Assembly (NCBI GenBank): GCA_000002445.1
Contig: CP000067.1
Coordinates: 1 to 64,000 of the forward strand
Source: Trypanosoma brucei
Lineage: Eukaryota
Direction: 5' to 3'
Length of the DNA: 64,000 bases
This document shows positions 1-64,000 of this stretch, piece by piece (within the stretch, counting starts at the first letter, position 1; the number at the start of each line of letters is the position of its first letter). The position numbers were made by a program, and so were the translations under genes. The notes beneath the pieces are model-generated. The model made no database searches. It saw nothing but the letters and a program-made list of their open reading frames with translations, and was not told the DNA's origin.

Positions 1-1681
1 GAATTCCCTATCGCTCACATGTTTTAGTCCTCAGCCACACTCACTTTGCTATTCTGTGGGCTCCTGAAACCAATGCCATGATGTACGGATGGCTTTGTGT
101 TTGGGAACTGCAATAAAAATAAGAATAATAATAATAACTCCTTTCACCAATGAGTTTACTATTGGTTGTAAAAGTGCTCTTGGTGTCACCCCATTATTCT
201 TTTTTGAGTCCCCAGCTGTTGAGAGCCGCTGTATTTTTTAAAAAGAGTGATGCACCGTTTTATTCCCCACCCCTTTCAGGCGACTTTCTCCTGCACGGTT
301 GATACTTTCCCATTGTAGAATGTTTCTCAAGGTGTTTCTTTTGTGAAGCTTTGGTTATGCTATAATTAAAGACCACTCAACTCCATGCTTCCGGGACCTG
401 TTGTTGCATTTATTCCCCTTTAATTGCTGCAAATTTGTTCACTTGACAAGTTGTACTGCAATACTTCACTTGACCATATGTGTAACATCGTGTCTCGTTG
501 CTTTATTTAAAATTCAAAAAGAACACATCAGGTGATATTCTTCTGTTCTTACTTCGTACATTCACGCCTCTTCCCGTCAGTTCGGAAACTCCCACTCAAA
601 CTCACCACTCTGTGAATATTTGTAGTTTCCGTTAGTGATGGGTGTACTGAAGTGGACATGTTTGGCACTTCAAAACTAAGTTTTTTAAACTTACACCTTC
701 CTTCCTGCATACAGCTTCAGTGCGAGAGTAAAAGAATAGTTGAGCACCATGAGAAAACATAAGCCCAAAACATTCTCAACGCAAGCTTTCAATAAAAACA
801 AACACATTAAGATGGTTTCGTGAACACATGCAGTATAGTCCCTAGCAAAGGTATTATTCACACCCAATAAACAACTCAAACAAATAACACCACCATACAT
901 ATCGCAGACATATAAGTTGCACCTGCACAAATAAATAAAGGCTGCTGTAACTCATCATGTGTAAAATATTATGAGCACAAAAACACAAATGTCCTTGATC
1001 TTCCATAAATGTATAGCACAATATTATTTTGCATTATCATCGGAAAAAAAATGTATATTGATATATATATTCAGCCAAAAGTCAAGGGCGTGGTCTGGCC
1101 TATTATAACTGTAAATGCGTGCATGTTCTGTTATTATTGTTTCCCATTGTAAAATAAAGATACTTGCAGATGTGGAGAAACGTCTCCCTTAATGCTTATG
1201 ATGCATCAAATAATTCTCTCGTAAAGAAAGGAGCGAGCAAATGCTCAGTACACGTGTCCCTATTTGTATCTTTCAATGAAGGTTCTCTTGAGTGGAGTAA
1301 AGAAAAAAACAAAGAAAAAGCAAGAAGTATATGATGTAATTGGTGAGACATAATGAAATGACCCAACAAGAGGGAAAGGAAGTTACATGCCTTCACTACA
1401 GTCATACAAATAAAGCCAGACCCTTCACACTCGTTTTACAATGTTCTGTCGTATCGCTCTGCATAAACAAAAAATTACTAATAGGAAATGGAAATGTAAG
1501 AAGAGAGTAAAAAAGTATCAAGTAGCTTGAGGATTATCGACACTCAGCTACGTGGAATGATACGCATCGCAAATTTGTGTTTGAAATGCTCACCATCCTA
1601 ATGAACTTACTCGTGTGTTACTTAATCCTGGGAAATACTTCTCTGTTCGCTCAAGTTACCTGACAACTCTCCTTCCACACC
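1..1681. repeat. RHS 3'-flank dispersed repeat, copy A; near-identical to 33231..34906
   Basis: Direct reading: 1..1681 and 33231..34906 align base for base with only scattered substitutions. Both start at GAATTCCCTATCGCTCACATG, and the shadow ORFs 691..930 and 33920..34159 are identical. Each copy lies immediately 3' of a minus-strand RHS CDS. Confidence 0.9.
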
Positions 1682-3120
1682 CTATGCATTGTTACCACCT
1701 CTATTGTTAACTCCGTTGTTATTGTTACCTCTTGCTTTCAATTCAACGTATAGTGCAGTAATGTGGTTACTAAGAGAAACTGAGAATTGACGCACCTCCT
1801 GTTCCCAAAACCTTTTTTCACCTTCATTATCTTGTCCATCTTCTCTGTTTGTCATGCTGCAAGGTTGTGGTTTCGTAATTTTTTCGCTATCAACCCTTTG
1901 AACATATATTATTTCCCATACCATATCATTGGAAAAATTGTCCCAACCTTGGAAGTAACTTCGCAAATACCTTTTCATCTTCAATAACCCTCCGACGCTG
2001 CAGGGATGTTTATCGGAAATTGTGAATTGTAGTCCCACAAAAGTCTTCTGGTTCTCAACAAAAAAGAACGCATCAACAACTGGGAAACTCCTTGATTGCG
2101 GCTTGTACAATTTCATGTATTGAATTTCAGCTCCAGCAACAATTGAAACATCCTTGGGAACCACAATCGAAGGACCAATGAGTCTTGGTTCTTGCAGCAC
2201 CTGCAGCACACTTTGTGGAATTTGATTCCTAGCAAATGAGAGGCCCTGCAACTCCCTTGCCAACTCAATTAGCGTATCCTCATGCGACAATGCTTCAATG
2301 CCACTCTTCTCAAACAGGTGGGCAGTGAGAGCGCGGTTAGACAGCAAAGCAGACATTGCAGCATATTTATTCAGTAACCAAGGTCTCAGAAAGTCTAAAA
2401 TAGCTTGTCCCGTGTAAGATGAAAGCGGTCTGCAGCGATACGTATCACTCAGAAGCTCCTCCTCCTTCACTCGAACAACCCTCACCAACTTGTGTGATGC
2501 TTTGTCTGTTTGCCACATAGCTGCGTTTTGGAAAATTTCTGCGTAATCATTCATATATGTATCATTCAATTTGTTAATGTATCCCCGAATTAGTGTCCAC
2601 TGACTGTCATACGAAACCAAATTACCTATATGACGGAGCAGTGGACCAACGAAAAGAATTCGACCTTGAATTTCTTGCCATTCTCTTTCAATTTTCTCTT
2701 TCGCAACTGGAGGACTCCAACCGTAAGCAGGAGCAATTTTCCCCCACCTCGATATGTGTATGGCTTCCAAATCCTTCAATGTATCACAGTTTACGTAAAT
2801 ATGTGAGGCGGTGTTTTGCTTGGACCATTCATGGAATTGTCTGACGTCTGGAGAGCTCAAAGCAATACCGGCACAACCAACAGGAGGTTTCACTGGAGCA
2901 GGATGATCCTTGTCCACGTCGAATATAAGGTATCCCTTGATATCCTCACCGCCACTCGATTCTCCGATTATCTGCTTAACAGCGGTGAATGCACTCTTAT
3001 AATTACTGTAAAACGTAACATATCCTGCTCGATCGCCTTTGGGTTTACGAAACACGTACGCCTCGCCCTCCACAACGTATATGATAATCTGAAGTTGACT
3101 CGCTTCATAATGCAGTAGTT

Positions 3121-3132
3121 TGTATAACAGTA
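3121..3132. repeat. Target-site duplication TGTATAACAGTA (left copy) of RIME #1
   Basis: The identical 12-mer is at 3641..3652. Its reverse complement TACTGTTATACA matches what I recall as the canonical RHS insertion hot-spot 12-mer. Confidence 0.85.
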
Positions 3133-3640
3133 TTTTTTTTTTTTTTTAGAATTTTCTTCGTGCCTTCGTGAGAGTTTCCCCCCACTGGCGCGGCCATCAG
3201 CCATCACCGTAGAGCCCTGAAATGCTATCGGTCTGGCGACTGTGGCAGAGTCTCCCTTTTTCATTCATCCTAATACACACCCTCTATAATTTTTGTTGTA
3301 TTTCCGCATATGAACGGAATACAGCAGATGGGGCGAGAAGCCTCCCACCCCGGACTCTCCAAAGGATGCCAATTAGCAATCCTTTTTTGGAGTTCCACAT
3401 CACCGGACAGCAGCATCTTAGTGCGGATGATACTGCTGATGGCACGCTGGCACGTGCCCAGGGACCGACAAATGAAAAACGGTGTCCCAGCAAGACGCTG
3501 CTGATCCCTGTGCTGTATGATGCCGTAGCCGGAGCACAGCAGTGTTCCCCATGAAAGGAACTCTGCTGGCTCTTGGCTTCCCCCGATGATACGGGGTACT
3601 GGACCCTGGCACCACGTTGAGGTGGCCGGCATCGCCAGGG
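3133..3640 (-). mobile_element. RIME: RIME non-LTR retroposon, full length (about 493 bp body plus 15 nt poly(A) at 3133..3147)
   Basis: The reverse complement of 3562..3640 reads CCCTGGCGATGCCGGCCACCTCAACGTGGTGCCAGGGTCCAGTACCCCGTATCATCGGGGGAAGCCAAGAGCCAGCAG. This is the conserved 5' 79-mer of ingi/RIME-type elements, recalled from memory. A poly(T) run on the plus strand at 3133..3147 is the poly(A) tail. The flanks are a 12 bp direct repeat. Confidence 0.85.
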
Positions 3641-3652
3641 TGTATAACAGTA
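3641..3652. repeat. Target-site duplication TGTATAACAGTA (right copy) of RIME #1
   Basis: Identical to 3121..3132 and directly abuts the RIME 5' end at 3640. Confidence 0.85.
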
Positions 3653-4715
3653 GGGATCCCACGGAAAAGGATTTACCAATACCAGGCGTACCAATAACAA
3701 CATGAAACATCGGATTGATAGCCACTTCACCCATAAGCCACTGGTTAAGCCGTTCCTCAACCTTATGCCACACCCTCAGTGTTTCCCTGCGGATATAAAC
3801 ATCACTATTAAAAACGTACCCCACTCCCTTCTTGTGATTAATATCATAATCATTTGGGTTCGCTTTACACGACGTGTATGGCCAACCCACTTGAGATGTG
3901 AGCACAGCAATCTCCAAGTTACCGTGACGAGGAAGTGGTTCGTTCATAGTTTTCGGAACGTGACTTACATCAACTTCCTCCTTTGTCCACATGCGCGGCG
4001 GTCTTCCATCGAACACTTTCAATCCAAGTGGCTCTTCATCACAGCCCGACATCACATAGCTCCATTTCGCATTGCAAATGGAATCATACAATCCTCTCAG
4101 TTCGCTACCATCAGCTGCTAGGACAGCTCGCTTTTCCGCTCTCTTGGCGGCTATCACTGCAGCATCCAACCTTCCCCTCGCCACGGGACCAACAAATTCC
4201 CTTATTTCCACTGTCCCCTTCTCCTCCCACTGACTGAGGGTGCTAATTTCCTTTTCGTCAAGATACCTTGCTTTCCGCTTCATTTCAGAGAATTGGTTAT
4301 ATAATTCTTTATATTCCTCAAACTCATCAAGCCCCCGTATCATTCCTAGAAGCCTTGCATCCAAAATATAATCCTCCGGGCTCTGAACAAAAATGGGCAT
4401 CCTAACATTTTCTGCCTCAGCCACCGCAAAAGTCCCGCCAACGAACTCCTGAATAAAGTCGTTCACTGTCATTTTACGCAGAACCTCATACCGTTGCAGC
4501 AATACATCTTCCAGCAGCACATCCCTCACCTTACTATCCATTGTCCAGTTGGGCCCCCCTTCAGTTCTCTGCCGTATTTGTGGAGGCTGAGCAGCAGCAG
4601 GCGGTGGCGGTACATTTTCATCCCGCGGTCTCCTCATGGGCCCTTCAATATTATCTGCCACTTGTTGGTTTGCATTATTTCCTTGTGGAGCTGCGGGACT
4701 ATTTGCTCTTGACAT

Positions 4716-5330
4716 AACTCCCTTAATATTATTAACTTAACTTCCTTTCCTTTTCTTTTTTCTCTGAAATTATAAATAACTGAAGTAAAATAATAGATAA
4801 GAAAACAATAGCGGGTGAACAGTGTAACACAATATCAAATGTAATATAGCGCGCTAATGTTTACTCACTATAGTTTGTATAATATGATATCATAGTGCAT
4901 TTGGTATTGAGAGGAACAATTTCAAAATATAGCAGCTGTATAAATATTTCCCTTGCTTCATTATTATGTGCTAAATATAATTAATTTCCTGTATTATTCT
5001 TCTTACCGATAACATGCAGACAAAAAAAATTACTGCCTCATACATCTGCGTAAACACTTTCTGTAGGGCTTACAATTATAAAGAGTCAAATTCTATTGAT
5101 TAAAATCAAGTAAAACAATAAACAAAAATATAAGGATATTAATGAAACGAAGAAAAAGAGTATCGGCACAACACATAGATATATACACACATGAATACGC
5201 ACTACACAATTGCTTCTTTGTATATCCTCCCCATTATTAAAATACGTAACATTCACTTGCATTGAATAAACTCATTGAAATATAAATCGCTTATCCCCTC
5301 ATGTATTCACTTACTTCTAAAGGAGAATAT
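4716..5330. repeat. Conserved RHS 5' flank, type A (MSRANSP/MPNNIEG-type N-terminus); related copies at 56543..57160 and 61975..62600
   Basis: Direct reading: long runs of similarity, for example ...ctgaaattataaata.ctgaagtaaa... and ...caatttcaaaatatag.agctgt.taaata.ttcccttgcttcat..attatgtgc.aaatataattaatttcctgtat.... Confidence 0.7.
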
Positions 5331-6149
5331 TAAATAATGTCTGTAGGACAGGTAAAAAACTGATAGTCTTTTTGCATCAGATAACCAGAGAGTATTTCTG
5401 TTTACTTTCATAATAAACAAAAACATCATTTTGCCTTCAGTTAAAATAAAATTTAATTACTTGCCTCCTTACTGTTCACAACTGTCAACAACTAATTCAG
5501 CCCCAGAAATTCACATGAATCTTATGTGCCATCGTTGCTTGATGAATTCACACACCTTTTATGATGGTGATTATACAACATATTGTAAAAAATTGGAATA
5601 AAATTAACACAATTAATTGAGGAAACCGTAAAAGATTATCATAACATATCTTTTATTTTCCCTCCCTTCATTTACGCAAATTAAATATGTAATGATACAA
5701 TTCCCTTTCAGTACGTGTCCACACCTATTGTATCATCATTGTAAGTTTCCTACTGCTCATATACGCGAAGCTACTGGAATAACAAAAACATAAAACAACA
5801 CATCTAAACAACTAAAAAATATATAATAAATAAAGGTAATAAAGAGAATAAGCGTGAACTGACAGATAATAAAATGAAACACGTCTCGCACTTTCCTTAT
5901 AAATATTCAATAGTTGGTATGTTACAAATAAAAACAATTACACATTATAGAAAGGAAGGGATATAATTACATTATACACCTGCATGTGGATATGTAACAG
6001 TGAGTCATAGTAGAAATAAATTGCCTAAACACAATAGTTATGGAAGATAAAATAATTCAAAATATCAATAATATTATTCTATCAACATTCCCTTCCTTCT
6101 CCATTAAGTTTTCAATGGTTTCAAATAATAATTCACATAATTCCATACA

Positions 6150-6900
6150 TATGTTACGATGGGCATTGCATGCAGTACAATTGAAAGAAAGTGTAACTCA
6201 TATAACATTTTCAAAAAAAAAGGTATTGAATGGTTGTTTGCTACCATCAATTACATTTCCAATGCCTAATTACACTTTTATATGCATGAAGGAAGTTACT
6301 GATGATAACTTTGACATGCTCGAGAATCCATAACACAAAGCGACTGCTTCATGCAATTAAAAATATAAATATAAATAACATCCGAATTCATTTACTGACA
6401 GATGAGTGCAATCCTTTCATCCAAACTTCATAGCTGTAAACATAAACTTGATGCTGCCAATAGGAAATAATCCCGCATAAATATTGAGTATCTGAAAATG
6501 ATAGCAACGGGTTTCCATTTTTGAAATATATGCATAAACTACATGAGGTATATGAAGCCATATTGGTGAAGTGTCACTACGCATGTTGCAATTTACTATC
6601 AAAAGTGTCTGCCTTATTTTATTTCTTTTGTTACTGTAACTCATGAGCATTATTCATTATTCTTTACAATACAACTGTAAGTCATTTTGCATTTTTACAT
6701 ATTTCCTTATTCTCTCATACTGGAAGTATTCCACATATGAGATTCCTCAATATCGTTCACAAAATAAAAATAATTTTATTTACTTCTGCATTCAGTTTCT
6801 TGTGCAGCAGTGTGTACACTCATCATCCATAAAGTTTTTAATTTGCCAAATACATCATTACGAAACTATTTTCATACCCACACATGCACAAACAAACCGT
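6150..6900. repeat. Dispersed repeat about 750 bp; a second copy lies at 37570..38300, upstream of another RHS gene
   Basis: Direct reading: ...gcattgcatgcagtacaat..aaag.aagtgtaactcatataacattttcaaaaaaaaaggtattgaatggttgtttgctaccatcaattacatttcc... continues for roughly 750 bp in both copies with few differences. Confidence 0.8.
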
Positions 6901-9900
6901 TGGGACAATATCTTTGAGGAATTTCCTTCACTATATTTGCAGTTCAGCAGTGATTAAAATACACTTTTTGTATAATTCAACACATGGTGGAATTGCAAAG
7001 AAATGTGATGGTACTTACAATCAATAAGTTCCCAATTTTCCTCACATGGTCTCCTTTCATGCCTTTACATCCTTATATAATTCACAGATAATTACTGCAA
7101 TATCCTTCACATGCTTTCAGGATTCCATATGTCACAATACAAATTATATATATATATATTTGCTTCTACATTAATTTGGACATAATATTGCTTAACATAT
7201 AAATTATCACAAACCTATGATATTACACTCTTCCTAAGAATAATAGAAACAAATTATTTCTATTTTGCATCATTACATGAAGCTTTGGAAAAGGAAAAAA
7301 AAGAATCAAACAAAGGGTAATGTAAAGAACACAGTTTTTTAATACAGATTATAACTTGTTTGTGAATTTCAGATGCAAACACAAAATGTTCAAACAGGGA
7401 AACAGTAAAGGATGTTACTGGTGATGTAAGCACAAATTAACCAAAAATAGAAACATAAATAAAATTGAAACTTATAAAAACACAAAAATATATGACACAA
7501 ATATTTACCACATATTATAATTCGCCACCCTCACACTTAAATTACAAAGGGTACATAACGCGCATATGTGGTAAAACTAATACAACTCGAATATACGTAT
7601 GTGCCATCTTCTTAACATAATCATTCTAATATTTAGTATGTATGTCTGTGTGTGTCTGTGTGTGTATAGAAATGATGATATGTAATCGGCAGTCCCTTGA
7701 CTCGGAATGCGGTATTAACATGTCTCAGATGTTAAGCATTCTTGCACTATAGGGGAAGTCATTCTCCTTTTTTTCCTTTTTGCGCAAACAAAAAATAAAA
7801 AGAAGAATACAGGGGTTTGTAGCGGATAACTAGCTTTTTGAATCGTAGCAATATATTATGAAGCATGTACCACAGTCTACTCAGTATTTTTTTTATTTTT
7901 TTGACTCTATCTATTTTTATCCATGTTTATAAACGATACTTTTTGTGAAAGTTATAACAAGAAACTAACTCGTATTTTTACTCACCGTCTTCCTTATTTC
8001 TAAATTTCGCAATTGTACCATGGCAAAATATCATTCTTGTTTCCTATTTTATTGAGGAGTTACTCTCACAGAAGATAGCAAGGTGAAAATACTCAAGACC
8101 ACACCAACAGAGGCCAGACATCCTTAAAAAAAAAAAGACGAACAAAGGAGTTAACTACGCAACCCTTCTTACAAATGAGCGTCTGTCAATGTGCAAGAAA
8201 AAACAATGGCTCTTCAACTGCATGCAACACGAGAAACGGTATCAGCGGCTTCAATCCCACAGTTAAAGCCACTTGACGAAACACTCAGCATACGAAACCT
8301 TTGCAAAGCAATGTATTGGTTATTTAAAGAAAAAGAAAAAAATGTATTCCTTCACGTGCCGTTTCAACAAACTGCTAGCCGAGAACTAAGAGTATCAACA
8401 CACACGCATGTGATATCTACGCGTCGAATATTTGCTGCCCAGCTGACTCCAAACTCACAAAGAGGGAACCAGACGTAACCACTTACAGCCCAGCCGCTAG
8501 TGTCCTTTAAGTGCATACAAATACACAACAGCAATCATTGTCACCCCACTAACTTTAGGTATCATTTAATGCGTATTTAACAAGCATGATGCCCGACTCC
8601 AAATGTGAAAGGCACTCGTCACGCACCCGCCCCGCCAATTCCACAGGATGGTGGAGGCAAGGCAGCAAAGGAGCGGCGCAGCGCTGTTAAATCGAATAGC
8701 TGCGCATCGGTTGCATTGAGTTTGTGGAACGCAGAGAAACCACCAGTTGAGTTTAGAGTAAGTGATGCCTCTCACAGAGCCGTGGCGGCAGAATATGATG
8801 TAGACGTCGCGATTCTTTTTTTTTTCTTTTGCTGCAACCTCCCGAAATGCCTTGAAAGGCCAAGCACTACCGTCACCCCCAGAGCAAAAACGTTGGGGAG
8901 AAAAGACGAAACAATGCGTGGGTTGTGGCGCTGAAACCGCAATTACCAACTGGCAAGGTGGATGGACCGCGACATGTGAGCGAGCAAGGGAGGCATCGCT
9001 GTTTGTGGAATGTGGGGAAATGTAAGAAAAGAGACCACTAAATATGATAACGATGTTAGAGCAACGAATATGAGCAGCGTCCAATTCCGTTTAGAAACCC
9101 TGCCCGGAATTTTTGTCCGTAAAACAACAACTAGCAGCACCGACGAATTCGAGGCAGAGGATTGCGGGATGCCAACCAAAAAAAAAACCAACAACAGGCC
9201 ACAACCACACCGAATCAGAAAGTCCATGTAAAAGTAACCAAATACTCGCAGTTCAAACGCTCAAATGTTGGATACGCAGCAGGTGACACGACGGAAGGAA
9301 TGTTATCCGGCGCTTGGAAGCATGTCACCACCGCAACGACTCCTCAGAAACTGGGCAACTTCAAGTGTGGAGTGGCGGCTTGCACATGAACGTAGTGAGT
9401 GTCAGAAAAGGGGTGAAAGGCACAGCGGGAGGAATGGCAAAGCAAAAAATGCAGGGAGGCAGTGCCAAGGCTCCCGAGCAGACATCCGCTAAGACCTACG
9501 GCATATGACATGTGTGGTATGGCGGCACGGCACAGGAGGAACTGTTGCAACGAATCAGACATGGCTGTTATAGGCCCGTCACAGCCTTCAGAGACTTTTC
9601 CAAACGAAAGGAAAGAGCGCAATGCGACAGAGTGATGCTGACGTGTGCAGAAGTCTCGAAGCATTGTATCAGCGAGGTCTGTGGTGACTAAGAGTCAGAG
9701 ATGGATACATGGTTAGAAGGGTGGTGGATCCTGTGAATAGTTGAAAGTAGGGTGCCTGTACTTTATTTCTCATATACTCGCGTGCTCCGTATACAAAATA
9801 TAAATGAGAAATGGATCTCACAAACGCGCCAGCAAAGTGACTCTGTTCCTTTGCAAGGTCCAGACAATTCGTACTAAGACTCTTAAAGCTATTGGACCGA

Positions 9901-12900
9901 AGGAACCTCACGACCATGTGCAGCTGTCAAACGTACGAAAATGGAGAGCTGGCCGGCATCCCACCCTCCACTTGGCAGCTGCTCTCAACTGGAATATCGG
10001 GGATTATGGATGGTGCGGAAAGCTCATCATTTCGTGGATTCTTCTGAATAGCAATGGAATCTGAGGTTAACCCAAAGAATTAAACCGTTGAAAAGACCTG
10101 GTGACCTACGTAGTCTTTTTTTTGTGTAAAAAGTGTCGGACTGACTTACTGCATCCCTTCGCGTGCATGCAAACTGAGCATAACGCAATGTCTCCTTTAT
10201 TATTTGAAGCATGAAAGCTCATGGATTATAGCCATGTGACAGAAAGCCTTGATTACGTTAGACTGATAGGACCGCTGTGTATTTTTCGTTGTTTATGTTG
10301 GGATGGCCATTTGATAGTAGCATCTGCTAGTGTGCAATCATTCTAGTGAATTCGGAACATTACAGTGATTTCTGTTGGGAGTTCCTCTTCCCCCTCACTC
10401 TGAGTAGATGTGGGGTAACTGGTTACCTTTCTGACGCTAACATGGTATGCCAGCTCTGTTTGGGAATGTTACGGTTTCCTCATAGACAGTTTCGAAAATT
10501 GTCCGTAAAGCTGCTTTGAATCCATGCTGCGGTTGTCACGAATCCGAAAAATTATAACGGAGACGGGTCTGCAATAAGACATTGTGAGTTAGCGACAATA
10601 CTGCGTATCAAATAATGTCACATCATGATGATTACAGTGCTGCTTCATAACTTCAGCATGGGGGAATGGCGGAATCGTTTCAAATGCGGAACAAATAATG
10701 AGAGTCCAAATCTCCCTTCTTAAATTCCCGTGGCTACATAAACTGTATGCAGGTGAAACATTTATCAAGGAAACTGTATTTACGAGACTTAATCCAAGGA
10801 GAGATTAGGAATGCAGATACTTCATGCCTTCAATGAACAGTCGTACATCAGACCTGTCAACATTAAGTGACTGAGGAGTTAACCTATTGTAAGGTGTATG
10901 GACATGGAGACATGGTTTGAGCAACCAACAGCCAGTATTCAGTATAGTTGGCTTATGTGAAACCAAAACATCTGCATCTGTGTATGTTCAACCTGACAGC
11001 TTCGCTTACCCTTTTGTTAAGCTATACGACACTCTTCCAGGTGTGTACAACAAAATACAGTTATGCGCGTGATCTTGCGAGTGAGGATGATAGTCTACAG
11101 GAAACATGCGAAACAGGAAAAATATATATTGAGCTGCTCTGAATCCATTTCATGCAGAATGTAAGAGCACAACCCAGCTGATATTTTCGTATTAACCAAC
11201 ACACTGAATAATGATTTAAGAAGCAGGAAAAAGTTGATCCAAACAGCACTTAGCCTGGAGTTATTTCTAATGCTCCTAGATAATATTGTGTATGATGCGT
11301 ATGGGGATTCATTACTTTTTGAGGGAGTATGAAAAAGGATGAGGAGCAGAAACTGTTCGGAAGATGACAATCTTTACCATTCTTATTATTAGGTTGATAT
11401 CCTTTTTGTGATGGTTTAATGGTTTAGTATGTATGAGTGCTTTATAGTCGCTTTATTTGAACACAAACTCATGCATGCGCGCAAGTTGTGAAGCTGCATA
11501 CCCACAGATATCAATTAAGGGCATCAAACTTTTGGTGTATGATAGTCATTTTCATATGAAGTTAGCATTCCGAAACAGCTACCTGGGAAAGGAAATTGAA
11601 GGTCCACCGCCCTTGCCAACACGCGTTTCGTGTGTATTTGTGGTCAAAACGGAGGTCGCATGTAGTCGCACCATTTCATTGACCGCTGCGTAATATATTC
11701 CCTTACTTATACTCATTAATACCCACTGACGCCTCTCTTTTCTCTTTGTGTGCGGGAAGCACTGCCGTCGTGAAGAGAGAATCGCAATATTGGATCAGAG
11801 AATGGATCTCGAGTGTGTTAGGAGGCAGTCAGAGACAACAGCAGTTGTGACGGTTGTGGTGTTCTGGGTGAATTTGGATTTGATTAATGATGAACCTCCT
11901 CGTGTAGCGGTAAGAGACCCTGATGAAACTGCACAAAAAGAAACTGGAGGAAGGGCTTACGATGGTCATAAACACGTCTTATGGATGTGATAATGTATGG
12001 AATGAAAGTGTGGAAACAAGGTTGAGAGAAATCGTGTGTGAGACTGTATTGGCCAATTTTTACAAAATGGGGATGAATTCTCTCCGTGCATGAATGCTGC
12101 GTTGGAGAGTGCAAATGACACGTTACATGTACAAGCTGGAGAGGATGGCGACTGACGTCTGAACTTGGAATGGATGTAGAAGACATAAAGCATTGTACCG
12201 ATGCGAAAGCAAAGGGCGCATGCATATCAACGATAGAAAACTAGTTTAGAGGCTTTTTATTCGGATATGTTGTGGTGGAAACAGTGTGCATGCAGAAACT
12301 CCGAGCATCCGACAACGGGATATAGAAGCGTTAACGATAGTGTCCAACTCATGGAAATCCGGCAGACATCAACTCCTCTCAATTGTAAGTTACTTCGAGC
12401 TTATCAATTTCTTCCTTATGAGGTCCCATTTCCTCCACACACTTTTGCATCACAACAATGGAGAGAAGGAGAAAATGTTGAAGTGCATTATGCACTGTAT
12501 CAAACTTGTTTGTGTATGTATTTGACCTCTCCTGATATGAGTCTAACCGTTACCAACATGTTACCGACTCTGGGAATCCATGAGCATGATGTACATAAAA
12601 TATCACGAACTTTGTGCACGTCCTGGCGTTCCACTTAGTGAGCGTCATCAAACTCAATGAGCAGAACCACATGGAAGGAGGAAATTGTGTATTTGTATGC
12701 ATACATGTGTGTCAATATGTTGGTTTGTAACACTGTGGTGAGAGTAAATGGAAGTATCTTTTAATATGGAGAATACCACACATAAACACACCTCAGTGTA
12801 TCACCAAGAAATAATGGCGGAAACGGGTCAGACAAAGTTTCAGAGATATTAGTCTCAAATATATACATATGACAGTAGCCGTTCTCTGGTCACAACAAGA

Positions 12901-13689
12901 AAGAGCAAGGTGTAGCGTTGATTGGATGTAACGGCAGGATGAATCATTTCCTTTAAAGGACAAATGAGCAGATGCGCGTGTGCTGTCCAAACCGGCCAAC
13001 TGTGAATTGCATTTCATTGAGAAATATTTTGTTGATTCAGCAGGCAGAGCGCCTTCTTTTTTCACTTTCATTTTACGCAGACATGACGGTCGATAGAGGT
13101 TAGTACCAGCTGATGCATTTACAACCGTGCACAGTGATAAATGTTAACTGATTATTCCTGTCGTGTGACTCTCGAGACGTTACCAGGTGACCATGGAATT
13201 ATCTTAAAGGTGTTTGGATAGAAGGGCGTCTAATAGGTGCCGGTCTTCTAATACAGCGAAAAGCTTGTAATGCACGCGTATGTTTGGTAAGATGCGAGGA
13301 AGCCATTGATTGTACTGTTGTAGTTAGCTGTTGCGCGCCGGATTGACTGGGTCTGGTTGTAGCACATCTCAGTAATGAAATACAGAAACCTATCATCCAT
13401 CGCAGTGATCGACAAATATGTCTTAATTAAGTTGAATGGCAGGTGGTGTCTATGCATATGTTGGGTTGCTCGACTCCCAGAAACCTGGATTAAAGTAACG
13501 AAAGGTGTTGTCGTTTGTTTTTATCCATGCATTTGTTCAAAATGTCTGTGCATCAATGCGTACTATCATTGTCTTTCAGTATAACCAACCTTTCTATACC
13601 ATCACTAGCAACTCTCTTCCATCCATCATTGCTAAACAAGATAACTTTCTTGATTAATTTCATTCATGATCGCACGCAAATGCCGCCTG

Positions 13690-16565
13690 ACGAAGCACAG
13701 CAAGCTCCACCACCTCCCCAATTACCTTTACGACGCCAACACTTTTCCTGTTGCTGTTAGTGTTACTTCAACTTTATCAAATATGTGTTCTTTTTAACGC
13801 AGATGATGGTGGGAGAGTTACAGTGAAGGCAATATCTCTGTTATACAGTCGAAAATGGAACCTACAAGTTATCAATGACGTGAATGCCGGTTTCAATGCC
13901 TCCCTGGTTGCTCGGAACTGGACGGTGGCACTCGGAGTGAATGTTGAAGTTGCCCGCTCTCCCTCATACGTCATCAATTTGGTCCAGTTTCTGAATGATT
14001 GCCCGAAGGCACTAAATGGCGATGACGCGAACAAGCTGTGCAATACATTAGAAGGGAACCAACTTGTTGGCTTCGGTTCCATGACTGAGTATCAACAGGG
14101 CATGAGGGATATCTGCCGCATCTTTGCTTCCTGCTCCTTGAGGCCACTGGCGAACTTATTACCCCAGTACGTTATGCGGTGAGTCACTTACGTGTGCCAA
14201 AGCAGGGTTTCATGTATCTTGATGGGCTCCCGGGAGGTAGTGAGGCATATAATCAGGCAGTGGATTTCATATAGCGCATGGGGTACAGTTTCTGTTGTGT
14301 TTTCACGGTGGAAGACAAAGCGGGTGGCCAAGGTGGATCACCTGAGGAATCCGACGCTGTATGGGATGACTTTGCTGGGGGAAATCCGCAGGCTGTGACT
14401 ATGTTTGCCGCCATGAAGCCTGATGCCAAAAAAATTCTCGTGAGGTTGGTGTCTGATCCGCGTACGGAAGATACGTTCGTGCTAACTCCGATCTTATTGC
14501 AGAAATCAATCGTGAGCATCTGGAAGGAGACATTGGAGGAAGCGAATGTTCCGTTTGTTCCCCATCGTGTGATTCAGACGGGGTCAAATCCTCTCGCTGA
14601 GGAAGATTATATCGATGCGGTAAAACGCTTTCAGACTGAAATGAGGAACTATTTGACAGAATACAGGGAGTGGAGTGACTTCAATGATGCGGATCACTTT
14701 CTAAAGAGTGACGCGGATGGGGAGCTGACGATCAATGGCTGGATTACTGGAGAGGTGTTGGCGCGGGCACTGCGTAGTCATGGCTGGATGAAAAATCGCA
14801 CAGCCGTCATTGAGTCGCCGTTACGTGATTGATGGCATCGTGATCGGTGATTTTGGAGGTGAGTGCGATAGCTTTACCACTGCAAATGATGCCACTTGCC
14901 GCTGCAACCGTGGCAGGAAGAACGTCTACATGAGGGAGATTGCTGAAAATTACCGCCTGCAACCGCTTGTTGGCAGGCATATTATGACAACTTCCTTACA
15001 GTGTTATATCGATCCCTCATTCCTATAGACACCACTCATCGGCCTCACCGTTGATATGGAAGATCACGAAGAGCTTCTGAGAGAGGTTCCACACAGTTTG
15101 AAACTGGTGTGTCCACCACGACCTCATCTGGGAAAGCTGGCGAGATGAACAGTTTCTTCCTTCAGAAGGTTGCCACGGATATGCAGAAGGTTTCCGACGG
15201 TCTCAACACATTGTGACGGGAAAGGATAGTCGCTGCTGTGTTCGGCATCGTGACAAAAGCGGTGCTCGGTCTGATATTCATTGACCCTATGACACCAATC
15301 CCCCATCTGAACAGTTTCAGCAGGAATGTGATCCACTTGTCCCTAACAATGGAACAACAGCTATGCATGTTAGCGAGCTCCCTCTCCAGCATTCGTGCTG
15401 ACTTCCACCAATCGCGTTGTAAGGGGCGGTGAGGCGTCCGCTTTCATTGATGCACTAAGAAAGACACTGCTCACATTTGGCTTGAACCTCAGCTCTACCG
15501 TTGTGTTGACTGCAGGGGACTCTGTTGGAGAGTATCTTTCGAAAAGTGGTAGCACTTTTATCATTGGACTTGCTGTTGATGGCATTGTGGCAATTGAAGA
15601 GCATCTACGTATCCGCAACAAGGCGCGCGTATTTGTCCAGTTCTCTGACGTTGCGCTGCTGTACAATGAGTTTGTGCAAGCCTTCGACAATAGCGATGGC
15701 ACCAAGCACCTTTTGCTCGCAACAAGTTTGCTTTGCTACCCAGACATCAACGCGACATCGTAGACTGTGCAACGGTTCCACGAGGCGGTACGTGAGGTGG
15801 AAAAGTGGACGCTGCTGTCGCTACTGGGTTTCGCCACGGGTAGACTAATACAAGAGGATCTGCAAAACATGGAAAGGGTAACGTCCGGCCTGCTGGTCGA
15901 CCTTTTCTTCAACCAAACAGTAATCACCGTTGATGGCATGCATTATATGGGCCGTACAAACATTACGATTGCATAACCAACGTTGTTGTTACCACTGATG
16001 ACTGCGTGACAAACTTCGGTGCTACGGATATAAGTCTGTGTGTGTGTGTGTGTGATCAGTGGCACGTGCGCTACGGTCAGATGCACCAATACTACAGAAT
16101 CCGATGTCGCCGTCGTTGGTGTCCGGTGTCCCCAACGGTAATGCCCTCAACCCCGCACAACTTGCTGGTGTGGTTGGTGACTCTTTATTCGTTGTGGCTC
16201 TCGCAATATGTCTAAGCTTGCTTGCGTGATTCCCTCTCCGCGGCACCCGTGATAACGACAGCGCGCCGAAGGAGCCAACGGACCCTGTGACACTAATATT
16301 TACTGACATTGAGAGCAGCACTGCGTTGTGGGCTGCACACCCTCACCTGATGCCTGATGCCGTTGCGACACATCACCGTCTGAGTCGTTCACTGATTGGG
16401 AGGTATAAGTGCTACGAGGTGAAAACTGTTGGGGATTTGTTCACAATAGTGAGCAAGAGTCCCTTCGCTGCCGTCCACCTCGCACAGAAACTGCAGCTGC
16501 GTTTCTTGCATCATTCTTTCCGAAGGGGCTGCACAATTTCTGACAGCGCCGAATGGACAAATGCA
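13690..16565 (+). pseudogene. GRESAG4: Receptor-type adenylate cyclase (GRESAG4/ESAG4 family) pseudogene: extracellular domain, TM segment and the first ~90 aa of the catalytic domain, with multiple frameshifts
   Basis: Translation of 16240..16540 gives RDNDSAPKEPTDPVTLIFTDIESSTALWAAHPHLMPDAVATHHRLSRSLIGRYKCYEVKTVGDLFTIVSKSPFAAVHLAQKLQLRFLHH. This is the hallmark start of the T. brucei adenylate cyclase catalytic domain (established family knowledge). It is preceded by a hydrophobic TM-like LLVWLVTLYSLWL at about 16150..16215. Upstream ORFs (13751.., 14278.., 14810.., 15395.., 15767..) sit in different frames and read as extracellular-domain pieces. The ORF stops at 16565, so the rest of the catalytic domain is absent. 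Confidence 0.75.
16037..16054. repeat. (TG)9 microsatellite
   Basis: gtgtgtgtgtgtgtgtg read directly; similar short (TG)n runs at 7640..7675 and (AT)n runs at 25070..25090. Confidence 0.9.
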
Positions 16566-18595
16566 TAATATTACGGAGCGCTGCTTACGCACGCAGCTTA
16601 TATAATGTCACATGCGTTGTGATTTGTAGAGGGGAGTGGGCCACCAGAAATTGGGCCATTTAATGTCAATAAGTTTTTACCGCTTGTTGGAGCCGTAATT
16701 CCCCGCACTTAACCTTTTCGAACCGAGGAGTTGGTAAAAGACGGCCAATCAACGGTATTGTCGACACCGTGGCCATCAGTACGGGATTTTACATACGGTA
16801 ACGAAGCGTGGGCATATGTTTTTCTTTAAACGTCATTTTTTAAATTTTTCTGTACATTGTTGCTGCCACTTCTATGAAGTATGGCCAGAATGTCAGAGTA
16901 GTGCATTTGTGTGCAAAACGAAGAAAATAATACTCCCCTTGTTTTTCTTTCCCTCTTGGGTTGTATGAAAAGAGGGGGCTCCTGTTTGTAGGATGACAAG
17001 AGCTGTTTTGTTTCTTTCCTCAAAAAAAATTACATGCTCCATAGTTGCTCCAATATTCCCATCCCTTCATTGGAAAATGACCCGACGGCTCCGTCCATGT
17101 GAGTGAAGCGGTGTCCCTGATATTTGCCCTGATGCTTTTTCTTTTTTCCACCGTGAAACCTGCACTGCACTGCACTTGCGTTCCCTCATCCCCTCTTACA
17201 GTTATCCGTTTCACTTCCCCTGTTGAGGAATGCGTATTTCCAACCGCGCGAGATATCAAACAGTAAATCTGTCGGACAAACAAAAGGCTAAGAAATTCGT
17301 CACATAAACTTATGAGCTTTCACCACTGAGGCACGCACGCTCACCAACACCAACAAAGTCAAGCAAAAGGCGCTGTATATTAATACTCAATGGCGCCATA
17401 ATGTTCCCTTTCGTGTTCCCTTTTCCTTTTTCCTTCCGTTGGGGTTACACAACACTTGTGGGAACCCGCTTCACTTCCTCCTTTTCCAATTATGAAGGTA
17501 ACTGTGTTTTGTTTGCCACACTTCCGCTTGTTATTTCTCCAACTGGTTTCACTCCCAGAAGTCGCGTGTACACCACTTGTGGAGGAAATATTACATTAGG
17601 CAAAACCAACTATGAAAAAAATGGCAATACATTCCAAAATATTCCCTCATCATTGCAGAACTCATGAAAGGAATCATGGTTACTGCCGCCAGGTTAAGCA
17701 AAGACCGAAAGGCTTTTGAAATGTGTTTTCGAATCGAATGCATCACTGGTATTTCTTTAACATGCAAACACAACACAAATCACGGCATGCACAAACACGC
17801 ATTCCGGGCTTCTTATAGAGATATTTCAATACCTGAAAAAGGGACCGGGACGCAAAGCTTGGGAATGGAATTTCCCCGCCCGTTACGCTGATTATCTAAG
17901 ACATTCAATCAACACATTTCCGCCTGTCCACAGTTAATCGGAAACCGTGGTGCCCATATGTCTCCCTAATTACTGTTGTTCCTTCAGTTTTCACAGTAGA
18001 TGTTTCAATTGGTTTCTGCGGCCGAGGTAAATAAAGCGCATGTGTCATATCCGGGAGGTGTTTCCATGTGTCTTCGCTTTCCGTTTTGTCACTGCGTTTG
18101 GGCTCACGCAATGACATTAATTGAAATTTCAGGCCAGTACCATAGATGGGTGGCTCGTGGAGAGAATGAAGATTGGGATTATTCTAACAATTTTGTGGTT
18201 GCGTGTGTCGTGCTTTTGGAAAATATTGCAACCAATGAAAGGGAAGGCAAGTGTCACCTTACTTTCCATGCTGCGACATCAATGCATAAGAATTATATGC
18301 TAGTTGCTCTGCAAGGGAAGGTCGTGAAGGCGAAGGTTAGCTTCCGGTTTAGGGAAGTGCAAAGACTTCCTGATACTACTGTCAGAAACTACTGTTGTTG
18401 CGTGCTTCAGGCACTGGGTCAGTAATTCATAAACACAACAACGAGAATAAAATTAATCCCTTGTGGCTGCTAAGCGTGTAAGCAACTGAAAATAATAAAC
18501 AGTATATTTTTGCCACACTTTATTGATTTCTATATATATACAAAACAACCTCATTACATTTATCATTTCTTTTGTGCCCAAAGACTGCTGAATGA

Positions 18596-20155
18596 ATGTT
18601 AGGATTACTGACCATAACACATTTTGGCATGCACCTCAATTACTTCCTTATAACACTTCCCCCCCCTCGTTTGATTCATCGCTTAGCTCTATTATTAAAA
18701 AAGAAAAAGCATTTCGTCAACACTCAGCACCTCAAGGAATCGGAAATGGGAACTACAATGTCAGGAAACCAAGGAAGAAAGCGACAGTGCAGCTCATCTC
18801 CTGAGCAGTCAGAAGCTTTAAAGGAATCATCAACTACTGGACAAAATAAACTCACCACCGTTACAATCACCGAAGAGACGCGTGACGCCAGTAATGATGA
18901 AACTGTGATATCATTACTGAATGAGCATGAGAAATTGATTAAACAAACGACACGGCTGGAAAGCAGTGTGAAGGCACTTAAATGTTTCATGAGTAATCTC
19001 ACAGCTATGAGTGGCGAAAGGCAAGGTGGTGTGTGTGATGGCACCGAATGCATACATAGAGTAACATTATATAATGCTGCTGATAATGCCTTCAGTGACG
19101 AAGGACTATGTGAAGGTGCTCTTTCCTCACTCTGTGGCCGTATTCAAGCTAAGAAATTAACCATTGCGCTATCAAAGGGTTGGAAATTTAACTCACGACA
19201 AGTCAGTAAGCTAAAGCAGTTAGAAGAGTTACGCATTGAATATCCGCGTGGAAAACTTGTGAATATGATATCTTTGAAGAGACTGCACATGTTGAAAAGG
19301 CTTTGTCTCAGGAGCAACAATATTGACAACAATGACGCCCGTCACTTATTCAATATTGGAACATTGGAAGAGTTGGCTATTACTGACACCATGCAACTGA
19401 CAAATATCAGAGGAATCTCTCGCTTGACTAACCTGATGTGTCTTGATTTAAATTCCACAAACATTGACGACAACTGTGTGAGGAGAATATGTGCATGTGT
19501 TAAACTGTCCAAATTGAGTGTATCCGAATGCAACAATATCACAGACGCGACACCAATTTCACAGCTTGAAGCACTGGAAGAGTTGAATCTAAACAGCTGT
19601 TACCACATAACGAAGGGAATAGGAACACTTGGCATGTTGTTACGATTGCGTATACTTGATTTGAGTGGTGTTCCTGTGGAAGATAATTGTCTGAAGGATT
19701 TGTGTGACTGTGGATCGCTTGAAAGGTTGAACATTTCTTATTGTATTCAGCTGAAAGATATCAATCCACTCTCCAATGCCACTGCTATTGAGGAATTGAA
19801 CCTTAACGGTTGTCGCCGAATCACACGGGGGATAGGCGTTGTGTGGGCATTACCAAAGCTCCGTGTATTGCACATGAAGGATGTGCACCTGAGTGAGCCA
19901 TCTCTCGATTCAGTTGGGACTGGTGGATCACTTGTAAAGGTCAGTCTTGATAACTGCGCAGGCTTTGGTGATATGACACTCTTATCCAGCATTGTTACAC
20001 TCGAGGAGCTGAATATTCAAAAATGTGCTGGCATCATTAGTGATGTGGGTTGCCTTGGTACACTACCATACCTGCGTGTGCTTAACATAAAGGAGGCACA
20101 CATCTTGTCCCTTGACTTTATTGGTATTGGTGCCTCGAAATCCCTTTACAGTTAA
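18596..20155 (+). CDS. LRRP: Leucine-rich repeat protein (ESAG8-like/LRRP family), N-terminal segment. It is probably the 5' part of one gene that continues in 20116..22941.
   Basis: Repeated about 24-aa LRR units with the recurring motif L..LEELNL..C..IT....LS.L. ATG codons occur at 18596, 18629 and 18746. A polypyrimidine tract at 18640..18700 suggests the real start may be the ATG at 18746 (MGTTMSGNQ...). Confidence 0.7.
   Translation: MLGLLTITHFGMHLNYFLITLPPPRLIHRLALLLKKKKHFVNTQHLKESEMGTTMSGNQGRKRQCSSSPEQSEALKESSTTGQNKLTTVTITEETRDASNDETVISLLNEHEKLIKQTTRLESSVKALKCFMSNLTAMSGERQGGVCDGTECIHRVTLYNAADNAFSDEGLCEGALSSLCGRIQAKKLTIALSKGWKFNSRQVSKLKQLEELRIEYPRGKLVNMISLKRLHMLKRLCLRSNNIDNNDARHLFNIGTLEELAITDTMQLTNIRGISRLTNLMCLDLNSTNIDDNCVRRICACVKLSKLSVSECNNITDATPISQLEALEELNLNSCYHITKGIGTLGMLLRLRILDLSGVPVEDNCLKDLCDCGSLERLNISYCIQLKDINPLSNATAIEELNLNGCRRITRGIGVVWALPKLRVLHMKDVHLSEPSLDSVGTGGSLVKVSLDNCAGFGDMTLLSSIVTLEELNIQKCAGIISDVGCLGTLPYLRVLNIKEAHILSLDFIGIGASKSLYS
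18640..18700 (+). promoter_or_regulatory. Polypyrimidine tract plus AG: candidate trans-splice acceptor region for the LRRP gene
   Basis: cttccttataacacttcccccccctcgtttgattc followed by AG dinucleotides, upstream of the ATG at 18746. Trypanosomatid mRNAs are trans-spliced downstream of polyY tracts (established knowledge). This is inference only. Confidence 0.25.
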
Positions 20156-22941
20156 CTCTGGAGAGTATCACGGGACTGAGTAATGTGGAAGCACTCGCCA
20201 ACATTTTAACTCTGGAAAAACTAAGCCTTCACGGCTGCACGGGTATTGACGCAGGAATTGGATGTCTTGGAAGACTGCCACAGCTTAAAATGTTGGACCT
20301 GTCTGGCACAAATACCGACAATGAGTCTCTCAGAAGTTTATGCCTATCGCAGACAATGGTGTCCCTCAACCTTTCCCATTGTTGGAAAATGACAAATGTG
20401 TCCCATATTTCAAGCCTCGAAGCATTGAATGAACTGAATCTGAGCAACTGTTTTGGAATAAATGCAGGATGGGAAGCATTTGAAAAACTTCAGCAGCTAC
20501 ATGTGGCAATCCTCTCGAATACACATATTACTGACAGAGACATATCCCATTTCAGCAAGTGCAAAAACCTTGTTACGCTTGATCTTTCTTTCTGCAATAA
20601 GTTACTTGATGTTACAACTCTCTCTAACATCACCACGCTTGAGGAGTTGAATCTTGATAGTTGTTCAAACATCAGAAAAGGGCTGAGCGTTCTTGGAGAG
20701 TTGCCACGGCTTTGTGTGTTGAACATAAAGGGTGTACAGTTGGAAGATTCAGTTATTGTTTCACTAGGGAATGGTAACTCATTTGTAAAGCTCAGTCTTG
20801 TGAATTGCAAAGGTTTTGGTGATGTCACGCCCCTCTCGAACCTTGTTACACTTGAGGAACTGAATCTCCACTACTGTGACAAATTAACCTCTGGAATGGG
20901 AACGCTGGGCAGGCTACTGCAGCTTCGTGTACTGGATTTGGGACGGACACAAGTTGATAATAATTCCCTTGAGAATATCTGCACAAGCTCAATCCCACTT
21001 GTGTCATTAAATCTTTCGCATTGCAAGAAAATAACATCTATTTCTACAATAGCTTCCCTTACAGCATTGGAGGAACTCAACATTGACAACTGCTGTAATG
21101 TAACATCCGGCTGGAATGTATTTGGTACACTTCACCAACTGCGTGTAGCCACACTGTCGAATACACGCATTAATGATGAAAACATACGACACGTTAGCGA
21201 GTGCAAGTCTTTGAATACACTCAACCTTGCGTTTTGCAAAGATATAACAGACGTCACAGCACTTTCTAAAATTACTATGCTTGAGGAGTTGAACCTTGAT
21301 TGCTGCCCTAACATCAGAAAAGGTATTGAAACTCTTGGAACGCTTCCCAAGGTACGTATCCTAAGCATGAAGGAATGTTACATGGGAGACGGATATGCGC
21401 AACAATGTTCCATCCTTGGGAATAGTAAGTTACTTGTGAAACTGAATCTTGAGAGGTCAATGGGATTCATATCTGTGAAAGCTCTCTCTAACATTGCGAC
21501 ACTGGAGGAGTTGGTACTTGATCATGCACAGGAAGTATGTTGCATACCGTCATTTTCCTGTCTACCGCGTCTTCGAGTGCTGAATCTGAAATATACAGAT
21601 ATTAATGGTGATGTAACTAAAAATATTTCCGAATCAAAATCGCTGCAGTCACTCAACTTATCACATTGCAAATGGGTAACCGATATATCAGTATTATCTT
21701 CCTTACCAACACTGGAGGAACTGAATCTCAACTGCTGCAATGGAATAAAAAAAGGTTGGGAGTCGCTCGGAAAGCTGCCTCTACTACGTGTAGCAATTCT
21801 ATCTGATACCAACATCACCGCTAAAGATATAGCTTGCCTTAGCAGTTGCAAAACACTTGTGAAACTGCAGTTTTTTTGGTGTGAGGAGTTGTCAGATGTT
21901 ACGGTGGTGTATGAGATTCAATCACTGGAGGAACTGATGGTCAGGAGCTGTTCAGACGGCCTCAAGGGACTGAATGCCCTTGGTACACTCCCACGGCTGC
22001 GTTTTTTGCTTCTGCGAAATTTGAAAGGTAGTGATATATCTGTTGAATCTATTGGGACGAGCAAATCTCTCGTGAGGCTTCATATTGAATTTTGCGAGAA
22101 GTTAACAGACGCAACACCCCTCTCCAACATCACGTCCCTTGAGGAATTGTCATTGCGGAAATGCGGTGATAGCCCGGAAGGAGTCGGAACACTTGGGAAA
22201 CTGCCACGGCTTAGATCGCTGGATCTGGATTTATCTGACATTAGCAATAGCGCACTTAATGATATTTTTCTGTCTCGGTCCATTACGTCACTTAACCTAA
22301 CCTCCAGTTGGAAACTAACAGACATATCTCATATATCAAACCTTACGGCACTGGAGGAATTGAATCTGAGCGGATGTTACCTCATAATTTCAGGCTGGGA
22401 AGCACTTAGCGAATTACCACGACTTCGTGTGCTCAACTTGGTATCTGTCAGAGTTACGACGCGTTACGGTGGATATTATATCAGCAGATGCAAATCCCTC
22501 GTCACACTGAATATTCAATTGAGTGATATGACCGATGCTTCATTTCTTGCTAATATCAAAACACTGGAGGAGTTGCATATAGGAGGATGCAAAGAGCTAA
22601 CGCAGGGGTTTAGTGCACTTTTCACTCTTCCGAGGTTACGCATTCTTGACTTGATTTGTTCTTTCATTACAGATGAAGATCTCAGGGAAATTCAACCACC
22701 CCATACCATTGAGGAGCTCAATCTTTCTTATTGCGAAAATATTAATGATATTACACCACTTGGGAGGATAAAATCAATTAAAAAATTGCATCTCCACCGG
22801 AGCTATGAAGAAAGGGGGCCCACACAAGGATTCAGAAGTCTTTTGGAATTGCCATGTCTTTCTTGGGTGGATCTCAAAAATGCTTCTGTCAGTTCTGATA
22901 TCCTGCGTGAACTGGGAAAAAGGAGGGTAAATATCCGTTAA
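20116..22941 (+). CDS. LRRP: Leucine-rich repeat protein, C-terminal about 940 codons. The frame opens at 20116 with no ATG; the track's M at 20185 is a GTG.
   Basis: Same LRR super-repeat as 18596..20155, for example VTPLSNLVTLEELNLHYCDKLTSGMGTLGRLLQLRVLDL repeated about 8 times. The frame-1 ORF overlaps the end of the frame-2 ORF across 20116..20155. Confidence 0.75.
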   Translation, partial: LYWYWCLEIPLQLTLESITGLSNVEALANILTLEKLSLHGCTGIDAGIGCLGRLPQLKMLDLSGTNTDNESLRSLCLSQTMVSLNLSHCWKMTNVSHISSLEALNELNLSNCFGINAGWEAFEKLQQLHVAILSNTHITDRDISHFSKCKNLVTLDLSFCNKLLDVTTLSNITTLEELNLDSCSNIRKGLSVLGELPRLCVLNIKGVQLEDSVIVSLGNGNSFVKLSLVNCKGFGDVTPLSNLVTLEELNLHYCDKLTSGMGTLGRLLQLRVLDLGRTQVDNNSLENICTSSIPLVSLNLSHCKKITSISTIASLTALEELNIDNCCNVTSGWNVFGTLHQLRVATLSNTRINDENIRHVSECKSLNTLNLAFCKDITDVTALSKITMLEELNLDCCPNIRKGIETLGTLPKVRILSMKECYMGDGYAQQCSILGNSKLLVKLNLERSMGFISVKALSNIATLEELVLDHAQEVCCIPSFSCLPRLRVLNLKYTDINGDVTKNISESKSLQSLNLSHCKWVTDISVLSSLPTLEELNLNCCNGIKKGWESLGKLPLLRVAILSDTNITAKDIACLSSCKTLVKLQFFWCEELSDVTVVYEIQSLEELMVRSCSDGLKGLNALGTLPRLRFLLLRNLKGSDISVESIGTSKSLVRLHIEFCEKLTDATPLSNITSLEELSLRKCGDSPEGVGTLGKLPRLRSLDLDLSDISNSALNDIFLSRSITSLNLTSSWKLTDISHISNLTALEELNLSGCYLIISGWEALSELPRLRVLNLVSVRVTTRYGGYYISRCKSLVTLNIQLSDMTDASFLANIKTLEELHIGGCKELTQGFSALFTLPRLRILDLICSFITDEDLREIQPPHTIEELNLSYCENINDITPLGRIKSIKKLHLHRSYEERGPTQGFRSLLELPCLSWVDLKNASVSSDILRELGKRRVNIR

Positions 22942-25900
22942 TATTTGATCCATTGCTTCACTTTGTATAATTTAATAACTTATTGCTGAGAACACGTTAC
23001 TAAATTTAACAGCCAGTTCGAGTGGTTCGCTAACTGTAGGCACCATTATTCGGACAGATACCAGTAACAATTCACATGGATGATATTGTATGTTACACTA
23101 TCTTAAATACGAGAAATACGAGGATTTCATTACAGTTATTTGAGTGCTTCGTATTTTACTAAGTCATACCAATCATATATTGTGAAGAATAAAGAACAGT
23201 TAGGAAGGTGTGTGCGTGTGTGTGTATATGCAAAAGGCTTTTTTCTCAGTGGAAACTTGTATTTTAGTTGCAAGCGTAGTAATTATTATATTACGCTCAT
23301 TTATACTACAGCCATATCAAATAAATATCTCATTTCCTGTATGTTTTTCTGTCTTTACAGCCACATACTCTCACCCAAATATCGAATGAAATATTACCGT
23401 TATTATTATTATTTCTATCGTTCTTATTGTTATTACGTGAAACACAACATTCACATTTAATTTTTACTCATAGCCACACCTGAAAAGTAAAAGCACTCAA
23501 CATTCTGCAGTACTGTATACCTGTCGATGATATGAGGGGGTGAAGTTTATATACCATTAAAGTATAGTGAATATATTTCATTATCCTTATTATTATTTGC
23601 TTTACTGAAAGAAATGACAGAGTTACTTTACAATAAATTATATCAGAGCAGCATCTTGACCACCAAGTTCTTACATGGGAGAGGATAATAAAACACATTA
23701 CGTGTCTCGTGATTCTTTTTTACACTTGCCACTGGTATATATCTATATTCTCAAACAGTGCGATTGAATATTCTCTTTTCATTAAAATATTATATTATAA
23801 CTTGTTGTATTTGTTTGGTTTTGTAATAACATAATTTATTTTATTACATTTCCTTTCAGAATTATTTGGGCCAAATATTTGTGAAGATGTCATACATTCC
23901 GAATACCCTTGCACAGCAAAGGGTTGTGTACCACATTAATTCATTAACATTTGTGCTACATGTGCATGGGAAAGTGTATTAAACATTTCACTGGTTCTGG
24001 GAAATATTATTTTCTTTCTTACAACATGATGCCTCAGAAGAACTGAAGGCGAGAGCAAATCCTTTCATTCATTTTATTTTCCTTTTCTCACCGTATCCGT
24101 ATATGTTTATGACTTTCCAGAAAACACTGCTGAGGTAAATTATGTATTCCTTCATATTTACTTTTTATTTGACAATAACAAGAAAAGGATTTCCTCCTCA
24201 CACACTTAAATTAATTAGACACTGCTGTTAGCTGATAAGTTATGGACAGCCGCACATTTAAGTTATACAAATCCACACCGATTCGAAATAGCAAAATATC
24301 AAATATTATGTATTTATTTGAGGAAAAAAAAAGAGACGAAAAGAAGCGCTGCATCTCAAGGGAGATGCATGTGAAATCGAAGAACAACTGTCATTTGAAT
24401 ATCATATCCCCAAATTGTTTTGATTACATTATTAGCAGTAAATGCTTACGGAACTTGGGAAGTGAATGACTACTGAAATTAAAAGCATGAGGACGCACTG
24501 CGATGGCACATGAGAGAAACATGGGTGGGATTTTTATATATTGGAAAGTGGAGTGGCTTTAAGGTGTTTTACATGATGTTTAGTTGGAGATTGAAATAGT
24601 TCAGGAAATAGTGAAAGACTGTTATGATACAGGAATCTTTTCGTTTACTTATTTCAAGCTCACTCCCGCGACGCACTATTTTCGGTTTGCATTGCAAGAA
24701 GTGGTATGATATATGCAACCGCTTATTTCTTATTTATTTATTTTTGCGAGTTTATATAAGTGTGGTTTGGTGACGTGGAAAATTTTCGCATATGGTTAAT
24801 GTCTTTACGACAAGCAAATGCTCTGCTCGAGCTATGGTATTGGAAGGTTAAATATAAAGTATATGTTTTATGAGTTATCAAATGCTGAATGCTTCAACTG
24901 ACTCGCTCTTTAAACAAAAACACTTTCTCAGCTTTTCCACTCTGAGCTAAAAATGTAGTTTAGTTTCTAAACAGCACGCCACATCTCATTCACCATCGGG
25001 TAAAGAGATATTTGTTGTATGGTCAACACGAAAGTGGAGAAGTGCAGAAAGTAGAAATAAAATAAAGAATATATATATATATATATCGAATTATGTTGGA
25101 ACTGCAGCTATCATTCAACCTAAGAGTAAAAGACACCTTTCCTTCTGTTGTGAGCCGCAACCATGCCGTGACGAAGTTACAAGTGGAAGGAGTTGATTCA
25201 AATCATTCATCACCTAATCTCTGTAATGTGAATATTTTTGTTTAGAGATATTCGTATGTTAATGAGAGACCACTATGCAGAGGGAAGAACAGCCGACGAC
25301 TGCAACCTAAAACCCGTAATATGCGGACTGTTATAAACTTTAATAGTTTCATTTAATTATGTAAAGATGGCATCAGCAGATTACACTTGTAAGCTGTTTG
25401 AAGTCAAAACAACGATAGACGGAAGGGAATGTGCAAGTGGTGATTTAAATTGTATGTTTATGAGAAATTTGTAGTGTGAATCAACTGTTGAAATATGTTG
25501 CGCGGCATTGACAGCAGATGTTTTTTTTTCATATTATTCTCCTTTTCTTTTTTTGCTTGTCTGTCGAACAATCTGAGGTTTAGTTGATATATTCCTGAGT
25601 TTCATCACATGTGTTTCTGTTTATATAATACCAATCGTTACAAACTAAATATCTGCAGTAAGTATATTAAAAACATACGATTTGTCACCACCTCTTGTTT
25701 AATTTCTCTTTATTCAAACGGCACTTTCTTTTAATCTTGTAAATAATGTTTTTATCGTTGTTTCATTTGTTTGCACACTTAATCCTCTGCGCACGCTGTT
25801 GTATTAATTTGCTTCTACACGCTCGCAAAATATATATATATATCATTTTGAAACAAATCGCGGTTGTAACTGATGTTTCTCCGGTTTGCATCGTATTATA

Positions 25901-27787
25901 AGGGGAATGTAAGTTTCGTTGATTAAACATTTCATGGCGCATCATTACCGAGTTTTTTGTTATGAACCCATAATTAACCATGAGACAGGTTTTTACGACT
26001 CATAATCCCTGCATAAATGCAATGCACTGAAGGAATGTAATTTTATTTATTTTTTATTACTACCATTTTTATTATCAGTATTAATATTCAGGTTTTCATT
26101 CATCACTATTTTATTATTTATATTTTCTTTCCAACATCTGTTTCAAGCAACATGGTCGATTGGAATTAATGTAGACATCAATGGTTAGAGAAACTTTGAT
26201 TTGCTTTGACCGTGCAGATGCGCAAAGTTCAAAAGGTTTCAGAAAGGTGTTGGGGAACTTTAACCATATTTTTTTATTACTGAATTATTTCTCTAAAATG
26301 CTTTTTTTCTTTTGTATTGCACTTACATTCAAAACCATTTGGACAGCGCTTTGAAGGCAGTCAAGTGGCGTATGGAAATATTTGCGTATTGGCGTTTTTT
26401 TAACGTATGAGTGTTACGTTCCTAACGGTGATGGAAAAAAGTAACATATGAATGTGTGTTCAATAATAATAATAATAATTAAATGCCAAGTTCTCTTACT
26501 TTCTGTATCAAATAGTGAGTCTTTTTTCTAATATCATTTTTTCAAATGCGTATCGAGGTTTAGGAGGCACAATGTTGCTTAAAACTCAACTCTCACGAAA
26601 ATGAGACAAATTAAGGGAAGCTTCTATCGCAGCCACCATTTCCATGTGTGCAACAGTAAGCGAGTCATCGTAACAATTTTTTTTTTTGCGCGTGTGAAGT
26701 GTGAAATCCTCATGAGAACTCAAAATTTACCACAATAATACTCATTATGCAAGGTGCTTTGAGTGGGGAAGGCGGCGCAGACTCAAATATCCAAAACAAT
26801 TTATTTTCCCATATGGCGGAACGAACGGATGCTGTAGTGAAACATACACTACAAAGCGAGAAAAGTATATCTCCGGGTGCCGACACTCTCCAACGATGTG
26901 AACACAAAACCCTTCATTTACGAACAGGAGGCTTCAGTTTGTTTATTTGTTTGTTTGTTTTTGAATCCATTCCTCACATCAGCGTCCAACATTAAATACA
27001 GGGAATTCAGAAACTTTATCATGACCATTATTGTTGTGTCTTGTAAGATGATACATATTTTATGATAGGAACTTACTGGTCACCAGCAGTCAACAAAGAA
27101 ATACGAAAGAATACAACAGTGATAAACATATATTACCTTGAAGTCACATGTGTACATTTGCACGGAATTAGCTCAGTGGTGTTTGCGAACTCAGAGAATA
27201 AGGAAAAGCGGCAGTCAGATGAAATGAATAAAATACCAAATTTCGTGCATCAATTAATATATTTGAAAATAGAATCTCATGCTGTATGGTCCTTAGAGGC
27301 ATGAAAATAGATTCAATAACGCTAAGGTGTGACAGTGTTGAGGCATCTGTTAATCAACATGCGTTGAAAGTGGGGGAAATGTCAGTGAATATCTGAGGTA
27401 GCGCCAAACTATTTTTTTTTAATGGCCACAAAATGCTGCAGTAGAGCAGTGTGGAAATAATTTCATTGGATAGAAAAATGTGTGAGGAAAGTTTATTAAA
27501 TTTGTTTGAGATTTATAACTGTTCTACCTGAGTAACTGTGTGCGTGCTTTAGTACAGGAATCCCTTTGCGATAAAGCTTCTGTATCCTTTACAAAGGAAA
27601 CGGTAAGAAGTTACATTAGTTAAAAGAGTAAAACAAATATTTTAATCAAGAACAATATTCAATGTTTTGCTTCAGGACAAAAAAACACTTATTCTGGGAA
27701 AAAAGCGTCTGAGGGAACGTGAAGCAAGGGTTGATAATGTTTTCAGTTTATATGGCTCCCTATGCAATGCAAAGTGAAGTCACATTA

Positions 27788-28255
27788 TAATGGACAACGA
27801 AACTCAACCATTGGGAATGAGGATGGTTGATGGAACGCGTGGTGATGATGTAATGTGGAAGAATGAAGAACTTAATCTTGTCCCTAAAATTGAGGAAGCT
27901 GTTGAGAAGAAACCAGAACGCAGGGAAGAAGTTGAAGCAATGGTTCTAACATCTCAAATGTGGTGATAATAAGCTAAGTTTACCAACGGAAGTAACAAAA
28001 ACATATTCATCCATAGAGAAGAGCTCCGTGTATGGAATGTTGTAAGGAATGGAATTGAATTATGGCGTACACAGCGTGCTTTACCGAGATGTCTTTATTT
28101 TCCACGAGCATACGCTGCCATTGTTGACCCTGGGATTGGTAAATCTCAGAATTTTGGTTTTTTCATCCTTTACAAGTTATTGCATTGCGATGCGGAAGAG
28201 TTGCCTATTGTTGCGTATTTCTGCGGTGTAGCCGCATATGTATTTGAAACCAACT
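27788..28255 (+). pseudogene. RHS: RHS gene fragment (about aa 58-215 of a 49436-type RHS) on the opposite strand to all other RHS copies, truncated at both ends and frameshifted
   Basis: Translation MDNETQPLGMRMVDGTRGDDVMWKNEELNLVPKIEEAVEKKPERREEVEAMVLTSQMW and then, in another frame, ...IFIHREELRVWNVVRNGIELWRTQRALPRCLYFPRAYAAIVDPGIGKSQNFGFFILYKLLHCDAEELPIVAYFCGVAAYVFE. This parallels IIDDGTQPLGMTLVDG...FIRREELRVWNVVRSGIELWRTQRVIPGCLYLPRSYVAIGNPGIGKSQNLGSFILYKLLHYDAEELPVVAYFRGVAAYIFE of the ORF 49436..51463. Confidence 0.75.
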
Positions 28256-31200
28256 GACGGACCCTTCGGCATGATCAAGGGAGATAGAAGGTACGCAGCT
28301 TTCATGCTGGACGGAAGCTTCCCAAGCATTAGTCATTTTTTCTGCTACGCGTTTAATGAAAGTGTGCGTTTATCTGAGTTGTCTGTGAATTGGGGAAGCG
28401 CTTCGACCAGTTCGTTTAATGAGCAAACTCCCATGGCAGAGTGTTGAACACACCTCATTGCGATGTCGGAATCCGGTGCATCTTTGAGAGGGGGGGGGAG
28501 ATTAAATGTTTGCGCGCATCCCCTCTTAAGGATTGCGGCAGTCGGACAGTAACGGACTGCCAGGGGGAGCAGGAAAAGCGGTGAAACCGTCGGTTTTCGG
28601 GACGGTGGGAAGCATCGGTGTGATCCTCCACGTGTGCAAACATGATTCTTTCGGTATCTTTAGAGCGCTCTCAATGTTGAGATTGGTTGTGATGAGCAGA
28701 ATACAGGTCTGATCTCAGGTGAGTCGCAGCGGAATTCCAGGGAACTCTCCCGGCCGAAAAGGATCACCTAAGCAAATAACTGCGCGAGAAAAGGGTAACT
28801 GCCACATTTTGCACGAAACGTTATCATCAGAGTCGGAGGCGGATTCCACAGTGATGACCGGATGTCGGAAGATTGATATAGCATGACCCCTTAAGGGTCC
28901 ATAAGCGTGGAGATTGGCAAAGGATGGGATCAGTGTGTCGAAGGTTCGCAGAAAAAACAAACGAGCGAGTACTAAATACGATCGGTTGTTCCAATTGTCA
29001 CACTGGAGCTGCTAATTGCATCTGTATCAGCGTTTTTACACAAACGAAAACAATAACAAAGAGAGAATCTGTCATACGCTGACCGACGGAACGTTTCAAA
29101 ACAGCCGGGCACGGGATCCAACTACAACATCTGTCAACGGATGATGATGTGCTGTGCAATGGCCCTCGCGGTACATGATGGAAATAGCCGGTACGAGGAA
29201 TGACGCGAGAACGTCCCATGTGTAACTGGTTTTCACCTCAAGTCATGGTCATCTACAGGTTATGTGGAATAGATGAAAATAATAGGGAATTGTGAAAAAA
29301 AGAGTTTGAAAAGAGTTTTTCGCTGTCATCGTCATTATTCTTCGGAAAGTCAGCGTATGGGTTGTTATTATGGCGGCGCGAACTAAACCAGTCCGACGAC
29401 GGTCACTGCATTTTCCTCCCTCGCGACTACTGATATTTTCTCCGCTTTGTCCTTTTCCAAACATTTTTAATTCGTGAAGGTCTCACCATCTTTCCACTTC
29501 TTCCGGTAATACTCTCTGCACCTGCGTGTTTGCCTCCACACTCGCTGCGGTTTTCCACTTCAGATTGTGGCCAGTAGCCTTCTCAGCTCGTCTTGCCATT
29601 TGTTTGGCTGTGCTCGCGCCTTCCGGCATTCTGTTGAAAGCTGCGTCTTCCTTCTGTTCCCGATGTCAACGACTGCTGTCCTTTTTACCTTTGCAGAATT
29701 CGCACGCTCTCAAGAATTTCCTGACATTTTGCACCTCTTCCCAGTTCTCTCACCCGCGTCGTGATCACCCCAATACCTGCGCTACGATAGCGTGACGGTT
29801 TTTACCATGCGCCTCGTCACCGAATCTAGCGCCGGTGTTTCCCGCGCCTGTGAACTTTCGCCCATGGTGCCCACGGCAAGTCGTTTCTCAACGATCCTTA
29901 TTTCGCTGCATTTGCAAGTTGCCGTTGGCTCTCTTTCCCGCTTGGCGTCATGACAACAATGGCTGCGTTCGGCTTTGGCATATGGCTTGTGTACAGCATC
30001 TCTTTTTTCGTTTATTCCTTCCGTGTGTCGAGAGAATGCTGCCGTTGGCATTGACGTTCCTGAACTCAGCAAGCTCCTGCGATCACTCACTTTCGTGAGT
30101 TCCATCAGCCGTAACTGTTGTGCTCTCGAGCTTGGCGTTGTGCTTTCGGTTGCTTAGCGTCCAATTAAACTGCCACGGCCATGGGCGTTTCCTGAGCAAC
30201 AATGCGTTTCTTCATACAAGCAACATTAGACTTACATTGTTGTGTCGTATGTGACGGAGGAAGACGCAGCTACGGTTTCAGGGTGGTGAACTCCGTTCGT
30301 TTGTTTTTATCATCGGTGGCAAATTCGATTACGCAGTTGTTTTACCCTTCTGTAGCTTTCCCTTCCCCAGTTTCAACTGTACATGTTTTCCTCAAAGTCA
30401 TTCCCATCTGACAAGTTTGTTTTTTTTTCCTTCCTTTACCACTTCCAACAAACAGAACGCCGTCCGCGACACAACTACACCTCTTTTCCCCTTTCCTTCC
30501 CGACCAAAGAACATCGTTGAAAGTTCAATACTTTCAATGCAACTTTAACGTAAGAAGTTTTTTGGCAGCGATGCCTGAGAATAGTCAAGTCTCACTTCTC
30601 CACAACACAGTAATAGAAAAAATATACCATAATTATAAAGAGTGCCTTCGTACAAACGAGTTTTACTGAAATATAAGTCACATCGTAAACGAAATTTATT
30701 GATACTTATCTAACCGCCTCTATTACTTACGAAGCGAAAGTGTCTGAAAGTGTCCTTAACCCGCTTCCCGTGCTCCCCTTTACTTGCTCTTTGGACACCC
30801 ATGGGGTTATCTTTCTGAGATCACGTGAAACTCCATGAAGAATTAATCTTTCCATCTCGCAGCACACTCCATCTATGGCTAAAGCCTCATGAATCATGGC
30901 ATTGGAATGTGTGTTGCAATTCCCACCATATTTTTAAAAAAAATAATATGCATCATACTTGTGTTGACTACTCATACATGTAAGAGACTCTTCAATCTCT
31001 TTCATAAGGCAAATATTCACAAGTGGACCGCAGTTTCACAAGTAGCACTTGCAGTAAAGAACTTCTCTTCCGAATTGATAAATAATAAAACCACTCCCAT
31101 CATCTTTGCATGGAAGCGTCCGCTATCATCATGGCCACAGTTGCAGCAACTCGCTACTTGCTCACTGGTTTTTTCTCTACAAAAATGCACATCCATTGTT

Positions 31201-32425
31201 GTGTCAGCTGTAACGCATATGTGTGTGTGTCTGTGTGTGGTGGCACGGTTAAATTATTGGGTCGCATCAGGACCGTATTGCATCATGACAAATATGATGT
31301 TACCATTTAAAAAACAAGTAGCAGTAGTAGCAAGGAGAAAGCTATTGTTTTTTCTCACTGCTGCCACGTACATCATGCGTGATACAACAGTTTTCATTTA
31401 TTCTATGGTAGATTTTTTCATATAGCAAGGGATACTCCTAATTGTTGTGTCACTTTCGTTGTCCTAGCCATACTGTCTGCTTTTCATGGTTAAACTAAAA
31501 CTCCAATGAAATCGCATTGTTGTGTCATCTTTTGCAGATCAACAATGATTGTGCCCCATATTCCTCCATGGTGGTAACTATTTTGTTTCCACGACATTTA
31601 ACCACTTTACGTGGCTCACCGATACATATGTTGCATATCCATGTTTGAGTCCTCAATATTTCAGGGTTCGATTGCTGCAACTTTACGACATCGGCGCCAT
31701 CTGAAAAAACTCTTGTAATGGTGTGTAAAACTCCAGTGCTTCCTTTATTAACTGATGGGGAGTCGATTCAAATTCACTAATTCCTCATTTTAGTTAAGGC
31801 ATCGGAACCCTGCCCGAATATTCTCAGGTAACTTCACTTGGGAGAGGAACGACTTTAGATCAAACAATTCCACCGACTGGTCATGGAGAGTATTTAAATA
31901 CTGGGAAAAGTGACACAATGGGAGATATGCCTCATAATCATCCCTGCTCTTTTTAGCCTTTGGTCATGCAATAAATCAACGCCTTCTTCCAAATCTGTGT
32001 TTCCTCCATCACAAAGAATAGCACATAACCCATCCTGTCGTATGTCTCTCTGAAACTGTGCTAATGATACGCGGCTGCTTAATTATTTGGGCATCCTTTT
32101 CTACAATGGGCAATTCAGATTTCCCTGTTTGATACTTTCTTTCTTTCCACATCATCTGTGCTATTCATGATGCTCCAAAACCTCATCAAATCGTTTACTC
32201 ACTGCTTACATCATCCTCTGTCGTATCCACGAAAAGGAAATTATTCCCACATTCATTTCCTATTGGAAAGGTGAAGTCTTTTTTCCTCCACTTTCCGTGA
32301 GGTCACCTTTATTTCCCCTTGTGAGTGTCAAGGAATGCTGTGCAATCGATAATTTGGGAAGATATTCCCTGTTATAAGTCCCGGCTTCCCTCACACTGAG
32401 TCCGCCCATTCCTTCAAATTGTATC

Positions 32426-32902
32426 TTACATCAAAAACATTAAAAGAATCGACTTGCTGACGGCAGCTGTCACATATCTGAGATACCACACTGTGCTTCG
32501 TTGGAGTTCTATTGTGTAGATGTGCTTTCCCAATTGTATTAATAATATGTTGTCAATGTCGTGTTCCATTGCAACTACTTCCGCTGCGCGTGTCAGCAGT
32601 GCTCTTCTCTTTATGGGATGTTCTATCATTACGTATGGTCTTTTCAGTATGGTGTCATTTTCCGCTTTGTGGTAATGGCTATGAACTTCTTCCCCTTTCC
32701 TCCAGAGGTTCCTCCCTATGACTTTTCTCACACTGGCAATATCCTTTTCCCAGTTGATAATTACGCATCGTGCGATTCTTTGGGTATCGCTTTTGAATTT
32801 CTTTGAAAGTTTCCCTCCAAACCCACTATTGAGGCTTGCTTTTCGTATGAGTGTGGTATAACATTTTCCTTTTTGGGGAGCTGTATAATTTCTTTTTGCC
32901 AT
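32426..32902 (-). CDS. Hypothetical ORF (158 aa, basic) in the convergent strand-switch region; no recognisable family
   Basis: This is the longest ORF in the AT-rich interval 23000..33200. It has no motif I recognise and could be spurious. Confidence 0.15.
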   Translation of the reverse strand: MAKRNYTAPQKGKCYTTLIRKASLNSGFGGKLSKKFKSDTQRIARCVIINWEKDIASVRKVIGRNLWRKGEEVHSHYHKAENDTILKRPYVMIEHPIKRRALLTRAAEVVAMEHDIDNILLIQLGKHIYTIELQRSTVWYLRYVTAAVSKSILLMFLM

Positions 32903-33230
32903 CGCATGGCTGGGTGTAATTCAGGTCACTACTCATATTGCAACTGGATACCACTCTGGACGGAACTTCCTGCAAGATATTATCGAATCCCCATTACAAC
33001 ATGTGTTGTGTTTGTTTGATGGGTTCACCTGTTACCGTATTGTAAAGACGGACCCAAAAACAACATCCGCGTCGGTGTGTCCAATAGAAATGATGGAAGA
33101 ACTCTCCTGTACTGAAATGGCAATGCTCTTTGCTAGTCGTAAACTTACAACAACAAATAGAAGTGTAGTTGCATCCTATGCTGGCATGCGGTAATGATTT
33201 TCTGCCAATGCATAAAAACTCCACATGATG

Positions 33231-34906
33231 AATTCCCTATCGCTCACATGTTTTAGTCCTCAGCCACACTCACTTTGCTATTCTGTGGGCTCCTGAAACC
33301 AATGCCATGATGTACAGACAGCTTTGTATTTGGGAACTGCAATAAAAATAAGAATAATAATAATAACTCCTTTCACCAATGAGTTTACTATTGGTTGTAA
33401 AAGTGCTCTTGGTGTCACCCCATTATTCTTTTTTGAGTCCCCACCTGTTGAGAGCCGCTGTATTTTTTAAAAAGAGTGATGCACCGTTTTATTCCCCACC
33501 CCTTTCAGGCGACTTTCTCCCGCACAGTTGATACTTTCCCATTGTAGAATGTTTCTCAATGTGTTTCCTTTGTGAAGCTTTGGTTATGCTATAATTAAAG
33601 ACCACTCAACTCCCTGCTTCCGGGACCTGTTGTTGCATTTATTCCCCTTTAGTTGCTGCAAATTTGTTTACTTGACAAGTTGTACTGCAATACTTCACTT
33701 GACCATATGTGTAACATCGTGTCTCGTTGCTTTATTTAAAATTCAAAAAGAACACATCAGGTGATATTCTTCTGTTCTTACTTCGTACATTCACGCCTCT
33801 TCCCGTCAGTTCGGAAACTCCCACTCAAACTCACCACTCTGTGAAGATTTGTAGTTTCCGTTAGTGATGGGTGTACTGAAGTGGACATGTTTGGCACTTC
33901 AAAACTAAGTTTTTTAAACTTACACCTTCCTTCCTGCATACAGCTTCAGTGCGAGAGTAAAAGAATAGTTGAGCACCATGAGAAAACATAAGCCCAAAAC
34001 ATTCTCAACGCAAGCTTTCAATAAAAACAAACACATTAAGATGGTTTCGTGAACACATGCAGTATAGTCCCTAGCAAAGGTATTATTCACACCCAATAAA
34101 CAACTCAAACAAATAACACCACCATACATATCGCAGACATATAAGTTGCACCTGCACAAATAAATAAAGGCTGCTGTAACTCATCATGTGTAAAATATTA
34201 TGAGCACAAAAACACAAATGTCCTTGATCTTCCATAAATGTATAGCACAATATTATTTTGCATTATCATCGGAAAAAAAATGTATATTGATATATATATT
34301 CAGCCAAAAGTCAAGGGCGTGGTCTGGCCTATTATAACTGTAAATGCGTGCATGTTCTGTTATTATTGTTTCCCATTGTAAAATGAAGATACCTGAAGAT
34401 GTGAGGAAACGTCTCCATAAATGCTTATGATGCATCAAATAATTCTCTCGTAAAGAAAGGAGCGAGCAAATGCTCAGTACACGTGTCCCTATTTGTGTCT
34501 GTCAATGAAGGTCCTCTTGAGTGGAGTAAAGAAAAAACAAAGAAAAATCAAGAAGCATATGATGTAATTGGTGAGACATAATGAAATGACCCAACAAGAG
34601 GGAAAGGAAGTTACATGCCTTCACTACAGTCATACAAATAAAGCCAGACCCTTCACACTCGTTTCACAATGTTCTGTCGTATCGCTCTGTATAAACAAAA
34701 TACTAGTAGGAAAGGGAAATGTAAGAAGAGAGCAAAAAAGTATCAAATAGTTCGAGGGTTATCGACACTCAGCTACGTGGAATGATACGTATCGTCAATG
34801 TGTGTTTGAAATGCTCACCATCCTAATGAACTTACTCGTGTGTTACTTAATCCTGGGAAATACTTCTCTGTTCGCTCAAGTTACCTGACAACTCTCCTTC
34901 CGCACC
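33231..34906. repeat. RHS 3'-flank dispersed repeat, copy B (see 1..1681)
   Basis: Near-identical to 1..1681 and begins with the same GAATTCCC. Confidence 0.9.
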
Positions 34907-36946
34907 CTATGCATTGTTACCACCTCTATTGTTAACTCCATTGTTATTGTTACCTCTTACTTGCAATTCAACGTATAGTGCAGTAATGTGGTTACTAAGA
35001 GAAACTGAGAATTGACGCACTTTCTCTCTCCAAAATCTTTCCTCAACCTTATTATTTTGTCCTTCACCTTCGATTGTCCCCTCACAACATTGTGGCTTCG
35101 TAATTTTTTCACTGTCAACCCTTTGGACATATATTATTTCCCATACCATATCATTGGAAAAATTGTCCCAATGTTTGAAGTAACTTCGCAAATACTTCTT
35201 CATCTTAAATAACCCACTGGTGCTGCAGTATTGTTTATCGGAAATTGTGAATTGTAGTCCCACAAAAGTCTTCTGGTTCTCAACAAAAAAAAACGCATCA
35301 ACAACTGGGAAATTTCCTGATTGCGGCTTGCACAAAATCATGTATTGAATTTCAGTTCCAGCTACAATTGGAACATCCTCAGGAACCACAATCGAAGGAC
35401 CAATGAGTCTTGGTTCTTGCAGCACCTGCAGCACACTTTGTGGAATTTGATCCTCAGAAAGTGAGAGGCCCCGTAACTCCTTTGCCAGCTCAATTAGTGC
35501 ATCCTCATGTGACAATACTTCAATGCCACTCTGCTTGAAACGATAAGCAGCAAGGGTACGGTTAGACAGCAGTTCAGATACTAAAGCAGACTTTTCCTGT
35601 ATAAAAGGTTTCAGTCGATCTGAAATAGCTTCCCCCGTGCAAGATGAAAGTGGCTTGCAGCGATACGTATCACACAGGAGAAAATCCTCTTCCTTCACTC
35701 GAACAACCATCACCAACTTGTGTGATGCTTCATGTGTTTCCCAAAAGGCTCGGTTTCGAATAACGGAACGAAAATACTCAGTATCTCCACGTTCAAGTTT
35801 CAAAATAGTATTTTGCATTGCTTGAGCACGCTTTTCGTACGAACGTAAATCAACAATGTGACAAAGCAGTGGACCAACGATACGAATGCGAGCTTGAATT
35901 TCTTGCCATTCTCTTTCAATTTTCTCTTTCGCATCTGAAGGACTCCACTTGTAAGCAGGAGCAATTTTCCCCCACCTCGATATGTGTATGGCTTCCAAAT
36001 CCTTCAATGTGTCACAGTTTATGTAAATATGTGTGGCGCCGTTTTGCTTGGACCATTCATGGAATTGTCTGGCGTCTGGAAAACTCAAAGCAATACCGGA
36101 AAAATCAACAGGTGGTTTCACTGGAGCATGATGGTCCTTGTCCACGACGAATATAAGGTATCCCTTGATATCCTCTGCGCCACATGAATCTCTGACTATA
36201 TGGTCAATATATGTTGAAGCTTGCTCATAATTACTGTAAAACGTAACATATCCTGCTCGACCGCCTTTGGGTTTATGAAACACATACGCCTTACCCCTCA
36301 CAACGTATATGATAATCTGAAGTTGACTCGATTCATAATGCAGTAGTTTGTATAACAGAAAGGGTGCTGTGGAAAACGATTTACCAATACCAGGTGTACC
36401 AATAAGAACATGAAACATCGGGTTGACAGTCACTTCACCCATAAGCCACTTGTTAAGCCGTTCCTCAACCTTATGCCACACCCTCAGTGTTTCCCTGCGG
36501 ATATAAACATCACTTTTAAAAACATACTCCACACCCTTCTTGTGATTGATATCATAATCTTTTTCTTGTGGTTGGAAAGACGTGTATGGCCAACCCACTT
36601 GAGATGTGAGCACAGCAATCTCCAAGTTACCGTGACGAGGAAGAGGTTCGTTCATAGTTTCCAGAGTGTGACTGACATCAACCTCCTCCTTCGTCCACAT
36701 GCGCGGTGGCCTTCCATCGAACACTTTCATTCCAAGTGGCTCTTCATTATAACCCGACATTACATAGCTCCACGTCGCATTATAAATGTAATCGTATAAT
36801 TTCTCTTCGAGAGACTTGCCCTTTCCGGTTTCTGATGGGTTCTCGTTTTCTCGGCTGGCTTGTCTCTTCATTGGGCGGTACGCACCATTCAACCATCCAT
36901 TTAAAATATTCCGAGTATCTCCTACACTACCGCCGTTCTGATTCAT
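34907..36946 (-). CDS. RHS: RHS (retrotransposon hot spot) protein, apparently intact (679 aa); type B N-terminus (MNQNGGS...) joined to a core close to that of the 1682..4715 copy
   Basis: Uninterrupted ORF with the P-loop GTPGIGKSFS followed by an intact, uninserted hot-spot 12-mer (tgtataacag at 36346..36355). The conserved C-terminus ...HITALYVELQVRGNNNNGVNNRGGNNA is shared with the 1682.. copy. Confidence 0.85.
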   Translation of the reverse strand: MNQNGGSVGDTRNILNGWLNGAYRPMKRQASRENENPSETGKGKSLEEKLYDYIYNATWSYVMSGYNEEPLGMKVFDGRPPRMWTKEEVDVSHTLETMNEPLPRHGNLEIAVLTSQVGWPYTSFQPQEKDYDINHKKGVEYVFKSDVYIRRETLRVWHKVEERLNKWLMGEVTVNPMFHVLIGTPGIGKSFSTAPFLLYKLLHYESSQLQIIIYVVRGKAYVFHKPKGGRAGYVTFYSNYEQASTYIDHIVRDSCGAEDIKGYLIFVVDKDHHAPVKPPVDFSGIALSFPDARQFHEWSKQNGATHIYINCDTLKDLEAIHISRWGKIAPAYKWSPSDAKEKIEREWQEIQARIRIVGPLLCHIVDLRSYEKRAQAMQNTILKLERGDTEYFRSVIRNRAFWETHEASHKLVMVVRVKEEDFLLCDTYRCKPLSSCTGEAISDRLKPFIQEKSALVSELLSNRTLAAYRFKQSGIEVLSHEDALIELAKELRGLSLSEDQIPQSVLQVLQEPRLIGPSIVVPEDVPIVAGTEIQYMILCKPQSGNFPVVDAFFFVENQKTFVGLQFTISDKQYCSTSGLFKMKKYLRSYFKHWDNFSNDMVWEIIYVQRVDSEKITKPQCCEGTIEGEGQNNKVEERFWREKVRQFSVSLSNHITALYVELQVRGNNNNGVNNRGGNNA

Positions 36947-37390
36947 TTCACTGTCCGAATAATAGCCTTAATTGAGTGTGTTGTGTTATTTCCTTTCTTT
37001 GTAACATAAATTAAAAAAAGAGATTAAAAATAGGGGAATATAAAAAGATACACTTCTAAACCAAATTACAATCAATGAATATTAGGAATTAATATGGAAG
37101 ATGAAAACTATTTATTGAAATTAGGATTCAATACAAATCTTATCATGTGTTGGGGTGTCACAGCAACTTAAGCACAAATAAGGTATGACAGTATGAATAA
37201 ACATTTCTGTTGGGAGTAAAACTCAAACAACAATTCCCAGTTACTGCACACAATCATTTCAGAAAAAATAATATACTTACATATATATGGGTATGGAAAA
37301 GCAAAAAAAATAAATAAATGTGGCATTGCCATGAAAAACAGCATATAATAGCTTTACTGATAAGCTATGCAAAACGTAGAATACTCGGTT
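36947..37390. repeat. Conserved RHS 5' flank, type B; almost identical copy at 51464..51905 and a more diverged copy at 42103..42520
   Basis: Direct reading: cactgtccgaataata.ccttaattgagtgtgttgtgttatttcctttctttgtaacataaattaaaaaaagagattaaaaataggggaatataaaaagatacacttctaaaccaaattacaatcaatgaatattaggaattaatatgg... appears in both copies. Confidence 0.85.
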
Positions 37391-37569
37391 GCATACAAAA
37401 TAGTAAGTGCCTTACTTACCTTACAAAATTAAAAAAATACTAAAAGTAACGATAAATATAAAACATTATCTTCACAATTCAAAACAGACGCGTATTAAGC
37501 AAGAGAAAATAATGCATATAATCTCATACATATGTGACGATGAGTTTTACATATGATAATACAAATGTG

Positions 37570-38300
37570 TCACATCATATGGGTATTGCATGCAGTACAA
37601 TTTAAAGGAAGTGTAACTCATATAACATTTTCAAAAAAAAAGGTATTGAATGGTTGTTTGCTACCATCAATTACATTTCCAACGCCTGATTACACTTTTA
37701 TATGCATGAAGGAAGTTACTGATCATAACTTTGACATGCTCGAGAATTCATAACACAAAGCGACTGCTGCATGCAATAAAAAATAAAAATAAAAATAACA
37801 TCCGAATTAATTTACTGACAGATGAGTGCAATTCATTCATCCAAACTTCATAGCTGTAAACATAAACTCGCTGTTGCCAATAGGAAATAATCCCGCATAA
37901 ATATTGAGTATCTGAAAATGATAGCAACGGGTTTCCATTTTTGAAATATATGCATAAAATACATGAGGTATATGAAGCCATATTGGTAAAGTGTCACTAC
38001 ACATGTTGCAATTTACTATCAGAAGTGTCTGCCTTATTTTATTTCTTGTGTTACTGTAACTCATGAGTATTATTCATTATTCTGTACAATACAACTGTAA
38101 GTCATTTTGCATTTTTACATATTTTATTATTCTCTCATACTGGAAGTGTTCCACATATAAGATTCCTCAATATCGTTCACAAAATAAAAATAATTTCATT
38201 TCCTTCTGCATTCAGTTTCTCGTGTAGCAGTGTGTACAGTAATCATCCATAAAGTCTTTAATTTGCCAAATACATCATTACGAAACTATTTTCATACACA
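37570..38300. repeat. Second copy of the approximately 750 bp dispersed repeat seen at 6150..6900
   Basis: See 6150..6900. Confidence 0.8.
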
Positions 38301-40556
38301 AACACAAACACAAACAAATAAACAACCAAACATTTTTAAATGTTGCTGTGAAACGGAAATTTAATCACGGAAAATTGTGGGGCGCACACGTAATGGGCAC
38401 CATGAATGCCTCTTTGAATATTCCTCAATGGATTTTCACCAGCATCATCAACTTACTTTTTGTGTAAAAAAATAATAGAAACAAGACAGAACAGAAAAAA
38501 GAAATAAAGGTACAAATGCATTAATAAACCCAACTCCTCAGCAGGAAATCAAGAACAGGAAGTCACGAAAAGCGTATGGCACATATGATTTTCACCTCTC
38601 AGTTACTTAAGGTGGATCGCATGATTTACCCACCTTCTAAGAACACACCCTCCGAGAGGCCCGATTAAAAGAAAAAAAAACGCTATGACGGTTGAAAAGA
38701 CGTTTTTCATAAACCTTCACTTTATACGTGAGGATGCATAAATAAACAGTGATAACGATGAGAATGCTAACGGAAACAATGACGAACCGTGAGGATTCTA
38801 GAAAAAAAACACATACTTTTACATTAAGGAAACTTAATAAACAACAAAATATAAATATTCCCTACACAGAGGTATAGGGGGTGTTCGCCAACTTTGCAAC
38901 GTTGGCCAAAAAGTATTTAAATGTATCGATCATTCGTGTAGTCAATCAAATAAGAAGTAACATGTACTACACGCACAAAAGCACACTTATAAAGCCTACA
39001 AACCCACTTGCCCCCTTTTAGAGAATACCACTCTCTCGTCAGTGATAAGAGAGGTGATATTAAAAGTATTCCCTTTATAATTATTTCTGGTTCCTCAATT
39101 CGTTGCAACATAACATAACATGCAAAGATGTCGCATCAGGCAGCGGGGCCACCAGCAATAGCGTTTGGTTCATCCTGGGTGATCTCCTTAACAATATCCT
39201 TTTCCATCTTCACTTGAAACTGGTTGATTCTATTCCACAACTCTGTAGTATAATCGCCTCTGCCCCCAACTGGTTCGCACTTCTGCCTCTCCTCGATTGG
39301 CTTGCTGTCACTGTACTGTATGTAAATCAGCTCCCATTTCAAGTTTATTGCGAGCTCATCCCATTCACCAAACAATTGTTTCATTGCCTTGATAAACTTA
39401 TCTACCTTCGTTCGTGTCGTGTGATGCGTTGGTGCCACTGTCGTCTGGAGCAGAACAATTGTTGTTGTAATGATCGCTCTTCCTTCTGTATCAACAGCTG
39501 GCTCAGTTACAAAGAAAAAGGCGTCCACAACGGGGAAATTTCCCTGTGCAGGTCGGTAGAAGCACCCGACCTCGATGTCTTGGCCTGTCGTTTCGGGGTA
39601 AATATGACGAAGTGAAGTTGGAACACGTCCCACGGCATTACCACTTGCCAGAACGGATACATTTGAATCCATTTCTTCTCCAACGCGAGGGAGATACCGC
39701 AGGTGCGTCACAATCGTCTGCACAACATTTCCCATCGTGAAGGCATATACGCCCACATTTTCAAATTCATCAGCGGCCTGCTCTTTTTTCCCACGAAAAC
39801 CCTTTCGAAGGTAATTGTCTCGCATACATGCTGTGTCCGCCCACACTCTCAATTTCTGCTCAATATCAATGGAAACAGCTCTGTTTCTGCATTCTTCTCC
39901 ATTCTCAGTTACAACCCGGACCAATTTAGCCAACCTGTATGTAGTCCCGTCCTCGCGCCATTCAACTTGACCATTCAGCACCTGCATATAGTAACCATCA
40001 TCGCCTCTACTGATTTCTGCCAGTGCCTCATTTATTTCTCTAACGCGGCCCTTGTAGCGTTCGTCACCTTCCAGTACGTGGCGGGCAGTGGGCCCACCTT
40101 CTTAATCCATCCTTATATTTTCTGCCATTCATTCTCAAGGTTTATGATGTGAGCTTCGGTGATTTTACTTTCCTCCAACTTCGACAGCCGCCTCCACGCA
40201 ACCGCAGCCTTCAGTTCCACCTCTTCATAGCAATTGATGCAAAGGAACTCGCAACCCCGTGGTTCCTTCCACTCTTTGTAGTTATTTGGATCTGGAGATG
40301 TCAACACAATTACGGGCCACGTTTCCGGCAAGTCTGCGGGTATGGGTTGGTGCCTGTCTTTCGAAAAGTCGTATATAATATAACCAAGAAGCCATTCGTC
40401 AGCCAAGGCATTGACAGCATCCACTCCATCATTTTCTTTTTCATAGAATACAACCCTTCCCGGATGATCGTTTGTCGCCATGAAGAAAATATATGCCCTA
40501 CCCTTCACAAAATAAGCGATAATCCGCAACAGCTCCGAATCGTAATGCAGCAACCC

Positions 40557-40567
40557 TTGGAGCAGGA
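40557..40567. repeat. Target-site duplication TTGGAGCAGGA (left copy) of RIME #2
   Basis: The identical 11-mer is at 41078..41088. Confidence 0.8.
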
Positions 40568-41077
40568 TTTTTTTTTAGAATTTTCTTCGTGCCTTCGTGA
40601 GAGTTTCCCCCCACTGGCGCGGCCATCAGCCATCACCGTAGAGCCCTGAGATGCTATCGGTCTGGCGACTGTGGCAGAGTCTCCCTTTTTTATTCATCCT
40701 AACACACCCTCTATAATTTTTGTTGTATTTCCGCATATGAACGGAATACAGCAGATGGGGCGAGAAGCCTCCCACCCTGGACTCTCCCAAAGATGCCAAT
40801 TGGCAATCCTTTTTTGGAGGTCCACATCACCGGACAGCAGCATCTTAGTGCGGATGATACTGCTGATGGCACGCTGGCACGTGCCCAGGGACCGACAAAT
40901 GAAAAACGGTGTCCCAGCAAGACGCTGCTGATCCCTGTGCTGTATGATGCCGTAGCCGGAGCACAGCAGTGTTCCCCATGAAAGGAACGCTGCTGGCTCT
41001 TGGCTTCCCCCGATGATACGGGGTACTGGACCCTGGCACCACGTTGAGGTGGCCGGCATCGCCAGGGTTGGAGCAGG
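40568..41077 (-). mobile_element. RIME: RIME retroposon, full length (body about 501 bp plus 9 nt poly(A) at 40568..40576)
   Basis: About 97% identical to RIME #1 along its whole length. It ends with the same CCCTGGCGATGCCGGCCACCTCAACGTGG 5' 79-mer (reverse complement at 41049..41077). It is flanked by an 11 bp direct repeat. Confidence 0.85.
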
Positions 41078-41088
41078 AACGAGCCAAC
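41078..41088. repeat. Target-site duplication TTGGAGCAGGA (right copy) of RIME #2
   Basis: Identical to 40557..40567. Confidence 0.8.
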
Positions 41089-43158
41089 ACCAACTGATTT
41101 CCCAATACCTGCAGTGCCGACGAGGACGCAAGGAATCTGTTTTTCGATCAGCCCTGACTCCAGCCACAAATCCAGCCTCTGCTTCACAAGATACCACACT
41201 CTCATTACCTCTCGACGAATGTACACATCCAGGTCAAACACGTAGTCTCCTGGTTTTTCCGCATCCTCTTGAATTACACTTCGCGGAATGCGGAAACGAT
41301 GATATGGCCAACCCTTCTGTGAGGTGAGCACAGCAATCTCTAAATTACCACGTCAAGGCAGTGGGTCGCACAAATCGTAAGGCGTTTTACTGACATTCAC
41401 CTCCTCTTCTGTCCACAGCTCAGGCTCGCCGTCACAATTACCCACCACCTTCAGGCCAAGAGGTAAATCATTGTGACCCGACTCCACATAACCCCACGTC
41501 GCGCTATAAATGGAGTCGTATACTCCTTTCAGTTCGGCACCACCAGCTGTTTGAGCAGCTCCTCCCAATGCTTCATCGAGTGCATTATTCAACATGTTAG
41601 TGACAATAATTCAAGTCTGCTCTCCATTTCTCAGTCCACGAATATTCACCTGTAACCTGGCCTTTACTTCCTCATTTGCTTGTTTCCAGCGCACGAGATT
41701 CAATATTCCCTCATTCTCATAAAAACCATAGACGCTGACAAAACGTTTGTACACTTGATACTCTGTTGTCGCGAATATTCGATTGAGCGCATTAACGTCA
41801 TTAATATACTCTTCACATCGTTGTACAAACACAGATATTGATACATTATTTTCTTCTTTCACATTGTATCTTGTGCCAAAATTACTTCTCAAAAAATCAT
41901 TCAACATCACATTTCCAGGATGTGGCAGACCATTCAGCAAAACTGCTTCAATGCAGCTGAAAAGTCTCCATTGTGGTTGGTTGTTATTCTCCACTCGTTG
42001 CTGCACTGCTGGAGGTTCCGCATCGTTACGCGCAGCCTCCTCACGCTCTCGTCTCCTTCCCTCAATGTCACCCCTTCCTTCAATAGGAACCTGTTGATTC
42101 ATTTCACTCTCTGAATAATAATCTTAACTGAGTGCGTTGTGTTATTTCCTTTCTTTGTAATATAAATAAAGAATTAAGATGAGGGAATTTAAAATGGACA
42201 CACTTCTAAACCAAATCAAATATACAATCAATGAATATTAGGAATTAATATGGCAGGTGGAAACTATTTATTGAAATTAGGATTCAATACAAATCTTATC
42301 ATGTGTTGGGGCGCCACAGCAACTTAAGCACAGATAAGGTATGACAGTATGAATAAACATTTCTGTTGAGAGGAAAACTCAAACAACAATTCCCAGTTAC
42401 TTCACACCATCATTCCAAAAAAAATAATATACTTATATATATGTATGTATGGAAAAGCAAAAAATAAATAAATGTGGCATTGCCATGAAAAAAAAACAGT
42501 TTCACACGTGTGGTCCAAAAGCTGCATCAGCCAATACGATATCTTGACAGCTTGTCATGCAGTCTTGTCTCAAGAAGAAAATAAAACATTCATCTCTGCT
42601 TTCCGTTAATTGATAAATGAGATCCCATGCTGTGTTAACTCACGTCTCCATTCAAATAGTTGACTCAACGTTGTGACGAAGCAGTGACCAAAAACAATCC
42701 AAATGCAATTCCAAATTTCTTCATATTACGCTTTCAGTTTTATTACACATTTCCCCAACCATTCCGAGTACTAACAGGAATAATTTGGTTCTATCCTAAT
42801 GCATGTGCTTTCTACAGCTCTTTCATTTTGTTATGATCCGCACAAAAATTATATATGTGGTTGTTGATTCGTCCTGTCAATCAAAGTAACAATCATAATA
42901 ATTAATTTTCCCCTTTTCTTCATTTTTTCTATTAGCACATGTGCACCTTGGTGAGATCACTTTCACTCATTTGCACTGATTGGTCAACACCATTTAGTTC
43001 GTCATTCAACACACTCCCTTACATGTCCTCTTCTCACCATTTATAACCCACACGAGCAGCATCAAATATAAATTGTGAAGAGGTATGAGATCACAAGAAC
43101 TCGCTCTCATTGAGAAGGTTGGATGCGTCATATATATATATAATCATGTAATCCCTTT

Positions 43159-44933
43159 TCATTTCAACAATACGCAAACCTCAACTGCGGAATCGACTTT
43201 GAATGAGTTGACCTCGTCAGCATGAAACGGAGTCCGCCCAGTGGCATGAACATTAATCTTATCAGTAAACATGTGTTTGAGGTGTTGGTAATAAATGGGG
43301 TCAAAGAAAACATAAGTGCGTATCATCTTCCCCGTTATGCCCGAGTGGAAAATATGCATCATCTCCTTGAAGATAATTGTATCCATGTTGTATCAATTCC
43401 TCATCCAGCTCCTCATCCTTATCGGTACCCAAAGGCATTGCCATCGCCGACTTTTTTCATGAATGCACTCACGCCTTTGAGCTAACAAGTTCCAGCAACT
43501 TTCCATCTGTCATACGGCTCGGGAATCCATGAGAATTTATGATCATATCTGTGCAAATGCCTTTACTCATTGAAGGGCATGTTAATACACCATCAATCAT
43601 GAGACCCACTACTCCCTCAAGCCAGTGCCGTGAGGAAAACTTATTTCAGAGCTCGTGATCGCGAACTTCTCTCGTAGAAACTTTAACTTTATTGTTCTAC
43701 ATTCATTGATATATCCGAGTCACTGGAAGGTGAGAGATGACCACATTTGGTCCACAACAGCAGGCTGAGGGTATTTATTATATTCAAGAAAATTAGGTAT
43801 TGGTTCCTTGAAAGGCACGGGAGTTTATTTGTTTACAAAAATATCAAACTGACGAATAACCGCACCTTTACTACTGGCAATACCATCACTATTAAAGGCA
43901 CTGTGTCTCGCAACATTTCAATCTGTTGGAAGAATTATATCATACTCACCGTTGGGAAGTCTTTCCAGTTCCATCTCATGCTTACAAAAAACAACACACC
44001 ACCCATAGCCACAATTGAGCGAACTGCGGTTGTGTACACCTTTGAGTCTTCAATATTGTAACCTCTATAGCTCATAACGCATACCATCGTATTAATTCCT
44101 GCACCTGATATTTCGTAGTTGCTTAGGTTCATAGCCTTCGTCCAGCAAAGGGATCGTTGAGAGTAAGCACTCAACATAAGTACTGTGTCCATTTCTAATG
44201 TACTGAATATACGCAATGGTTCCAACAGCTTGCTTGCCCATGGCTGACTGTAATGTGTTTTGTGCAAATTGATTGTGATGTGTAAAGGAGAATAATGCTA
44301 GCGACAACTCCAAGTGAGTCTCGTGTACTGCTCAATGTCTCTATGGTGAACTGCTAAAAGATAGTCATTCGCTTCGTCATATAAGTCAATGAATTCCACA
44401 ACAAACCTTCAGCTAAAATATCGTTAATCGATCACTTGCTTGAACTCAAGTTATCCAGATGTTAAGAAATTACAGCGTGTTTCCCATCGCCAACGACAAC
44501 ATACAATCTCACGATCCTTCCGCCAACACAAACAATTTGAACACTATTCTGACGGTCATTTATCACAATAGAAACATGTGGATGCAAGTGGCCTGACCTC
44601 CTCAGGGTTCGTAATACATCCCGACACAAACGGCTCATGTACCGGTAAACGCACATCAGCACTTCATTGGGGAAAACTGTGTAGTATTTAAGAAATTCGT
44701 TGTGGCTGATATAATCTATTTCCTCCACTTCAATATTGTACGCATCCGCGTGTAAAAAAAAACGAATTATCCATGTCGAGTGTTACCTGACTAAGAATAG
44801 CAAAATTATTAACCAAACAGCAACAACTTTCACCCTCTGGGGTATCGCAAGGAGGGACATACACCATTCCCCCATTGACTTGAATAGAGAAATAAGTTCG
44901 CACATGTGGGTCAATACACGAGGTCATGACCAC
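43159..44933 (-). pseudogene. Degenerate fragment of an RNA polymerase second-largest subunit (RPB2/RPA2/RPC2 family) gene, roughly yeast RPB2 residues 640-1030, spread over at least 4 frames
   Basis: Minus-strand ORFs carry universal RPB2 motifs in the correct N-to-C order. 44462..44728 has ...LRTLRRSGHLHPHVSIVINDRQNSVQIVCVGGRIVRLYVVVGDG (cf. [44 protein letters not shown]). 44092..44313 has HNQFAQNTLQSAMGKQAVG (cf. HNQSPRNTYQSAMGKQAMG). 43935..44267 has VCVMSYRGYNIEDS (cf. IACYSGYNQEDS). 43159..43386 has ITGKMIRTYVFFDPIYYQHLKHMFTDKINVHATGRTP (cf. [25 protein letters not shown]). Which polymerase class is not determinable by eye. Confidence 0.6.
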
Positions 44934-46047
44934 TCCACTGCTGCCGTTACATATGATTACTGCATGGTTTTCGTATCAATGTTGATGATGATATGGGATT
45001 TGCTGCTGGAGGCAACCAACAACATAAGTTTAAGGTTCCCACGTGTGGAGAGAGGCCCAACTGCCAACCCTCAACCAGGAGAACAGAAGTGATTATAAGG
45101 AAAGAGAAGACAACATATCATAGCATGTTTACCCACCGACAAATAATTGAAGAAAGAAAGAGAGAGGAAAATGGACACAATCAGGTCACCAGCTGCGTGT
45201 CTGCGAAGAACACCATCAAGAGCTGCTCCATAACTCTAATCATAACTAACATGTATAATATAATTATAACAGCTCGTATATAAAAGAGCACATCCAGTAA
45301 CTGCTTCTAATGTTTGCATATTTCACTCCGTCACAATTTTTCTCCCATGACACCTACTGGAAATACAACTCAGAGGAGTTATAGTTGAGGCATGTTTCCA
45401 ATGCGCCCTCTCTACCACGGATGGCGAAGAAGCAAAAAGTACTATTACATTTTTGTTCCTTTTATCATTGGCCTATAGATTCCTATCTCTACACGGATGT
45501 AAAATTTAAATTGTATAAATGAAAAGAAGATGTGAAGAGTTAGTTTAGTATAATCCAATTCTTTAGTTAGTAACAGCACAAATGAAAACAAAACGTTACA
45601 ATGTTTTCTTACGCCCGTTGATAACATTATATCTGTCTTTCTTTGTGCCCCTTAAGATTACGATGTGGCTTAACTCCAGTTATGCGTTAGCCTATAAAAT
45701 ACTGCACTCCTTCTACTTCCTTCACTACGTTGTCGTCTCGCCACGTTTCCTTGGAACCTTCATTACATTCATACCATGGCGTCCTTGCTGCACCCGAAAA
45801 AAAAAAGCAGCCACACCTCCTTGCCCGCTGTGAGGTTACTGAATATACTTCGGACGTCACTGATTATGTGCACCTCTGTGCTACTCTTGTTTTGACAGCA
45901 GTCCGCTGAACTTGGTTTCCTTTCAGACTGCCGCACCCCAAGCGCTGCCCACTGCTGAGGAAATTGAACCGCATGTATTCACCGTGGTCGTACCTGCATT
46001 TGTTGCGTGTCAAACAACAGCGACTGGCCTTACTCCAGCTATTGGGT

Positions 46048-48337
46048 TCACCTTCGCTTTGCTTTCATCGCTCGCCTCCCCTGTGCCTTTTCTGCCTCCT
46101 GAAGATCTACCATCAGATGAGCATTCATTTCGTCCCCAAACGTTACTTGGAATTGTTCAATCATTTCCCAAAATGTTTGAAGTTGTTTCGCCTTCCTGGC
46201 AGGGATAACTTTGTCGTCGTTCGCCTCACATTTTTGCCAATTGGTAATCACACCGCCATTAACTCCATTCATGTATATCATCTCCCAAGCCATGTTACCC
46301 GAAAACGTGTTCCAGTCCGAAAAATATCCTTTAATTCTCTCCGTGAACGCATTCAACTTTGTCGCAGTGGTGGAGTGACAGTCCGACTTGGTCACGTGTA
46401 AAAGGACAAGTGTCTTTGGTTTTGGCGTTTTTTTCGCTTGCCTTCCAGGTGACATCGTGAAGCGCCCCTCAACGAAAAAAAAGCCATCCACCAAGGGTTC
46501 ATAGGCTGTGGCGGGAGTGTAGAGCACCATGTATTCGCAGCGTTCAATTGGGTTCTGCCTGGCTGCTGGTAAGACTTCCCATCCAGTGAGGCACAACTGC
46601 TGAGGAGTCATGCTACTCAGTATACTTTGTGTTCCCCTCAGCTTCTCAGGCGGATGGAGGTGTCTCAAGTTCTTTGCCATCATCTCGAGAACTCGAGGAT
46701 TGAGCACCGCAAACAACGCATGGCTTTCAAATGAAATGAAAGCGGCACTTCTGTTTCTCATCATGAGCTGGGACTCTGCTACTTTTCGCGCAGTAAAGCC
46801 AAGCACCGCCCAAAGTAGCAAGGTCCTTATGTGCCCGGAAAGCTCTTTGCTGCGATATGAATCTCCGGAAACTCCATTTCCACGCGAACGGACTATCTGT
46901 ACCATCTGGTACGACACCTTTTCAGTTTGCCAGTTCATTGATGACCTAAAAAGATCCTCGCAGCCATTTTTATCATTAGCATCGAGGCCTCTTATTTTTT
47001 TTGCCACCGCCTCCATTCGCCCTCCGTGCCCCACAGCGTCGTAAACGGCACGAGGCACCGGGCCGGCCACTGCAATACGCTGCTTTACAGTTTCCCATTC
47101 GTCCTCAAGATCTCCTTTTAACTTTTCTTTTGCTGTGTTGGATACCTTTTTACCTAATGCTACTGATAAATTCTTCCATGCCACAAATGCCTTCATGTCA
47201 CCCACATCATCGTAGTTTATAATAATATGGCGGCTTCCCATGTCCTTTTCCCACTCCTCATAATGTGCCGTATCCGGGGAAGTGAGGACAGTTATACCCC
47301 AACCCAAATGGCACAGCTCATCAGGCGGTATAAGTAGTTCGTTACCGATGTCGACAATGATGTGACCTCTTTTTTTTCTTATTGTTTTTATGAAGGTAAC
47401 GGCGGAATCGGTGCTTCTGTCTTCCTCAACCCTCCCCTCTTCTCCGGGTTTCTTGTTATGTATTAGGTAAGCGATTTTTCCCACGAAATATGCAACAACA
47501 TCAAGCATTCCTTCATTGAAGTGAAGCAGTGAATGAAGCAAAAATGATCCAAGGCCACATGTTTTACCAATACCAGGTGTACCAATAACAATATGTATCG
47601 GTGGTCTCTGTGCTTTTTCCACCCACCTTCCTTGCAGCCCTCGTTGAATTATATACCACACGCGCATAATTTCACGACGGATGTATACATGTTTAAGTTT
47701 TTCCCCGCACCTCTCAGTGTGGCCCAATGCAAACCTGTTGTATGGCCAACCTTTCTCCGAAGTGAGAACAAAAATCTCCAAACCATCAGGCCTCTCCTCA
47801 ATATCTGCATCGACATTCGTAGGATCAGGAGTTACATCCACCTCCTCCTTCGTCCACATGCGCGGTGGTCTTCCATCAAACACTTTCATTCCAAGTGGCT
47901 CCGCATCATAACCCGACATCACATAACTCCATTTTGCATTATAAATGGAATCGTATAATTTCTCTTTGAGAGACTTGCCCTCTCCGGTTTCTGATGGGTT
48001 CTCGTTTTTCCGCTCTCTTGGCGGCTATCACTGCAGCATCCAACATTCCCCTCGCCACGGGACCAACAAATTCCCTTATTTGCGCTGTTGCCCTCTCTTC
48101 CCATTGCTGTATGTCGCTAATCTCATTACGAGGCAGATAAATAACTGCCCTCAGTAATTGAAACTCCTCAAGCCGCTGTATTCTTCCTAGAATCCTGGCA
48201 TCTAAAATAAATCTTTTGTGATTCTTAACAAGCAAAAACATGGCTACATTCTGTGTGTCATACGTGTTTGAGAAGTATTGATCCAAAAAGTCATGCAGTT
48301 TTATTTCATCCAAACTCGCATAATCTTCCAGCAGCAC
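46048..48337 (-). pseudogene. RHS: Chimeric RHS pseudogene: N-terminally truncated type-A leader, a type-B leader segment, then a type-D core, with a frameshift at the junction
   Basis: ORF 47939..48337 ends ...VGPVARGMLDAAVIAAKRAEKRE (type A, cf. 4120..4160). It then switches frame at about 48000 into NENPSETGEGKSLKEKLYDSIYNAKWSYVMSGYDAEPLG (type-B leader, cf. 51310..51370), and continues as ORF 46048..47922 with P-loop IGTPGIGKTCG. Confidence 0.8.
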
Positions 48338-49435
48338 ATTCGCAATAGAGCTGTTAATTGACCAAGTTGACCCTTTTTCGCCTCCACGCAGTCAATTCAA
48401 AAAATATATTGCCGCATGCAACCTATTACTATGGAAACGCCTTATTGAATTCCACACTTCTGAAAACTTGCCCCCTGATTCTTCACAAGCTTGCGATAAA
48501 AGCATAAACAAAAATAGAATCAGAAACAGAGACAGAGACAGTTTACACTGTAGGAAAGGACATCACAGTGAGTCACTCATTCTAGGAAGATAATCACAAA
48601 AGCGAACACCAACAAAAAGACAGCTCAGCGCCATAAAGCAGAACCTACTTACTACTAATAAGGAGTTGTGCCCCTTCCCTGCCAGTAAAGACACAACATT
48701 CCCCAACAAACACAGTGGAAGATCACAAGACTTATGACCCCTCCATACTAACCTAAACAAGACATCGTGAATCACAATTGCATGCAATGCGCTAAGAACC
48801 CAAAACGGTTCCACACATTTGCCTCTGAAGATCCCTACTCAATCGCACCCCTACGCGGGAATCAATATTCTGCCTGTCACAAAATAACACAGCGGACGGC
48901 AGAGGGAAAGGGGGAAAATAAAGAAAGCCACCACAACACATAAGGATTTTAATGGGAACTTAAAGGAAACCTTCTAGATGAGAATGCTAACACCCATACC
49001 ACAACAGTGCTCACAATCCTCTTGTATATCAGTGTTTAATTAGTTTTTCACAAAATGATTTGATAATCGTAACGATTCAAGGAATAAAAAAATGTAAATG
49101 ATAAGACACGACGCAACAAGCTGCCACATTGCCATTAATGGATGTATGTAATACCATTGTTACTATCCATTTCATTGTGACAACACACGCAAAATACAAT
49201 CGATACCACGGATTTCGTACGCCTTCCGTCGTGCGGTGAATCGCAGAGTGGATGTAAACAGTTGCGAAAGGATTACACCAACGCAACCGTAAGTTCGTTA
49301 CGCTACCAGGAGCCTGTCCAGGATATACGATGAGTGAACTTCATTACTCCAACACAAAATGTGACGCCTCCTCTTGCCCTTTCATTCGTTCTTCACAGTG
49401 CTTACTTAATTGTTGGCTTGCTCGAGGTTCGCCAA

Positions 49436-51463
49436 TTACCTTCGGCCCGCAGCAGCCACCGCAAGCATTTTGATAACTATGTTATCCTCATACTGCACAT
49501 GGTACTGCTGCACATTGTTCTTCCAGAATCCCTTCACAAACTGGTGACTGCGGTGCTTTGCCTTACCCTGTGTAATTTCACACTTCTGCTCAGACCTCAT
49601 CGCTGTGGATTCGAAGTGCTGAACGTAAATGATTTCCCAGTGAAACATCTCAGTAATTTCCTCCAACTGCTCAACGGTAGCCTCATTCTGGTGACCCCCT
49701 CCCTCCGCACTTGGCAAGAGGGATTGTAACAAATGAATGAATTCGTCGGTTTTTGTGTCATGTCTGCTGGCAACAGTAAACTGCAACAACACAATAGTTT
49801 TCTTTCCTGTGGTTCCTGAAGCCTGTGCAGCCTCCTTGTCATCAACAATAAAGAATGCATCCGCTACGGGGTAGTTGGGAATGCACGGCACATATAATTC
49901 CACCGGAGCCCCCTCCGACTCAGCCCAGTTGATGTCACCTGGCACTGTGTTTGTTCGACCAACTTTGAGGAGGTCATCCCTTACGTGTTGCAAAATGCTT
50001 TTGCGTGTCCTCATGCGTCTGGCCCTTTCATTTGCTGGAAGTTTCGTTATTAAACTTACGAAGCAAGTTAACACTCTGGGGGAACACAAATATTTAATTG
50101 CATTCTCCTCAAAATAAAGCCCGATGGCAGATGCATTCCGCATCATACCAGTTGTCAGTGCCCACTCCTCAGCAATGCCGGAAAACACTACATTCAAAAT
50201 TCTTTTCTTTATAGATTCAGAATGCGCCACGCAGACATACGTGTCAAAGGAGTTTCCTTCTCGAGCTTTGATACGAACGATCTTCACGAGCTTATGTGAT
50301 GCATCATTGTCCCTCCATTCCCCACAGTTGTCCAGTACCTTAGTATATATTCCGTACTTGTTACCTGCTACGATACTCCCCAATTCCCCGTCCACTGCAG
50401 TAAGCTCCTGTCCATACATTACTTCGTCAAACACATAACGAAGTGAAGGTCCGACACGCTCCACACGGTTCTCATACATGTTCCACTTTTCCCTCAACTC
50501 AACATGCGTGGCTTGAGGAAACAGCTTGAGTCCCATACGTGAGAAGAAAGCCCGCATTTCACTCATTTCCCAGCAGTTAACAACAATAAAAGCGCCTTTA
50601 CGTTGCTTTTGCCAGCTGTCAAAATTTCTCAAATTGGGTGAACTGATCAAAATGCTTCCCCATTTTGGAGCCACATCTGCCGGTGGCTGCTCGCCTTTGT
50701 TGACGAAGTCATAAATAATATAACCACGTGTATTAGATGATATAACCTTCATAAACGTTATAGCCGCTTCTTTACTGTACTCCCTAACTCTGCCAACGCC
50801 ACCATTATCCGATTTTTCAAATATATATGCGGCTACACCACGGAAATACGCAACAACAGGCAACTCTTCCGCATCATAATGCAATAACTTGTAGAGGATA
50901 AAAGAACCCAAATTCTGAGATTTGCCAATCCCAGGATTACCAATGGCAACGTATGATCGTGGTAAATAAAGACATCCCGGTATAACACGCTGGGTACGCC
51001 ATAATTCAATTCCACTCCTTACAACATTCCATACGCGGAGCTCCTCTCTGCGAATGAATATGTCACTGTTACTTCCCCGGGCAAAGCCTGTATATGGCCA
51101 ACCCATTTCTGAGGTAAGAACCAACAGCTCAACTCCTTCCGTGCGTTCCGGCTTCTGTTCAAGAGTTTCCTCAATTTTGGGGACAACATTAAGTTCCTCA
51201 TCTTTCCACATCAAACCTTCATTGGGCATTCCATCAACCAACGTCATTCCCAATGGTTGAGTTCCATCGTCGATAATAATATAACTCCATTTCGCATTAT
51301 AGGTGGAATCGTATAATTTCTCTTCGAGAGACTTGCCCTCTCCGGTTTCTGATGGGTTCTCGTTTTCTCGGCTGGCTTGTCTCTTCATTGGGCGGTACGC
51401 ACCATTCAACCATCCATTTAAAACATTCCGAGTATCTCCCACACTACCGCCGTTCTGATTCAT
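49436..51463 (-). CDS. RHS: RHS protein, apparently intact (675 aa); type B N-terminus with a distinct core
   Basis: Uninterrupted ORF with P-loop IGNPGIGKSQNLGSFILYKLLHYDAEE. Its first 50 aa and about 440 bp upstream are nearly identical to the 34907..36946 copy. Confidence 0.85.
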   Translation of the reverse strand: MNQNGGSVGDTRNVLNGWLNGAYRPMKRQASRENENPSETGEGKSLEEKLYDSTYNAKWSYIIIDDGTQPLGMTLVDGMPNEGLMWKDEELNVVPKIEETLEQKPERTEGVELLVLTSEMGWPYTGFARGSNSDIFIRREELRVWNVVRSGIELWRTQRVIPGCLYLPRSYVAIGNPGIGKSQNLGSFILYKLLHYDAEELPVVAYFRGVAAYIFEKSDNGGVGRVREYSKEAAITFMKVISSNTRGYIIYDFVNKGEQPPADVAPKWGSILISSPNLRNFDSWQKQRKGAFIVVNCWEMSEMRAFFSRMGLKLFPQATHVELREKWNMYENRVERVGPSLRYVFDEVMYGQELTAVDGELGSIVAGNKYGIYTKVLDNCGEWRDNDASHKLVKIVRIKAREGNSFDTYVCVAHSESIKKRILNVVFSGIAEEWALTTGMMRNASAIGLYFEENAIKYLCSPRVLTCFVSLITKLPANERARRMRTRKSILQHVRDDLLKVGRTNTVPGDINWAESEGAPVELYVPCIPNYPVADAFFIVDDKEAAQASGTTGKKTIVLLQFTVASRHDTKTDEFIHLLQSLLPSAEGGGHQNEATVEQLEEITEMFHWEIIYVQHFESTAMRSEQKCEITQGKAKHRSHQFVKGFWKNNVQQYHVQYEDNIVIKMLAVAAAGRR

Positions 51464-51905
51464 TTCACTGTCCGAATAATAATCTTAATTGAGTGTGTTG
51501 TGTTATTTCCTTTCTTTGTAACATAAATTAAAAAAGAGATTAAAAATAGGGGAATATAAAAAGATACACTTCTAAACCAAATTACAATCAATGAATATTA
51601 GGAATTAATATGGAAGATGAAAACTATTTATTGAAATTAGGATTCAATACAAATCTTATCATGTGTTGGGGTGTCACAGCAACTTAAGCACAAATAAGGT
51701 ATGACAGTATGAATAAACATTTCTGTTGGGAGTAAAACTCAAACAACAATTCCCAGTTACTGCACACAATCATTTCAGAAAAAATAATATACTTACATAT
51801 ATATGGGTATGGAAAAGCAAAAAAAATAAATAAATGTGGCATTGCCATGAAAAACAGCATATAATAGCTTTACTGATAAGCTATGCAAAACGTAGAATAC
51901 TCGGT
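51464..51905. repeat. Conserved RHS 5' flank, type B (copy of 36947..37390)
   Basis: Almost base-for-base identical to 36953..37390, through ...gcatataatagctttactgataagctatgcaaaacgtagaatactcggtt. Confidence 0.85.
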
Positions 51906-54844
51906 TAAAGGTATTCATGCGCATGGTGAAGGATCTTTACATTAAGAAATAATACAAACAACTATCAGAACTTGCGCATAATCTCACATGAGCCGTCACT
52001 CGGAATGACGTTTCCATTACTTATTAACTTTGCAACAACAATTTTAATACATACTCTCACACTCCTAATCAGTACACAGTGTGCAAATGAAAGTACGAGA
52101 TATCAAAACATATACAATAATAATCGCCGTAAAAAGTAAAACCAATGAAAATAAAATCTTATACATCAAAGAGGAACCTCTCTCACCTGACGAACAAATG
52201 CTGCTCACTTTCTTTATTCTTTAAGTGATCCTGTGTTTTTTTTCTTGCGGCCATGGAACCATGAATACAAAGAACATATGAAGGCATGAAAGGTATTTGT
52301 TTTTGTTTTGGTATTGGAGCACCTTGCCATGCGTCTGATCTTGTGCCTTGGTGAAACTCAAAAGAAACGAAAGGCTCACGGAAGGGAACAAATATATTTG
52401 TGGGAATAACAATCCAATATTAGGCCTCTTTTAAGGAGTGTGCTGAGTGGAATAATGGTGAAAAAGAAGTATTGAAAATGTATGCTATATGGACAAATGC
52501 CTTACAATGTTTTCTCTCTATCTGAAACATATGGAATATATGGAATATATAAGGAACAAGAAACATAGGGAATATATGAAGAATAAGGAAATATATGATA
52601 TATTCTGAAGTGCCGGATGTGCTTGTGCGTGTCTTCGTATGTGTTCTCTGCTTTATATATCACTAAATATTTTACACATTTCATTTTACTTTGCGTATGC
52701 TAATAGCTTGTTTTTCCTTGCATCAATTCATGGAAATATCTATTAGAGAAATAATAATTTACTTTTTCTCTTCCTTTCCCGCTAATGTTTCACCGCCTAT
52801 TTTCATTCCTTATAAATACTGTAAATTTCTTTTGTTACTGTAACTATTTCCAAAAAAAATGTAATGGAGACACTTTAAGCATTACATATCATAATATCTC
52901 TAAACTCCTTCTATGTTATGTTAAGTTACAAATATTTTCATTCCCATTAATTTTATTCAGCAGAACATACAAAACACCCTCAAAAGTCCTTCCTTCCTTT
53001 CTTTTTCTTCAACATCATAATATACCTTGTGGAATATACAAATATATAATAACCATAAATGTGTTATATATCTTCACAACATCAGAAGCTATACAACAGA
53101 ATTGTGTTCCTCAAGAAGCAGTGGTTGTGTTTCCTTTTACTTTCTCTCAGAGTCAAACTAATTAATTAATTACTAATAACATCCTCCAAAGATATTGCTT
53201 CTATTTTCTTGGATCACTCAGCAGCGTAACACCGGAGTATTGAAATAAAGAGTCACAGTTCAAAGAAAATAAAACAGTAAAAAAAATAAACAGAGGCTCG
53301 CACCTTCACAATTGGTTGCATTTGGATATATCAAACGCATTTATACACTTGCATTCCTTGTGTTTCTTTTTTGGGGGAGGGTAAATGCAAAATGCAAAAT
53401 GTATCAAGTTGACGAGTAGAAGAAATACAACACTTGATATAATTTCACTTACATATAAGCTTTCGTTTCCCACTTTATTCTAATTCATAATATTTAGATA
53501 GCAATGTAATGGAGCATTCAGCCATAAACATTTTAACCATAAATATAGTAACTAATGTGTGAATGGTAACCCATGGTGATACATTCCATATGGAACAATA
53601 CCACATTGTTAAATATACGCATGGAATTAAAACTATAGCACTAAATTGAAAATGAAAAATTAGAAGAGAGAAAGATATGAATTATCAAAAGAGGCATATT
53701 CTTCACTAACATGCACTTGTTTCAATACAATCATAATTTCAAATTACTTTAAATGATAAGTGGCCCAATGTCCTGAAACGACACAATAACAATGATTTCA
53801 TTATAACAACTGTAAAATAATGATATGCAATAAAGTAAATAATATAAATAAATAAAAATACAGCAAGCACTGCAGAATATATTTTACTGCTATAACCATT
53901 TGCAAACAAATGAATAGCTTTGCTCATTGGAAGAAAATAATTAAATTCAAACTTCCTATGATTCTGCCAGTGTTGGTGAGCTACGTGTGGGACTCAAAAA
54001 AAACAAAAGTTTATTTTAAATAAATATAAAGAAAAGAAAAACTTCTCATGAAACCATAAGGGTACCCCTGTGAGTTATGTGCTGCTGTAAAACATAGTTA
54101 ACTTCACAACCCTCAAGAAAGAAAGAAATAATAAAAGTAAAATGTAAACAAAAATAAAGTTAAGATATATAATACACTTATGCTTAACTAAATGTAACGT
54201 GTCATACGTAAAGGTGATAAAATAATAATCACAATGTAATGTTATCAATGCTTTCCTTCGCAAACGAAAACTGTCACATCTCAATGTGTTCTTCCAAATT
54301 AATATAAAGGAACCAGCTGTGTTTGTATAATATTCTACAATGTCATTTGGCATTGTCCAATGCTCACTCAAAAAACTCCTTCGTTTTGTTGCGATGTAGC
54401 TGTTGACAGTGTTGTGCTCTTTTTCTTTTTTATTTTTTAACATACAACTATGGGTTTCCGTAATCCTCTCAATATTGCTGCAGTTCCCATCATTAAAAAA
54501 AAAACAAAAGAAATCCATCAAAATAGCGTAACTGGAGTATAAGATGTTGTAGAGAACAATGTATTTATTTTGAGTAATGGAACTCTGTGAGGTCGAAGAC
54601 AATAATCCGAAACGATTGAACCGAAACTTTCATTGCCCCATGCCTGTAAAATAATAATTTAATTGCTCAACGCATATTCTCATCCTGCAGTAAGTAGTTC
54701 AAACAATTTCGTACACACATGAAACACTGGAAGGAAAAGAAAACATATACATTGCATAAACCTTTACTAAATGAAAATACTATTTTTGGTATCGAGTTCA
54801 CCATGTGTTACAGAGCCACATTTCACTAACATGCTAAAGCATAA

Positions 54845-56542
54845 TTAATTCATCATCATATTTCTGATCATCAGCGATAGGGCTTGACATTTGTATGATT
54901 CGACTCCTCCAACATTTCCTTTTACTCTTACAATCTTCACCAACTTGTTCATAACTTCATCGTTCCGCCAGTCAGCCGTGTGTTCAATAATATCATTATA
55001 GCAATATTTATCAGATTTCTTCATAGCTCTCAACGCATCATACACACTTTTCAGATGCCACTCATAACAACCTAAACCAAATATATAACGAGGCAGCGGT
55101 CCAATTAAATTAATGCGTTCCTCCACTATTTTCCACTCATCTTCAATTTCTCTCTTCAATTCGTATCTTCTTCTGTTGGACACCTTTTCTCCTGTATGTA
55201 TTGACAGCTTTTTCCATGCCATAAATGCCTTCATGTCACGCACATCATCGCAGTTCATAATAATTTGGTGGCCTCCCTTATTTGCACTCCACTCATCAAA
55301 ATGGTCACTTTTAGGGAAAGTGAGGAAAGTTACACTCCAAACATCAGAGGGAAGTTGAGTGTATAGTTGCTCCATTGCATACCTTGTGTCCATAACAATG
55401 TGCCCTTTGCTTTCAGATTTCATTTTATTTATGGCAGCAACGGCAGACTCCCAGCGTTCGTATTCATCAACAGTCCCTCTTTCCTCACCCTCTCGGTTGT
55501 ATATCAGGAAGGCAGAATCCTCCAAGAAATATGCAACAACATCAAGCATTCCTTCATTGAAGTGAAGCAGTGAATAAAATAAAAATGATCCAAGGCCACA
55601 TGTTTTACCAATTCCAGACGTGCCAATAATAATATGTATTGGTGGACCCTCAGCTGTTGCTTCCATCCACCATGCTTTCAGACCTCGTTGGATTATATAC
55701 CACACGCGCATAATTTCACGACGGATATATACATGCTTGCAAATTGTCTTGCATCTCTCAGTGTAACCCAATACAAACCTGTTGTATGGCCAACCCTTCT
55801 CCGACGTAAGAACAAAAATCTCCAAACCATTGGATCCTTCCTTTACTCTTGCATCAACATCGGCAGTTTTAGGAGTTATATTCAATTCTGCCTCCGTCCA
55901 TATGCGCTGCGGCCTTCCATCGAATACCTTCATTCCAAGTGGCTCCGCATCATAACCCGACATCACATAACTCCATTTCGCATTGTAAAAAGAATCGTAA
56001 ACATCTCGACAACTTTTGACAGAAACACGCGGCAGAAACCATACTTCTGATTCCGTGACAGCATATTGTACTGCATTCAACCTTCCCCTTGCTACAGGGC
56101 TAATGGAGTTTTTCACCTCTGGAGTTGCACCGTTCACCCAATCGCTGATGGTATAAATTTTTTCCTCTTTAAGGTAGTTTATCCACATTTCTGTTTCAGG
56201 CAGTTTCTCAACAATCCTTTTGTACTCCCTGAACTCATAAAGCCCCTGTATATCCTCAAGAATCTCGGCATCCTTAATATAATCTTCAGGATTCTTAACA
56301 AACGTTTCCATTGACACATTCACTGTGTTATACGTGTTTGAGAAGCATTGATTCAAAAAGTCATGCAGATTCATTTTGGGCAATGTCGCATATTCTTCCA
56401 GCAAAAAATCCCTCACTGTACTGTTCATTTTACAATCAGAAAATCTTTTATATCTCTGCGGCATCTGTGGAGGCTGAGCAGGAGGAGGTGCTACATGTTC
56501 ATCCCGTGGCCTCCTCATGGCTCCTTCAATGTTATTTGGCAC
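54845..56542 (-). CDS. RHS: RHS protein copy, C-terminally truncated (565 aa; stop falls about 250-290 codons before the position where the 46048-type core continues). It is likely a pseudogene or truncated variant.
   Basis: Type-A-like N-terminus MPNNIEGAMRRPRDEHVAPPP..., P-loop IGTSGIGKTCG, and it ends ...LVKIVRVKGNVGGVESYKCQALSLMIRNMMMN* at a TAA. The ancestral upstream ATG (cf. ATGTCAAGAGCAAAT at 4715) reads ATATCAAGAGCCAAT here. Confidence 0.7.
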   Translation of the reverse strand: MPNNIEGAMRRPRDEHVAPPPAQPPQMPQRYKRFSDCKMNSTVRDFLLEEYATLPKMNLHDFLNQCFSNTYNTVNVSMETFVKNPEDYIKDAEILEDIQGLYEFREYKRIVEKLPETEMWINYLKEEKIYTISDWVNGATPEVKNSISPVARGRLNAVQYAVTESEVWFLPRVSVKSCRDVYDSFYNAKWSYVMSGYDAEPLGMKVFDGRPQRIWTEAELNITPKTADVDARVKEGSNGLEIFVLTSEKGWPYNRFVLGYTERCKTICKHVYIRREIMRVWYIIQRGLKAWWMEATAEGPPIHIIIGTSGIGKTCGLGSFLFYSLLHFNEGMLDVVAYFLEDSAFLIYNREGEERGTVDEYERWESAVAAINKMKSESKGHIVMDTRYAMEQLYTQLPSDVWSVTFLTFPKSDHFDEWSANKGGHQIIMNCDDVRDMKAFMAWKKLSIHTGEKVSNRRRYELKREIEDEWKIVEERINLIGPLPRYIFGLGCYEWHLKSVYDALRAMKKSDKYCYNDIIEHTADWRNDEVMNKLVKIVRVKGNVGGVESYKCQALSLMIRNMMMN

Positions 56543-59500
56543 TTGTGGGTTTGCGTTATTTCCTTGTGGAGCTGCGGGGCTATTGGCTCTTGATATAACT
56601 ATTTTAACAACCGTTATTAACTTAACTATCTTTTCTTAACTTTACTTTTTTAACTGAAATTATAAATAGCTGAAGTAAAGCAGCCGATGAGGAAAACAAA
56701 AGTGTGTGAATTGTGTAACATAATATCAAATGTGATAGAGCAAGATAATATTTATTTACCGCTGTTTGCATAATATGATATCATAATGTATTTGATATTA
56801 AGGAAAACAATTTCAAAATATAGTAGCTGTTAATAAATTATTTCCCTTGCTTCATCATTATGTGCCAAATATAATTAATTTCCTGTATCATTCTTTTTAA
56901 ACCATATATAATATGGAAACAAAAAATATTACTGCCTCATACACCTGAATAAACACTTTGTATAGAGTTGACAGTTGTGAAAGGTCAAATTCTATTAATT
57001 AAAATCATTTTTTAAAAATAAACAATAAGCAGAAATATATATGGATATTAATGAAAGGGGAAAAGAATATCGGCACGAGGTATGGATATACACACATTAG
57101 TACAGACACATGAATACACAACTGTTTTCCTGCTATTTCCTCCTTTCTGCCAATACGAGGCATTCAGTTGTATTGAAGGAACTCGTTGAAATATAAATCA
57201 TTTTTCTAACCCATATACTTACCACCGGAATAACGTATTGAATAATCTCTGTATGATATTTATGGAATTGATAATTCTTTTTTCCCCTTTTATAACGTGG
57301 AATGCTGATGCAGCTCTTGGTAGTGTTTCACCAGCAGTCTTCATTGAGATTCCATGCGGTGTCGTAGCATTGTGAGGAGAGTTCTGGGCAGAGGAGACCC
57401 GGGTTCCGCAATGTTGGATTCAGTGTGGGGCCGACATTGGCTCACGATAGGACTCATGAAGGAGCTTGTGAGAGTTCTCTTTTCATGCGCAATCCGAAAG
57501 AGTAGAGGACAATGAATTTATGTCTCCGGTAAAAGAGAGGTTCATCACGTTGTTCACTATATTTGCTTCCGCCTCGTTCATTTAGTGGTTGTTGTGACCC
57601 TTTTTTCTGGGGTGGGGGATTTCTGTCCCTCTTTTCCTCAATGCTACCGCTTTGTCTCGAGTTTTGTGTGTCTGCTTTTGTGCCTTGGTGAAACTCAAAA
57701 GAAACGCTAGCGAAAGGCTCACAGAAGTTAATAAATATATTTGTAGAAATAATCCAATAATGGACCTCTTTTGAGGAATGGTGAGTGAAAAAAATGGTGC
57801 AAAAAAACATTGAAAATTTATGCCACATGGACAAGTGCTTTATAATGTTCCCACTGTGTGGAAATATGGAATATATAAGGAACATATGAGAGGCAGTGAA
57901 TAGTTATAGAACAAACGGAATATATGGAGAACAAGAAACGTAGGGAATATATCAAATGTATGGTATATATGGAATGTATGAGAGGCAAAAAGTATGGAAA
58001 AACTTTGTTAATTGAATATACATTCATGTATTCTCAGGTGCTGGATGTGTTTGTGCGTGTATTTATATGTATGTGTTCTCTGCTTTATATATCACTAAAT
58101 ATTTTACACATTTCATTTTACTTTGCGTATGCTAATAGCTTGTTTTTCCTTGCATCAATTCATGGAAATATCTATTAGAGAAATAATAATTTACTTTTTC
58201 TCTTCCTTTCCCGCTAATGTTTCACCGCCTATTTCCATTCCTTATAAATACTGTAAATTTCTTTTGTTACTGTAACTATTTCCAAAAAAAATGTAAGTAA
58301 GACAGTTTAAGCATTACACATCATAATATCTCCAAACTCCTTCTATGTTATGTTAAGCTACAAATATTTTCATTCCCATTAATTTTATTCAGCAGAACAT
58401 ACAAAACACCCTCAAAAGTCCTTCCTTCCTTTCTTTATTTTTTTTTTTGAAATCATAATATATCTTGTGGAATATACAAATATATAATAACCATAAATGT
58501 GTTATATATCATCAAAACATCAGCAGCTTCACGACATAATTGTGTCCTTCAATAAGCAGTGGTTGTGTTTCCTTTTATTTTATCTCAGAGTCAAACTAAT
58601 TAATTAATTACTAACAGCATCCTCCAAAAATGTTTCTTCTATTTTCTTGGATCACTCAGCAGCGTAACACCGGAGTATTGAAATAAAGAGTCACAGTTCA
58701 AAGAATACAAAACAGTAAAAAAAATAAACAGAGGCTCGCACCTTCACAATTGGTTGCATTTGGATATATCAAACGCATTTATACACTTGCATTCCTTGTG
58801 TTTCTTTTTTGGGGGAGGGTAAATGCAAAATGTATCAAGTTGACGAGTAGAAGAAATACAGCACTTGATATAATTTCACTTACATATAAGCTTTCGTTTC
58901 CCACTTTATTCTAATTCATAATATTTAGATAGCAATGTAATGCAGTATTCAGCAATAAACATTTTAACCATAAATATAGTAACTAATGTGTGAATGGTAG
59001 CCCATGGCGATACATTCCATATGGAACAATACCACATTGTTAAATATATACATCGAATTAAAACTATAGCACTAAATTGAAAATGAAAAATTAGAAGAGA
59101 GAAAGATATGAATTATCAAAAGAGGCATATTCTTCACTAACATGCACTTGTTTCAATACAATCATAATTTCAAATTACTTTAAATGATAAGTGGCCCAAT
59201 GTCCTGAAATGACACAATAACAATGATTTCATTATAGCACCTGTAAAATAATGATATGAAATAAAATAAATAATAAAAATAAATAAAAATACAGCAAGCA
59301 CTGCAGAATATATTTTACTGCTATAACCATTTGCCAACAGATGAATAGCTTTGCTCATTGGAAGAAAATAATTAAATTCAAACTTCCTATGACTATGCCA
59401 GTGTTAATGAGCTACGTGTGGGACTCAAAAAAAAAAACAAAAAGTTTATTTTAAATAAACATGAAGAAAAGAAAAACTTCTCATGAAACCATAAGGGTAT

Positions 59501-60276
59501 CCGTGTGAGTTATGTGCTGCTGTCAAACATAGTTAACTTCACAACCCTTAAGAAAGAGAGAAATAATAAAAGTAAAATGTAAACAAAAATAAAGGTAAGA
59601 TATATAATACACTTATGCTTAACTAAATGTAACATGTCATACGTAAAGGTGATAAAATAATAATCACAATGTAATGTTATCAATGCTTTCCTTCGCAAAC
59701 GAAAACTGTCACATCTCAATGTGTTCTTTCAAATTAATATAAAGGAACCAGCTGTGTTTGTATAATATTCTACAATGTCATTTGGCATTGTCCAATGCTC
59801 ACTCAAAAAACTCCTTCGTTTTGTTGCGATGTAGCTGTTGTCAGTTGTGCTCTTTTTTTATTTTATTTTTTAACATACAACTATGGGTTTCCGTAATCCT
59901 CTCAATATTGCTGCAGTTCCCATCATTAAAAAAAAACAAAAGAAATCCATCAAAATAGCGTAACTGGAGTATAAGATGTTGTAGAGAACAATGTATTTAT
60001 TTTGAGTAATGGAACTCTGTGAGGTCGAAGACAATAATCCTAAACGATTGAACCGAAACTTTCATTGCCCCATGCCTGTAAAATAATAATTTAATTGCTC
60101 AACGCATATTCTCATCCTGCAGTAAGTAGTTCAAACAATTTCGTACACACATGAAACACTGGAAGGAAAAGAAAACATATACATTGCATAAACCTTTACT
60201 AAATGAAAATACTATTTTTGGTATCGAGTTCACCATGTGTTACAGAGCCACATTTCACTAACATGCTAAAGCATAA

Positions 60277-61974
60277 TTAATTCATCATCATATTTCTGAT
60301 CATCAGCGATAGGGCTTGACATTTGTATGATTCGACTCCTCCAACATTTCCTTTTACTCTTACAATCTTCACCAACTTGTTCATAACTTCATCGTTCCGC
60401 CAGTCAGCCGTGTGTTCAATAATATCATTATAGCAATATTTATCAGATTTCTTCATAGCTCTCAACGCATCATACACACTTTTCAGATGCCACTCATAAC
60501 AACCTAAACCAAATATATAACGAGGCAGCGGTCCAATTAAATTAATGCGTCCCTCCACTATTTTCCACTCATCTTCAATTTCTCTCTTCAATTCGTATCT
60601 TCTTCTGTTGGACACCTTTTCTCCTGTATGTATTGACAGCTTTTTCCATGCCATAAATGCCTTCATGTCACGCACATCATCGCAGTTTATAATAATATGG
60701 TGGCCTCCCTTATTTGCACTCCACTCATCAAAATGGGCACTTTTAGGGAAAGTGAGGAAAGTTACACTCCAAACATCAGAGGGAAGTTGAGTGTATAGTT
60801 CCTCCATTGCATACCTTGTGTCCATAACAATGTGCCCTTTGCTTTCAGATTTCATTTTATTTATGGCAGAAACGGCAGACTCCCAGCGTTTGTATTCATC
60901 AACAGTCCCTCTTCCCTCACCCTCTCGGTTGTATATCAGGAAGGCAGCATCCTCCAAGAAATATGCAACAACATCAAGCATTCCTTCATTGAAGTGAAGC
61001 AGTGAATAAAATAAAAATGATCCAAGGCCACATGTTTTACCAATTCCAGACGTGCCAATAATAATATGTATTGGTGGACCCTCAGCTGTTGCTTCCATCC
61101 ACCATGCTTTCAGACCTCGTTGGATTATATACCACACGCGCATAATTTCACGACGGATATATACATGCTTGCAAATTGTCTTGCATCTCTCAGTGTAACC
61201 CAATACAAACCTGTTGTATGGCCAACCCTTCTCCGACGTAAGAACAAAAATCTCCAAACCATTGGATCCTTCCTTTACTCTTGCATCAACATCGGCAGTT
61301 TTAGGAGTTATATTCAATTCTGCCTCCGTCCATATGCGCTGCGGCCTTCCATCGAATACCTTCATTCCAAGTGGCTCCGCATCATAACCCGACATCACAT
61401 AACTCCATTTCGCATTGTAAAAAGAATCGTAAACATCTCGACAACTTTTGACAGAAACACGCGGCAGAAACCATACTTCTGATTCCGTGACAGCATGTTG
61501 TACTGCATTCAACCTTCCCCTTGCTACGGGGCTAATGGAGTTTTTCACCTCTGGAGTTGCACCGTTCACCCAATCGCTGATGGTAAAAATTTTTTCCTCT
61601 TTTAGGTAGTTTATCCACATTTCTGTTTCAGGCAGTTTCTCAACAATCCTTTTGTACTCCCTGAACTCATAAAGCCCCTGTATATCCTCAAGAATCTCGG
61701 CATCCTTAATATAATCTTCAGGATTCTTAACAAACGTTTCCATTGACACATTCACTGTGTTATACGTGTTTGAGAAGCATTGATTCAAAAAGTCATGCAG
61801 ATTCATTTTGGGCAATGTCGCATATCTTTCCAGCAAAAAATCCCTCACTGTACTGTTCATTTTCCAATCAGAAAATCTTTTATATCTCTGCGGCATCTGT
61901 GGAGGCTGAGCAGGAGGAGGTGCTACATGTTCATCCCGTGGCCTCCTCATGGGCCCTTCAATGTTATTTGGCAC
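60277..61974 (-). CDS. RHS: RHS protein copy, C-terminally truncated (565 aa); tandem duplicate of 54845..56542
   Basis: About 98% identical to 54845..56542 and shares the same premature TAA. Confidence 0.7.
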   Translation of the reverse strand: MPNNIEGPMRRPRDEHVAPPPAQPPQMPQRYKRFSDWKMNSTVRDFLLERYATLPKMNLHDFLNQCFSNTYNTVNVSMETFVKNPEDYIKDAEILEDIQGLYEFREYKRIVEKLPETEMWINYLKEEKIFTISDWVNGATPEVKNSISPVARGRLNAVQHAVTESEVWFLPRVSVKSCRDVYDSFYNAKWSYVMSGYDAEPLGMKVFDGRPQRIWTEAELNITPKTADVDARVKEGSNGLEIFVLTSEKGWPYNRFVLGYTERCKTICKHVYIRREIMRVWYIIQRGLKAWWMEATAEGPPIHIIIGTSGIGKTCGLGSFLFYSLLHFNEGMLDVVAYFLEDAAFLIYNREGEGRGTVDEYKRWESAVSAINKMKSESKGHIVMDTRYAMEELYTQLPSDVWSVTFLTFPKSAHFDEWSANKGGHHIIINCDDVRDMKAFMAWKKLSIHTGEKVSNRRRYELKREIEDEWKIVEGRINLIGPLPRYIFGLGCYEWHLKSVYDALRAMKKSDKYCYNDIIEHTADWRNDEVMNKLVKIVRVKGNVGGVESYKCQALSLMIRNMMMN

Positions 61975-64000
61975 TTGTGGGTTTGCGTTATTTCCTTGTG
62001 GAGCTGCGGGGCTATTGGCTTTTGATATTACAATTATAATAATAATTATTATCTTAACTATCTTTTCTTAACTTTACTTTTTTAACTGAAATTATAAATA
62101 GCTGAAGTAAAGCAGCCGATGAGGAAAACAAAAGTGTGTGAATTGTGTAACATAATATCAAAAGTAATAGAGCAAGATAATATTTATTTACCGCTGTTTG
62201 CATAATATGATATCATAATGTATTTGATATTAAGGAAAACAATTTCAAAATATAGTAGCTGTTAATAAATATTTCCCTTACTTCATTATCATGTGCCAAA
62301 TATAATTAATTTCATGTATCATTTCTTTTTAAACAACGAATAATATGGAAACAAAAAATATTACTGCCTCATACACCTGAATAAACACTTTGTATAGAGT
62401 TGACAGTTGTGAAAGGTCAAATTCTATTAATTAAAATCATTTTTTAAAAATAAACAATAAGCAGAAAAATATATGGATATTAATGAAAGGGGAAAAGAAT
62501 ATCGGCACGAGGTATGGATATACACACATTAGTACAGACACATGAATACACAACTGTTTTCCTGCTATTTCCTCCTTTCTGCCAATACGAGGCATTCAGT
62601 TGTATTGAAGGAACTCGTTGAAATATAAATCATTTTTCTAACCCATATACTTACCACCGGAATAACGTATTGAATAATCTCTGTATGATATTTATGGAAT
62701 TGATAATTCTTTTTTCCCCTTTTATAACGTGGAATGCTGATGCAGCTCTTGGTAGTGTTTCACCAGCAGTCTTCATTGAGATTCCATGCGGTGTCGTAGC
62801 ATTGTGAGGAGAGTTCTGGGCAGAGGAGACCCGGGTTCCGCAATGTTGGATTCAGTGTGGGGCCGACATTGGCTCACGATAGGACTCATGAAGGAGCTTG
62901 TGAGAGTTCTCTTTTCATGCGCAATCCGAAAGAGTAGAGGACAATGAAGTTATGTCTCCGGTAAAAGAGAGGTTCATCACGTTGTTCACTATATTTGCTT
63001 CCGCCTCGTTCATTTAGTGGTTGTTGTGACCTTTTTTTTTTCTGGGGTGGGGGATTTCTGTCCCTCTTTTCCTCAATGCTACCGCTTTGTCTCGAGTTTT
63101 GTGTGTCTGCGTTTGTGCCTTGGTGAAACTCAAAAGAAACGCTAGCGAAAGGCTCACAGAAGGTAATAAATATATTTGTAGAAATAATCCAATAATGGAC
63201 CTCTTTTGAGGAATGGTGAGTGAAAAAAATGGTGCAAAAAAACATTGAAAATTTATGCCACATGGACAAGTGCTTTATAATGTTCCCACTGTATAGAAAT
63301 ATGGAATATATAAGGAACATATGGGAGGCAGTGAATATTTATAGAACAAACGGAATATATGGAGAACAAGAAACGTAGGGAATATATCAAATGTATGGTA
63401 TATATGGAATGTATGAGAGGCAAAAAGTATGGAAAAACTTTGTTAATTGAATATACATTCATGTATTCTCAGGTGCTGGATGTGTTTGTGCGTGTATTTG
63501 TATGTATGTGTTCTCTGCTTTATATATCACTAAATATTTTACACATTTCATTTTACTTTGCGTATGCTAATAGCTTGTTTTTCCTTGCATCAATTCATGG
63601 AAATATCTATTAGAGAAATAATAATTTACTTTTTCTCTTTCTTTCCCGCTAATGTTTCACCGCCTATTTTCATTCCTTATAAATACTGTAAATTTCTTTT
63701 TGTTACTGTAACTATTTCCAAAAAAAATGTAATGGAGACACTTTAAGCATTACATATCATAATATCTCTAAACTCCTTCTATGTTATGTTAAGTTACTAA
63801 TATTTTCATTCCCATTAATTTTATTCAGCAGAACATACAAAACACCCTCAAAAGTCCTTCCTTCCTTTCTTTATTTTTTTTTTGAAATCATAATATATCT
63901 TGTGGAATATACAAATATATAATAACCATAAATGTGTTATATATCTTCACAACATCAGAAGCTTCACGACATAATTGTGTTCCTCAAGAAGCAGTGGTTG

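What the first reader, a model, noticed from the sequence alone, without database searches (positions are those of the whole stretch)
1..3132. Segmental duplication in which the non-coding 3' flank is better conserved than the adjoining RHS coding sequence
1..1681 and 33231..34906 (RHS 3' flanks) are nearly identical. The abutting RHS C-terminal coding regions (1682..3132 and 34907..36362) are only about 75-80% identical at protein level, except for the extreme C-terminal ~50 residues (SVSLSNHITALYVEL…RGNNNNGVNNRGGNNA), which are shared almost verbatim. This inverted conservation pattern points to a gene-conversion tract covering the flank and the gene's 3' end, or to diversifying pressure on the RHS core. 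Both copies begin with an EcoRI site (GAATTC), and the window itself starts at that site, so copy A may be clipped by a cloning or assembly boundary.
Basis: seen in the sequence. Interest (0 to 1): 0.5.

Follow-up and report, generated by a model that had tools for sequence, protein, structure and literature searches.

The report
Mosaic trypanosome RHS1 gene duplicates
Two copies of a Trypanosoma brucei "retrotransposon hot spot" (RHS1) gene unit have near-identical downstream DNA but patchwork-divergent coding sequence, the usual result of recombination within this repeated family and a pattern already described for this parasite.

Summary
Window 1..1681 and 33230..34906 are 97.4% identical. 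The adjoining coding sequence is 83% identical at nucleotide level and 73% at protein level. The break lies 38 codons inside the gene, at about position 1795.

The window is Trypanosoma brucei TREU927, probably the left end of chromosome 4. "RHS" here means retrotransposon hot spot protein, not bacterial Rhs.
- Copy A (4715..1682, minus strand) is an RHS1 gene split by a 508-bp RIME retroposon at the canonical hot spot, with a perfect 12-bp target-site duplication. Removing the RIME restores an intact 837-aa ORF.
- Copy B (36946..34907) is an intact 679-aa RHS. Its 5' end is of RHS5 type.

Synonymous divergence in the coding sequence (dS 0.25, ranging from 0.05 to 0.88 by block) is about ten times the flank divergence. 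Copy A's protein is a patchwork of paralogues encoded elsewhere in the genome. So the segments have different histories, which means ectopic recombination or gene conversion. Amino-acid diversifying selection alone does not explain it.

The conserved C-terminal tail and the first 366 bp of flank are shared by all RHS1 genes compared. The distal 1.3 kb is not in the two T. b. gambiense loci fetched.

Jackson (2007) already reported coding sequence more variable than UTRs, and incongruent histories, in T. brucei arrays, including an RHS array. This is ordinary and already known.

The parts
1..1314 (-). Copy A, distal 3' flank. It is non-coding and shared with copy B only.
   Evidence: 98.2% identical to 33230..34542, with 24 differences; 441..1155 has one mismatch. 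It is absent from the gambiense RHS1 loci L001 and L002, where homology stops at A 1315. It holds no Pfam-matching ORF and no Rfam hit.
1315..1681 (-). Copy A, proximal 3' flank, shared by all RHS1 units compared. It is probably the 3' UTR (inferred). It ends at a T-rich tract.
   Evidence: The four-way alignment of A, B, G1 and G2 is conserved up to about 366 nt past the stop codon and then diverges abruptly. A and B differ at 19 of 367 positions.
1682..3120 (-). Copy A, RHS1 coding sequence downstream of the hot spot (RHSP P-loop domain and C-terminal domain). It is mosaic relative to copy B.
   Evidence: Pfam RHSP, E = 2.5e-93. Against B: 83.3% nt and 73% aa identity, dS 0.25, dN 0.17. Residues 469-837 are identical to P0003 (XP_951473.1, on a 1,193,948-bp contig) except residues 678-684.
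1..1795 (-). High-identity tract of copy A. It spans the whole visible flank, the stop codon and the last 38 codons.
   Evidence: Segmentation gives 46 differences in 1795 columns, 97.4% identity. The next block drops to 83.7%.
2503..2637 (-). Hypervariable coding block. The B equivalent is about 35731..35865.
   Evidence: 48.9% nt identity between A and B. The 40-codon window that covers most of it has dS 0.88 and dN 0.87. The block is also divergent between A or B and the gambiense copies, whereas the two gambiense copies are 95-97% identical to each other there.
3121..3132 (-). 3' copy of the target-site duplication, TACTGTTATACA.
   Evidence: Read directly from the sequence. The intact site in copy B reads TTCTGTTATACA.
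3133..3640 (-). RIME non-LTR retroposon inserted at the RHS hot spot. It is 508 bp including an A15 tail and lies in the sense orientation of the gene.
   Evidence: It starts CCCTGGCGATGCC and ends in A15. It is 98% identical to a second copy at 40568..41068. Its 3' 250 bp is 93% identical to a stretch of L002 that abuts an ORF with faint RNase H and zinc-finger hits, probably an ingi element. Removing it plus one target-site copy restores an 837-aa ORF.
3641..3652 (-). 5' copy of the target-site duplication, TACTGTTATACA.
3641..4715 (-). Copy A, N-terminal coding part (DUF7578, RHS_N, start of the P-loop domain).
   Evidence: Pfam matches on ORF 3270..4715. 3641..4092 is 88.5% identical to 36349..36800.
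33230..34542 (-). Copy B, distal 3' flank.
   Evidence: Counterpart of A 1..1314. The window start cuts copy A, so whether homology continues left of 33230 cannot be seen.
34543..34906 (-). Copy B, proximal 3' flank shared by all RHS1 units compared.
34907..36946 (-). Copy B, an intact 679-aa RHS gene with an RHS1-type body and a short RHS5-type N-terminus.
   Evidence: 100% identical to P0001 = XP_844174.1, T. b. brucei TREU927, on a 1,590,432-bp contig. Pfam RHS_N and RHSP. 89% identical to P0002 and 70-74% to the RHS1-type proteins P0003 to P0006.
36764..37390 (-). RHS5-type 5' module of copy B: about 61 codons plus 444 bp of 5' flank.
   Evidence: 98.1% identical to 51281..51906, the 5' end of the RHS gene at 49436..51463. 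That gene clusters with proteins named RHS5/RHS5a.
6159..6896 (-). Upstream element of the repeat unit, copy A. The B counterpart is 37579..38318.
   Evidence: 94.6% identical between A and B. The B copy is also 95.5% identical to L002 7813..8538, upstream of a gambiense RHS1 pseudogene.

Best explanation
The two segments are two direct copies, 33 kb apart, of an RHS1 repeat unit in an RHS gene cluster of Trypanosoma brucei TREU927, probably at the left end of the chromosome 4 sequence. The unit consists of an upstream element, the gene, a roughly 366-bp family-wide 3' region, and a distal flank.

RHS paralogues evolve as mosaics through ectopic homologous recombination and segmental gene conversion, so different stretches of the unit have different ages.
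- The tract 1..1795 (flank plus the last 38 codons) shares recent ancestry between A and B, at 2.6% divergence. A still younger sub-tract lies at 441..1155, at 0.14%.
- The coding core alternates between moderately diverged blocks (dS 0.05-0.1) and old, strongly diverged cassettes (dS 0.3-0.9). These cassettes are shared with, or swapped from, other RHS1 paralogues elsewhere in the genome.

Copy A was later hit by a RIME retroposon at the family's insertion hot spot. Copy B carries an RHS5-type 5' end acquired by recombination.

Shown: the anatomy, the identity breakpoints, the excess of dS over flank divergence, and the mosaicism.

Inferred: the mechanism (conversion or recombination), its direction, and the reading of the proximal flank as the 3' UTR.
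For: 1. Identity. Copy B equals XP_844174.1 of T. b. brucei TREU927. Pfam finds RHS_N, RHSP and DUF7578.

2. Different histories.
- Flank divergence is 2.6%, against coding dS of 0.25 (dN 0.17). Per-40-codon dS ranges from 0.05 to 0.88.
- Identity breakpoints are sharp, at 1795/1796, 2502/2503 and 2637/2638.
- Flank against coding sequence gives Fisher p = 1.6e-45.
- A 538-bp identical run inside the flank is reached in 1 of 20,000 permutations.

3. Mosaicism.
- The restored copy A protein is identical to P0003, encoded on a different contig from copy B, over residues 129-375 (three single differences) and 469-837 (one 7-residue patch).
- It switches to identity with P0005 (RHS1, Q8T9M3) over residues 341-422.
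- It follows P0004/P0005 in parts of the N-terminus.
- Copy B follows P0002 instead, at 89%.
- A cluster of four sites at 1947..1971 supports the grouping A+G2 | B+G1, against the majority grouping AB | G1G2.

4. Modular unit. Two gambiense RHS1 loci share the coding sequence plus 366 bp and then have their own distal flank, which is 85-100% identical between those two loci over most windows.

5. Recombinant 5' end of B. It is 98% identical to the neighbouring RHS5 gene.

6. Calibration. Orthologous non-coding DNA of T. b. brucei and T. b. gambiense averages 95.4% identity (PMC2854126). The A/B flank, at 97.4%, therefore looks younger than the subspecies split, while the coding cassettes are far older.

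7. Precedent.
- Jackson 2007 (PMC1855330) reports that variation in T. brucei arrays is typically greater in coding sequence than in UTRs.
- The same paper reports that coding and UTR phylogenies disagree, including for an RHS array (Tb927.7.2030), and that conversion tracts often span stop codons or lie in UTRs.
- Recombination and gene conversion in RHS are described for T. cruzi, and recombinant RHS pseudogenes for T. brucei (PMC7563717).
Against: - No nucleotide sequence of the other TREU927 RHS1 loci (P0002 to P0006) could be fetched. Donors are therefore inferred from proteins only.
- The direction of transfer is undetermined: the flank may have been homogenised, or the cores overwritten.
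- Whether the distal flank is specific to A and B or common to many TREU927 RHS1 units is unknown.
- Some conservation of the proximal 366 bp and of the C-terminal tail is family-wide. It could reflect purifying selection rather than conversion.
- Only four nucleotide sequences were available, so no formal multi-sequence recombination test (GENECONV, RDP, 3SEQ) was run.
Confidence: 0.8

Rival explanations
1. A single-age segmental duplication, after which positive diversifying selection on the RHS C-terminal domain drove the coding sequences apart while the flank drifted slowly.
For: dN/dS is fairly high at 0.69 overall. In a few 40-codon windows dN exceeds dS, for example codons 121-160 and 361-400, though on small counts. 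The variable blocks recur at the same positions in all lineages compared.
Against: - Synonymous divergence (dS 0.25, up to 0.88) is about ten times the flank divergence. Selection on amino acids cannot produce that.
- Copy A's core is identical at protein level to a paralogue encoded on a different contig from copy B. It did not diverge in place.
- Identity breakpoints are sharp.
Confidence: 0.05
2. The flank is a functional non-coding element held constant by purifying selection, while the coding sequence evolves near neutrally. Candidates are a long 3' UTR with regulatory motifs, a non-coding RNA, or processing signals for the downstream gene.
For: The proximal 366 bp is conserved at 88-98% across A, B and two gambiense paralogues. 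That is higher than the neighbouring coding sequence at about 77-83%. In trypanosomes 3' UTRs carry most gene regulation (general knowledge).
Against: - The distal 1314 bp is wholly absent from the two gambiense RHS1 units, which have an unrelated distal flank. It is therefore not an obligatory part of an RHS1 gene.
- There is no Rfam match in the window and no credible ORF.
- Within A/B the proximal part, the more likely UTR, is the less conserved: 5.2% different against 1.8% in the distal part.
- The 715-bp stretch with one mismatch looks like recency, not constraint.
Confidence: 0.1
3. Copy A is a decaying pseudogene. After the RIME insertion its coding sequence accumulated mutations freely, which lowered its identity to copy B.
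For: Copy A is interrupted by a RIME.
Against: - Removing the RIME and one target-site copy restores a full 837-aa ORF with no stops or frameshifts.
- The target-site duplicates are perfect and the A15 tail is intact, so the insertion is recent.
- The coding sequence is identical at protein level to the intact paralogue P0003 over long stretches.
- Neutral decay would affect the flank equally.
Confidence: 0.02
4. An assembly or cloning artefact: the near-identical flank is a collapsed or mis-joined repeat at the end of a clone-based assembly.
For: Copy A starts exactly at the window start, at an EcoRI site. The region is repeat-rich.
Against: The two flanks differ at 43 positions spread along their length, including a 3-bp and a 1-bp indel, so they are distinct sequenced copies. 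Each is contiguous with a different coding sequence and a different upstream context.
Confidence: 0.03

Closest known systems
RHS (retrotransposon hot spot) multigene family of Trypanosoma brucei, subfamily RHS1. Source: Bringaud et al. 2002, Eukaryot Cell 1:137, as summarised in PMC7563717 and PMC6393297.
   Same: - The same Pfam domains, a P-loop (GTPGIGKS), and a RIME inserted just downstream of the P-loop with a target-site duplication.
- Clustering with other RHS subfamilies, LRRP genes and GRESAG4 fragments.
- Many pseudogenes, and recombinant copies whose 5' region comes from another subfamily.
   Different: Nothing essential. Copy B combines an RHS5-type N-terminus with an RHS1-type body, a sub-lineage shared with P0002. 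That fits the recombinant copies the family papers describe. The original paper is not held in the library, so I could not check whether it describes this 3' flank.
Concerted and mosaic evolution of T. brucei tandem gene arrays (Jackson 2007, BMC Evol Biol 7:54, PMC1855330).
   Same: - Variation is greater in coding sequence than in the 5' and 3' UTRs. For BARP, coding divergence is 0.335 against 0.038 for the 3' UTR.
- Non-coding regions can be invariant while the coding sequence diverges.
- Coding and UTR phylogenies are incongruent, including in an RHS array (Tb927.7.2030).
- Conversion tracts span stop codons or lie in UTRs.
   Different: That study treated tandem arrays and found ectopic conversion rare. 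Here the two copies are 33 kb apart in a mixed RHS cluster, and the closest coding relatives of A and B are encoded on other contigs. That implies ectopic exchange.
RHS family of Trypanosoma cruzi (PMC7563717).
   Same: Mosaic genes generated by unequal crossing-over, segmental conversion and interlocus conversion. Pseudogenes act as sequence reservoirs.
   Different: A different species and different RHS groups. No analysis of 3' flank against coding-sequence conservation was seen in the passages read.
VSG gene conversion in T. brucei, in which conserved flanks bound a variable cassette (general knowledge; mosaic VSGs are mentioned in PMC2854126).
   Same: A variable coding core lies between conserved homology blocks: an upstream repeat or element on one side, and a conserved C-terminal-coding end plus 3' region on the other. 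Mosaics are formed from paralogues and pseudogenes.
   Different: RHS proteins are nuclear, not surface antigens. No expression-site mechanism or programmed switching is known for them. The analogy is structural only.

Membership tests
Trypanosome RHS (retrotransposon hot spot) protein family | RHS_N (PF20445) and RHSP P-loop (PF07999) domains, with or without DUF7578 (PF24466) | tested here: met
   Copy A: RHSP E = 2.5e-93, RHS_N E = 1.1e-55, DUF7578 E = 5e-19. Copy B: RHSP E = 6.8e-102, RHS_N E = 3.8e-57.
Trypanosome RHS (retrotransposon hot spot) protein family | ATP/GTP-binding P-loop immediately upstream of a site-specific RIME/ingi insertion hot spot | tested here: met
   A RIME follows GTPGIGKSFSVGSLLLY in copy A. 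A second RHS pseudogene in the window (RIME at 41067..40568) and the gambiense locus L002 carry a RIME at the same relative site.
RHS1 subfamily (defined by the C-terminal domain) | C-terminal domain most similar to proteins named RHS1 | tested here: met
   Restored copy A is 82% identical to P0005 (RHS1, Q8T9M3), 81% to P0004 (named RHS1) and 93% to P0003. Copy B is 70-74% identical to these, against 30-37% to RHS4, RHS5 and other subfamilies. Copy B's N-terminus is of RHS5 type.
RIME non-LTR retroposon | About 500 bp, 3' poly(A), roughly 12-bp target-site duplication, 5' signature shared with ingi and L1Tc, made of ingi ends | tested here: met
   508 bp with A15 and a perfect 12-bp target-site duplication. 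It starts CCCTGGCG; L1Tc starts CCCTGGCTGAG (PMC1874656). Its 3' 250 bp is 93% identical to a stretch next to an ORF with faint RNase H and zinc-finger hits in L002. No reference RIME sequence was available for direct comparison.
Gene conversion / ectopic recombination mosaic | Sharp changes in pairwise identity, with neutral-site divergence differing between adjacent segments | tested here: met
   Segmentation gives 97.4%, 83.7%, 48.9% and 89.0%. dS ranges from 0.05 to 0.88 by window, against 0.026 in the flank.
Gene conversion / ectopic recombination mosaic | Different segments have different nearest relatives (phylogenetic incongruence) | tested here: met
   Copy A switches between P0003, P0005 and P0004 as its identical partner. 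A local patch at 1947..1971 groups A with G2 and B with G1. This was tested at protein level for the TREU927 paralogues only.
Gene conversion / ectopic recombination mosaic | Identified donor locus and direction of transfer | not testable with these tools
   DNA of the other TREU927 RHS1 loci could not be fetched.
Segmental duplication | Two dispersed copies of a multi-kb block that includes non-coding DNA, with defined edges | tested here: inconclusive
   The copies are confirmed: 1..3130, 3641..4092 and 6159..6896 against 33230..36358, 36349..36800 and 37579..38318. The left edge is cut by the window start and the interior is rearranged (a RIME in A, an RHS5 5' module in B).
Bacterial Rhs/YD-repeat toxins (a possible misreading of 'RHS') | YD/RHS repeats, an Rhs core, a bacterial context | tested here: not met
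   Pfam reports only the trypanosome RHS domains. All homologues are from Trypanosoma.

The most novel reading that the evidence does not exclude
The conserved blocks that bracket the variable RHS1 core serve as dedicated recombination anchors. These blocks are the roughly 740-bp upstream element, the family-wide C-terminal tail with its 366-bp 3' region, and locus-type-specific distal flanks. Together they would let variable core cassettes be swapped between dispersed RHS loci in a VSG-like manner, making RHS diversity a selected, organised system rather than a by-product of repeat recombination. Alternatively, the 1.3-kb distal flank could encode an unrecognised functional RNA.
Probability: 0.08. 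Interest if true: 0.45.

Novelty: already known. Interest (0 to 1): 0.15.

Why it matters
Mostly this is a correct reading of the region.
- It shows the window is a T. brucei RHS cluster in a published, annotated reference genome.
- It explains the abrupt end of homology at 3132 as a RIME insertion.
- It shows the 'inverted' conservation is the expected footprint of recombination-driven mosaic evolution in trypanosome multigene families.

The pair is a clean, quantifiable example that could be used when modelling conversion tract lengths in RHS clusters: a 1.8-kb young tract crossing a stop codon, next to cassettes with saturated dS. It does not open a new question.

Tried and rejected
- Fetching DNA of other TREU927 loci. 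Look-ups of P0001, P0002, P0003, P0004 and an LRRP ORF all returned 'not on record'. Only the T. b. gambiense DAL972 loci could be fetched. The chromosomal coordinate of window position 1, and the flanks of the closest paralogues, therefore could not be checked.
- Exact-sequence look-up of small flank ORFs and of copy A's N-terminal ORF. None is in the collection, so these give no copy-number information.
- Rfam scan of the whole window. No family reached its gathering score.
- Tandem repeat scan. Nothing was found in the flank.
- Pfam on the flank and neighbouring ORFs. Nothing was found in 1..1681 or 30.9-33 kb.
- Idea that copy B is RHS7. Rejected. The RHS7 array of Jackson 2007 is Tb927.7.2030 on chromosome 7. 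The only hit on the 2,205,233-bp contig that I take to be chromosome 7, P0032, is 30% identical to B.
- Bringaud 2002 (PMC118050) is not held. A literature search for the EcoRI origin of the TREU927 BAC library found nothing usable. That link rests on my recollection only.
- The bacterial Rhs reading was rejected at once.
Full report
**What the window is**

The window has 40% G+C and sparse long ORFs. The long ORFs match the trypanosome retrotransposon hot spot (RHS) domains RHS_N (PF20445), RHSP P-loop (PF07999) and DUF7578 (PF24466). Others match leucine-rich repeat proteins and a GRESAG4-type adenylate cyclase fragment.

The 679-aa ORF at 34907..36946 (minus strand) is 100% identical to XP_844174.1 of Trypanosoma brucei brucei TREU927. 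That protein is encoded on a 1,590,432-bp contig. The neighbouring 675-aa ORF at 49436..51463 is XP_844175.1, which clusters with proteins named RHS5/RHS5a.

So 'RHS' here is the trypanosome family, not bacterial Rhs. The source is a eukaryotic chromosome, chromosome 4 by its length (my inference).

**The observation**

BLASTN aligns 1..3130 with 33230..36358 at 91.5% identity.

- In a MAFFT alignment the flank 1..1681 has 43 differences, 97.4% identity. Only one mismatch falls in 441..1155.
- The coding part 1682..3120 has 241 differences in 1439 nt, 83.3% identity.
- The protein identity is 73% over 480 residues.
- Flank against coding sequence gives Fisher exact p = 1.6e-45.
- Likelihood segmentation gives 1..1795 at 97.4%, 1796..2502 at 83.7%, 2503..2637 at 48.9% and 2638..3120 at 89.0%.

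Both copies begin with GAATTC. For copy A, however, that is the start of the window. With 15 EcoRI sites in 64 kb, a random start would fall on one with probability of about 2e-4. The record almost certainly begins at a clone or assembly end, and the real left edge of the duplication cannot be seen.

Copy A's homology with B does not end at 3132.

- On the minus strand the gene reads ...GTPGIGKSFSVGSLLLY.
- Next comes a 508-bp element beginning CCCTGGCGATGCC and ending in A15 (3640..3133).
- It is flanked by a perfect 12-bp duplication, TACTGTTATACA (3652..3641 and 3132..3121).
- The coding sequence then resumes. Copy B has the uninterrupted site.

The element shows the expected features of RIME.

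- It is 98% identical to a second copy in another RHS pseudogene (41067..40568, 11-bp duplication).
- Its 3' half is 93% identical to a stretch of gambiense locus L002 that abuts an ORF with faint RNase H and zinc-finger hits, probably an ingi element.
- Its first bases match the 5' signature of L1Tc, which that paper says is also present in ingi and RIME (PMC1874656).

This is the classic RIME insertion at the RHS hot spot described for the family (PMC7563717 and PMC6393297).

Deleting the RIME and one duplicate restores an intact 837-aa ORF. The insertion is therefore recent, and copy A is not a decayed pseudogene.

Upstream, 3641..4092 matches 36349..36800 at 88.5%. A 740-bp upstream element at 6159..6896 matches 37579..38318 at 94.6%. 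A and B are thus two copies of a roughly 7-kb RHS1 unit.

Copy B's first 61 codons or so, plus 444 bp of 5' flank, are 98% identical to the 5' end of the RHS5 gene at 49436..51463. B is therefore an RHS5/RHS1 recombinant, an architecture shared with P0002 (89% identical).

**Why the flank is better conserved than the gene**

Synonymous divergence between A and B is 0.25 (dN 0.17, dN/dS 0.69), about ten times the flank divergence of 0.026. It varies from 0.05 to 0.88 between 40-codon windows. Selection on amino acids cannot raise dS, so a single-age duplication followed by diversifying selection is excluded as the main cause.

At protein level, restored copy A changes partner along its length.

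- It is identical to P0003 (XP_951473.1, on a different contig of 1,193,948 bp) over residues 129-375, apart from three single differences.
- It is identical to P0003 over residues 469-837, apart from a 7-residue patch.
- It is identical to P0005 (RHS1, Q8T9M3) over residues 341-422.
- It is closer to P0004 and P0005 in parts of the N-terminus.

Copy B follows P0002. A and B therefore carry cores of different RHS1 lineages, each a mosaic, attached to a nearly identical 3' tract.

In a four-way nucleotide alignment with two T. b. gambiense RHS1 loci (L001 and L002), the variable blocks fall at the same positions in every comparison between lineages. The two gambiense copies are 95-100% identical to each other there. 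A patch at 1947..1971 groups A with G2 and B with G1, against the majority signal. These are the marks of segmental conversion or ectopic recombination among paralogues.

**How far the conservation is family-wide**

The last 40 residues or so (…VRQFSVSL..HITALYVEL..RGNNNNGVNNRGGNNA) are conserved across the RHS1-type proteins P0003 to P0007. They are not evidence for an event specific to A and B.

Homology of A and B with both gambiense loci continues for 366 bp past the stop codon at about 88-98%. It ends abruptly at a T-rich tract (A 1315, B 34543). Beyond that point the gambiense loci share their own, unrelated distal flank.

The unit is therefore modular: coding sequence plus a family-wide proximal 3' region (probably the 3' UTR, my inference), followed by a distal flank that differs between locus types.

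Within A/B the proximal part is 5.2% diverged, similar to dS in the conserved coding blocks. The distal 1314 bp is 1.8% diverged, and 441..1155 only 0.14%. A 538-bp perfect run is reached in 1 of 20,000 permutations of the flank, so the flank itself contains at least one still younger tract.

For scale, orthologous non-coding DNA of T. b. brucei and T. b. gambiense averages 95.4% identity (PMC2854126). The A/B flank looks younger than the subspecies split, and the coding cassettes far older.

**Rivals**

- Purifying selection on a functional flank may contribute to the proximal 366 bp. It cannot explain the distal 1.3 kb, which is dispensable in other RHS1 units, has no Rfam match and no credible ORF.
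- Pseudogene decay is refuted by the intact restored ORF.
- An assembly artefact is unlikely, because the flanks differ at 43 dispersed positions including indels.

**Comparison with what is known**

Everything here fits published descriptions.

- The RHS family has a RIME/ingi hot spot, subfamilies defined by C-termini, about 60% pseudogenes, and recombinant copies (Bringaud 2002 as summarised in PMC7563717 and PMC6393297).
- RHS genes in T. cruzi evolve as mosaics by unequal crossing-over and conversion (PMC7563717).
- Most directly, Jackson 2007 (PMC1855330) reports that variation in T. brucei arrays is typically greater in coding regions than in UTRs. For BARP the figures are 0.335 against 0.038.
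- The same paper reports that non-coding regions can be invariant while the coding sequence diverges, and that coding and UTR phylogenies disagree, with an RHS array (Tb927.7.2030) as an example. It also reports conversion tracts that often span stop codons or lie within 3' UTRs.

The present pair differs only in being dispersed, 33 kb apart, with nearest coding relatives encoded on other contigs. That implies ectopic rather than within-array exchange.

**Limits**

DNA of the other TREU927 RHS1 loci could not be fetched. Three things therefore remain open:
- the donor loci and the direction of transfer;
- how widely the distal flank is distributed;
- the exact chromosomal position of window base 1.

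The original RHS paper is not held in the library.

**Verdict**

The gene-conversion reading is supported in substance, and the diversifying-selection reading is not. The feature is an ordinary, already described property of a well-known trypanosome multigene family in an annotated reference genome. Interest is low.

Noticed in passing
window 3121..3652 (minus strand): A 508-bp RIME with an A15 tail and a perfect 12-bp target-site duplication (TACTGTTATACA) splits copy A at the RHS hot spot. Removing it restores an intact 837-aa RHS1 ORF, so the insertion is recent. ORF 3270..4715 is an RHS N-terminus read through into the RIME.
   Followed up: yes
window 40557..41078, with RHS fragments at 39136..39987, 40711..41331 and 41611..42102 (minus strand): A second RIME (41067..40568, A9 tail, 11-bp duplication TCCTGCTCCAA) sits at the same relative site of another RHS pseudogene, which is itself broken into several ORF fragments.
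   Followed up: partly
window 36764..37390 against 51281..51906: The 5' flank and first 61 codons or so of copy B are 98% identical to those of the RHS5-type gene at 49436..51463. Copy B is an RHS5/RHS1 recombinant that lacks the DUF7578 N-terminal region.
   Followed up: partly
window 52598..58565 against 58026..64000: A tandem duplication with a period of about 5.4 kb, 97.2% identical and running to the window end. Each copy holds a 565-aa RHS ORF (54845..56542 and 60277..61974) whose RHSP domain stops at profile position 248 of 312, so the ORFs are probably truncated.
   Followed up: no
window 6159..6896 and 37579..38318; L002 7813..8538: A roughly 740-bp non-coding element upstream of both RHS1 units, 94.6% identical between A and B. 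The B copy is also 95.5% identical to a stretch upstream of a T. b. gambiense RHS1 pseudogene. It lies at different distances from the ATG (1.4 kb in A, 0.6 kb in B). Its function is unknown.
   Followed up: no
window 27766..28249 (plus strand) against 51298..50815: An inverted RHS N-terminal fragment, 82% identical to the RHS5-type gene, lies between the plus-strand LRRP genes and the minus-strand RHS array. Transcripts from it would be antisense to RHS mRNA, and RHS pseudogene pairs are a reported siRNA source (PMC7563717, citing Wen 2011).
   Followed up: no
window 18596..20155 and 20185..22941 (plus strand); 14278..14832: Two adjacent leucine-rich-repeat ORFs in different frames, probably one LRRP gene with a frameshift or two genes. 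There is also a fragment of a GRESAG4-type adenylate cyclase periplasmic-binding domain. Neither LRR ORF's exact product is in the protein collection.
   Followed up: no
L002 11040..11550 (T. b. gambiense FN554974.1): A gambiense RHS1 pseudogene carries a RIME at exactly the same hot-spot position as copy A, but its two target-site copies differ slightly (TACTGTTATACA and TTCTGTTATACA). Whether the insertion was inherited or arose independently was not resolved.
   Followed up: partly
window 1..6: The window starts exactly on an EcoRI site, one of 15 in 64 kb. That suggests the source record begins at a clone-insert or assembly end.
   Followed up: partly

What the first reader, a model, noticed from the sequence alone, without database searches (positions are those of the whole stretch)
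3121..3652. RIME inserted exactly at the RHS hot-spot 12-mer; the RHS gene is otherwise intact
The RIME (3133..3640) is flanked by a perfect 12 bp duplication TGTATAACAGTA, whose reverse complement TACTGTTATACA encodes L-L-Y-K just after the P-loop. Both duplicate copies sit in the same codon phase in the N-part (frame of 4715) and the C-part (frame of 3073). Removing the element plus one duplicate would therefore give a continuous ORF of about 841 aa (…GIGKSFSVGSLLLYKLLHYEASQLQIIIYVVEGEAYVF…). Intact flanks plus an intact poly(A) suggest a recent insertion, and this gene is in effect a reporter of the pre-insertion allele.
Basis: partly seen in the sequence, partly recalled or inferred. Interest (0 to 1): 0.55.

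Follow-up and report, generated by a model that had tools for sequence, protein, structure and literature searches.

The report
RIME retroposon splitting an RHS1 gene
A 508-bp RIME mobile element sits at the well-known insertion hot spot of a Trypanosoma brucei RHS gene, and removing it in silico restores an 837-codon reading frame; this is a clean example of the feature the gene family is named after, not a new one.

Summary
TGTATAACAGTA occurs exactly at 3121-3132 and 3641-3652. It brackets a 508-nt element (3133-3640, minus-strand sense) that ends in a 15-A tail. Deleting 3133-3652 joins the two halves into one open frame of 837 aa, not 841. That frame runs from ATG 4715 to the stop at 1682-1684 and carries the full RHS architecture (DUF7578, RHS_N, RHSP P-loop).

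The element is a genuine RIME. Its nt 1-248 and 255-503 match the two ends of a 5,255-bp ingi that encodes an APE-type endonuclease. A 90%-identical paralogous segment in the same window (33230-36800) is the empty site, with a single copy of the 12-mer.

A second RIME in the window and one in T. b. gambiense lie at the same codon position and in the same orientation. The source is T. brucei; the intact RHS ORF at 34907-36946 is 100% identical to a TREU927 protein.

All of this matches the published definition of the RHS family and the fixed 12-bp duplication of ingi/RIME. "Recent" is plausible but only bounded: an open frame is compatible with up to about 2% neutral divergence. The family is visibly mosaic, so gene conversion may have refreshed the flanks.

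Verdict: already known, low interest.

The parts
3653..4715 (-). N-terminal part of the split RHS1-type gene: ATG at 4715, codons 1-354 plus one base. Contains DUF7578, RHS_N and the start of the RHSP P-loop domain.
   Evidence: tblastn mapping.
3669..3692 (-). P-loop (ATP/GTP-binding) motif GTPGIGKS, aa 342-349. Five codons (FSVGS) separate it from the duplicated target.
   Evidence: PMC7563717, summarising Bringaud 2002, places the ATP/GTP-binding motif just upstream of the hot spot.
3641..3652 (-). Copy of the 12-bp target-site duplication on the 5' side of the element (TACTGTTATACA in sense).
3133..3640 (-). RIME non-autonomous retroposon, 508 nt, in the same orientation as the RHS gene. 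Its 5' end is CCCTGGCGATGCC... and its A15 tail is at 3133-3147. GC content is 53% against 40% for the window.
   Evidence: 98% identical to a second copy at 40568-41067; three-copy alignment and GC content; nt 1-248 and 255-503 match the two ends of a 5,255-bp ingi in L002.
3121..3132 (-). Copy of the 12-bp target-site duplication on the 3' side of the element, directly after the poly(A) tail.
1682..3120 (-). C-terminal part of the split RHS1-type gene, with the stop codon at 1682-1684. It holds the rest of the RHSP domain and an RHS1-like C-terminus.
3270..4715 (-). The ORF as it actually stands, 481 aa: RHS residues 1-358 read through into 123 RIME-encoded codons. This is the same frame as the RIME's own ATG at 3630-3632, and it stops at a TAG inside the RIME.
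36349..36360 (-). Paralogous empty site: a single copy of the 12-mer (TGTATAACAGAA, one mismatch) inside the intact 679-aa RHS gene at 34907-36946.
40568..41067 (-). Second RIME, at the same codon position and in the same orientation, in a different and decayed RHS pseudogene (39193-42021). It is flanked by TTGGAGCAGGA (11 nt) at 40557-40567 and 41068-41078.

Best explanation
A RIME, the 0.5-kb internally deleted non-autonomous partner of the T. brucei ingi LINE, retrotransposed into an RHS1-subfamily gene at the family's canonical hot spot.

Shown here:
- The element is built from the ingi 5' and 3' ends and carries a poly(A) tail.
- It is flanked by a perfect 12-bp duplication.
- A paralogous empty site carries one copy of the 12-mer.
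- Three independent RIMEs occupy the same position and orientation, across two RHS lineages and two subspecies.
- Excision restores an 837-aa ORF.

Inferred from the established target-primed reverse transcription model and the ingi/RIME literature:
- The ingi-encoded APE-type endonuclease/reverse transcriptase acted in trans on RIME RNA.
- It first nicked the window's + strand just 3' of TGTATAACAGTA. In the filled site, that 3'-OH at 3132 is directly extended by T15, the cDNA of the poly(A) tail.
- The second nick fell 12 nt away on the other strand, and fill-in produced the duplication.
- The site is 'hot' because the endonuclease recognises sequence at and just upstream of the duplication. 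That sequence encodes the conserved residues after the P-loop, so every RHS paralogue offers the same strand-specific target. This would also fix the orientation.

Consequence: the gene is now a pseudogene. At most it encodes a 481-aa chimera of RHS 1-358 plus a 123-aa RIME-encoded tail.

The insertion is younger than a typical RIME, or its flanks have been refreshed by gene conversion, because no stop or frameshift has accumulated in 2,511 nt.
For: - Exact 12-mers at the element borders.
- An 837-aa fused ORF without stops, with the predicted junction peptide.
- Pfam DUF7578, RHS_N and RHSP at E = 1e-19 to 2e-117.
- Best database hits are T. brucei RHS/RHS1 proteins at 92%, 81% and 79% identity. 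The neighbouring intact RHS is 100% identical to a TREU927 protein.
- Filled-versus-empty comparison within the window: 1-3130 matches 33230-36358, and 3641-4092 matches 36349-36800. The two alignments overlap only in the duplicated bases.
- RIME identity: 98% to two other copies. The halves match the ends of a 5,255-bp element with an Exo_endo_phos_2 ORF. That agrees with the published ingi structure of 5.25 kb, a 4.75-kb core flanked by RIME halves (PMC3447711).
- A 12-bp duplication is the conserved hallmark of Tbingi/TbRIME (PMC3820030).
- The hot spot generating split RHS pseudogenes is the published definition of the family (PMC7563717).
- The same site and orientation occur in RHS pseudogene 2 of the window and in T. 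b. gambiense L001.
Against: Nothing contradicts the core reading. The caveats concern only how recent the insertion is.
- The RIME has 7 private substitutions (about 1.4%) relative to the two other copies examined.
- The 12-mer is conserved coding sequence shared by other RHS1 genes, so identical flanks carry less information than they would at a random site.
- The protein is a patchwork of paralogues.
- No Rfam family, including HDV-like ribozymes, matched the element's 5' end. The ribozyme-release step proposed in the literature is therefore not supported by my own data.
Confidence: 0.95

Rival explanations
1. The insertion is old, but both halves have been kept open by repeated gene conversion from intact RHS1 paralogues. 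On this reading the intact frame and identical 12-mers do not date the insertion.
For: - The fused protein is a clear mosaic. It is nearly identical to P0001 except for patches at aa 65-128 and 376-415, and the second patch is identical to RHS1 Q8T9M3 (P0002).
- There are long tracts of 100% amino-acid identity to a gene on another chromosome-sized contig.
- Recombination and conversion are described as pervasive in RHS families (PMC7563717).
- RIME1 carries 7 private substitutions.
Against: - The neighbouring RIME-bearing RHS pseudogene in the same cluster has decayed, with stops and frameshifts, so conversion does not generally rescue such copies.
- The A15 tail is still pure.
- Whether the conversion tracts arose before or after the insertion cannot be told.
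Confidence: 0.2
2. The locus is a chimera made by homologous recombination through the RIMEs of two different RIME-bearing RHS1 pseudogenes. The two halves were never one gene, and the 'pre-insertion allele' is fictitious.
For: - This mechanism is proposed in the literature for RHS pseudogenes (PMC7563717 citing Bringaud 2002).
- The T. b. gambiense locus L001 looks like such a case. Its 5' copy is TACTGTTATACA and its 3' copy is TTCTGTTATACA, and its halves are 75% and 66% identical to the fused protein.
- The 12-mer is shared among paralogues, so matching flanks do not exclude this reading.
Against: - The flanks match 12/12.
- Both halves have the same nearest relative, P0001 (89% for the N half, 96% for the C half), with no mismatch to P0001 between aa 321 and 375, which spans the junction.
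- P0002 is also mismatch-free from aa 341 to 422.
Confidence: 0.08
3. Assembly artefact: a RIME repeat was wrongly placed into an intact RHS gene when this repetitive cluster was assembled.
For: RHS clusters and RIMEs are highly repetitive.
Against: - A misjoin would not create a precise 12-bp duplication in the correct position and orientation next to a poly(A) tail.
- The same architecture occurs independently in another assembly.
Confidence: 0.02

Closest known systems
T. brucei RHS (retrotransposon hot spot) pseudogenes carrying RIME/ingi at the hot spot (Bringaud et al. 2002, Eukaryot Cell 1:137; summarised in PMC7563717)
   Same: Same gene family (Pfam RHSP and RHS_N). The insertion point lies just after the ATP/GTP-binding motif, the element type is the same, and the result is two separated RHS halves flanking the retroelement.
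   Different: Nothing in kind. This copy is simply an unusually clean one: perfect 12/12 duplication, pure A15 tail, and both halves free of stops. The second copy in the window has decayed.
ingi/RIME autonomous/non-autonomous retroposon pair with a fixed 12-bp target-site duplication and relative site specificity (Bringaud et al. 2004, Mol Biol Evol 21:520; cited in PMC3820030 and PMC2323293)
   Same: About 0.5 kb long, made of the ingi ends, with a poly(A) tail, a 12-bp duplication, and high GC content relative to the genome.
   Different: I did not have the published upstream consensus in text form, so its match here was not scored. The second RIME in the window shows only an 11-nt unambiguous duplication.
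L1Tc/NARTc insertions in T. cruzi RHS genes
   Same: A homologous gene family and a homologous retroposon clade, with the same 12-bp duplication (PMC3820030; PMC1874656).
   Different: Different species and element subclade: ingi6 for L1Tc/NARTc versus ingi4 for Tbingi/TbRIME. NARTc is a 3' deletion derivative, whereas RIME is an internal deletion.
Site-specific non-LTR elements in conserved multicopy genes (R1/R2 in rDNA)
   Same: Analogy only: an endonuclease-directed, orientation-fixed insertion into a conserved coding or functional sequence present in many copies.
   Different: R2 uses a restriction-like endonuclease with absolute specificity. ingi uses an APE-type endonuclease with only relative specificity and inserts at many other genomic sites.

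Membership tests
[quoted passage not shown] | About 0.5 kb long and non-coding for RT/endonuclease | tested here: met
   508 nt including the tail. Its only ORF is about 120 codons, and its homologues are short 'T. brucei-specific/unlikely' proteins without Pfam domains.
[quoted passage not shown] | Composed of the 5' and 3' roughly 250 bp of the 5.25-kb ingi | tested here: met
   RIME nt 1-248 match L002 7993-8240 (98%) and nt 255-503 match L002 13002-13247 (92%), a span of 5,255 bp with an Exo_endo_phos_2 ORF inside. This agrees with PMC3447711.
[quoted passage not shown] | 3' poly(A) tail | tested here: met
   A15 at 3133-3147, read on the minus strand.
[quoted passage not shown] | 12-bp target-site duplication | tested here: met
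   12/12 identical at 3121-3132 and 3641-3652. A single copy is present in the paralogous empty site. The hallmark is stated in PMC3820030.
[quoted passage not shown] | Conserved 77-79-bp 5' signature (Pr77 / HDV-like ribozyme region) | tested here: inconclusive
   The first 78 nt are identical in the three RIME copies, and the first 248 nt are 98% identical to the ingi 5' end in L002. No reference signature sequence was available in text, and Rfam gave no hit in 2900-3900.
[quoted passage not shown] | Conserved endonuclease-recognition pattern upstream of the 5' duplication | not tested
   The consensus is given only in figures of papers that I could not read as text. The two RIMEs in the window share GTxGGxTCxx before the duplication, but these sites are homologous coding sequence.
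RHS protein family, RHS1 subfamily | RHS P-loop domain with an ATP/GTP-binding motif just upstream of the hot spot | tested here: met
   PF07999 at E = 2e-117 over aa 339-652. GTPGIGKS lies at aa 342-349, and the duplication starts in codon 355.
RHS protein family, RHS1 subfamily | Conserved N-terminal region (RHS_N, DUF7578) | tested here: met
   PF20445 at E = 2.7e-55 and PF24466 at E = 9.5e-19.
RHS protein family, RHS1 subfamily | Subfamily-specific C-terminal domain | tested here: met
   Full-length matches to proteins named RHS1: 81% to Q8T9M3 and 79% to 'RHS1, putative'. The C half is 96% identical to P0001.
RHS protein family, RHS1 subfamily | Expressed, mainly nuclear protein | not testable with these tools
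   Needs expression and localisation data. The interrupted copy can encode at most a 481-aa chimera.

The most novel reading that the evidence does not exclude
The insertion is very recent and still polymorphic among T. brucei strains. That would make this locus direct evidence for ongoing ingi-driven RIME mobilisation. The in-frame RHS(1-358)-RIME(123 aa) chimera would be expressed as a truncated P-loop-only RHS variant with a dominant or regulatory role, for example as a source of RHS/RIME siRNAs.
Probability: 0.1. Interest if true: 0.3.

Novelty: already known. Interest (0 to 1): 0.08.

Why it matters
It matters little beyond annotation. The locus is a clean example of target-primed insertion of RIME at the RHS hot spot, with a filled site and a paralogous empty site in one 64-kb window. 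It could serve as a marker for presence/absence typing between T. brucei strains. The reconstructed 837-aa sequence adds one more RHS1 variant to the catalogue. It does not open a new question: the hot spot, the 12-bp duplication and the resulting split pseudogenes have been described since 2002-2004.

Tried and rejected
- Exact-sequence look-ups of P0001, P0006 and the 481-aa chimeric ORF, to fetch the source contig or orthologous loci in other strains: none on record. A presence/absence test across strains was therefore not possible.
- Bringaud 2002 (PMC118050) is not held. Its content is cited only through later papers and, where marked, from memory.
- Full-text search for the RIME 5' sequence found nothing.
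- A protein search with the RIME-encoded peptide returned only unnamed small ORFs, with no protein named 'ingi'. The loci behind two of them did give the ingi structure needed.
- The ingi in L002 has no matching duplication, so it was not useful for a target-site consensus.
- A recombination breakpoint at the hot spot was considered and rejected. Identity to P0001 and to P0002 is continuous across the junction.

Full report
**1. Checking the observation**

- The + strand reads ...gcagtagtt TGTATAACAGTA T15 ag aattttcttcg ... cgccaggg TGTATAACAGTA gggatccc....
- A pattern search finds the 12-mer exactly at 3121-3132 and 3641-3652. The only other hit with up to one mismatch is TGTATAACAGAA at 36349-36360. 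The chance expectation for the whole window is 0.48.
- Deleting 3133-3652 and translating the minus strand from the ATG at 4715 gives an uninterrupted 837-aa ORF ending at the stop 1682-1684. The junction reads GTPGIGKSFSVGSLLLYKLLHYEASQLQIIIYVVEGEAYVF.
Twelve is a multiple of three, so the frame is preserved either way.
- As the sequence stands, the ATG at 4715 opens a 481-aa ORF (3270-4715). It leaves RHS after residue 358 and runs 123 codons into the element, in the frame of the element's own ATG.

**2. What the parts are**

- The fused protein matches Pfam DUF7578 (aa 79-140), RHS_N (210-333) and the RHS P-loop domain (339-652, E = 2e-117).
- Its best database relatives are T. brucei RHS proteins. 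The top hit is 92% identical to an 829-aa TREU927 protein (P0001). It is 81% and 79% identical to proteins named RHS1.
- The neighbouring intact ORF at 34907-36946 is 100% identical to an annotated TREU927 RHS protein on a 1.59-Mb contig. The window therefore comes from a T. brucei RHS cluster.
- The element is 53% GC in a 40% GC window. It is 98% identical to a second copy at 40568-41067 and to a copy in T. b. gambiense.
- Its nt 1-248 and 255-503 match the two ends of a 5,255-bp element in T. b. equiperdum that carries an Exo_endo_phos_2 (APE-type endonuclease) ORF.
- That is the published relationship between RIME and ingi: 5.25 kb, made of a 4.75-kb core flanked by RIME halves (PMC3447711; PMC2323293).

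**3. Is the 12-mer a target-site duplication?**

- A self-comparison of the window shows that 1-3130 is paralogous to 33230-36358 (91.5%) and 3641-4092 is paralogous to 36349-36800 (88.5%).
- The two alignments stop at the RIME borders and overlap only in the duplicated bases.
- In the alignment, the intact paralogue has one copy (TTCTGTTATACA in sense) exactly where the N and C parts of the split gene overlap.
- This is a filled-site versus empty-site pair, so the 12-mer is a genuine duplication.
- A fixed 12-bp duplication is the recognised hallmark of Tbingi/TbRIME (PMC3820030).

**4. The hot spot**

- The P-loop GTPGIGKS is at aa 342-349. Five codons (FSVGS) follow, and the duplication begins at the second base of codon 355.
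- The second RIME in the window interrupts a different, only about 35%-identical RHS gene. It sits at the same codon position and in the same orientation, flanked by TTGGAGCAGGA.
- The T. b. gambiense locus L001 has a RIME at the same place again.
- This is what the literature describes. RHS genes are named for a hot spot just downstream of the ATP/GTP-binding motif, where ingi/RIME insert and leave two separated RHS halves (PMC7563717 summarising Bringaud 2002).
- From memory of the 2002 abstract, 16 of the 52 RHS copies first described carried a RIME and/or ingi at exactly the same relative position.

**5. Mechanism**

- Shown: the structure, the duplication, the fixed position and orientation, and the restoration of the ORF.
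- Inferred from the target-primed reverse transcription model and the ingi/RIME papers: the ingi-encoded endonuclease/RT acts in trans on RIME RNA.
- The first nick is on the window's + strand immediately 3' of TGTATAACAGTA. In the filled site the 3' end at 3132 is directly continued by T15, the cDNA of the poly(A) tail.
- The second nick is 12 nt away on the minus strand, after ...TATACA. That end is continued by the RIME 5' end CCCTGGCG.
- Fill-in of the 12-nt stagger gives the duplication.
- The endonuclease recognition sequence is reported to lie upstream of the duplication (PMC3820030). Here that is conserved coding sequence after the P-loop. This plausibly explains why many paralogues are hit at the same base and in one orientation.
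- The literature also proposes that the first 77 nt of this element clade act as an HDV-like ribozyme that frees the element RNA from a host co-transcript (PMC4035085). I could not support that here, because Rfam gives no hit.

**6. How recent is the insertion?**

- In favour of a young insertion: 12/12 identical flanks, a pure A15 tail, and no stop or frameshift in 2,511 nt.
- By contrast, the other RIME-bearing RHS in the window has several stops and frameshifts.
- A substitution-only simulation gives P(ORF still open) = 0.62 at 0.5% divergence, 0.38 at 1%, 0.15 at 2% and 0.02 at 4%.
- The insertion is therefore younger than the median RIME, which is 4% from consensus (PMC2323293). It need not be very recent.
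- RIME1 has 7 private substitutions relative to the two other copies. Five of them cluster at nt 248-290, which may reflect a different source copy rather than age.
- Two further caveats apply. First, the 12-mer is conserved coding sequence; TACTGTTATACA also flanks the T. b. gambiense RIME on its 5' side, where the 3' copy is TTCTGTTATACA.
- Second, the fused protein is a mosaic. It is essentially P0001 except for patches at aa 65-128 and 376-415, and the second patch is identical to RHS1 Q8T9M3. Gene conversion is therefore active in this family and could have refreshed the flanks.
- There is no breakpoint at the junction itself. Identity to P0001 is unbroken over aa 321-375 and to P0002 over aa 341-422. 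This argues against a chimera made by recombination through the RIME.
- No protein closer than 92% exists in the database. The reconstructed sequence is a distinct RHS1 variant, not a copy of an annotated gene.

**7. Comparison with what is known, and verdict**

Every defining feature of RIME and of the RHS family that I could test was met (see the membership table). Two features were left open. The upstream endonuclease consensus was not tested, and the 5' signature test was inconclusive. The configuration is the published, name-giving property of the RHS family. The only distinctive point is how well preserved this copy is. Novelty: already known. Interest: low.

Noticed in passing
window 39193-42021 (RIME at 40568-41067): A second RHS pseudogene is split by a RIME at the same codon position and in the same orientation. 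Its unambiguous duplication is only 11 nt (TTGGAGCAGGA). Unlike the first, its RHS halves carry several stops and frameshifts.
   Followed up: yes
window 1-6896 vs 33230-38318: Segmental paralogy at about 88-95% identity. It covers the RHS gene, about 1.7 kb downstream of it and an upstream block (6159-6896 matches 37579-38318). The intact copy lacks the first ~208 codons (the DUF7578 region) of the RIME-bearing copy.
   Followed up: partly
window 52598-58565 vs 58026-64000: A tandem duplication with a period of about 5.4 kb, 97% identical. Each unit carries a 565-aa RHS ORF (54845-56542 and 60277-61974) whose RHSP domain match stops at profile position 248 of 312, so these copies may be C-terminally truncated.
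   Followed up: no
window 18000-22941 (+): A DUF1181 ORF (18000-18425) is followed by two adjacent leucine-rich-repeat ORFs in different frames (18596-20155 and 20185-22941). This is probably one LRR gene broken by a frameshift. This gene block is on the opposite strand to the RHS genes.
   Followed up: no
window 14278-14832 (+): A 184-aa ORF matching only the C-terminal part of the adenylate-cyclase periplasmic-binding-like domain (PF25495, E = 2e-28). It is likely a receptor adenylate cyclase gene fragment or pseudogene.
   Followed up: no
window 27691-28245 (+): A degenerate RHS fragment on the opposite strand, with in-frame stops. Its P-loop and hot spot are uninterrupted (...GIGKSQNFGFFILYKLLH...).
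   Followed up: partly
L001 8980-9600 (T. b. gambiense FN554974.1): A RIME sits at the RHS hot spot with non-identical flanks: TACTGTTATACA on the 5' side and TTCTGTTATACA on the 3' side. Its halves differ in relatedness to the fused protein (75% vs 66%). This is compatible with the published idea of chimeric pseudogenes made by recombination. The annotated protein P0011 reads into the RIME in a different frame than the DNA I fetched would give.
   Followed up: partly
window 3351-3393 (RIME nt 248-290): Five of the seven substitutions private to this RIME cluster within 43 nt at the junction of the two ingi-derived halves. This suggests a variant source copy or a small conversion tract rather than random decay.
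   Followed up: no
fused protein aa 65-128 and 376-415 (window 4332-4523 and 2951-3070): Two sharply bounded patches differ from the otherwise near-identical paralogue P0001. The second patch is 100% identical to RHS1 Q8T9M3. These look like gene-conversion tracts among RHS1 genes.
   Followed up: partly
L002 7993-13247 (T. b. equiperdum CM010679.1): A full-length 5,255-bp ingi whose 12 bp on either side do not match (GCCAGTTTTACT vs TTTCCTTTCCAG). An inverted RIME 3' half lies just upstream at 7317-7548. This suggests rearrangement between elements.
   Followed up: no

What the first reader, a model, noticed from the sequence alone, without database searches (positions are those of the whole stretch)
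20116..20158. The large LRR protein gene is split by a single-nucleotide frameshift in a T-run
ORF 18596..20155 (frame 2) ends ...IGIGASKSLYS*, while frame 1 is open from 20116 and reads ...IPLQLTLESITGLSNVEALANILTLEKLSLHGC. The repeat register of the downstream protein (cf. VSLGNGNSFVKLSLVNCKGFGDVTPLSNLVTLEELNLHYC) predicts ...GASKSL-L-QLTLESITG. That reading is restored by adding one T to the run at 20144..20146 (ctt tac ag becomes ctt tta cag). The result would be one ESAG8-like LRRP of about 1400 aa. It is either a very recent pseudogenisation or a homopolymer sequencing error.
Basis: partly seen in the sequence, partly recalled or inferred. Interest (0 to 1): 0.5.

Follow-up and report, generated by a model that had tools for sequence, protein, structure and literature searches.

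The report
Known frameshifted LRRP pseudogene, Tb927.4.160
The two adjacent open reading frames are one Trypanosoma brucei leucine-rich-repeat protein gene broken by the loss of a single T, and the reference genome already annotates it as the frameshifted pseudogene Tb927.4.160, so it is ordinary.

Summary
ORF 18596..20155 (frame 2) ends ...GIGASKSLYS*. Frame 1 is open from 20116 and runs to the stop at 22939..22941. Adding one T to the T-run restores a single ORF: 1448 aa from the ATG at 18596, or 1394 aa from the ATG at 18758.

The repaired junction reads GIGASKSLLQLTLESITG. Seven related T. brucei-group LRRP sequences read SLL[QK]L[TN][LM]ES at this point without a gap, and the internal 71-aa repeat register carries across the junction.

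The window is bases 1-64000 of T. brucei brucei TREU927 chromosome 4. Two RHS ORFs in it are exact matches to XP_844174.1 and XP_844175.1. [quoted passage not shown]

There is no second disabling lesion and no excess of private amino-acid changes, so the lesion is young, or, less likely, an error in the finished Sanger sequence. Nothing supports programmed frameshifting. "ESAG8-like" holds only loosely: the protein has LRRs but no RING motif.

The finding is already known and of low interest.

The parts
18596..22942 (+). [quoted passage not shown]
   Evidence: Gene table in supplement file 5 of PMC3973304 gives Tb927_04_v4:18596-22942:+. The window shares chromosome 4 coordinates.
18596..20155 (+). 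5' part in frame 2 (519 aa from the first ATG), with a premature TAA at 20153..20155. The likely true start is the ATG at 18746 or 18758 (MGTTMSGNQ / MSGNQ).
   Evidence: Paralogues P0001, P0002 and P0004 start at MSGNQ. This half is 91-95% identical to P0001-P0004.
20145..20147 (+). T3 run (context CCCTTTACAG). Inferred site of a one-base deletion from an ancestral T4 (CTT TTA CAG = L L Q).
   Evidence: The paralogues read KSLL[QK]L here. The site is inferred: a C inserted to give CTT CTA would produce the same peptide, and no paralogue DNA was available.
20116..22941 (+). 3' part in frame 1, open from 20116, with the natural stop at 22939..22941. About 931 codons encode LRRs. The first in-frame ATG is at 20290.
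   Evidence: This half is 88-91% identical to P0001-P0005. Pfam LRR_4, LRR_8 and related families match.

Best explanation
This is one member of the T. brucei LRRP1 family of ~1394-aa leucine-rich-repeat proteins. It lies in the RHS/LRRP/ESAG4-pseudogene region at the left end of TREU927 chromosome 4. It has lost one T from a TTTT run (CTT TTA CAG became CTT TAC AG), most likely by replication slippage. Translation from the normal start therefore leaves the frame after Leu463 (numbering from MSGNQ), reads Y-S, and stops at TAA 20153..20155. The product would be a truncated protein of ~465 aa: the N-terminal domain plus roughly the first third of the LRRs. The remaining ~930 LRR codons sit out of frame and would not be translated. 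The lesion is young, because it is the only disabling mutation in 4.2 kb and the repaired protein is no more divergent than its intact paralogues. Shown: the frameshift, its repair, the family reading at the junction, the identity of the locus and its existing annotation. Inferred: the slippage mechanism, the exact missing base, the youth of the lesion and the fate of the product.
For: Searches show the two frames, the 40-nt overlap and the one-T repair to a single ORF. Searches give the best hits as T. brucei LRRPs of 1393-1448 aa at 89-92% identity covering 96-98% of the repaired protein. Searches show seven related sequences (P0001-P0006, P0022) reading GI[GC]ASKSLL[QK]L[TN][LM]ES[IF]TGL without a gap. 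The repaired length from MSGNQ is 1394 aa, the same as P0001 and P0002. One search shows five internal repeat offsets (-71, +142, +213, +642, +713 aa) ranking among the best for both flanks at the same offset, so the register is preserved. One search counts 23 private substitutions in the window gene against 22-41 in the intact paralogues. One search finds window ORFs 34907-36946 and 49436-51463 identical to XP_844174.1 and XP_844175.1 of TREU927 on a contig of 1,590,432 bp. Searches show the published table listing Tb927.4.160 at 18596-22942:+ as 'LRRP, pseudogene ... frameshift', with the neighbouring annotated genes at the same coordinates as the window ORFs. Neither half is present in the protein database although annotated neighbours are, as expected for a locus annotated without a protein product.
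Against: No reads or second assembly of this locus could be examined, so an error in the deposited sequence is not excluded. Having only one lesion in an otherwise undecayed gene fits an error equally well. Ribosome-profiling tables give the locus normal translational efficiencies (1.33 in bloodstream form, 2.49 in procyclic form). This shows reads assigned to the annotated CDS but does not separate the two halves, and the reads may come from ~90%-identical paralogues.
Confidence: 0.75

Rival explanations
1. The missing T is a sequencing or assembly error in the reference, and the gene is intact in the organism.
For: The frameshift is the only defect in 4.2 kb. The repaired protein has no excess of private substitutions. 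The locus sits in a repeat-rich region with ~90%-identical paralogues on other chromosomes, where assembly is harder. Footprints and mRNA reads are assigned to the locus.
Against: From established knowledge, the source is the clone-based, finished Sanger reference of TREU927, where a miscount in a 3-4 base T-run is unusual. The curators explicitly labelled the locus 'frameshift' and kept it as a pseudogene in version 4 of the chromosome. Pseudogenes are common in this very window, for example RHS1 'interrupted' and RHS 'degenerate'.
Confidence: 0.2
2. The frameshift is bypassed during expression, by programmed -1 ribosomal frameshifting or transcriptional slippage at the C3T3 run, so full-length LRRP is still made.
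For: The shift needed, from frame 2 to frame 1, is a -1 shift. The sequence C CCT TTA resembles a slippery heptamer.
Against: The heptamer is in phase with the downstream frame, not the incoming one. In the incoming frame the codons are C|CTT|TAC, which do not fit X XXY YYZ (read directly from the sequence). The 101 nt downstream fold no better than shuffled sequence (-16.9 kcal/mol, z = +1.34, 189 of 200 shuffles fold at least as well). All paralogues encode the junction in a single frame, so no conserved recoding site exists.
Confidence: 0.02
3. These are two separate functional genes: a 519-aa LRR protein and an ~883-aa LRR protein.
For: Both ORFs are long and free of stops. An in-frame ATG exists at 20290.
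Against: No relative is organised as two genes. All full-length relatives are single proteins of 1393-1517 aa that align gaplessly across the junction. The ORFs overlap by 40 nt with no intergenic region for trans-splicing or polyadenylation signals. The split falls in the middle of an LRR unit. Neither product is in the annotated proteome.
Confidence: 0.03

Closest known systems
[quoted passage not shown]
   Same: It is the same locus. The annotated coordinates 18596-22942:+ equal the window coordinates, and the annotated defect is a frameshift.
   Different: Nothing of substance. The annotated end is one base past the stop codon at 22939..22941.
Intact LRRP1-family paralogues of T. brucei: P0001 and P0004 (contig of 1,193,948 bp), P0003 (contig of 1,064,672 bp) and P0002 ('LRRP1')
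   Same: They are 89-92% identical over the full length. P0001 and P0002 have the same 1394-aa length from MSGNQ. They share the N-terminal non-LRR region, the 71-aa LRR super-repeat and the junction sequence KSLLQL.
   Different: They are uninterrupted. The window copy lacks one T and terminates after 465 codons counted from MSGNQ.
ESAG8 (expression-site-associated gene 8)
   Same: Both are T. brucei-specific LRR proteins. The literature derives ESAG8 from chromosome-internal LRRP genes (PMC3605285).
   Different: By the same paper, ESAG8 is defined by a RING motif plus a nuclear localisation signal and lies in telomeric VSG expression sites. Its named closest relatives are Tb927.1.3670 and Tb927.3.580. 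Here no RING was found by Pfam or by regex, no ESAG8 appeared among the hits, and the gene lies in an RHS array.

Membership tests
T. brucei LRRP1-type leucine-rich repeat proteins | Full-length similarity to annotated LRRP/LRRP1 proteins of ~1394 aa | tested here: met
   89-92% identity over 96-98% of the repaired protein to P0001-P0004. The repaired length from MSGNQ is 1394 aa.
T. brucei LRRP1-type leucine-rich repeat proteins | Tandem leucine-rich repeats over most of the protein | tested here: met
   Pfam LRR_4 at 3.8e-57, plus LRR_8 and other LRR families. Internal repeats occur at multiples of ~71 aa.
Frameshift pseudogene (unitary lesion) | The reading frame is interrupted relative to all intact relatives, and a single-base change restores it | tested here: met
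   The reference annotation says 'pseudogene ... frameshift'.
Frameshift pseudogene (unitary lesion) | The lesion is present in the organism's DNA rather than only in the deposited sequence | not testable with these tools
   No reads, traces or second TREU927 assembly were available. No orthologue at >92% identity exists in the protein database.
ESAG8 | RING zinc-finger motif (diagnostic of ESAG8 according to PMC3605285) | tested here: not met
   No RING family in Pfam at E<=0.001. No match to the C3HC4 regex.
ESAG8 | Location in a telomeric VSG expression site | tested here: not met
   The neighbours are RHS genes and pseudogenes, hypothetical genes and an adenylate-cyclase fragment. The window was not screened specifically for VSG genes or 70-bp repeats.
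Programmed -1 ribosomal frameshift site | X XXY YYZ slippery heptamer in phase with the incoming frame | tested here: not met
   The incoming-frame codons are C|CTT|TAC. The C CCT TTA heptamer is in phase with the outgoing frame (sequence read directly).
Programmed -1 ribosomal frameshift site | Stable stimulatory structure a few nucleotides downstream | tested here: not met
   Region 20150-20250 has an MFE of -16.9 kcal/mol against a shuffle mean of -21.2, z = +1.34.

The most novel reading that the evidence does not exclude
The locus might still be expressed in a useful form. One route is occasional -1 slippage at the CCCTTTA run giving full-length LRRP. The other is a truncated ~465-aa N-terminal LRRP with its own function. 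The normal-looking ribosome-footprint density assigned to Tb927.4.160 hints at this.
Probability: 0.03. Interest if true: 0.4.

Novelty: already known. Interest (0 to 1): 0.04.

Why it matters
It matters little. The result shows that the first-stage reader can find and correctly repair a single-base frameshift from raw sequence. The locus itself is an already annotated pseudogene in a region known for gene decay. The only open point is whether the missing T is real or an error in the reference. That affects the count of intact LRRP1 copies in TREU927 and nothing broader.

Tried and rejected
- Exact-sequence look-ups of the 519-aa ORF, of an RHS ORF, and of P0001 and P0003 in the contig index all returned nothing. 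That tool does not cover these trypanosome records, so no paralogue DNA could be fetched. No codon-level comparison or dN/dS was therefore possible.
- The chromosome I and chromosome II papers were requested by DOI and by guessed PMC ids and are not held.
- A full-text search for 'Tb927.4.160' found no paper. The annotation came from a supplementary gene table instead.
- A second protein search with the N-terminal 281 aa looked for ESAG8 or an orthologue from another strain. It returned only T. b. equiperdum LRRP fragments and weak LRR hits, with no ESAG8.
- Programmed frameshifting was considered and rejected.
- Kinetoplastid U-insertion RNA editing was considered and rejected. By established knowledge it acts on mitochondrial maxicircle transcripts, whereas this is a nuclear chromosome 4 locus.
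- A two-base insertion was considered instead of a one-base deletion and rejected. The one-base repair already gives a gapless alignment with the same length as P0001 and P0002.

Full report
**Observation.** The frame-2 ORF 18596..20155 (519 aa) ends ...LDFIGIGASKSLYS followed by TAA at 20153..20155. Frame 1 has a TGA at 20113..20115, opens at 20116 (LYWYWCLEIPLQLTLESITGLSNVEALANILTLEKLSLHGC...) and runs to the stop at 22939..22941. The two frames overlap by 40 nt. The local sequence is AAA TCC CTT TAC AGT TAA. The T-run is 20145..20147, preceded by CCC at 20142..20144.

**Repair.** Inserting one T into the run gives CTT TTA CAG TTA ACT and a single ORF of 1448 aa from the ATG at 18596. Read from the ATG at 18758 (MSGNQ...) it is 1394 aa. 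Any single-base insertion between 20113 and 20154 reopens the frame. Only an insertion at the T-run gives KSLLQL. A C giving CTT CTA would encode the same peptide, so the identity of the missing base is inferred from parsimony, not shown.

**Is it one gene?** A search with the repaired protein returned T. brucei LRRPs as the top hits:
- P0001: 1394 aa, 92% identity.
- P0002: 'LRRP1', 1394 aa, 92%.
- P0003: 1448 aa, 89%.
- P0004: 1393 aa, 90%.
- P0005: T. b. gambiense 'LRRP, pseudogene', 85%.
- P0006: 74%.

Each covers 96-98% of the query. All six, plus a T. b. equiperdum fragment (P0022), read GI[GC]ASKSLL[QK]L[TN][LM]ES[IF]TGLSNVEALANILTLEKLSL across the junction without a gap.

Within the protein, the 25 residues left and right of the junction both find their best ungapped internal matches at the same offsets: -71, +142, +213, +642 and +713 aa. 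The ~71-aa LRR super-repeat is therefore in register across the repaired site. Pfam confirms LRRs throughout. Only one LRRP copy lies in the window. The lesion is thus a net one-base deletion within a single LRRP1-family gene.

**Where the window comes from.** Exact-sequence look-up showed that window ORFs 34907..36946 and 49436..51463 are identical to XP_844174.1 and XP_844175.1. These are RHS proteins of T. brucei brucei TREU927 on a contig of 1,590,432 bp. A gene table in the supplement of a ribosome-profiling paper (PMC3973304, file 5) lists the following entries:
- Tb927.4.100 at Tb927_04_v4:1682-3133:-.
- Tb927.4.110 at 3639-4715:-.
- Tb927.4.250 at 49436-51463:-.

The window is therefore chromosome 4, bases 1-64000, and the finding is an existing annotation. 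This also explains why neither half, nor the repaired protein, appears in the protein database although annotated neighbours do.

**Age of the lesion and real-versus-error.** The frameshift is the only disabling change in ~4.2 kb, where random sequence of this composition would carry about 85 stops per 1394 codons. Among the five closest sequences the window gene has 23 private substitutions, against 22, 29, 41 and 29 for the intact paralogues. There is no sign of prolonged relaxed constraint. This fits a recent deletion, and it fits a sequence error equally well.

I favour a real lesion at about 0.75 against 0.2, for three reasons:
- By established knowledge, the source is a finished, clone-based Sanger reference.
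- The curators flagged the locus explicitly as a frameshift.
- The surrounding window is full of decayed genes.

Reads were not available, so this point stays open.

**Consequences (inferred).** Translation from the normal start would leave the frame after Leu463 and stop two codons later, giving a truncated protein of ~465 aa. The first in-frame ATG of the downstream part is at 20290. The overlap leaves no intergenic space for separate mRNA processing, so independent expression of the 3' part is unlikely. The ribosome-profiling table gives the locus translational efficiencies of 1.33 (bloodstream form) and 2.49 (procyclic form). These values are for the whole annotated CDS and may include reads from ~90%-identical paralogues, so they do not show read-through.

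**Rivals rejected.**
- Programmed -1 frameshifting. The CCCTTTA heptamer is in phase with the outgoing frame, not the incoming one. The downstream 101 nt fold worse than shuffles (z = +1.34). All paralogues encode the site in one frame.
- Two separate genes. No relative is organised that way, and the split falls inside an LRR unit.
- U-insertion editing. This is a mitochondrial process and the locus is nuclear.

**Relation to ESAG8.** The literature places ESAG8 closest to Tb927.1.3670 and Tb927.3.580, which carry the RING and NLS motifs diagnostic of ESAG8 (PMC3605285). The window protein has no RING by Pfam or by regex, and no ESAG8 sequence appeared in either protein search. "ESAG8-like" therefore holds only in the loose sense of a T. 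brucei LRR protein. The precise family is LRRP1.

**Verdict.** The feature is already known as Tb927.4.160 and is of low interest.

Noticed in passing
window 3133..3650 (- strand): A ~500-bp RIME-type retroelement splits an RHS1 gene into ORFs 1682..3073 and 3270..4715. On the minus strand it starts CCCTGGCGATGCCGGCCACCTCAACGTGG, ends in a poly(A) run, and is flanked by a 12-bp target-site duplication TACTGTTATACA. The annotation calls Tb927.4.100 and Tb927.4.110 'RHS1, interrupted'.
   Followed up: partly
window 52637..63803: A tandem duplication with a ~5432-5438-bp period and 92-100% identity between copies. Each copy carries a 565-aa RHS ORF (54845..56542 and 60277..61974), and a third, more diverged copy begins near 63504.
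   Followed up: partly
window 14278..14832 (+): A 184-aa ORF matches only the periplasmic-binding-protein-like domain of receptor adenylate cyclases (PF25495, 2.4e-28), so it looks like an ESAG4/GRESAG4-type fragment. It lies upstream of the LRRP on the same strand, which from memory recalls the ESAG4-ESAG8 order in bloodstream expression sites.
   Followed up: no
window 18596..18757 (+): The first 54 codons of the annotated ORF (MLGLLTITHFGMHLNYFLITLPPPRLIHRLALLLKKKKHF...) are probably 5' UTR rather than coding. P0001, P0002 and P0004 start at MSGNQ (18758 here), P0006 starts at MGTTMSGNQ (18746 here), and only P0003 and P0005 are annotated with a similar extension.
   Followed up: partly
P0022 (T. 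b. equiperdum protein): A 392-aa protein named 'paraflagellar rod component' by its source is an internal fragment of an LRRP1-family protein and spans the same junction (KSLLKLNMES). The name looks like a misannotation. P0021 (243 aa) is another LRRP N-terminal fragment from the same assembly.
   Followed up: no
window 18596..22942: The annotated end of Tb927.4.160 (22942) is one base past the stop codon (22939..22941). This makes the annotated span 4347 nt, a multiple of three, despite the missing base.
   Followed up: no

What the first reader, a model, noticed from the sequence alone, without database searches (positions are those of the whole stretch)
36790..37390. An identical leader module (about 150 bp of CDS plus about 440 bp of 5' flank) is shared by two RHS genes whose cores differ
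The genes 34907..36946 and 49436..51463 both start MNQNGGSVGDTRN(I/V)LNGWLNGAYRPMKRQASRENENPSETG(K/E)GKSLEEKLYD, and their upstream 440 bp (36947..37390 and 51464..51905) are nearly identical. Directly after EEKLYD the proteins diverge sharply: one reads WSYVMSGYNEEPLGMKVF, which matches the core of the RIME-disrupted type-A gene, and the other reads WSYIIIDDGTQPLGMTLV. The breakpoint coincides with the chimera junction zone at 48000. That suggests a recombination hot region just 5' of the WSY(V/I) motif and recent gene conversion of promoter-proximal/5'UTR sequence.
Basis: seen in the sequence. Interest (0 to 1): 0.55.

Follow-up and report, generated by a model that had tools for sequence, protein, structure and literature searches.

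The report
Shared 5' cassette on trypanosome RHS genes
Two neighbouring Trypanosoma brucei "retrotransposon hot spot" (RHS) genes carry an almost identical 600-bp front end joined to unrelated gene bodies, which is a clear but ordinary case of the recombination and gene conversion already known to shuffle this gene family.

Summary
Window 37390..36764 and 51906..51281 (minus strand) are 98.1% identical over 627 bp. The near-identical tract is 600 bp: a 444-bp 5' flank at 99.3% plus 52 codons with 3 substitutions. On both sides identity falls to unalignable levels, and the proteins are about 34% identical.

The window is T. brucei brucei TREU927 chromosome 4. The genes are XP_844174 (RHS1-type core) and XP_844175 (RHS5). 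These are trypanosome RHS proteins, not bacterial Rhs.

The leader is not private to this pair. It heads RHS1-, RHS4- and RHS5-type proteins on chromosomes 1, 2, 4 and 5 at 90-96% amino-acid identity, while their cores are 15-48% identical. RHS1 and RHS4 cores also exist with a long DUF7578 N-terminus. GenBank entries numbered in series with RHS2a and RHS5a, which I attribute to the 2002 family description, already show the leader on RHS1, RHS4 and RHS5.

Both outer flanks of gene A match a long-type RHS1 pseudogene in the window, so the cassette sits in A as a replaced patch. Its 3' junction lies in a roughly 100-bp stretch conserved across subfamilies.

"Promoter-proximal" is the wrong term. 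The flank holds two candidate trans-splicing signals. The junction near 48000 is a separate, out-of-frame microhomology event about 65 bp away.

Verdict: a known phenomenon, of low interest.

The parts
36947..37390 (-). Copy A of the shared 5' flank (type 1), 444 bp upstream of the ATG of gene A. It contains two pyrimidine-rich tracts, each followed by an AG, at about -331 (window 37277) and -52 (window 36998).
   Evidence: 99.3% identical to 51464..51906. 88.7% identical to 42103..42492. PolyY/AG scan.
36791..36946 (-). Copy A of the 52-codon short leader (MNQNGG...EEKLYD).
   Evidence: There are 3 substitutions against copy B.
36680..36790 (-). Transition zone in gene A, at the start of the RHS_N domain. 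It is a roughly 100-bp stretch conserved at 83-92% nucleotide identity among the RHS1, RHS4 and P0041-type genes A, D, E and F. A's informative sites switch here from short-leader (D-like) to RHS1 (E-like).
   Evidence: Sliding identity. Informative-site string DDDDDDDDDDD / mixed / EEEE.... Pfam RHS_N starts at aa 51.
34907..36946 (-). Gene A: intact RHS gene with an RHS1-type core and the short leader. It equals XP_844174.1 (T. brucei TREU927, chromosome 4).
   Evidence: Exact match. 71-76% identical to RHS1 proteins and 89% to the short RHS1 P0005. Pfam RHS_N + RHSP.
51464..51906 (-). Copy B of the shared 5' flank (type 1), 443 bp.
51308..51463 (-). Copy B of the 52-codon short leader.
49436..51463 (-). 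Gene B: intact RHS5 gene. It equals XP_844175.1 and sits in the same 90% cluster as RHS5a (CAB95337).
   Evidence: Pfam.
42103..42492 (-). Third, more diverged copy (about 89%) of the same 5' flank, in front of pseudogene C. C is the long MNQQVPIEG type and is RIME-disrupted. Homology to A and B ends 8 bp into the ORF (ATGAATCA).
   Evidence: Translation.
47923..48014 (-). Partial leader copy (codons about 32-52) inside pseudogene D. It follows, out of frame, an RHS2-like long N-terminal fragment (48457..48015), and is followed by an RHS4-type core 93% identical to P0011.
   Evidence: (93.5% to B, 91% to A over 182 bp).
37508..38318 (-). Distal upstream flank of gene A. It is homologous to the distal upstream flank of the long-type RHS1 pseudogene E (6125..6896). 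Together with the core homology it brackets the cassette as a replaced patch.
   Evidence: 94.6% over 740 bp. The boundary was refined to about 37508, with a 38-bp indel.
1685..4715 (-). Pseudogene E: long-type RHS1 with a RIME at 3139..3641 (target-site duplication TGTATAACAGTA). It serves as the reference for what gene A looks like without the short cassette.

Best explanation
The shared block is an exchangeable 5' cassette of the T. brucei RHS multigene family. It consists of about 444 bp of intergenic/5'UTR sequence, inferred to carry the trans-splicing signals, plus a 52-codon short leader. The leader replaces the long DUF7578-containing N-terminal region found on other RHS genes.

Ectopic homologous recombination or segmental gene conversion between paralogues has placed the cassette on unrelated cores (RHS1-like, RHS4, RHS5) and keeps it nearly identical there. 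The 3' end of the exchange falls at or just inside the start of the RHS_N domain. There, a roughly 100-bp stretch (LYDSIYNAKWSYVMSGY..PLGMKVF) is similar enough across subfamilies to support crossover.

In gene A the cassette lies as a patch between sequences that match a long-type RHS1 copy on both sides. A therefore arose from, or was converted away from, a long-type RHS1 gene.

Shown here: the block, its sharp limits, the discordance between leader and core, the bracketing flanks, and the family-wide spread of the leader.

Inferred: the conversion mechanism, the splice-signal role of the flank, and that the 99.3% flank identity reflects a recent A-B (or family-wide) homogenisation.
For: - Step change in identity: 600 bp at about 99% against unalignable flanks.
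- Discordant relationships along gene A. It is B-like from 37390 to 36791, D-like from 36856 to about 36690, and E-like (RHS1) from about 36680 to beyond the 3' end.
- Patch structure. A's distal upstream flank 37508..38318 matches E's 6125..6896 at 94.6%. A's core and 3' flank match E at 88-92%. The segment in between differs: 780 bp in A against about 2 kb in E. A single unequal crossover cannot give this, because A-B homology stops at 37390/51906.
- Leader versus core. The leader is 90-96% identical in amino acids among P0001, P0005 (RHS1-like), P0011 (RHS4), and P0002, P0003, P0004, P0020 (RHS5) on chromosomes 1, 2, 4 and 5. Between the three core types, the RHS_N, P-loop and C-terminal segments are only 34-48%, 27-31% and 19-26% identical.
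- The same RHS1 and RHS4 cores exist with long N-termini: P0006 and P0007 (67-85% to A) and P0012 (75-83% to P0011).
- Short-leader proteins lack PF24466.
- The non-coding flank (99.3%) is at least as conserved as the coding leader (98.1%). It is more conserved than any other duplicated DNA in the window: RIMEs 98%, tandem duplication 97.2%, A/E 88-95%. The same flank in C is only 89% identical, and a diverged leader (42% aa) exists in P0034 and P0023. The high identity is therefore not simply constraint.
- Literature. PMC7563717 reports mosaic RHS genes made by recombination and gene conversion in T. cruzi. It also summarises Bringaud 2002 as proposing RHS pseudogenes formed by crossover in the 5' region in T. 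brucei.
Against: - No T. brucei DNA outside the window could be reached. The identity of other cassette copies, the donor and the date of the exchange are therefore unknown.
- At the protein level the A-B leader pair (96%) is no closer than B-P0005 or B-P0004 (96%). A specifically recent A-B event rests only on the flank identity and one shared residue, S31.
- Use of the predicted splice acceptors is untested.
- Clustering of junctions near the domain boundary could reflect survival of viable products rather than a mechanistic hot spot.
Confidence: 0.8

Rival explanations
1. There has been no exchange. The cassette is an ancestral 5' end retained by all these genes and kept nearly identical by strong purifying selection on the 5'UTR and leader peptide, while the cores diverged.
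For: The leader is conserved at 90-96% across core types. The flank contains plausible processing signals conserved in A, B and C.
Against: - 444 bp of non-coding DNA at 99.3% exceeds the identity of the coding leader and of every other repeat in the window.
- The same flank is only 89% identical in C. The leader is only 42% identical in P0034 and P0023, so neither is under absolute constraint.
- RHS1 and RHS4 cores occur with both long and short 5' ends.
- A's flanks on both sides match a long-type RHS1 copy. This requires replacement of the intervening segment.
Confidence: 0.07
2. A single reciprocal unequal crossover between neighbouring RHS genes in the array made one hybrid gene. There is no conversion patch and no continuing homogenisation.
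For: All RHS genes in 33-64 kb are in the same orientation. Tandem duplication is evident at 52598..64000. Crossover in the 5' region is the mechanism cited for T. brucei RHS pseudogenes (PMC7563717, summarising Bringaud 2002).
Against: A single crossover would leave A-B homology running on upstream. Instead it ends abruptly at 37390/51906, and further upstream A resembles E, not B. The same leader on three core types on four chromosomes needs several events.
Confidence: 0.08
3. The cassette is, or is carried by, a mobile element (a retroposon fragment or similar) that inserted upstream of RHS_N in different genes.
For: The cluster is rich in RIME insertions. The cassette has sharp ends.
Against: There is no similarity to the RIME copies in the window at word size 7. 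No poly(A) tail or target-site duplication is visible at the cassette ends. There is no Rfam match. The 3' end sits in frame at a conserved motif, not at a random target. A leader-only search of 1.84 billion representative proteins finds it only on RHS proteins.
Confidence: 0.03
4. It is an assembly artefact: a repeat collapsed or mis-joined in the reference sequence.
For: RHS arrays are repetitive and hard to assemble.
Against: The two copies differ at 5 substitutions and 1 indel and have unique flanks. The block is shorter than a Sanger read. Independently deposited proteins from other chromosomes, clones and T. b. equiperdum carry the same leader on RHS1, RHS4 and RHS5 cores.
Confidence: 0.02

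Closest known systems
Trypanosoma brucei RHS (retrotransposon hot spot) multigene family, subfamilies RHS1-7 (Bringaud et al. 2002, Eukaryot Cell 1:137, not readable here; summarised in PMC6393297 and PMC7563717)
   Same: Genes A and B are annotated members (XP_844174 and XP_844175). They have RHS_N + RHSP P-loop domains. They lie in an RHS cluster with RIME insertions at the canonical site. Chimeric (pseudo)genes formed by recombination in the 5' region are part of the published description. GenBank entries AAL14360 (RHS1, 673 aa), CAD21767 (RHS4, 685 aa) and CAB95337 (RHS5a) already carry this leader.
   Different: Nothing differs in kind. What this analysis adds is the nucleotide-level extent of the cassette on chromosome 4 (444-bp flank plus 52 codons), its patch-like placement in an RHS1 context, and the positions of four junctions. 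I could not check whether the 2002 paper comments on the shared short leader or 5' flank.
Mosaic RHS genes of Trypanosoma cruzi generated by recombination and gene conversion (PMC7563717)
   Same: Same family. Segments from different subfamilies are combined. Breakpoints occur in N-terminal, central and C-terminal regions. Unequal crossover and interlocus gene conversion are invoked.
   Different: A different species and different subfamilies. That study used coding sequences with RDP4. Here the exchanged unit includes the non-coding 5' flank and is an alternative to the DUF7578 N-terminal module.
Segmental gene conversion of VSG genes in T. brucei (mosaic VSGs; Marcello & Barry 2007 and Hall et al. 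2013, as cited in PMC7563717)
   Same: The same organism and the same kind of genomic compartment. Conversion tracts are bounded by short conserved sequence blocks, and pseudogenes act as sequence sources.
   Different: VSG conversion is tied to antigenic variation and expression sites. No such selective role is known for the RHS cassette.
Bacterial Rhs / YD-repeat toxin genes (core plus variable tip)
   Same: Only the acronym and the vocabulary of "cores" that differ.
   Different: These are unrelated proteins. A and B hit PF07999 and PF20445 and no YD or Rhs repeat family, and the organism is a eukaryote.

Membership tests
Trypanosomatid RHS (retrotransposon hot spot) protein family | RHSP P-loop domain (PF07999) and RHS_N domain (PF20445) | tested here: met
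   Gene A: RHSP 6.8e-102, RHS_N 3.8e-57. Gene B: RHSP 1.7e-57, RHS_N 1.1e-20.
Trypanosomatid RHS (retrotransposon hot spot) protein family | [quoted passage not shown] | tested here: met
   GTPGIGKS in A and GNPGIGKS in B.
Trypanosomatid RHS (retrotransposon hot spot) protein family | RIME/ingi inserted at the same relative position in paralogous (pseudo)genes | tested here: met
   RIMEs at 3139..3641 (in E) and 40568..41068 (in C) are 98% identical. Both have target-site duplications and sit at the position equivalent to A 36349..36358, just after the P-loop codons.
Trypanosomatid RHS (retrotransposon hot spot) protein family | Identity with annotated T. brucei RHS proteins | tested here: met
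   Exact matches to XP_844174.1 and XP_844175.1 of T. b. brucei TREU927, on a contig of 1,590,432 bp.
RHS5 subfamily (gene B) and RHS1 subfamily (gene A), defined by C-terminal similarity | C-terminal region close to named subfamily members | tested here: met
   B is in the same 90% cluster as RHS5a, with C-terminal identity of 91-95% to P0003, P0004 and P0020. A's C-terminus is 81-82% identical to RHS1 P0006 and P0007. A is 89% identical overall to P0005, whose cluster holds AAL14360, named "RHS1".
Segmental gene conversion / ectopic recombination mosaic | Abrupt change of identity at both ends of a tract | tested here: met
   Windows of 45-50/50 inside the tract against 9-31/50 outside. Limits at 37390/51906 and 36791/51308.
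Segmental gene conversion / ectopic recombination mosaic | Different segments of one gene have different closest relatives | tested here: met
   A's leader and flank group with B (and D). A's core groups with E and RHS1.
Segmental gene conversion / ectopic recombination mosaic | The tract is bracketed on both sides by sequence homologous to another paralogue (a patch, not a single crossover) | tested here: met
   A 37508..38318 = E 6125..6896 (94.6%). A 33230..36800 = E 1..4092 minus the RIME (88-92%).
Segmental gene conversion / ectopic recombination mosaic | Donor, recipient and date identified; formal recombination tests on many copies | not testable with these tools
   No T. brucei DNA outside the window is reachable. 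Only four full or partial cassette copies were available.
Trypanosome trans-splicing / 5'UTR region | Polypyrimidine tract followed by an AG acceptor upstream of the ATG | tested here: inconclusive
   Two candidates, with AG at -331 and -52, are conserved in A, B and C. Actual spliced-leader addition sites need RNA-seq data, which are not available here.
Bacterial Rhs / YD-repeat proteins | YD/Rhs repeats and a bacterial origin | tested here: not met
   The Pfam scan lists only PF07999 and PF20445. The source is T. brucei.

The most novel reading that the evidence does not exclude
The 600-bp unit (processing signals, 5'UTR and 52-codon leader) is a discrete, actively homogenised cassette. The genome uses it as an alternative to the DUF7578 N-terminal module, so RHS1 and RHS4 cores (and RHS5) each exist as a "short" isoform class with a common 5'UTR and N-terminus. 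This would give co-ordinated post-transcriptional control, or a shared N-terminal function, across otherwise unrelated RHS subfamilies. It would also mean that concerted evolution acts on a regulatory-plus-leader module independently of the gene body.
Probability: 0.3. Interest if true: 0.35.

Novelty: already known. Interest (0 to 1): 0.15.

Why it matters
The finding matters mainly for annotation and method.

- RHS subfamily labels are based on C-termini and hide a second, independent axis of variation: a short MNQNGG cassette versus a long DUF7578 N-terminus.
- Reagents or read mapping aimed at the 5' 600 bp cannot tell RHS1-, RHS4- and RHS5-type genes apart.
- RHS proteins have been tied to Pol II transcription elongation and mRNA export (PMC6393297). 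Whether the short and long N-terminal classes differ in function is a reasonable small question.
- The phenomenon itself, mosaic RHS genes made by recombination, is established.

Tried and rejected
1. A leader-only search of the word-indexed protein database returned nothing, for lack of shared words. It was replaced by a full HMMER scan of representatives, which found only P0020 and P0011.

2. I tried to fetch other T. brucei loci encoding P0005, P0011, P0002 and P0001. None is on record. A genome-wide comparison of cassette nucleotides was therefore impossible.

3. I tested whether the short leader is a collapsed version of the long N-terminal region, by internal deletion of DUF7578.
   - blastp and hmmsearch of the leader against long N-termini give only marginal hits (E 0.02-0.5 in a database of 17 sequences, one further long-type protein having been left out for lack of the motif). 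These hits recur at the collinear position just before RHS_N.
   - Nucleotide local alignments are no better than codon-shuffled controls (p = 0.16-0.81).
   - In D the two types join out of frame.
   - Verdict: inconclusive, and not claimed. What is solid is that the 5' flank and the first 8 bp of the ORF are shared with the long MNQQVPIEG-type gene C at 89%.

4. Mobile-element origin of the cassette: no RIME similarity, no target-site duplication and no poly(A).

5. Structured RNA in the flank: no Rfam family reaches gathering score anywhere in the window.

6. The bacterial Rhs reading of "RHS" was rejected by Pfam and by taxonomy.

7. The primary paper (Bringaud 2002, PMC118050) and two PMC ids that I recalled from memory for the chromosome I and II papers are not held in the library. 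What the 2002 paper says about the short leader rests on secondary summaries and GenBank entries.
Full report
**What the window is.** The two ORFs named in the finding translate to proteins of 679 and 675 aa. Both hit Pfam RHS_N (PF20445) and RHSP, "Retrotransposon hot spot protein, P-loop domain" (PF07999), with E-values from 1e-20 to 1e-102. They match XP_844174.1 and XP_844175.1 of Trypanosoma brucei brucei TREU927 exactly, on a 1,590,432-bp contig that I take to be chromosome 4. "RHS" here therefore means the trypanosome retrotransposon-hot-spot family, not bacterial Rhs.

Gene B is an RHS5; it falls in the same 90% cluster as RHS5a. Gene A has an RHS1-type body. It is 71-76% identical to 829-842-aa RHS1 proteins and 89% identical to a 672-aa RHS1-like protein on the 1,618,915-bp contig that I take to be chromosome 5.

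**The observation.** blastn of the two loci gives a single block, A 37390..36764 = B 51906..51281: 627 bp, 98.1% identity, 11 mismatches and 1 gap. In 50-bp windows identity is 45-50/50 across the block. Immediately outside it falls to 13-29/50 upstream and 9-31/50 downstream.

Within the block:
- The 444-bp 5' flank is 99.3% identical, with two adjacent substitutions and a 1-bp indel in a T run.
- The 156 bp that encode the leader carry three substitutions: one synonymous, plus I14V and K42E.
- Six mismatches fall in the last 27 bp, which are only the family-wide YNAxWSY motif.

The near-identical tract is therefore 37390..36791, or 600 bp. After it the proteins are about 34% identical.

**Anatomy of the cluster.** Self-comparison and tblastn with T. 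brucei RHS proteins show seven RHS genes or pseudogenes, all on the minus strand:
- G (61950..60280) and F (56518..54848). These are 557-aa truncated genes inside a 5.4-kb tandem duplication.
- B (RHS5).
- D (about 48457..46051).
- C (42102..39139).
- A.
- E (4715..1685).

E and C each carry a 0.5-kb RIME. The two RIMEs are 98% identical, have target-site duplications, and sit at the same relative site just after the P-loop codons. That is the classical RHS hot spot.

**The cassette has more copies and is composite.**
- The 5' flank occurs a third time, at 89% identity, in front of C (42492..42103). C shares only ATGAATCA with A and B, then encodes a different, long N-terminus, MNQQVPIEGRGD....
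- The 3' third of the leader (codons about 32-52) occurs in D (48014..47923, 93.5% to B). There it follows an RHS2-like long N-terminal fragment that already contains a stop codon. The join shifts the reading frame.
- At D's junction, D is identical to the long-type E through ...GCGGAAAA. Beyond it D matches the RHS4-type short leader (RKNENP, as in P0011). The overlap CGGAAAA(A/G)CGAG looks like a microhomology join.
- The other long-type genes (E, F, G) have a different 5' flank, type 2, about 78% identical among themselves.

**The leader is family-wide.** Proteins starting MNQNGGSVGD... include:
- RHS1-like: A, P0005, AAL14360, and a T. b. equiperdum copy.
- RHS4: P0011 (= XP_846380) and CAD21767.
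- RHS5: B, P0003, P0004, P0020 and P0065.

In the TREU927 assembly these lie on four contigs, which I take to be chromosomes 1, 2, 4 and 5.

| Segment | Amino-acid identity among the RHS1-like, RHS4 and RHS5 core types |
|---|---|
| Leader | 90-96% |
| RHS_N | 34-48% |
| P-loop domain | 27-31% |
| C-terminus | 19-26% |

The RHS1 and RHS4 bodies also exist with the long N-terminus (P0006, P0007, P0012), which contains DUF7578 (PF24466). The short forms lack that domain. A diverged version of the leader, 42% identical, heads P0034, P0023 and P0024. A full HMMER scan of 1.84 billion representative proteins with the 52-residue leader returns only the RHS4-type and RHS5-type representatives. The peptide therefore appears confined to T. 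brucei-group RHS proteins.

**How gene A is built.** A matches the long-type RHS1 pseudogene E from 33230 up to 36800, at 91.5% and 88.5% either side of E's RIME. It matches E again upstream, 37508..38318 = 6125..6896, at 94.6%. Between these two stretches, E has about 2 kb (the long N-terminal coding region plus the type 2 flank). A has about 0.7 kb: the cassette plus about 115 bp that is unique in the window.

This is a patch replacement. A single unequal crossover with B is excluded, because A-B homology stops at 37390/51906 and A is E-like further upstream.

Informative sites that separate D-type from E-type show three zones:
- A is short-leader-type down to about 36782.
- It is mixed from 36776 to 36683.
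- It is almost purely RHS1-type from 36680 onward.

That mixed zone is the first roughly 100 bp of RHS_N, which is 83-92% identical among A, D, E and F. It is a natural substrate for homologous exchange. The sharp A/B step at codon 52/53 is where the RHS5 body departs from all other RHS types.

Four junctions thus lie within the roughly 270 bp from the start codon to about codon 89: codon 3, about codon 32, codon 52/53, and codons 55-89. The one near 48000 is about 65 bp from the A/B step and is a separate event.

**Mechanism and rivals.** The best explanation is ectopic homologous recombination or segmental gene conversion among RHS paralogues. These processes move and homogenise a 5' cassette.

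- Purifying selection alone is unlikely. The non-coding flank (99.3%) is at least as conserved as the coding leader. It is more conserved than any other repeat pair in the window: RIMEs 98%, tandem duplication 97.2%, A/E 88-95%. Yet the same flank is only 89% identical in C, and the leader tolerates 58% change in another lineage.
- A mobile-element origin finds no support. There is no RIME similarity, no target-site duplication, no poly(A), and no Rfam hit.
- An assembly artefact is unlikely given the six differences between copies, their unique flanks, and independent protein records.

What I cannot decide is whether the 99.3% reflects a recent A-B exchange or general homogeneity of all short cassettes. 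At the protein level A-B (96%) is no closer than B-P0005 or B-P0004. Only S31 is private to A and B.

**What the flank probably is.** Trypanosome genes are transcribed polycistronically and matured by trans-splicing (PMC6393297, PMC6597758), so "promoter-proximal" is not apt. The flank contains two pyrimidine-rich tracts, each followed by an AG, at -331 and -52 from the ATG. Both are conserved in A, B and C. The cassette's 5' end lies about 70 nt upstream of the first tract. I infer that the cassette equals the mRNA 5' processing signals plus the 5'UTR plus the leader. This is untested.

**Comparison with what is known.** The RHS family, its RIME/ingi hot spot, its subfamilies defined by C-termini, and chimeric (pseudo)genes made by crossover in the 5' region were described in 2002, as summarised in PMC6393297 and PMC7563717. 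I could not open the primary paper. Mosaic RHS genes produced by recombination and gene conversion are documented in T. cruzi (PMC7563717). GenBank entries whose accession numbers run in series with RHS2a and RHS5a, and which I therefore attribute to the original description, already show the short leader on RHS1 (AAL14360), RHS4 (CAD21767) and RHS5a (CAB95337).

The finding is therefore a correct and neatly delimited instance of a known process in an annotated reference genome. This analysis adds local detail: the nucleotide extent of the cassette, its patch-like placement, the conserved crossover zone, and the distinct out-of-frame junction in D.

**Verdict.** Novelty: already known. Interest: low (0.15).

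Noticed in passing
window 52598..58565 and 58026..64000: A tandem duplication with a unit of about 5.4 kb (97.2% over 5988 bp). Each unit carries a 557-aa truncated RHS gene (F 56518..54848, G 61950..60280). The matching protein cluster holds six TREU927 chromosome 4 entries (XP_844176 to XP_844181), so the array continues beyond the window.
   Followed up: partly
window 3139..3641 and 40568..41068: Two RIME elements, 98% identical, in the same orientation as the RHS genes, with poly(A) ends. Their target-site duplications are TGTATAACAGTA and TTGGAGCAGGA. Both sit at the same relative position just after the P-loop codons of pseudogenes E and C.
   Followed up: yes
window 48457..46051 (junction about 48014..48003): Pseudogene D. 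An RHS2-like long N-terminal fragment, with GTG in place of ATG and an internal stop, is joined out of frame to codon about 32 of the short leader. An RHS4-type body follows, 93% identical to P0011. The join lies in an 11/12-bp microhomology, CGGAAAA(A/G)CGAG.
   Followed up: partly
window 42102..39139: Pseudogene C is itself a chimera. It is like P0025 (the MNQQVPIEG type) at 94-96% up to about aa 503. From about 40095 it is RHS2-like (P0013, 91%) to the stop. It also has a stop codon in its N-terminal region, besides the RIME.
   Followed up: partly
window 27748..28248 (+ strand): An inverted, degenerate RHS5-like relic (69% aa identity, 82% nt identity to B, several stop codons). It begins at the start of RHS_N and ends soon after the P-loop. 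The sequence just upstream of it is not the MNQNGG leader.
   Followed up: partly
window 1685..4715: Pseudogene E is uneven against the chromosome 2 RHS1 P0006. It is 96% identical 3' of the RIME but only 87% identical 5' of it. This suggests that E too is a mosaic.
   Followed up: no
window 14278..14832, 18596..20155, 20185..22941 (+ strand): Non-RHS content lies between the two RHS blocks. There is an adenylate-cyclase periplasmic-binding-like fragment (PF25495) and two leucine-rich-repeat protein ORFs, on the opposite strand to the RHS array.
   Followed up: no
window 37543..37580 versus 6160/6161: A 38-bp insertion/deletion difference inside the otherwise 94.6% identical distal upstream flanks of A and E. 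About 115 bp (37391..37507) between that flank and the cassette has no match elsewhere in the window.
   Followed up: no

What the first reader, a model, noticed from the sequence alone, without database searches (positions are those of the whole stretch)
40557..41088. Second RIME at the homologous RHS codon position but in a diverged target sequence with an identical 11 bp duplication
In the RHS pseudogene 39136..42102 the RIME sits between ...GKSVGVGSFLLQ and GLLHYDSELL.... This is the same codon position as LLLY|KLLHYE in the first copy. Here, though, the duplicated target is TTGGAGCAGGA (rc TCCTGCTCCAA, encoding LLQG) rather than TACTGTTATACA. The two duplicate copies are identical to each other although the gene carries several stops and frameshifts. 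Either the endonuclease tolerates considerable sequence divergence at this position (context-directed targeting), or gene conversion later homogenised the flanks.
Basis: partly seen in the sequence, partly recalled or inferred. Interest (0 to 1): 0.6.

Follow-up and report, generated by a model that had tools for sequence, protein, structure and literature searches.

The report
RIME retroposon in RHS hot spot
A 500-bp RIME retroposon sits in the well-known insertion hot spot of a decayed Trypanosoma brucei RHS gene, flanked by an exact 11-bp duplication; this is an ordinary case of a published site preference, because the motif the element's endonuclease is thought to read lies upstream of the duplicated bases and is fully conserved.

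Summary
A full-length RIME lies at 40568-41067 on the minus strand: 500 bp, 9-A tail, 98% identical to the RIME at 3133-3640. It is flanked by exact 11-nt repeats TTGGAGCAGGA at 40557-40567 and 41068-41078. The host is an RHS pseudogene (Pfam RHS_N and RHSP, three in-frame stops, one frameshift).

Both RIMEs start their duplication after the first base of codon 14, counted from the P-loop G. Only the far edge differs, giving 12 versus 11 nt. The two target 12-mers share 6 of 12 bases. The 22 nt upstream match all 7 positions of the published Tbingi/TbRIME signature AxxxxxxxTxxxGTxGGxTxxx^ in both copies. Only 5 of 127,932 window positions do so.

A T. b. equiperdum sibling of the same RHS subfamily carries an ingi at the same site with a 12-nt duplication, TCCTGCTCCAAA. 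The diverged target therefore belongs to the subfamily.

The identical flanks need no gene conversion. The RIME has 1 private substitution in about 490 nt, so P(22 nt unchanged) is 0.63-0.96.

This is the known RHS hot spot and the known relative site specificity of ingi/RIME. The only deviation is a duplication one base short at the 5' junction. Interest is low.

The parts
40568..41067 (-). RIME-B: full-length non-autonomous retroposon, 500 bp. Its 5' end CCCTGGCG... is at 41067. The conserved 79-nt 5' signature region is about 40989-41067. The A9 tail is at 40568-40576. A 121-aa ORF (the ingi N-terminus) lies at 40694-41059.
   Evidence: It is 98.0% identical to RIME-A. Its two halves are 98% and 92-96% identical to the ends of ingi elements in L001 and L002. 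GC is 54%, against 40% for the window.
41068..41078 (-). Upstream (5') copy of the target-site duplication, TCCTGCTCCAA on the element strand.
40557..40567 (-). Downstream (3') copy of the target-site duplication, TCCTGCTCCAA. It is followed by G at 40556. At the corresponding 12th position the sibling copy L002 has an A, which lies inside L002's 12-nt duplication.
41079..41100 (-). The 22 nt upstream of the first-strand nick, AAATCAGTTGGTGTTGGCTCGT. It matches 7 of 7 specified positions of the published Tbingi/TbRIME signature AxxxxxxxTxxxGTxGGxTxxx and encodes K-S-V-G-V-G-S just after the Walker A motif.
   Evidence: signature from PMC3820030; score, and 5 of 127,932 window positions scoring 7/7.
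41095..41118 (-). P-loop codons GTAGIGKS of the RHS pseudogene. The nick falls five codons plus one base downstream of them.
   Evidence: This agrees with 'five codons upstream of the hot spot' in PMC7563717.
41079..42102 (-). 5' half of RHS pseudogene B (DUF7578, RHS_N and the start of RHSP). It contains two in-frame stops.
39136..40556 (-). 3' half of RHS pseudogene B (rest of RHSP plus the subfamily-specific C-terminus). It contains one in-frame stop and a 1-nt deletion frameshift, both private to this copy.
   Evidence: It is 95.4% identical to L006 and 94.8% identical to L001, both T. b. equiperdum.
3121..3652 (-). Comparator: RIME-A (3133-3640, A16 tail) with 12-nt duplications TACTGTTATACA (3121-3132 and 3641-3652 on the plus strand, read there as TGTATAACAGTA). 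The host RHS gene gives an intact 837-aa ORF once the RIME is removed.

Best explanation
This is an ordinary target-primed reverse-transcription insertion of a RIME. RIME is mobilised in trans by the ingi-encoded endonuclease and reverse transcriptase. The insertion is in the canonical hot spot of an RHS gene copy of a subfamily whose codons at the site have diverged.

The endonuclease is thought to recognise a motif that lies mainly upstream of the nick (A-22, T-14, GT-10/-9, GG-7/-6, T-4). In RHS genes that motif is written by the conserved K-S-x-x-V-G-S codons just after the Walker A loop. Subfamilies that differ in the 12 duplicated bases are therefore nicked at the same nucleotide.

Shown here: the first-strand nick position is identical in the two window copies and in three T. 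b. equiperdum relatives. Shown here: the duplicated bases vary (TACTGTTATACA, TCCTGCTCCAA(A), TTTTGCTTCATT).

The second-strand or 5'-joining step landed 11 rather than 12 nt downstream, or lost one base at joining. This is inferred and the two cannot be told apart.

The insertion is young compared with the decay of the host copy. That is why the two 11-mers are still identical. No homogenisation is needed.
For: The element's anatomy and exact 11-nt flanks come. The codon-level alignment of the hot spot in 7 window RHS copies comes.

Both occupied sites score 7/7 upstream, against 5 of 127,932 positions in the window. If the window copy is forced into a 12-nt register the score drops to 2/7. 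The poly(A)-side nick is therefore the canonical one, and the short duplication arises at the 5' side.

Only 13 of the 22 upstream bases are identical between the two targets, yet all 7 signature positions are among them. The hypergeometric probability is about 0.01 by my own arithmetic, C(15,6)/C(22,13).

The sibling L002 has the same subfamily target, an ingi, and a 12-nt TSD TCCTGCTCCAAA. L006 has a RIME with TSD TTTTGCTTCATT in a third subfamily. Non-RHS RIME/ingi junctions in T. b. gambiense and T. b. equiperdum keep all or part of the GTxGG core: GTgGG in L001 and L004, GTtGa in L003, aTtGG in L005.

RIME-B has 1 private substitution in about 490 nt. Its host branch has 34 in 1643 (Fisher p = 0.002). 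RIME-B's closest relative is a RIME in a different RHS subfamily (98.6%), not the ingi ends found at the homologous site (92.7-96.3%).

Literature: the TSD is 12 bp and the conserved upstream motif is taken as the endonuclease recognition site (PMC3820030; PMC2323293). The RHS hot spot lies five codons after the ATP/GTP motif (PMC7563717).
Against: The published signature was derived from element sets in which RHS-resident copies are common, so the 7/7 match is partly circular. The non-RHS junctions seen here match only 2-5 of 7.

Every visible member of this RHS subfamily (window copy, L001, L002, L006) is occupied at this nucleotide. The three intact poly(A) tails are 9, 9 and 10 nt long. 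That would also fit one ancestral insertion that was copied together with the pseudogene.

No empty site of this subfamily was found, so the pre-insertion sequence is inferred and not observed.

The endonuclease's recognition of this motif has not been tested biochemically, as far as the papers read here state. PMC3820030 itself notes that a retrotransposition assay still needs to be developed in trypanosomes.
Confidence: 0.72

Rival explanations
1. One ancestral insertion, probably an ingi with a 12-nt TSD TCCTGCTCCAAA, occurred in the founder of this RHS pseudogene subfamily. The interrupted pseudogene was then copied by segmental duplication. In the window copy the ingi was later replaced by a RIME, through ectopic recombination or conversion using the shared 250-bp ends. 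Position 12 of the TSD then changed in both copies: one A was lost from CCAAA upstream, and A changed to G downstream. That left 11 matching bases.
For: All four visible subfamily members carry a retroelement 3' end at the same nucleotide. The A-tails are 9, 9 and 10 nt in the window copy, L002 and L001, against 6 to about 22 nt elsewhere. L001 and L006 have ingi elements whose 5' flank is not RHS and that lack a TSD, so recombination through these elements does occur. PMC7563717 cites recombination around the retroelement site as a source of RHS pseudogenes.
Against: This needs three extra events: the element swap and two changes at TSD position 12. G at position 12 is also present in L006, the closest 3' half, so G is probably the native target base and not a later mutation. 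The element's 3' ends do not follow host relatedness: L006 is the closest host at 95.4% but its ingi 3' end is only 92.8% identical, while L001 is 94.8% and 96.3%. RIME-B has the RIME-type T one base before the tail, where the L001 and L002 ingis have C. Occupancy of 4 out of 4 is not unusual for a family in which more than half the copies are interrupted.
Confidence: 0.2
2. Gene conversion between the two flanking repeats made them identical after they had diverged.
For: The only support is the contrast between a decayed host gene and perfect 11-mers.
Against: The expected number of changes in 22 nt is 0.04 at the RIME's private rate and 0.46 at the host's, so P(no change) is 0.96 to 0.63 and there is nothing to explain. 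An 11-nt homology 511 nt away is a very poor substrate for conversion (inference from general knowledge of homologous recombination). The same target sequence is seen in an independent genome, in L002.
Confidence: 0.03
3. The duplication is a chance match, or a canonical 12-mer with a mis-set boundary.
For: None. The T-run next to the repeat on the plus strand made this worth checking.
Against: The bases on both sides of each copy differ (T versus A on one side, C versus G on the other), so the repeat cannot be extended. The chance probability is about 4e-7. The 11-nt register, and not a 12-nt one, puts the published signature in phase (7/7 versus 2/7).
Confidence: 0.01

Closest known systems
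RHS (retrotransposon hot spot) gene family hot spot of Trypanosoma brucei (Bringaud et al. 2002, Eukaryot Cell 1:137; could not be read here, summarised in PMC7563717)
   Same: The domain architecture is the same (RHS_N plus the RHSP P-loop domain). The RIME lies five codons after the ATP/GTP-binding motif, splitting the gene into two halves. The copy sits in a cluster of RHS genes and pseudogenes. Insertion at the same relative position is seen in different subfamilies.
   Different: Nothing essential differs. The duplication is 11 nt here rather than the usual 12. This subfamily's target is TCCTGCTCCAA(G/A) instead of TACTGTTATACA.
Relative site specificity of Tbingi/TbRIME, ingi4 subclade (Bringaud et al. 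2004, Mol Biol Evol 21:520; signature quoted in PMC3820030)
   Same: All 7 specified upstream positions of AxxxxxxxTxxxGTxGGxTxxx^ are present, and 2 of the 3 inside the duplication. The element has a poly(A) tail and is a full-length RIME whose two halves equal the ingi ends.
   Different: The TSD is 11 nt and not the conserved 12. Position +2 of the duplication is C rather than T (the first window copy has A there).
L1Tc/NARTc of Trypanosoma cruzi and the ingi1 and ingi6 subclade elements
   Same: Same clade. They share the 77-79-nt 5' hallmark, a 12-bp TSD, a conserved motif upstream of the first-strand nick, and association with RHS genes.
   Different: The upstream signature is different (GAxxAxGaxxxxxtxTATG^A for L1Tc; TTTTxxxxxA^A for ingi6), and so are the species.
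Human L1/Alu endonuclease targeting (TTTT/AA)
   Same: An APE-type endonuclease nicks a short preferred motif. A non-autonomous partner is mobilised in trans. The position of the second-strand nick varies.
   Different: The L1 motif spans the nick and primes on the poly(A) tail. L1 TSD length is highly variable (about 7-20 nt), whereas ingi/RIME keep about 12 nt and read a longer upstream motif.

Membership tests
TbRIME (non-autonomous retroposon, ingi4 subclade) | An element of about 500 bp made of the first ~250 and last ~250 bp of ingi. | tested here: met
   500 bp. Nt 1-247 and 255-500 align to the two ends of 5.25-kb ingi elements in L001 and L002 at 98% and 93-96%.
TbRIME (non-autonomous retroposon, ingi4 subclade) | The conserved 5' 77-79-nt hallmark, starting CCCTGGCG. 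| tested here: met
   The first 79 nt are identical, or differ at 1 position, from RIME-A and L004, and are nearly identical to the ingi copies.
TbRIME (non-autonomous retroposon, ingi4 subclade) | A 3' poly(A) tail. | tested here: met
   A9 at 40568-40576.
TbRIME (non-autonomous retroposon, ingi4 subclade) | A 12-bp target-site duplication. | tested here: not met
   The duplication is exactly 11 nt and cannot be extended on either side. The other complete elements examined have 12 nt: RIME-A, L002, L003 and the L006 RIME. L004 is 11 or 12 because of an ambiguous A. This is a one-base deviation at the 5' junction. It does not argue against RIME identity.
TbRIME (non-autonomous retroposon, ingi4 subclade) | Preceded by the ingi4 upstream signature AxxxxxxxTxxxGTxGGxTxxx^xTxTxxTxxxxx. 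| tested here: met
   7 of 7 upstream and 2 of 3 within the duplication. The background rate for 7/7 is 5 in 127,932 positions.
RHS protein family (host gene) | The Pfam RHS_N (PF20445) and RHSP P-loop (PF07999) domains. | tested here: met
   On the reconstructed empty-site translation, RHSP scores 289.5 bits and RHS_N 114.7 bits. The C-terminal ORF gives RHSP 118.7 bits, and the N-terminal ORF gives DUF7578 as in other window RHS copies.
RHS protein family (host gene) | A retroelement inserted at the family's hot spot, five codons after the Walker A motif. | tested here: met
   The nick lies after base 1 of codon 14 from the P-loop G. This is identical in the window copy at 3692 and in L002 and L006.
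RHS subfamily assignment (RHS1-RHS6, defined by the C-terminal region) | C-terminal region matching a named subfamily. | not testable with these tools
   The only database relatives are unnamed T. b. equiperdum fragments. No named RHS1-6 reference sequence was retrievable.

The most novel reading that the evidence does not exclude
The second-strand cut of ingi/RIME may not be set by a fixed 12-nt ruler and may instead follow local sequence. In two sibling targets that differ only at position 12, the 5' edge of the duplication falls at the same A|G step: CCAAA|GG gives 12 nt in L002, and CCAA|GGG gives 11 nt in the window copy. If this held generally, TSD length could be predicted from the target sequence. 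A second reading that is also not excluded is that this whole RHS pseudogene subfamily descends from one already-interrupted founder, and that its resident element was later swapped between ingi and RIME.
Probability: 0.15. Interest if true: 0.3.

Novelty: already known. Interest (0 to 1): 0.12.

Why it matters
It matters little. The locus is a clean textbook illustration that ingi/RIME target choice is set by a motif upstream of the nick and not by the duplicated bases. In RHS genes that motif is held in place by selection on the protein residues next to the Walker A loop, which explains a 'hot spot' that persists across diverged subfamilies. The one-base-short duplication, together with a 12-nt sibling, gives a small natural experiment on how the second-strand or 5' junction is positioned. 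The pattern that occupied sites have GTxGG while the five empty sites in this window all lack the G at -10 is a testable hint about which signature bases matter most.

Tried and rejected
They returned only 6 proteins in total, all fragments from T. b. equiperdum or T. b. gambiense. No intact member of this RHS subfamily was found, and so no empty site.

2. Exact-protein look-ups of four window ORFs found nothing on record: the C-terminal ORF of copy B, an intact RHS, and the RIME-A and RIME-B internal ORFs. The source strain could not be named, and a larger set of RIME junctions could not be collected.

3. The two primary papers could not be opened: Bringaud 2002 (Eukaryot Cell, PMC118050) and Bringaud 2004 (Mol Biol Evol). 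Their content is used only through later papers that quote them and, where marked, from my own memory.

4. An Rfam scan of 40000-41600 gave only a sub-threshold miRNA hit (20 bits against a gathering score of 83), which is noise.

5. A search for ingi coding sequence in the window found only the two RIMEs' ingi-derived 5' parts. There is no full ingi here.

6. The mis-set-boundary idea and a 12-nt register for this copy were rejected.

7. The bacterial, viral and E. coli collections were not used because the sequence is trypanosomal.

Full report
**What is there**

Reading 40300-41400 and comparing within the window shows a 500-bp element on the minus strand at 40568-41067. On its own strand it begins CCCTGGCGATGCCGGCCACC and ends in nine A. 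It is 98.0% identical over its whole length to a second copy whose blastn hit is 3139-3640 and whose full extent, with an A16 tail, is 3133-3640.

The two halves of the element align to the two ends of 5.25-kb ingi elements fetched from Trypanosoma brucei equiperdum. That is the definition of RIME. Its GC content is 54%, against 40% for the window.

Directly abutting both ends is TTGGAGCAGGA, at 40557-40567 and 41068-41078. This 11-mer occurs nowhere else in the 64 kb.

On the element strand the repeat is TCCTGCTCCAA. The upstream copy is preceded by T and followed by C, the first base of the RIME. The downstream copy is preceded by the last A of the tail and followed by G. The repeat is therefore exactly 11 nt and the boundary is not ambiguous. 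The chance of an 11/11 match at fixed junctions is about 4e-7.

**The host**

The window is an RHS cluster from the T. brucei group. Seven copies carry the P-loop motif, all on the minus strand, and there is one fragment on the plus strand.

Removing the RIME and one repeat copy from 39136-42102 gives a sequence with DUF7578, RHS_N and RHSP domains. It also has three in-frame stops and one 1-nt deletion frameshift. The stop after WQKI and the frameshift are absent from the closest relatives, so they are private to this copy.

The other occupied copy (1685-4715) becomes an intact 837-aa ORF once its RIME is removed.

**Position of the insertion**

I aligned the hot spot codon by codon in all seven copies. 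In both occupied copies the duplication starts after the first base of codon 14, counted from the first G of GxxGxGKS:
- Copy A: C|TA CTG TTA TAC A|AA
- Copy B: T|TC CTG CTC CAA| GGG

The poly(A)-side junction marks the first-strand nick in target-primed reverse transcription. It is at the identical nucleotide in both copies. The 5' junction differs by one base, giving 12 versus 11 nt.

This is the 'five codons after the ATP/GTP motif' hot spot described for the family (PMC7563717).

**Why a diverged target is hit at the same place**

PMC3820030 quotes the signature that precedes Tbingi/TbRIME as 5'-AxxxxxxxTxxxGTxGGxTxxx^xTxTxxTxxxxx-3'. The arrow marks the first-strand cleavage, and the 12 following bases are the duplication.

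Scored against it, both occupied window sites match 7 of 7 upstream positions and 2 of 3 inside the duplication. Only 5 of 127,932 positions in the window (both strands) are 7/7 upstream, and two of those are the two RIME sites.

Between the two targets only 6 of 12 duplicated bases and 13 of 22 upstream bases are identical. All seven signature positions are among the 13. The hypergeometric probability is about 0.01 by my own arithmetic, and coding constraint is a confounder.

If copy B is forced into a 12-nt register the score collapses to 2/7. The canonical nick is therefore the poly(A)-side one, and the missing base belongs to the 5' junction.

In protein terms the signature is written by the K-S-x-x-V-G-S codons. 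Selection on residues next to the Walker A loop keeps the nuclease motif in place. That last step is inference.

**Relatives from other genomes**

The three allowed protein searches returned only fragments, but their loci were informative.

- **L002** (T. b. equiperdum) holds a copy of the same RHS subfamily. It is 86% identical to copy B in the 5' half and 82% in the 3' half. It has an ingi at the same nucleotide, flanked by a 12-nt duplication TCCTGCTCCAAA.
- **L001 and L006** hold 3' halves that are 94.8% and 95.4% identical to the window copy. Each has an ingi 3' end at the same nucleotide. Their ingi 5' flanks are not RHS, so they are recombinant and have no duplication.
- L006 shares with the window copy the G at position 12 (CCAAGGG), where L001 and L002 have A.
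- **L006 also holds a second RHS copy** of another subfamily, with a RIME at the same codon position and the duplication TTTTGCTTCATT. The upstream signature there is 7/7. The same 12-mer is an empty site in the window, at 47532-47543.

The duplicated bases at this hot spot are therefore TACTGTTATACA, TCCTGCTCCAA(A) and TTTTGCTTCATT, with an invariant upstream GTxGGxT. The diverged target is a property of the subfamily and not an artefact of this copy.

Non-RHS RIME/ingi junctions keep all or part of the GTxGG core: GTgGG in L001 (T. b. equiperdum) and L004 (T. b. gambiense), GTtGa in L003, and aTtGG in L005 (both T. b. gambiense). Their overall scores are lower, at 3-5 of 7. The L006 ingi junction, whose 5' flank is rearranged, scores 2 of 7.

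**Identical repeats in a decayed gene**

Against a consensus of six RIME and ingi-end sequences, RIME-B has one private substitution in about 490 nt. On a three-way alignment with L006 and L001, the window copy's 3' half has 34 private substitutions in 1643 nt, or 2.07%. The difference gives Fisher p = 0.002, although the two 'private' counts use different reference sets.

The expected number of changes in the 22 nt of the two repeats is 0.04 at the RIME's rate and 0.46 at the host's. The probability of none is 0.96 or 0.63 respectively. Perfect repeats are what one expects, and gene conversion is not needed.

The data suggest that the RIME entered a copy that was already diverging and possibly already dead.

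**The one-base-short duplication**

Papers of the field state that the TSD of this clade is conserved at 12 bp (PMC3820030; PMC2323293).

In the small sample here, four elements have 12 nt: RIME-A, L002, L003 and the L006 RIME. L004 is 11 or 12, with an ambiguous A. Copy B is 11.

With a target TCCTGCTCCAAG, a 12-nt stagger would give ...CCAAG|CCCTGG. The observed junction is ...CCAA|CCCTGG. Either the second nick fell one base short or one base was lost at 5' joining, and I cannot tell which.

In L002 (CCAAA|GG) and in the window copy (CCAA|GGG) the edge falls at the same A|G step. This is a single pair and is only a lead.

**Rival: one ancestral insertion**

All four visible members of the subfamily are occupied at this nucleotide, and three tails are 9, 9 and 10 A. 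That would fit a founder insertion copied along with the pseudogene, followed by an ingi-to-RIME swap.

Several points weigh against it:
- It needs three extra events.
- G at position 12 is shared with L006, so it looks like the native target base.
- Similarity of the element 3' ends does not follow host similarity.
- RIME-B is closest to a RIME in another subfamily (98.6%).

I give this rival 0.2.

**Comparison with what is known, and verdict**

The locus meets every tested criterion for a TbRIME except the exact 12-nt duplication. It also meets every tested criterion for an RHS hot-spot insertion. Both phenomena are published: the hot spot at one relative position across RHS subfamilies, and the site preference carried by a motif upstream of the duplication.

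Novelty: already known. Interest: low (0.12).

The source strain could not be identified, because four exact-protein look-ups found nothing on record.

Noticed in passing
window 36349-36382, 47532-47565, 50890-50923, 55573-55606, 61005-61038 (minus strand; the 34-nt target equivalents of the five empty RHS hot spots): All five empty RHS sites in the window lack the G at -10 of the signature. They read cTtGG, tTgGG or acaGc where the motif has GTxGG, and score 3-6 of 7 upstream. All four occupied RHS sites examined (two in the window, L002 and L006) score 7/7. Fisher p = 0.008 counting copies, but only 0.10 counting distinct sequences.
   Followed up: partly
window 47532-47543 (minus strand) and L006 14009-14020 / 14520-14531: The 12-mer TTTTGCTTCATT is an empty hot spot in the window RHS copy at 46048-47922. 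The same 12-mer is the duplication flanking a RIME in a related RHS copy in T. b. equiperdum. In that copy the upstream codon is GTT (V), where the window copy has CTT (L).
   Followed up: partly
window 1685-4715 (minus strand): The RHS copy holding RIME-A is an uninterrupted 837-aa ORF once the RIME and one repeat are removed. RIME-A has only 2 private substitutions and a 16-A tail. This looks like a very recent knock-out of a functional gene.
   Followed up: partly
window 52598-64000: There is a tandem array of RHS-containing units of about 5.43 kb, 97% identical to each other (54845-56542 and 60277-61974 are near-identical 565-aa ORFs). A third unit starts at 63461 and runs off the window.
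   Followed up: partly
window 18596-22941 (plus strand): Two adjacent ORFs of 519 and 918 aa are made of leucine-rich repeats, resembling the LRRP/ESAG8-like genes that accompany RHS clusters. They may be one gene split by a stop.
   Followed up: no
window 27691-28245 (plus strand): An isolated RHS N-terminal fragment lies on the opposite strand to all other copies. It is 31.5% identical to residues 187-382 of copy A.
   Followed up: no
L006 9395-9430; L001 765-815; L006 4107-4167: The ingi in L006 has lost its poly(A) tail and part of the downstream repeat (GAAGAAAATT|TCTGCTCCAAGGG). The ingi elements in L001 and L006 have non-RHS DNA at their 5' ends and no duplication. Both point to recombination through resident elements.
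   Followed up: partly
window 40694-41059 and 3270-3632 (minus strand): Each RIME keeps a 120-121-aa ORF that starts at element nt 9 (MPATSTWCQGPVPRIIGG...). This is the N-terminus of the ingi ORF. In copy A the RHS frame reads straight into it, and in copy B the 11-nt duplication puts the read-through in another frame, PWRCRPPQRG....
   Followed up: no
window 20054 (+), 29113 (-), 51233 (-): These are the three other positions in the window that match 7/7 of the upstream signature. All are unoccupied, and none has the T-rich pattern in the following 12 nt.
   Followed up: no

What the first reader, a model, noticed from the sequence alone, without database searches (positions are those of the whole stretch)
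43159..44933. Relic of an RNA polymerase second-largest-subunit gene embedded in the RHS cluster
Four ordered, collinear but frame-shifted segments carry the universal RPB2 signatures (SAMGKQA, GYN.EDS, DK.HAR..GP, LRTLRR). A housekeeping polymerase subunit pseudogene is unexpected inside an RHS array. It may mark an ancient segmental duplication of a core-chromosome region into the RHS compartment. It could also be a substrate, in principle, for recombinational variation of the functional gene.
Basis: partly seen in the sequence, partly recalled or inferred. Interest (0 to 1): 0.65.

Follow-up and report, generated by a model that had tools for sequence, protein, structure and literature searches.

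The report
Decayed Pol III subunit gene fragment
This is a dead, heavily mutated copy of part of the trypanosome's own RNA polymerase III second-largest-subunit gene (RPC2, not RPB2), copied with a piece of its neighbouring gene from the edge of another chromosome's core into an RHS gene cluster; it is an ordinary duplicated pseudogene that is useful mainly as a marker of genome rearrangement.

Summary
The minus strand of 43033..44889 carries a collinear relic of an RNA polymerase second-largest-subunit gene, flanked by RHS genes. It is broken by 17 frameshifts and 8 stop codons.

The parent is RPC2 (Pol III), not RPB2. The relic is sister to T. brucei's own functional RPC2 (100/100 bootstrap; 74% aa, about 87% nt identity). 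It covers residues 480 to about 1087 of 1129.

A second relic lies directly upstream, at 44906..45230. It holds the upstream non-coding DNA, polypyrimidine tract, ATG and first 39 codons of the WD40 gene that precedes RPC2 at the parent locus. It has the same order, strand and divergence as the RPC2 piece, and 3.55 kb of parent sequence is missing between the two.

So this is a DNA-level segmental duplicate, not a retrocopy. It arose on the T. brucei lineage after the split from T. congolense and has decayed neutrally since.

The parent locus sits at a conserved core edge: a telomere in Leishmania, RHS genes in T. cruzi and T. theileri. That plausibly explains how it was captured by an RHS cluster.

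A role as a recombination donor is unlikely, because the longest identical run is 36 nt. Interest is low to moderate.

The parts
43033..44889 (-). Relic of RPC2, the RNA polymerase III second-largest subunit. It covers residues 480 to about 1087 of 1129 and carries 17 frameshifts and 8 in-frame stops. It lacks the N-terminal 479 residues and about the last 40.
   Evidence: Frameshift-aware protein-to-DNA alignment to T. brucei RPC2 (P0240) gives 74% aa identity over 603 codons. blastn of L006 11445-13239 against window 44882-43045 gives 83.0% over 1861 columns. The 3' homology ends at about 43033. Pfam finds Rpb2_4 and Rpb2_6.
44883..44905 (-). 23-nt junction filler (ATGTGCGAACTTATTTCTCTATT on the minus strand) between the two relic pieces. 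It marks the site where 3,553 bp of parent sequence (L006 7892-11444) is missing.
   Evidence: Direct comparison of the window junction with both parent breakpoints.
44906..45230 (-). Relic of the 5' end of the WD40-repeat gene that lies upstream of RPC2 at the parent locus. It holds 213 nt of upstream non-coding DNA, the former ATG at 45025 and the first 39 codons, with stops.
   Evidence: blastn of L006 7563-7891 against window 45230-44906 gives 82.3% and E=6e-92. The 5' boundary at 45230 is sharp. An earlier sub-threshold tblastn hit of T. theileri WD40 residues 1-30 at 45025-44933 agrees.
45149..45171 (-). 23-nt polypyrimidine tract, followed by a second at 45097..45110 and a first AG at 45071. 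It is inherited from the WD40 gene's upstream region and is a potential trans-splice or polyadenylation signal.
   Evidence: Tract scan. It aligns to the parent's tract at L006 7623-7652, with an 8-nt deletion. Use of the signal is inferred, not shown.
43130..43142 (.). (AT)n microsatellite inside the relic. It accounts for a two-codon insertion (MV--GYG becomes MIIYIYD).
   Evidence: Sequence and alignment.
46048..47922 (-). Upstream flanking RHS (pseudo)gene on the same strand as the relic.
   Evidence: Pfam RHSP E=1.7e-56 and RHS_N E=6e-26.
41611..42492 (-). Downstream flanking RHS N-terminal ORF (41611..42102, DUF7578) and its conserved 398-bp 5' flank (42095..42492). That flank is the only part of the spacer repeated elsewhere in the window.
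   Evidence: Pfam DUF7578 E=6e-21. Self-blastn matches 51456-51854 and 36939-37338 at 89-90%.

Best explanation
The feature is a non-processed (duplicated) pseudogene fragment.

A stretch of at least 5.7 kb was copied as DNA from the edge of the chromosome core that carries the functional locus PHO4-DOT1-WD40-RPC2. It ran from 213 nt upstream of the WD40 gene to near the 3' end of RPC2. It landed in an inter-RHS spacer of a different chromosome's RHS cluster, in the same orientation as the RHS genes. This happened on the T. brucei lineage after its split from T. congolense.

A 3.55-kb internal deletion removed most of WD40 and the first 1.44 kb of RPC2. It occurred either at the time of the event or later.

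Since then the copy has decayed without selection. About 0.11-0.14 substitutions per site have accumulated, spread almost evenly over codon positions. There is a strong GC-to-AT drift and about 36 small indels. The copy cannot encode any polymerase function.

Its presence in an RHS cluster is most simply explained by where its parent sits (inferred). RPC2 lies at or within two genes of the last conserved gene of its directional cluster. That cluster borders a telomere in Leishmania and RHS or other multigene-family DNA in Trypanosoma. Ectopic recombination or duplication among RHS clusters could therefore drag boundary DNA along.

- Shown: identity, parentage, composite structure, decay and relative timing.
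- Inferred: the capture mechanism, and transcription as a passenger of the RHS polycistron.
For: **Parentage**
- The top database hits are all RPC2.
- PDB phmmer scores are 265/238 bits for RPC2, 173 for RPB2 and about 87 for RPA2.
- The NJ tree places the relic as sister to T. brucei RPC2 at 100/100, and within T. brucei plus T. congolense at 98/100.
- The relic shares 8/10 T. brucei-derived states and 0/13 T. congolense-derived states.

**Separate chromosomes**
- RHS ORFs of the window are exact T. b. brucei TREU927 proteins on a 1,590,432-bp record.
- Functional RPC2 (P0240) is on a 1,064,672-bp record.

**Composite, collinear structure**
- Two blastn pieces of the parent locus L006 keep parental order and strand, at 82.3% and 83.0% identity.
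- Their K2P distances are similar, 0.165 and 0.14.

**Decay**
- 17 frameshifts and 8 stops.
- Differences by codon position are 15.0/10.5/16.5%. Functional T. theileri versus T. cruzi differ by 8/3/59%.
- 174 GC-to-AT changes against 40 AT-to-GC.
- 64 of 247 columns invariant in 14 functional kinetoplastid RPC2 proteins are changed in the relic.

**Parent at a core edge**
- In L. infantum, RPC2 is the last gene, 1.8 kb from TTAGGG repeats.
- RHS sequence lies on the same strand 3.2 kb downstream in T. cruzi, with DGF-1 beyond it, and 5.4 kb downstream in T. theileri at the contig end.
- A trans-sialidase lies downstream in T. rangeli.
- The T. b. gambiense core-only chromosome record starts 4.7 kb beyond RPC2 (PMC2854126).
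Against: - The T. brucei TREU927 chromosome sequences could not be read. I could not measure how close the functional RPC2 is to the RHS cluster of its own chromosome, and I could not check whether other RHS clusters carry copies of the relic.
- The 4.7 kb downstream of RPC2 in T. b. gambiense holds no RHS sequence.
- The 540 bp (42493..43032) and 817 bp (45231..46047) flanking the relic match nothing in the parent locus. The original extent of the transferred segment is therefore unknown.
- The timing of the internal deletion is undetermined. The two pieces could have been joined during a single complex repair event rather than by a later deletion.
Confidence: 0.85

Rival explanations
1. Processed (retroposed) pseudogene: an RPC2 mRNA was reverse-transcribed by ingi/L1Tc-type machinery and inserted in the RHS cluster.
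For: RHS clusters are rich in retroelements (general knowledge; PMC3447711). The copy is 5'-truncated with respect to RPC2.
Against: - The relic includes non-coding DNA upstream of a different gene (WD40), with its polypyrimidine tract. That sequence would not be in a mature RPC2 mRNA.
- The RPC2 3' end, 3'UTR and poly(A) are absent.
- There is no flanking target-site duplication. The only candidate 16-mer (14/16 match) is at chance expectation (own estimate of about 1.8 expected).
Confidence: 0.04
2. The relic derives from RPB2 (Pol II) or RPA2 (Pol I), as implied by the 'RPB2 signatures'.
For: The motifs SAMGKQA, GYNxEDS and LRTLRR are shared by all paralogues.
Against: - RPC2 scores 265/238 bits against 173 for RPB2 and about 87 for RPA2.
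- The relic has 83% nucleotide identity to the T. brucei RPC2 gene.
- It is sister to T. brucei RPC2 at 100/100.
Confidence: 0.01
3. The relic is the remnant of the ancestral in-situ RPC2 locus, and the functional gene moved elsewhere.
For: None specific. The relic sits next to RHS genes, as functional RPC2 does in T. cruzi and T. theileri.
Against: - The PHO4-DOT1-WD40-RPC2 order is conserved around the functional gene in L. infantum, T. cruzi, T. theileri, T. rangeli and T. brucei gambiense. That locus is therefore ancestral.
- None of DOT1, PHO4 or the downstream hypothetical gene is present in the window.
- The relic carries T. brucei-derived residues.
Confidence: 0.02
4. The relic has been co-opted. 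It is transcribed within the RHS polycistron and processed using the inherited WD40 splice signal. It then acts as a regulatory lncRNA or, with antisense transcription, as a source of siRNAs against RPC2 or WD40 mRNA.
For: - It is on the same strand as the surrounding RHS genes.
- It has an inherited 23-nt polypyrimidine tract with a downstream AG.
- Pseudogene-derived small RNAs have been reported in T. brucei (PMC3447711).
Against: - The window holds no inverted or second copy that could form dsRNA.
- The decay pattern is neutral, with no conserved block.
- The AGO1-bound small-RNA survey named only Tb927.5.290 and Tb09.160.3400 as siRNA-producing non-VSG pseudogenes.
- 13-14% divergence with frequent indels leaves few 22-25-nt perfect matches.
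Confidence: 0.05

Closest known systems
T. brucei RPC2, the functional RNA polymerase III second-largest subunit (P0240; CAJ15945.1 / XP_001218757.1). From memory only, its gene ID is Tb927.1.540.
   Same: It is the direct parent. The relic has 74% aa and about 87% nt identity over residues 480-1087, the same domain order (Rpb2 domains 3 end, 4, 5, 6, start of 7), and shares T. brucei-specific residues.
   Different: - The relic lacks residues 1-479 and about the last 40.
- It has 17 frameshifts and 8 stops.
- Active-site-region motifs are destroyed: GDKFSSRHGQKG becomes L*NKFSSRHWLEG, DKMHARATGP becomes DKINVHATGRT, and GEMERD becomes VEMKRD.
- It lies on a different chromosome record.
Duplicated (non-processed) pseudogenes and segmental-duplication fragments in subtelomeric or repeat-rich compartments. 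Examples are the VSG/ESAG islands and segmental insertions described for T. brucei in PMC2854126.
   Same: It was copied at the DNA level, includes non-coding and neighbouring-gene sequence, resides in a recombinogenic multigene-family compartment and decays neutrally.
   Different: The cargo here is part of a single-copy essential housekeeping gene plus its neighbour, rather than a member of a contingency gene family.
RHS pseudogenes of T. brucei. 78 of 118 annotated RHS genes are considered pseudogenes (PMC6393297).
   Same: Same compartment, same strand, and the same kind of disruption by frameshifts and truncations.
   Different: - It is unrelated in sequence to RHS.
- It is single-copy in the window.
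- It is more diverged from its parent (K2P 0.14-0.165) than neighbouring RHS 5' flanks are from each other (K2P 0.07-0.08), so it is not being homogenised.
siRNA-producing pseudogenes of T. brucei (Tb927.5.290 and Tb09.160.3400; PMC3447711).
   Same: All are annotated or annotatable pseudogenes in a genome with active RNAi.
   Different: No evidence of small RNAs from this locus. It has no inverted partner and was not among the loci reported.

Membership tests
RNA polymerase second-largest subunit (Rpb2/beta) superfamily | Ordered Rpb2 domains detectable by profile search | tested here: met
   Pfam finds Rpb2_4 (E=1.6e-12) followed by four collinear pieces of Rpb2_6. The relic aligns to residues 480-1087 of RPC2.
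RNA polymerase second-largest subunit (Rpb2/beta) superfamily | Intact open reading frame with conserved hybrid-binding and active-site motifs, i.e. a functional member | tested here: not met
   There are 17 frameshifts and 8 stops. The GDKFSSRHGQKG, DKMHARATGP and GEMERD motifs are mutated. 26% of kinetoplastid-invariant columns are changed.
RPC2 (Pol III) orthologue group | Scores higher to RPC2 than to RPB2, RPA2 or archaeal Rpo2, and branches within RPC2 | tested here: met
   265/238 bits against 173, about 87 and 178. Sister to T. brucei RPC2 at 100/100.
RPB2 (Pol II) orthologue group | Best match and phylogenetic placement with RPB2 | tested here: not met
   RPB2 scores about 90 bits lower than RPC2. 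All top database hits are RPC2.
Duplicated (non-processed) pseudogene or segmental-duplication fragment | Collinear retention of parent-locus sequence beyond one transcript (intergenic DNA or a neighbouring gene), with similar divergence | tested here: met
   The WD40 upstream region plus 39 codons (82.3%) and the RPC2 piece (83.0%) keep parental order and strand. K2P is 0.165 and 0.14.
Processed (retroposed) pseudogene | Complete 3' end with a poly(A) remnant, flanking target-site duplication, and content limited to one mature mRNA | tested here: not met
   The copy is 3'-truncated with no significant C-terminal tail match and no poly(A). There are no target-site duplications beyond chance. 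It contains sequence upstream of another gene's splice site.
Pseudogene evolving neutrally | Substitutions spread roughly evenly over codon positions, plus accumulation of indels | tested here: met
   Differences are 15.0/10.5/16.5% by codon position, against 8/3/59% between functional orthologues. There are about 36 indel events in 1.8 kb.
Regulatory or siRNA-producing pseudogene | Discrete transcript and/or sense and antisense small RNAs mapping to the locus | not testable with these tools
   No expression data were available. The locus is not among those reported in PMC3447711.

The most novel reading that the evidence does not exclude
The relic is not inert. It carries the WD40 gene's trans-splicing signal and sits sense-oriented in an RHS polycistron, so it could be matured into a stable non-coding RNA. 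With local antisense transcription it could also yield small RNAs that tune expression of the Pol III subunit RPC2 or of the WD40 gene.
Probability: 0.04. Interest if true: 0.5.

Novelty: new member of a known kind. Interest (0 to 1): 0.25.

Why it matters
Its value is as a genomic fossil.

- It shows that DNA from the edge of one chromosome's conserved core was copied into the RHS cluster of another chromosome, on the T. brucei lineage.
- It gives a datable marker for exchange between RHS compartments. K2P distance to the parent is about 0.14-0.165, roughly twice the divergence between neighbouring RHS flanks.
- The RPC2 locus marks a conserved core boundary across trypanosomatids: a telomere in Leishmania, and RHS, DGF-1 or trans-sialidase genes in Trypanosoma. 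This supports the view that RHS and subtelomere-like compartments grow at fixed synteny break points.
- For annotation, the locus should be labelled an RPC2 pseudogene fused to a WD40 5' fragment, not RPB2.

It has no foreseeable consequence for polymerase biology.

Tried and rejected
**Literature**
- The original RHS and chromosome I/II papers could not be opened.
- Full-text searches for an RPC2 or RNA polymerase pseudogene in RHS clusters found nothing relevant.

**Access to T. brucei DNA**
- Exact-protein contig look-ups for window RHS proteins and RHS5a found nothing on record. TREU927 DNA outside the window could not be read.
- T. brucei RPC2 was missing from both homologue searches. It is hidden inside the T. 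theileri 90% cluster and was recovered with the listing of cluster members.
- One search also appears to exclude proteins much longer than the query. That made a 50%-identical bodonid look like the best hit.

**Synteny by protein search**
- tblastn with T. theileri and T. cruzi neighbours found no VPS9-like, DOT1 or downstream hypothetical genes.
- The only trace was a sub-threshold WD40 hit (E=0.07). DNA comparison with the T. brucei locus later showed it to be real.

**Other negative checks**
- Extension of the relic to the RPC2 C-terminus: a collinear 16-residue match at 43012..42965 scores no better than shuffled tails (35-89 of 100 shuffles reach it), so it was rejected as unsupported.
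- Target-site duplications and inverted repeats around the relic: only chance-level short matches.
- Pfam on all six frames of both flanks: nothing.
- tRNA scan of the window: none.
- RHS sequence within 4.7 kb downstream of T. b. gambiense RPC2: none.

Full report
**1. What is in the sequence**

Six-frame translation of 42800..45400 shows minus-strand segments with clear similarity to the second-largest subunit of multisubunit RNA polymerases. They include LRTLRR, SAMGKQA and GYNIEDS, and are interrupted by stops and frame changes.

Pfam confirms RNA_pol_Rpb2_4 (E=1.6e-12) followed by four collinear pieces of RNA_pol_Rpb2_6 (best E=1.6e-16). tblastn with kinetoplastid proteins finds only this one copy in the 64-kb window.

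The surrounding ORFs are RHS genes on the same strand. Pfam finds RHSP and RHS_N on 46048..47922 and 49436..51463, and DUF7578 on 41611..42102. Self-comparison shows that only 42095..42492, a conserved RHS 5' flank, is repeated in the window. 42493..46047 is unique.

**2. Which paralogue**

- A stitched translation finds only RPC2 (Pol III) proteins as best database hits.
- Against PDB sequences it scores 265 and 238 bits with human and yeast RPC2. It scores 173 with RPB2, about 178 with archaeal Rpo2 and about 87 with RPA2.

The relic therefore derives from RPC2, not RPB2.

**3. Source organism and parent gene**

Two RHS ORFs of the window are exact matches to T. brucei brucei TREU927 proteins (XP_844174, XP_844175) on a record of 1,590,432 bp. 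From memory this is chromosome 4.

The T. brucei RPC2 protein was hidden inside the T. theileri 90% cluster. It was recovered as P0240 (CAJ15945.1 / XP_001218757.1), on a record of 1,064,672 bp. From memory this is chromosome 1. DOT1B, whose paralogue lies 2.8 kb upstream of RPC2 in L006, is Tb927.1.570 in the literature. I did not verify that the adjacent DOT1 gene is the B paralogue.

**4. Anatomy and decay**

A frameshift-aware protein-to-DNA alignment that I wrote aligns window 44889..43011 to T. brucei RPC2 residues 480-1090.

| Measure | Value |
|---|---|
| aa identity to T. brucei RPC2 | 74% over 603 codons |
| Frameshifts / in-frame stops | 17 / 8 |
| aa identity to T. congolense, T. 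cruzi, T. rangeli, T. theileri | 68-69% |
| aa identity to Leishmania, Bodo, Phytomonas | 57-60% |

- An NJ tree places the relic as sister to T. brucei RPC2 (100/100), on a very long branch.
- It shares 8 of 10 residues derived on the T. brucei branch and none of 13 derived on the T. congolense branch. The copy was therefore made late on the T. brucei lineage.
- Against the parent DNA (T. b. gambiense locus L006, whose protein is identical to TREU927's), differences are 15.0/10.5/16.5% at codon positions 1/2/3. Between functional T. theileri and T. cruzi genes they are 8/3/59%.
- Changes are biased GC-to-AT, 174 against 40.
- There are about 36 indel events. 31 of them are small insertions in the relic.
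- 64 of 247 columns invariant in 14 functional kinetoplastid RPC2 proteins are altered.

This is the signature of unconstrained decay.

**5. A second relic and the mode of origin**

blastn of the parent locus against the window gives two hits:

| Parent locus (L006) | Window | Identity | Content |
|---|---|---|---|
| 11445-13239 | 44882-43045 | 83.0% | RPC2 |
| 7563-7891 | 45230-44906 | 82.3%, E=6e-92 | 213 nt upstream of the WD40 gene that precedes RPC2, its polypyrimidine tract, its ATG (window 45025) and its first 39 codons |

- Both pieces keep parental order and strand. They are separated in the window by 23 nt of filler, while 3,553 bp of parent sequence is missing.
- Their K2P distances to the parent are similar, 0.165 and 0.14.
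- The 5' boundary at 45230 is sharp. The 3' homology fades at about 43033.
- A collinear match to the extreme C-terminus is not better than shuffled controls.
- There is no poly(A) remnant and no target-site duplication beyond chance.

Non-coding DNA from upstream of a neighbouring gene is included and the RPC2 3' end is absent. The relic is therefore a DNA-level segmental duplicate with an internal deletion, not a retrocopy.

**6. Why an RHS cluster**

The functional locus has the conserved order PHO4-DOT1-WD40-RPC2, with an extra gene between WD40 and RPC2 in some species. This order holds in L. infantum, T. cruzi, T. theileri, T. rangeli and T. b. gambiense.

What lies beyond RPC2 differs between species:
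- In L. infantum, RPC2 is the last gene, 1.8 kb from TTAGGG repeats.
- In T. cruzi, an RHS pseudogene starts 3.2 kb downstream on the same strand, followed by DGF-1.
- In T. theileri, RHS sequence appears 5.4 kb downstream, where the contig ends.
- In T. rangeli, a trans-sialidase follows.
- In T. b. gambiense, the chromosome record starts 4.7 kb beyond RPC2. That record was built from core regions only (PMC2854126).

The parent therefore sits at a conserved core/variable-compartment boundary. I infer that exchange or duplication among RHS clusters carried boundary DNA into this cluster. An RHS5 protein at least 90% identical to the window's occurs on three different chromosome records. The step itself was not observed, and I could not read the TREU927 chromosomes to measure the distance from RPC2 to RHS genes there.

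**7. Function**

- No coding function is possible.
- The relic is co-oriented with the RHS genes and retains the WD40 polypyrimidine tract (45149..45171, AG at 45071). It is probably transcribed as a passenger and might be processed. This is inference.
- The window holds no inverted partner that could give dsRNA.
- A survey of AGO1-bound small RNAs named other loci as the siRNA-producing pseudogenes (PMC3447711).
- As a donor for gene conversion of the functional gene it is a poor substrate. The longest identical run is 36 nt, identity is 86-87%, and there is an indel about every 50 nt. Conversion would also be deleterious.

**8. Verdict**

It is a pseudogene and a segmental duplication of core DNA. 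It is wrong on the paralogue, on 'ancient', and on the recombination role.

It is a new example of a well-known kind, a duplicated pseudogene fragment in a recombinogenic compartment. It may already be annotated in the curated genome, which I could not check. Interest is low to moderate and lies mainly in its use as a marker of RHS-cluster dynamics.

Noticed in passing
window 44906..45230 (-): This is a relic of the 5' end of the WD40-repeat gene that precedes RPC2 at the parent locus: upstream non-coding DNA, polypyrimidine tract, ATG and 39 codons. It lies outside the finding's coordinates and is fused to the RPC2 relic.
   Followed up: yes
L004 (L. infantum), L003 (T. cruzi), L001 (T. theileri), L005 (T. 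rangeli), L006 (T. b. gambiense): Functional RPC2 lies at or within two genes of the last conserved gene of the PHO4-DOT1-WD40-RPC2 cluster in every species examined. Beyond it come telomere repeats (Leishmania), RHS plus DGF-1 (T. cruzi), RHS at a contig end (T. theileri), a trans-sialidase (T. rangeli) or the end of the core assembly (T. b. gambiense).
   Followed up: partly
window 43033..44882 versus L006 11445..13262: The relic shows a marked small-insertion bias relative to its parent: 31 insertions of 1-6 nt against 5 deletions, for a net gain of 32 nt. This is the opposite of the deletion bias usual for pseudogenes. It may partly reflect alignment scoring and microsatellite growth, such as the (AT)n run at 43130..43142.
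   Followed up: no
window 13751..15763 (+): Fragmented ORFs match the periplasmic-binding-protein-like domains of receptor-type adenylate cyclases (Pfam PF25495 at 14278..14832, PF25493 at 15395..15763). This is probably a GRESAG4/ESAG4-like pseudogene and so another non-RHS relic in the cluster.
   Followed up: no
window 18000..18425 (+) and 18596..22941 (+): An intact 141-aa ORF gives a full-length match to DUF1181 (E=1e-83). It is followed by a leucine-rich repeat protein gene split into two adjacent ORFs (519 aa and 918 aa, gap 20156..20184). Both are on the strand opposite to the RHS genes.
   Followed up: no
window 54845..56542 (-) and 60277..61974 (-): Two nearly identical 565-aa RHS ORFs lie 5,432 bp apart. 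Both end at the same residue (...LMIRNMMMN), which suggests a tandem duplication of an RHS copy truncated at the same point. That point may be the retroelement insertion hot spot.
   Followed up: no
window 39136..42102 (-): The RHS gene downstream of the relic is itself broken into at least three ORFs (41611..42102, 40711..41331, 39136..39987), so it is an RHS pseudogene.
   Followed up: no
window 42095..42492, 36939..37338, 51456..51854: A conserved element of about 400 bp lies immediately upstream of three RHS genes. Gapped identity is 89-90% and K2P is 0.07-0.08. That is about half the divergence of the RPC2 relic from its parent, so the RHS flanks were duplicated or homogenised more recently than the relic was formed.
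   Followed up: partly
P0241 (T. b. equiperdum RPC2) versus P0240 and window about 43390: The T. b. equiperdum orthologue is labelled 'RNA polymerase II subunit 2' in its source, an apparent misannotation. It has Q in LIQHGYNY, as the relic does, whereas TREU927 and DAL972 have R. The relic therefore seems to preserve an older or polymorphic T. brucei state.
   Followed up: no
(tool behaviour): The homologue search with a 596-aa query returned no protein longer than about 1,041 aa. T. brucei RPC2 was invisible because it is clustered under T. theileri at 90% identity. Taken at face value, this made the relic look only 50% identical to its nearest relative.
   Followed up: yes
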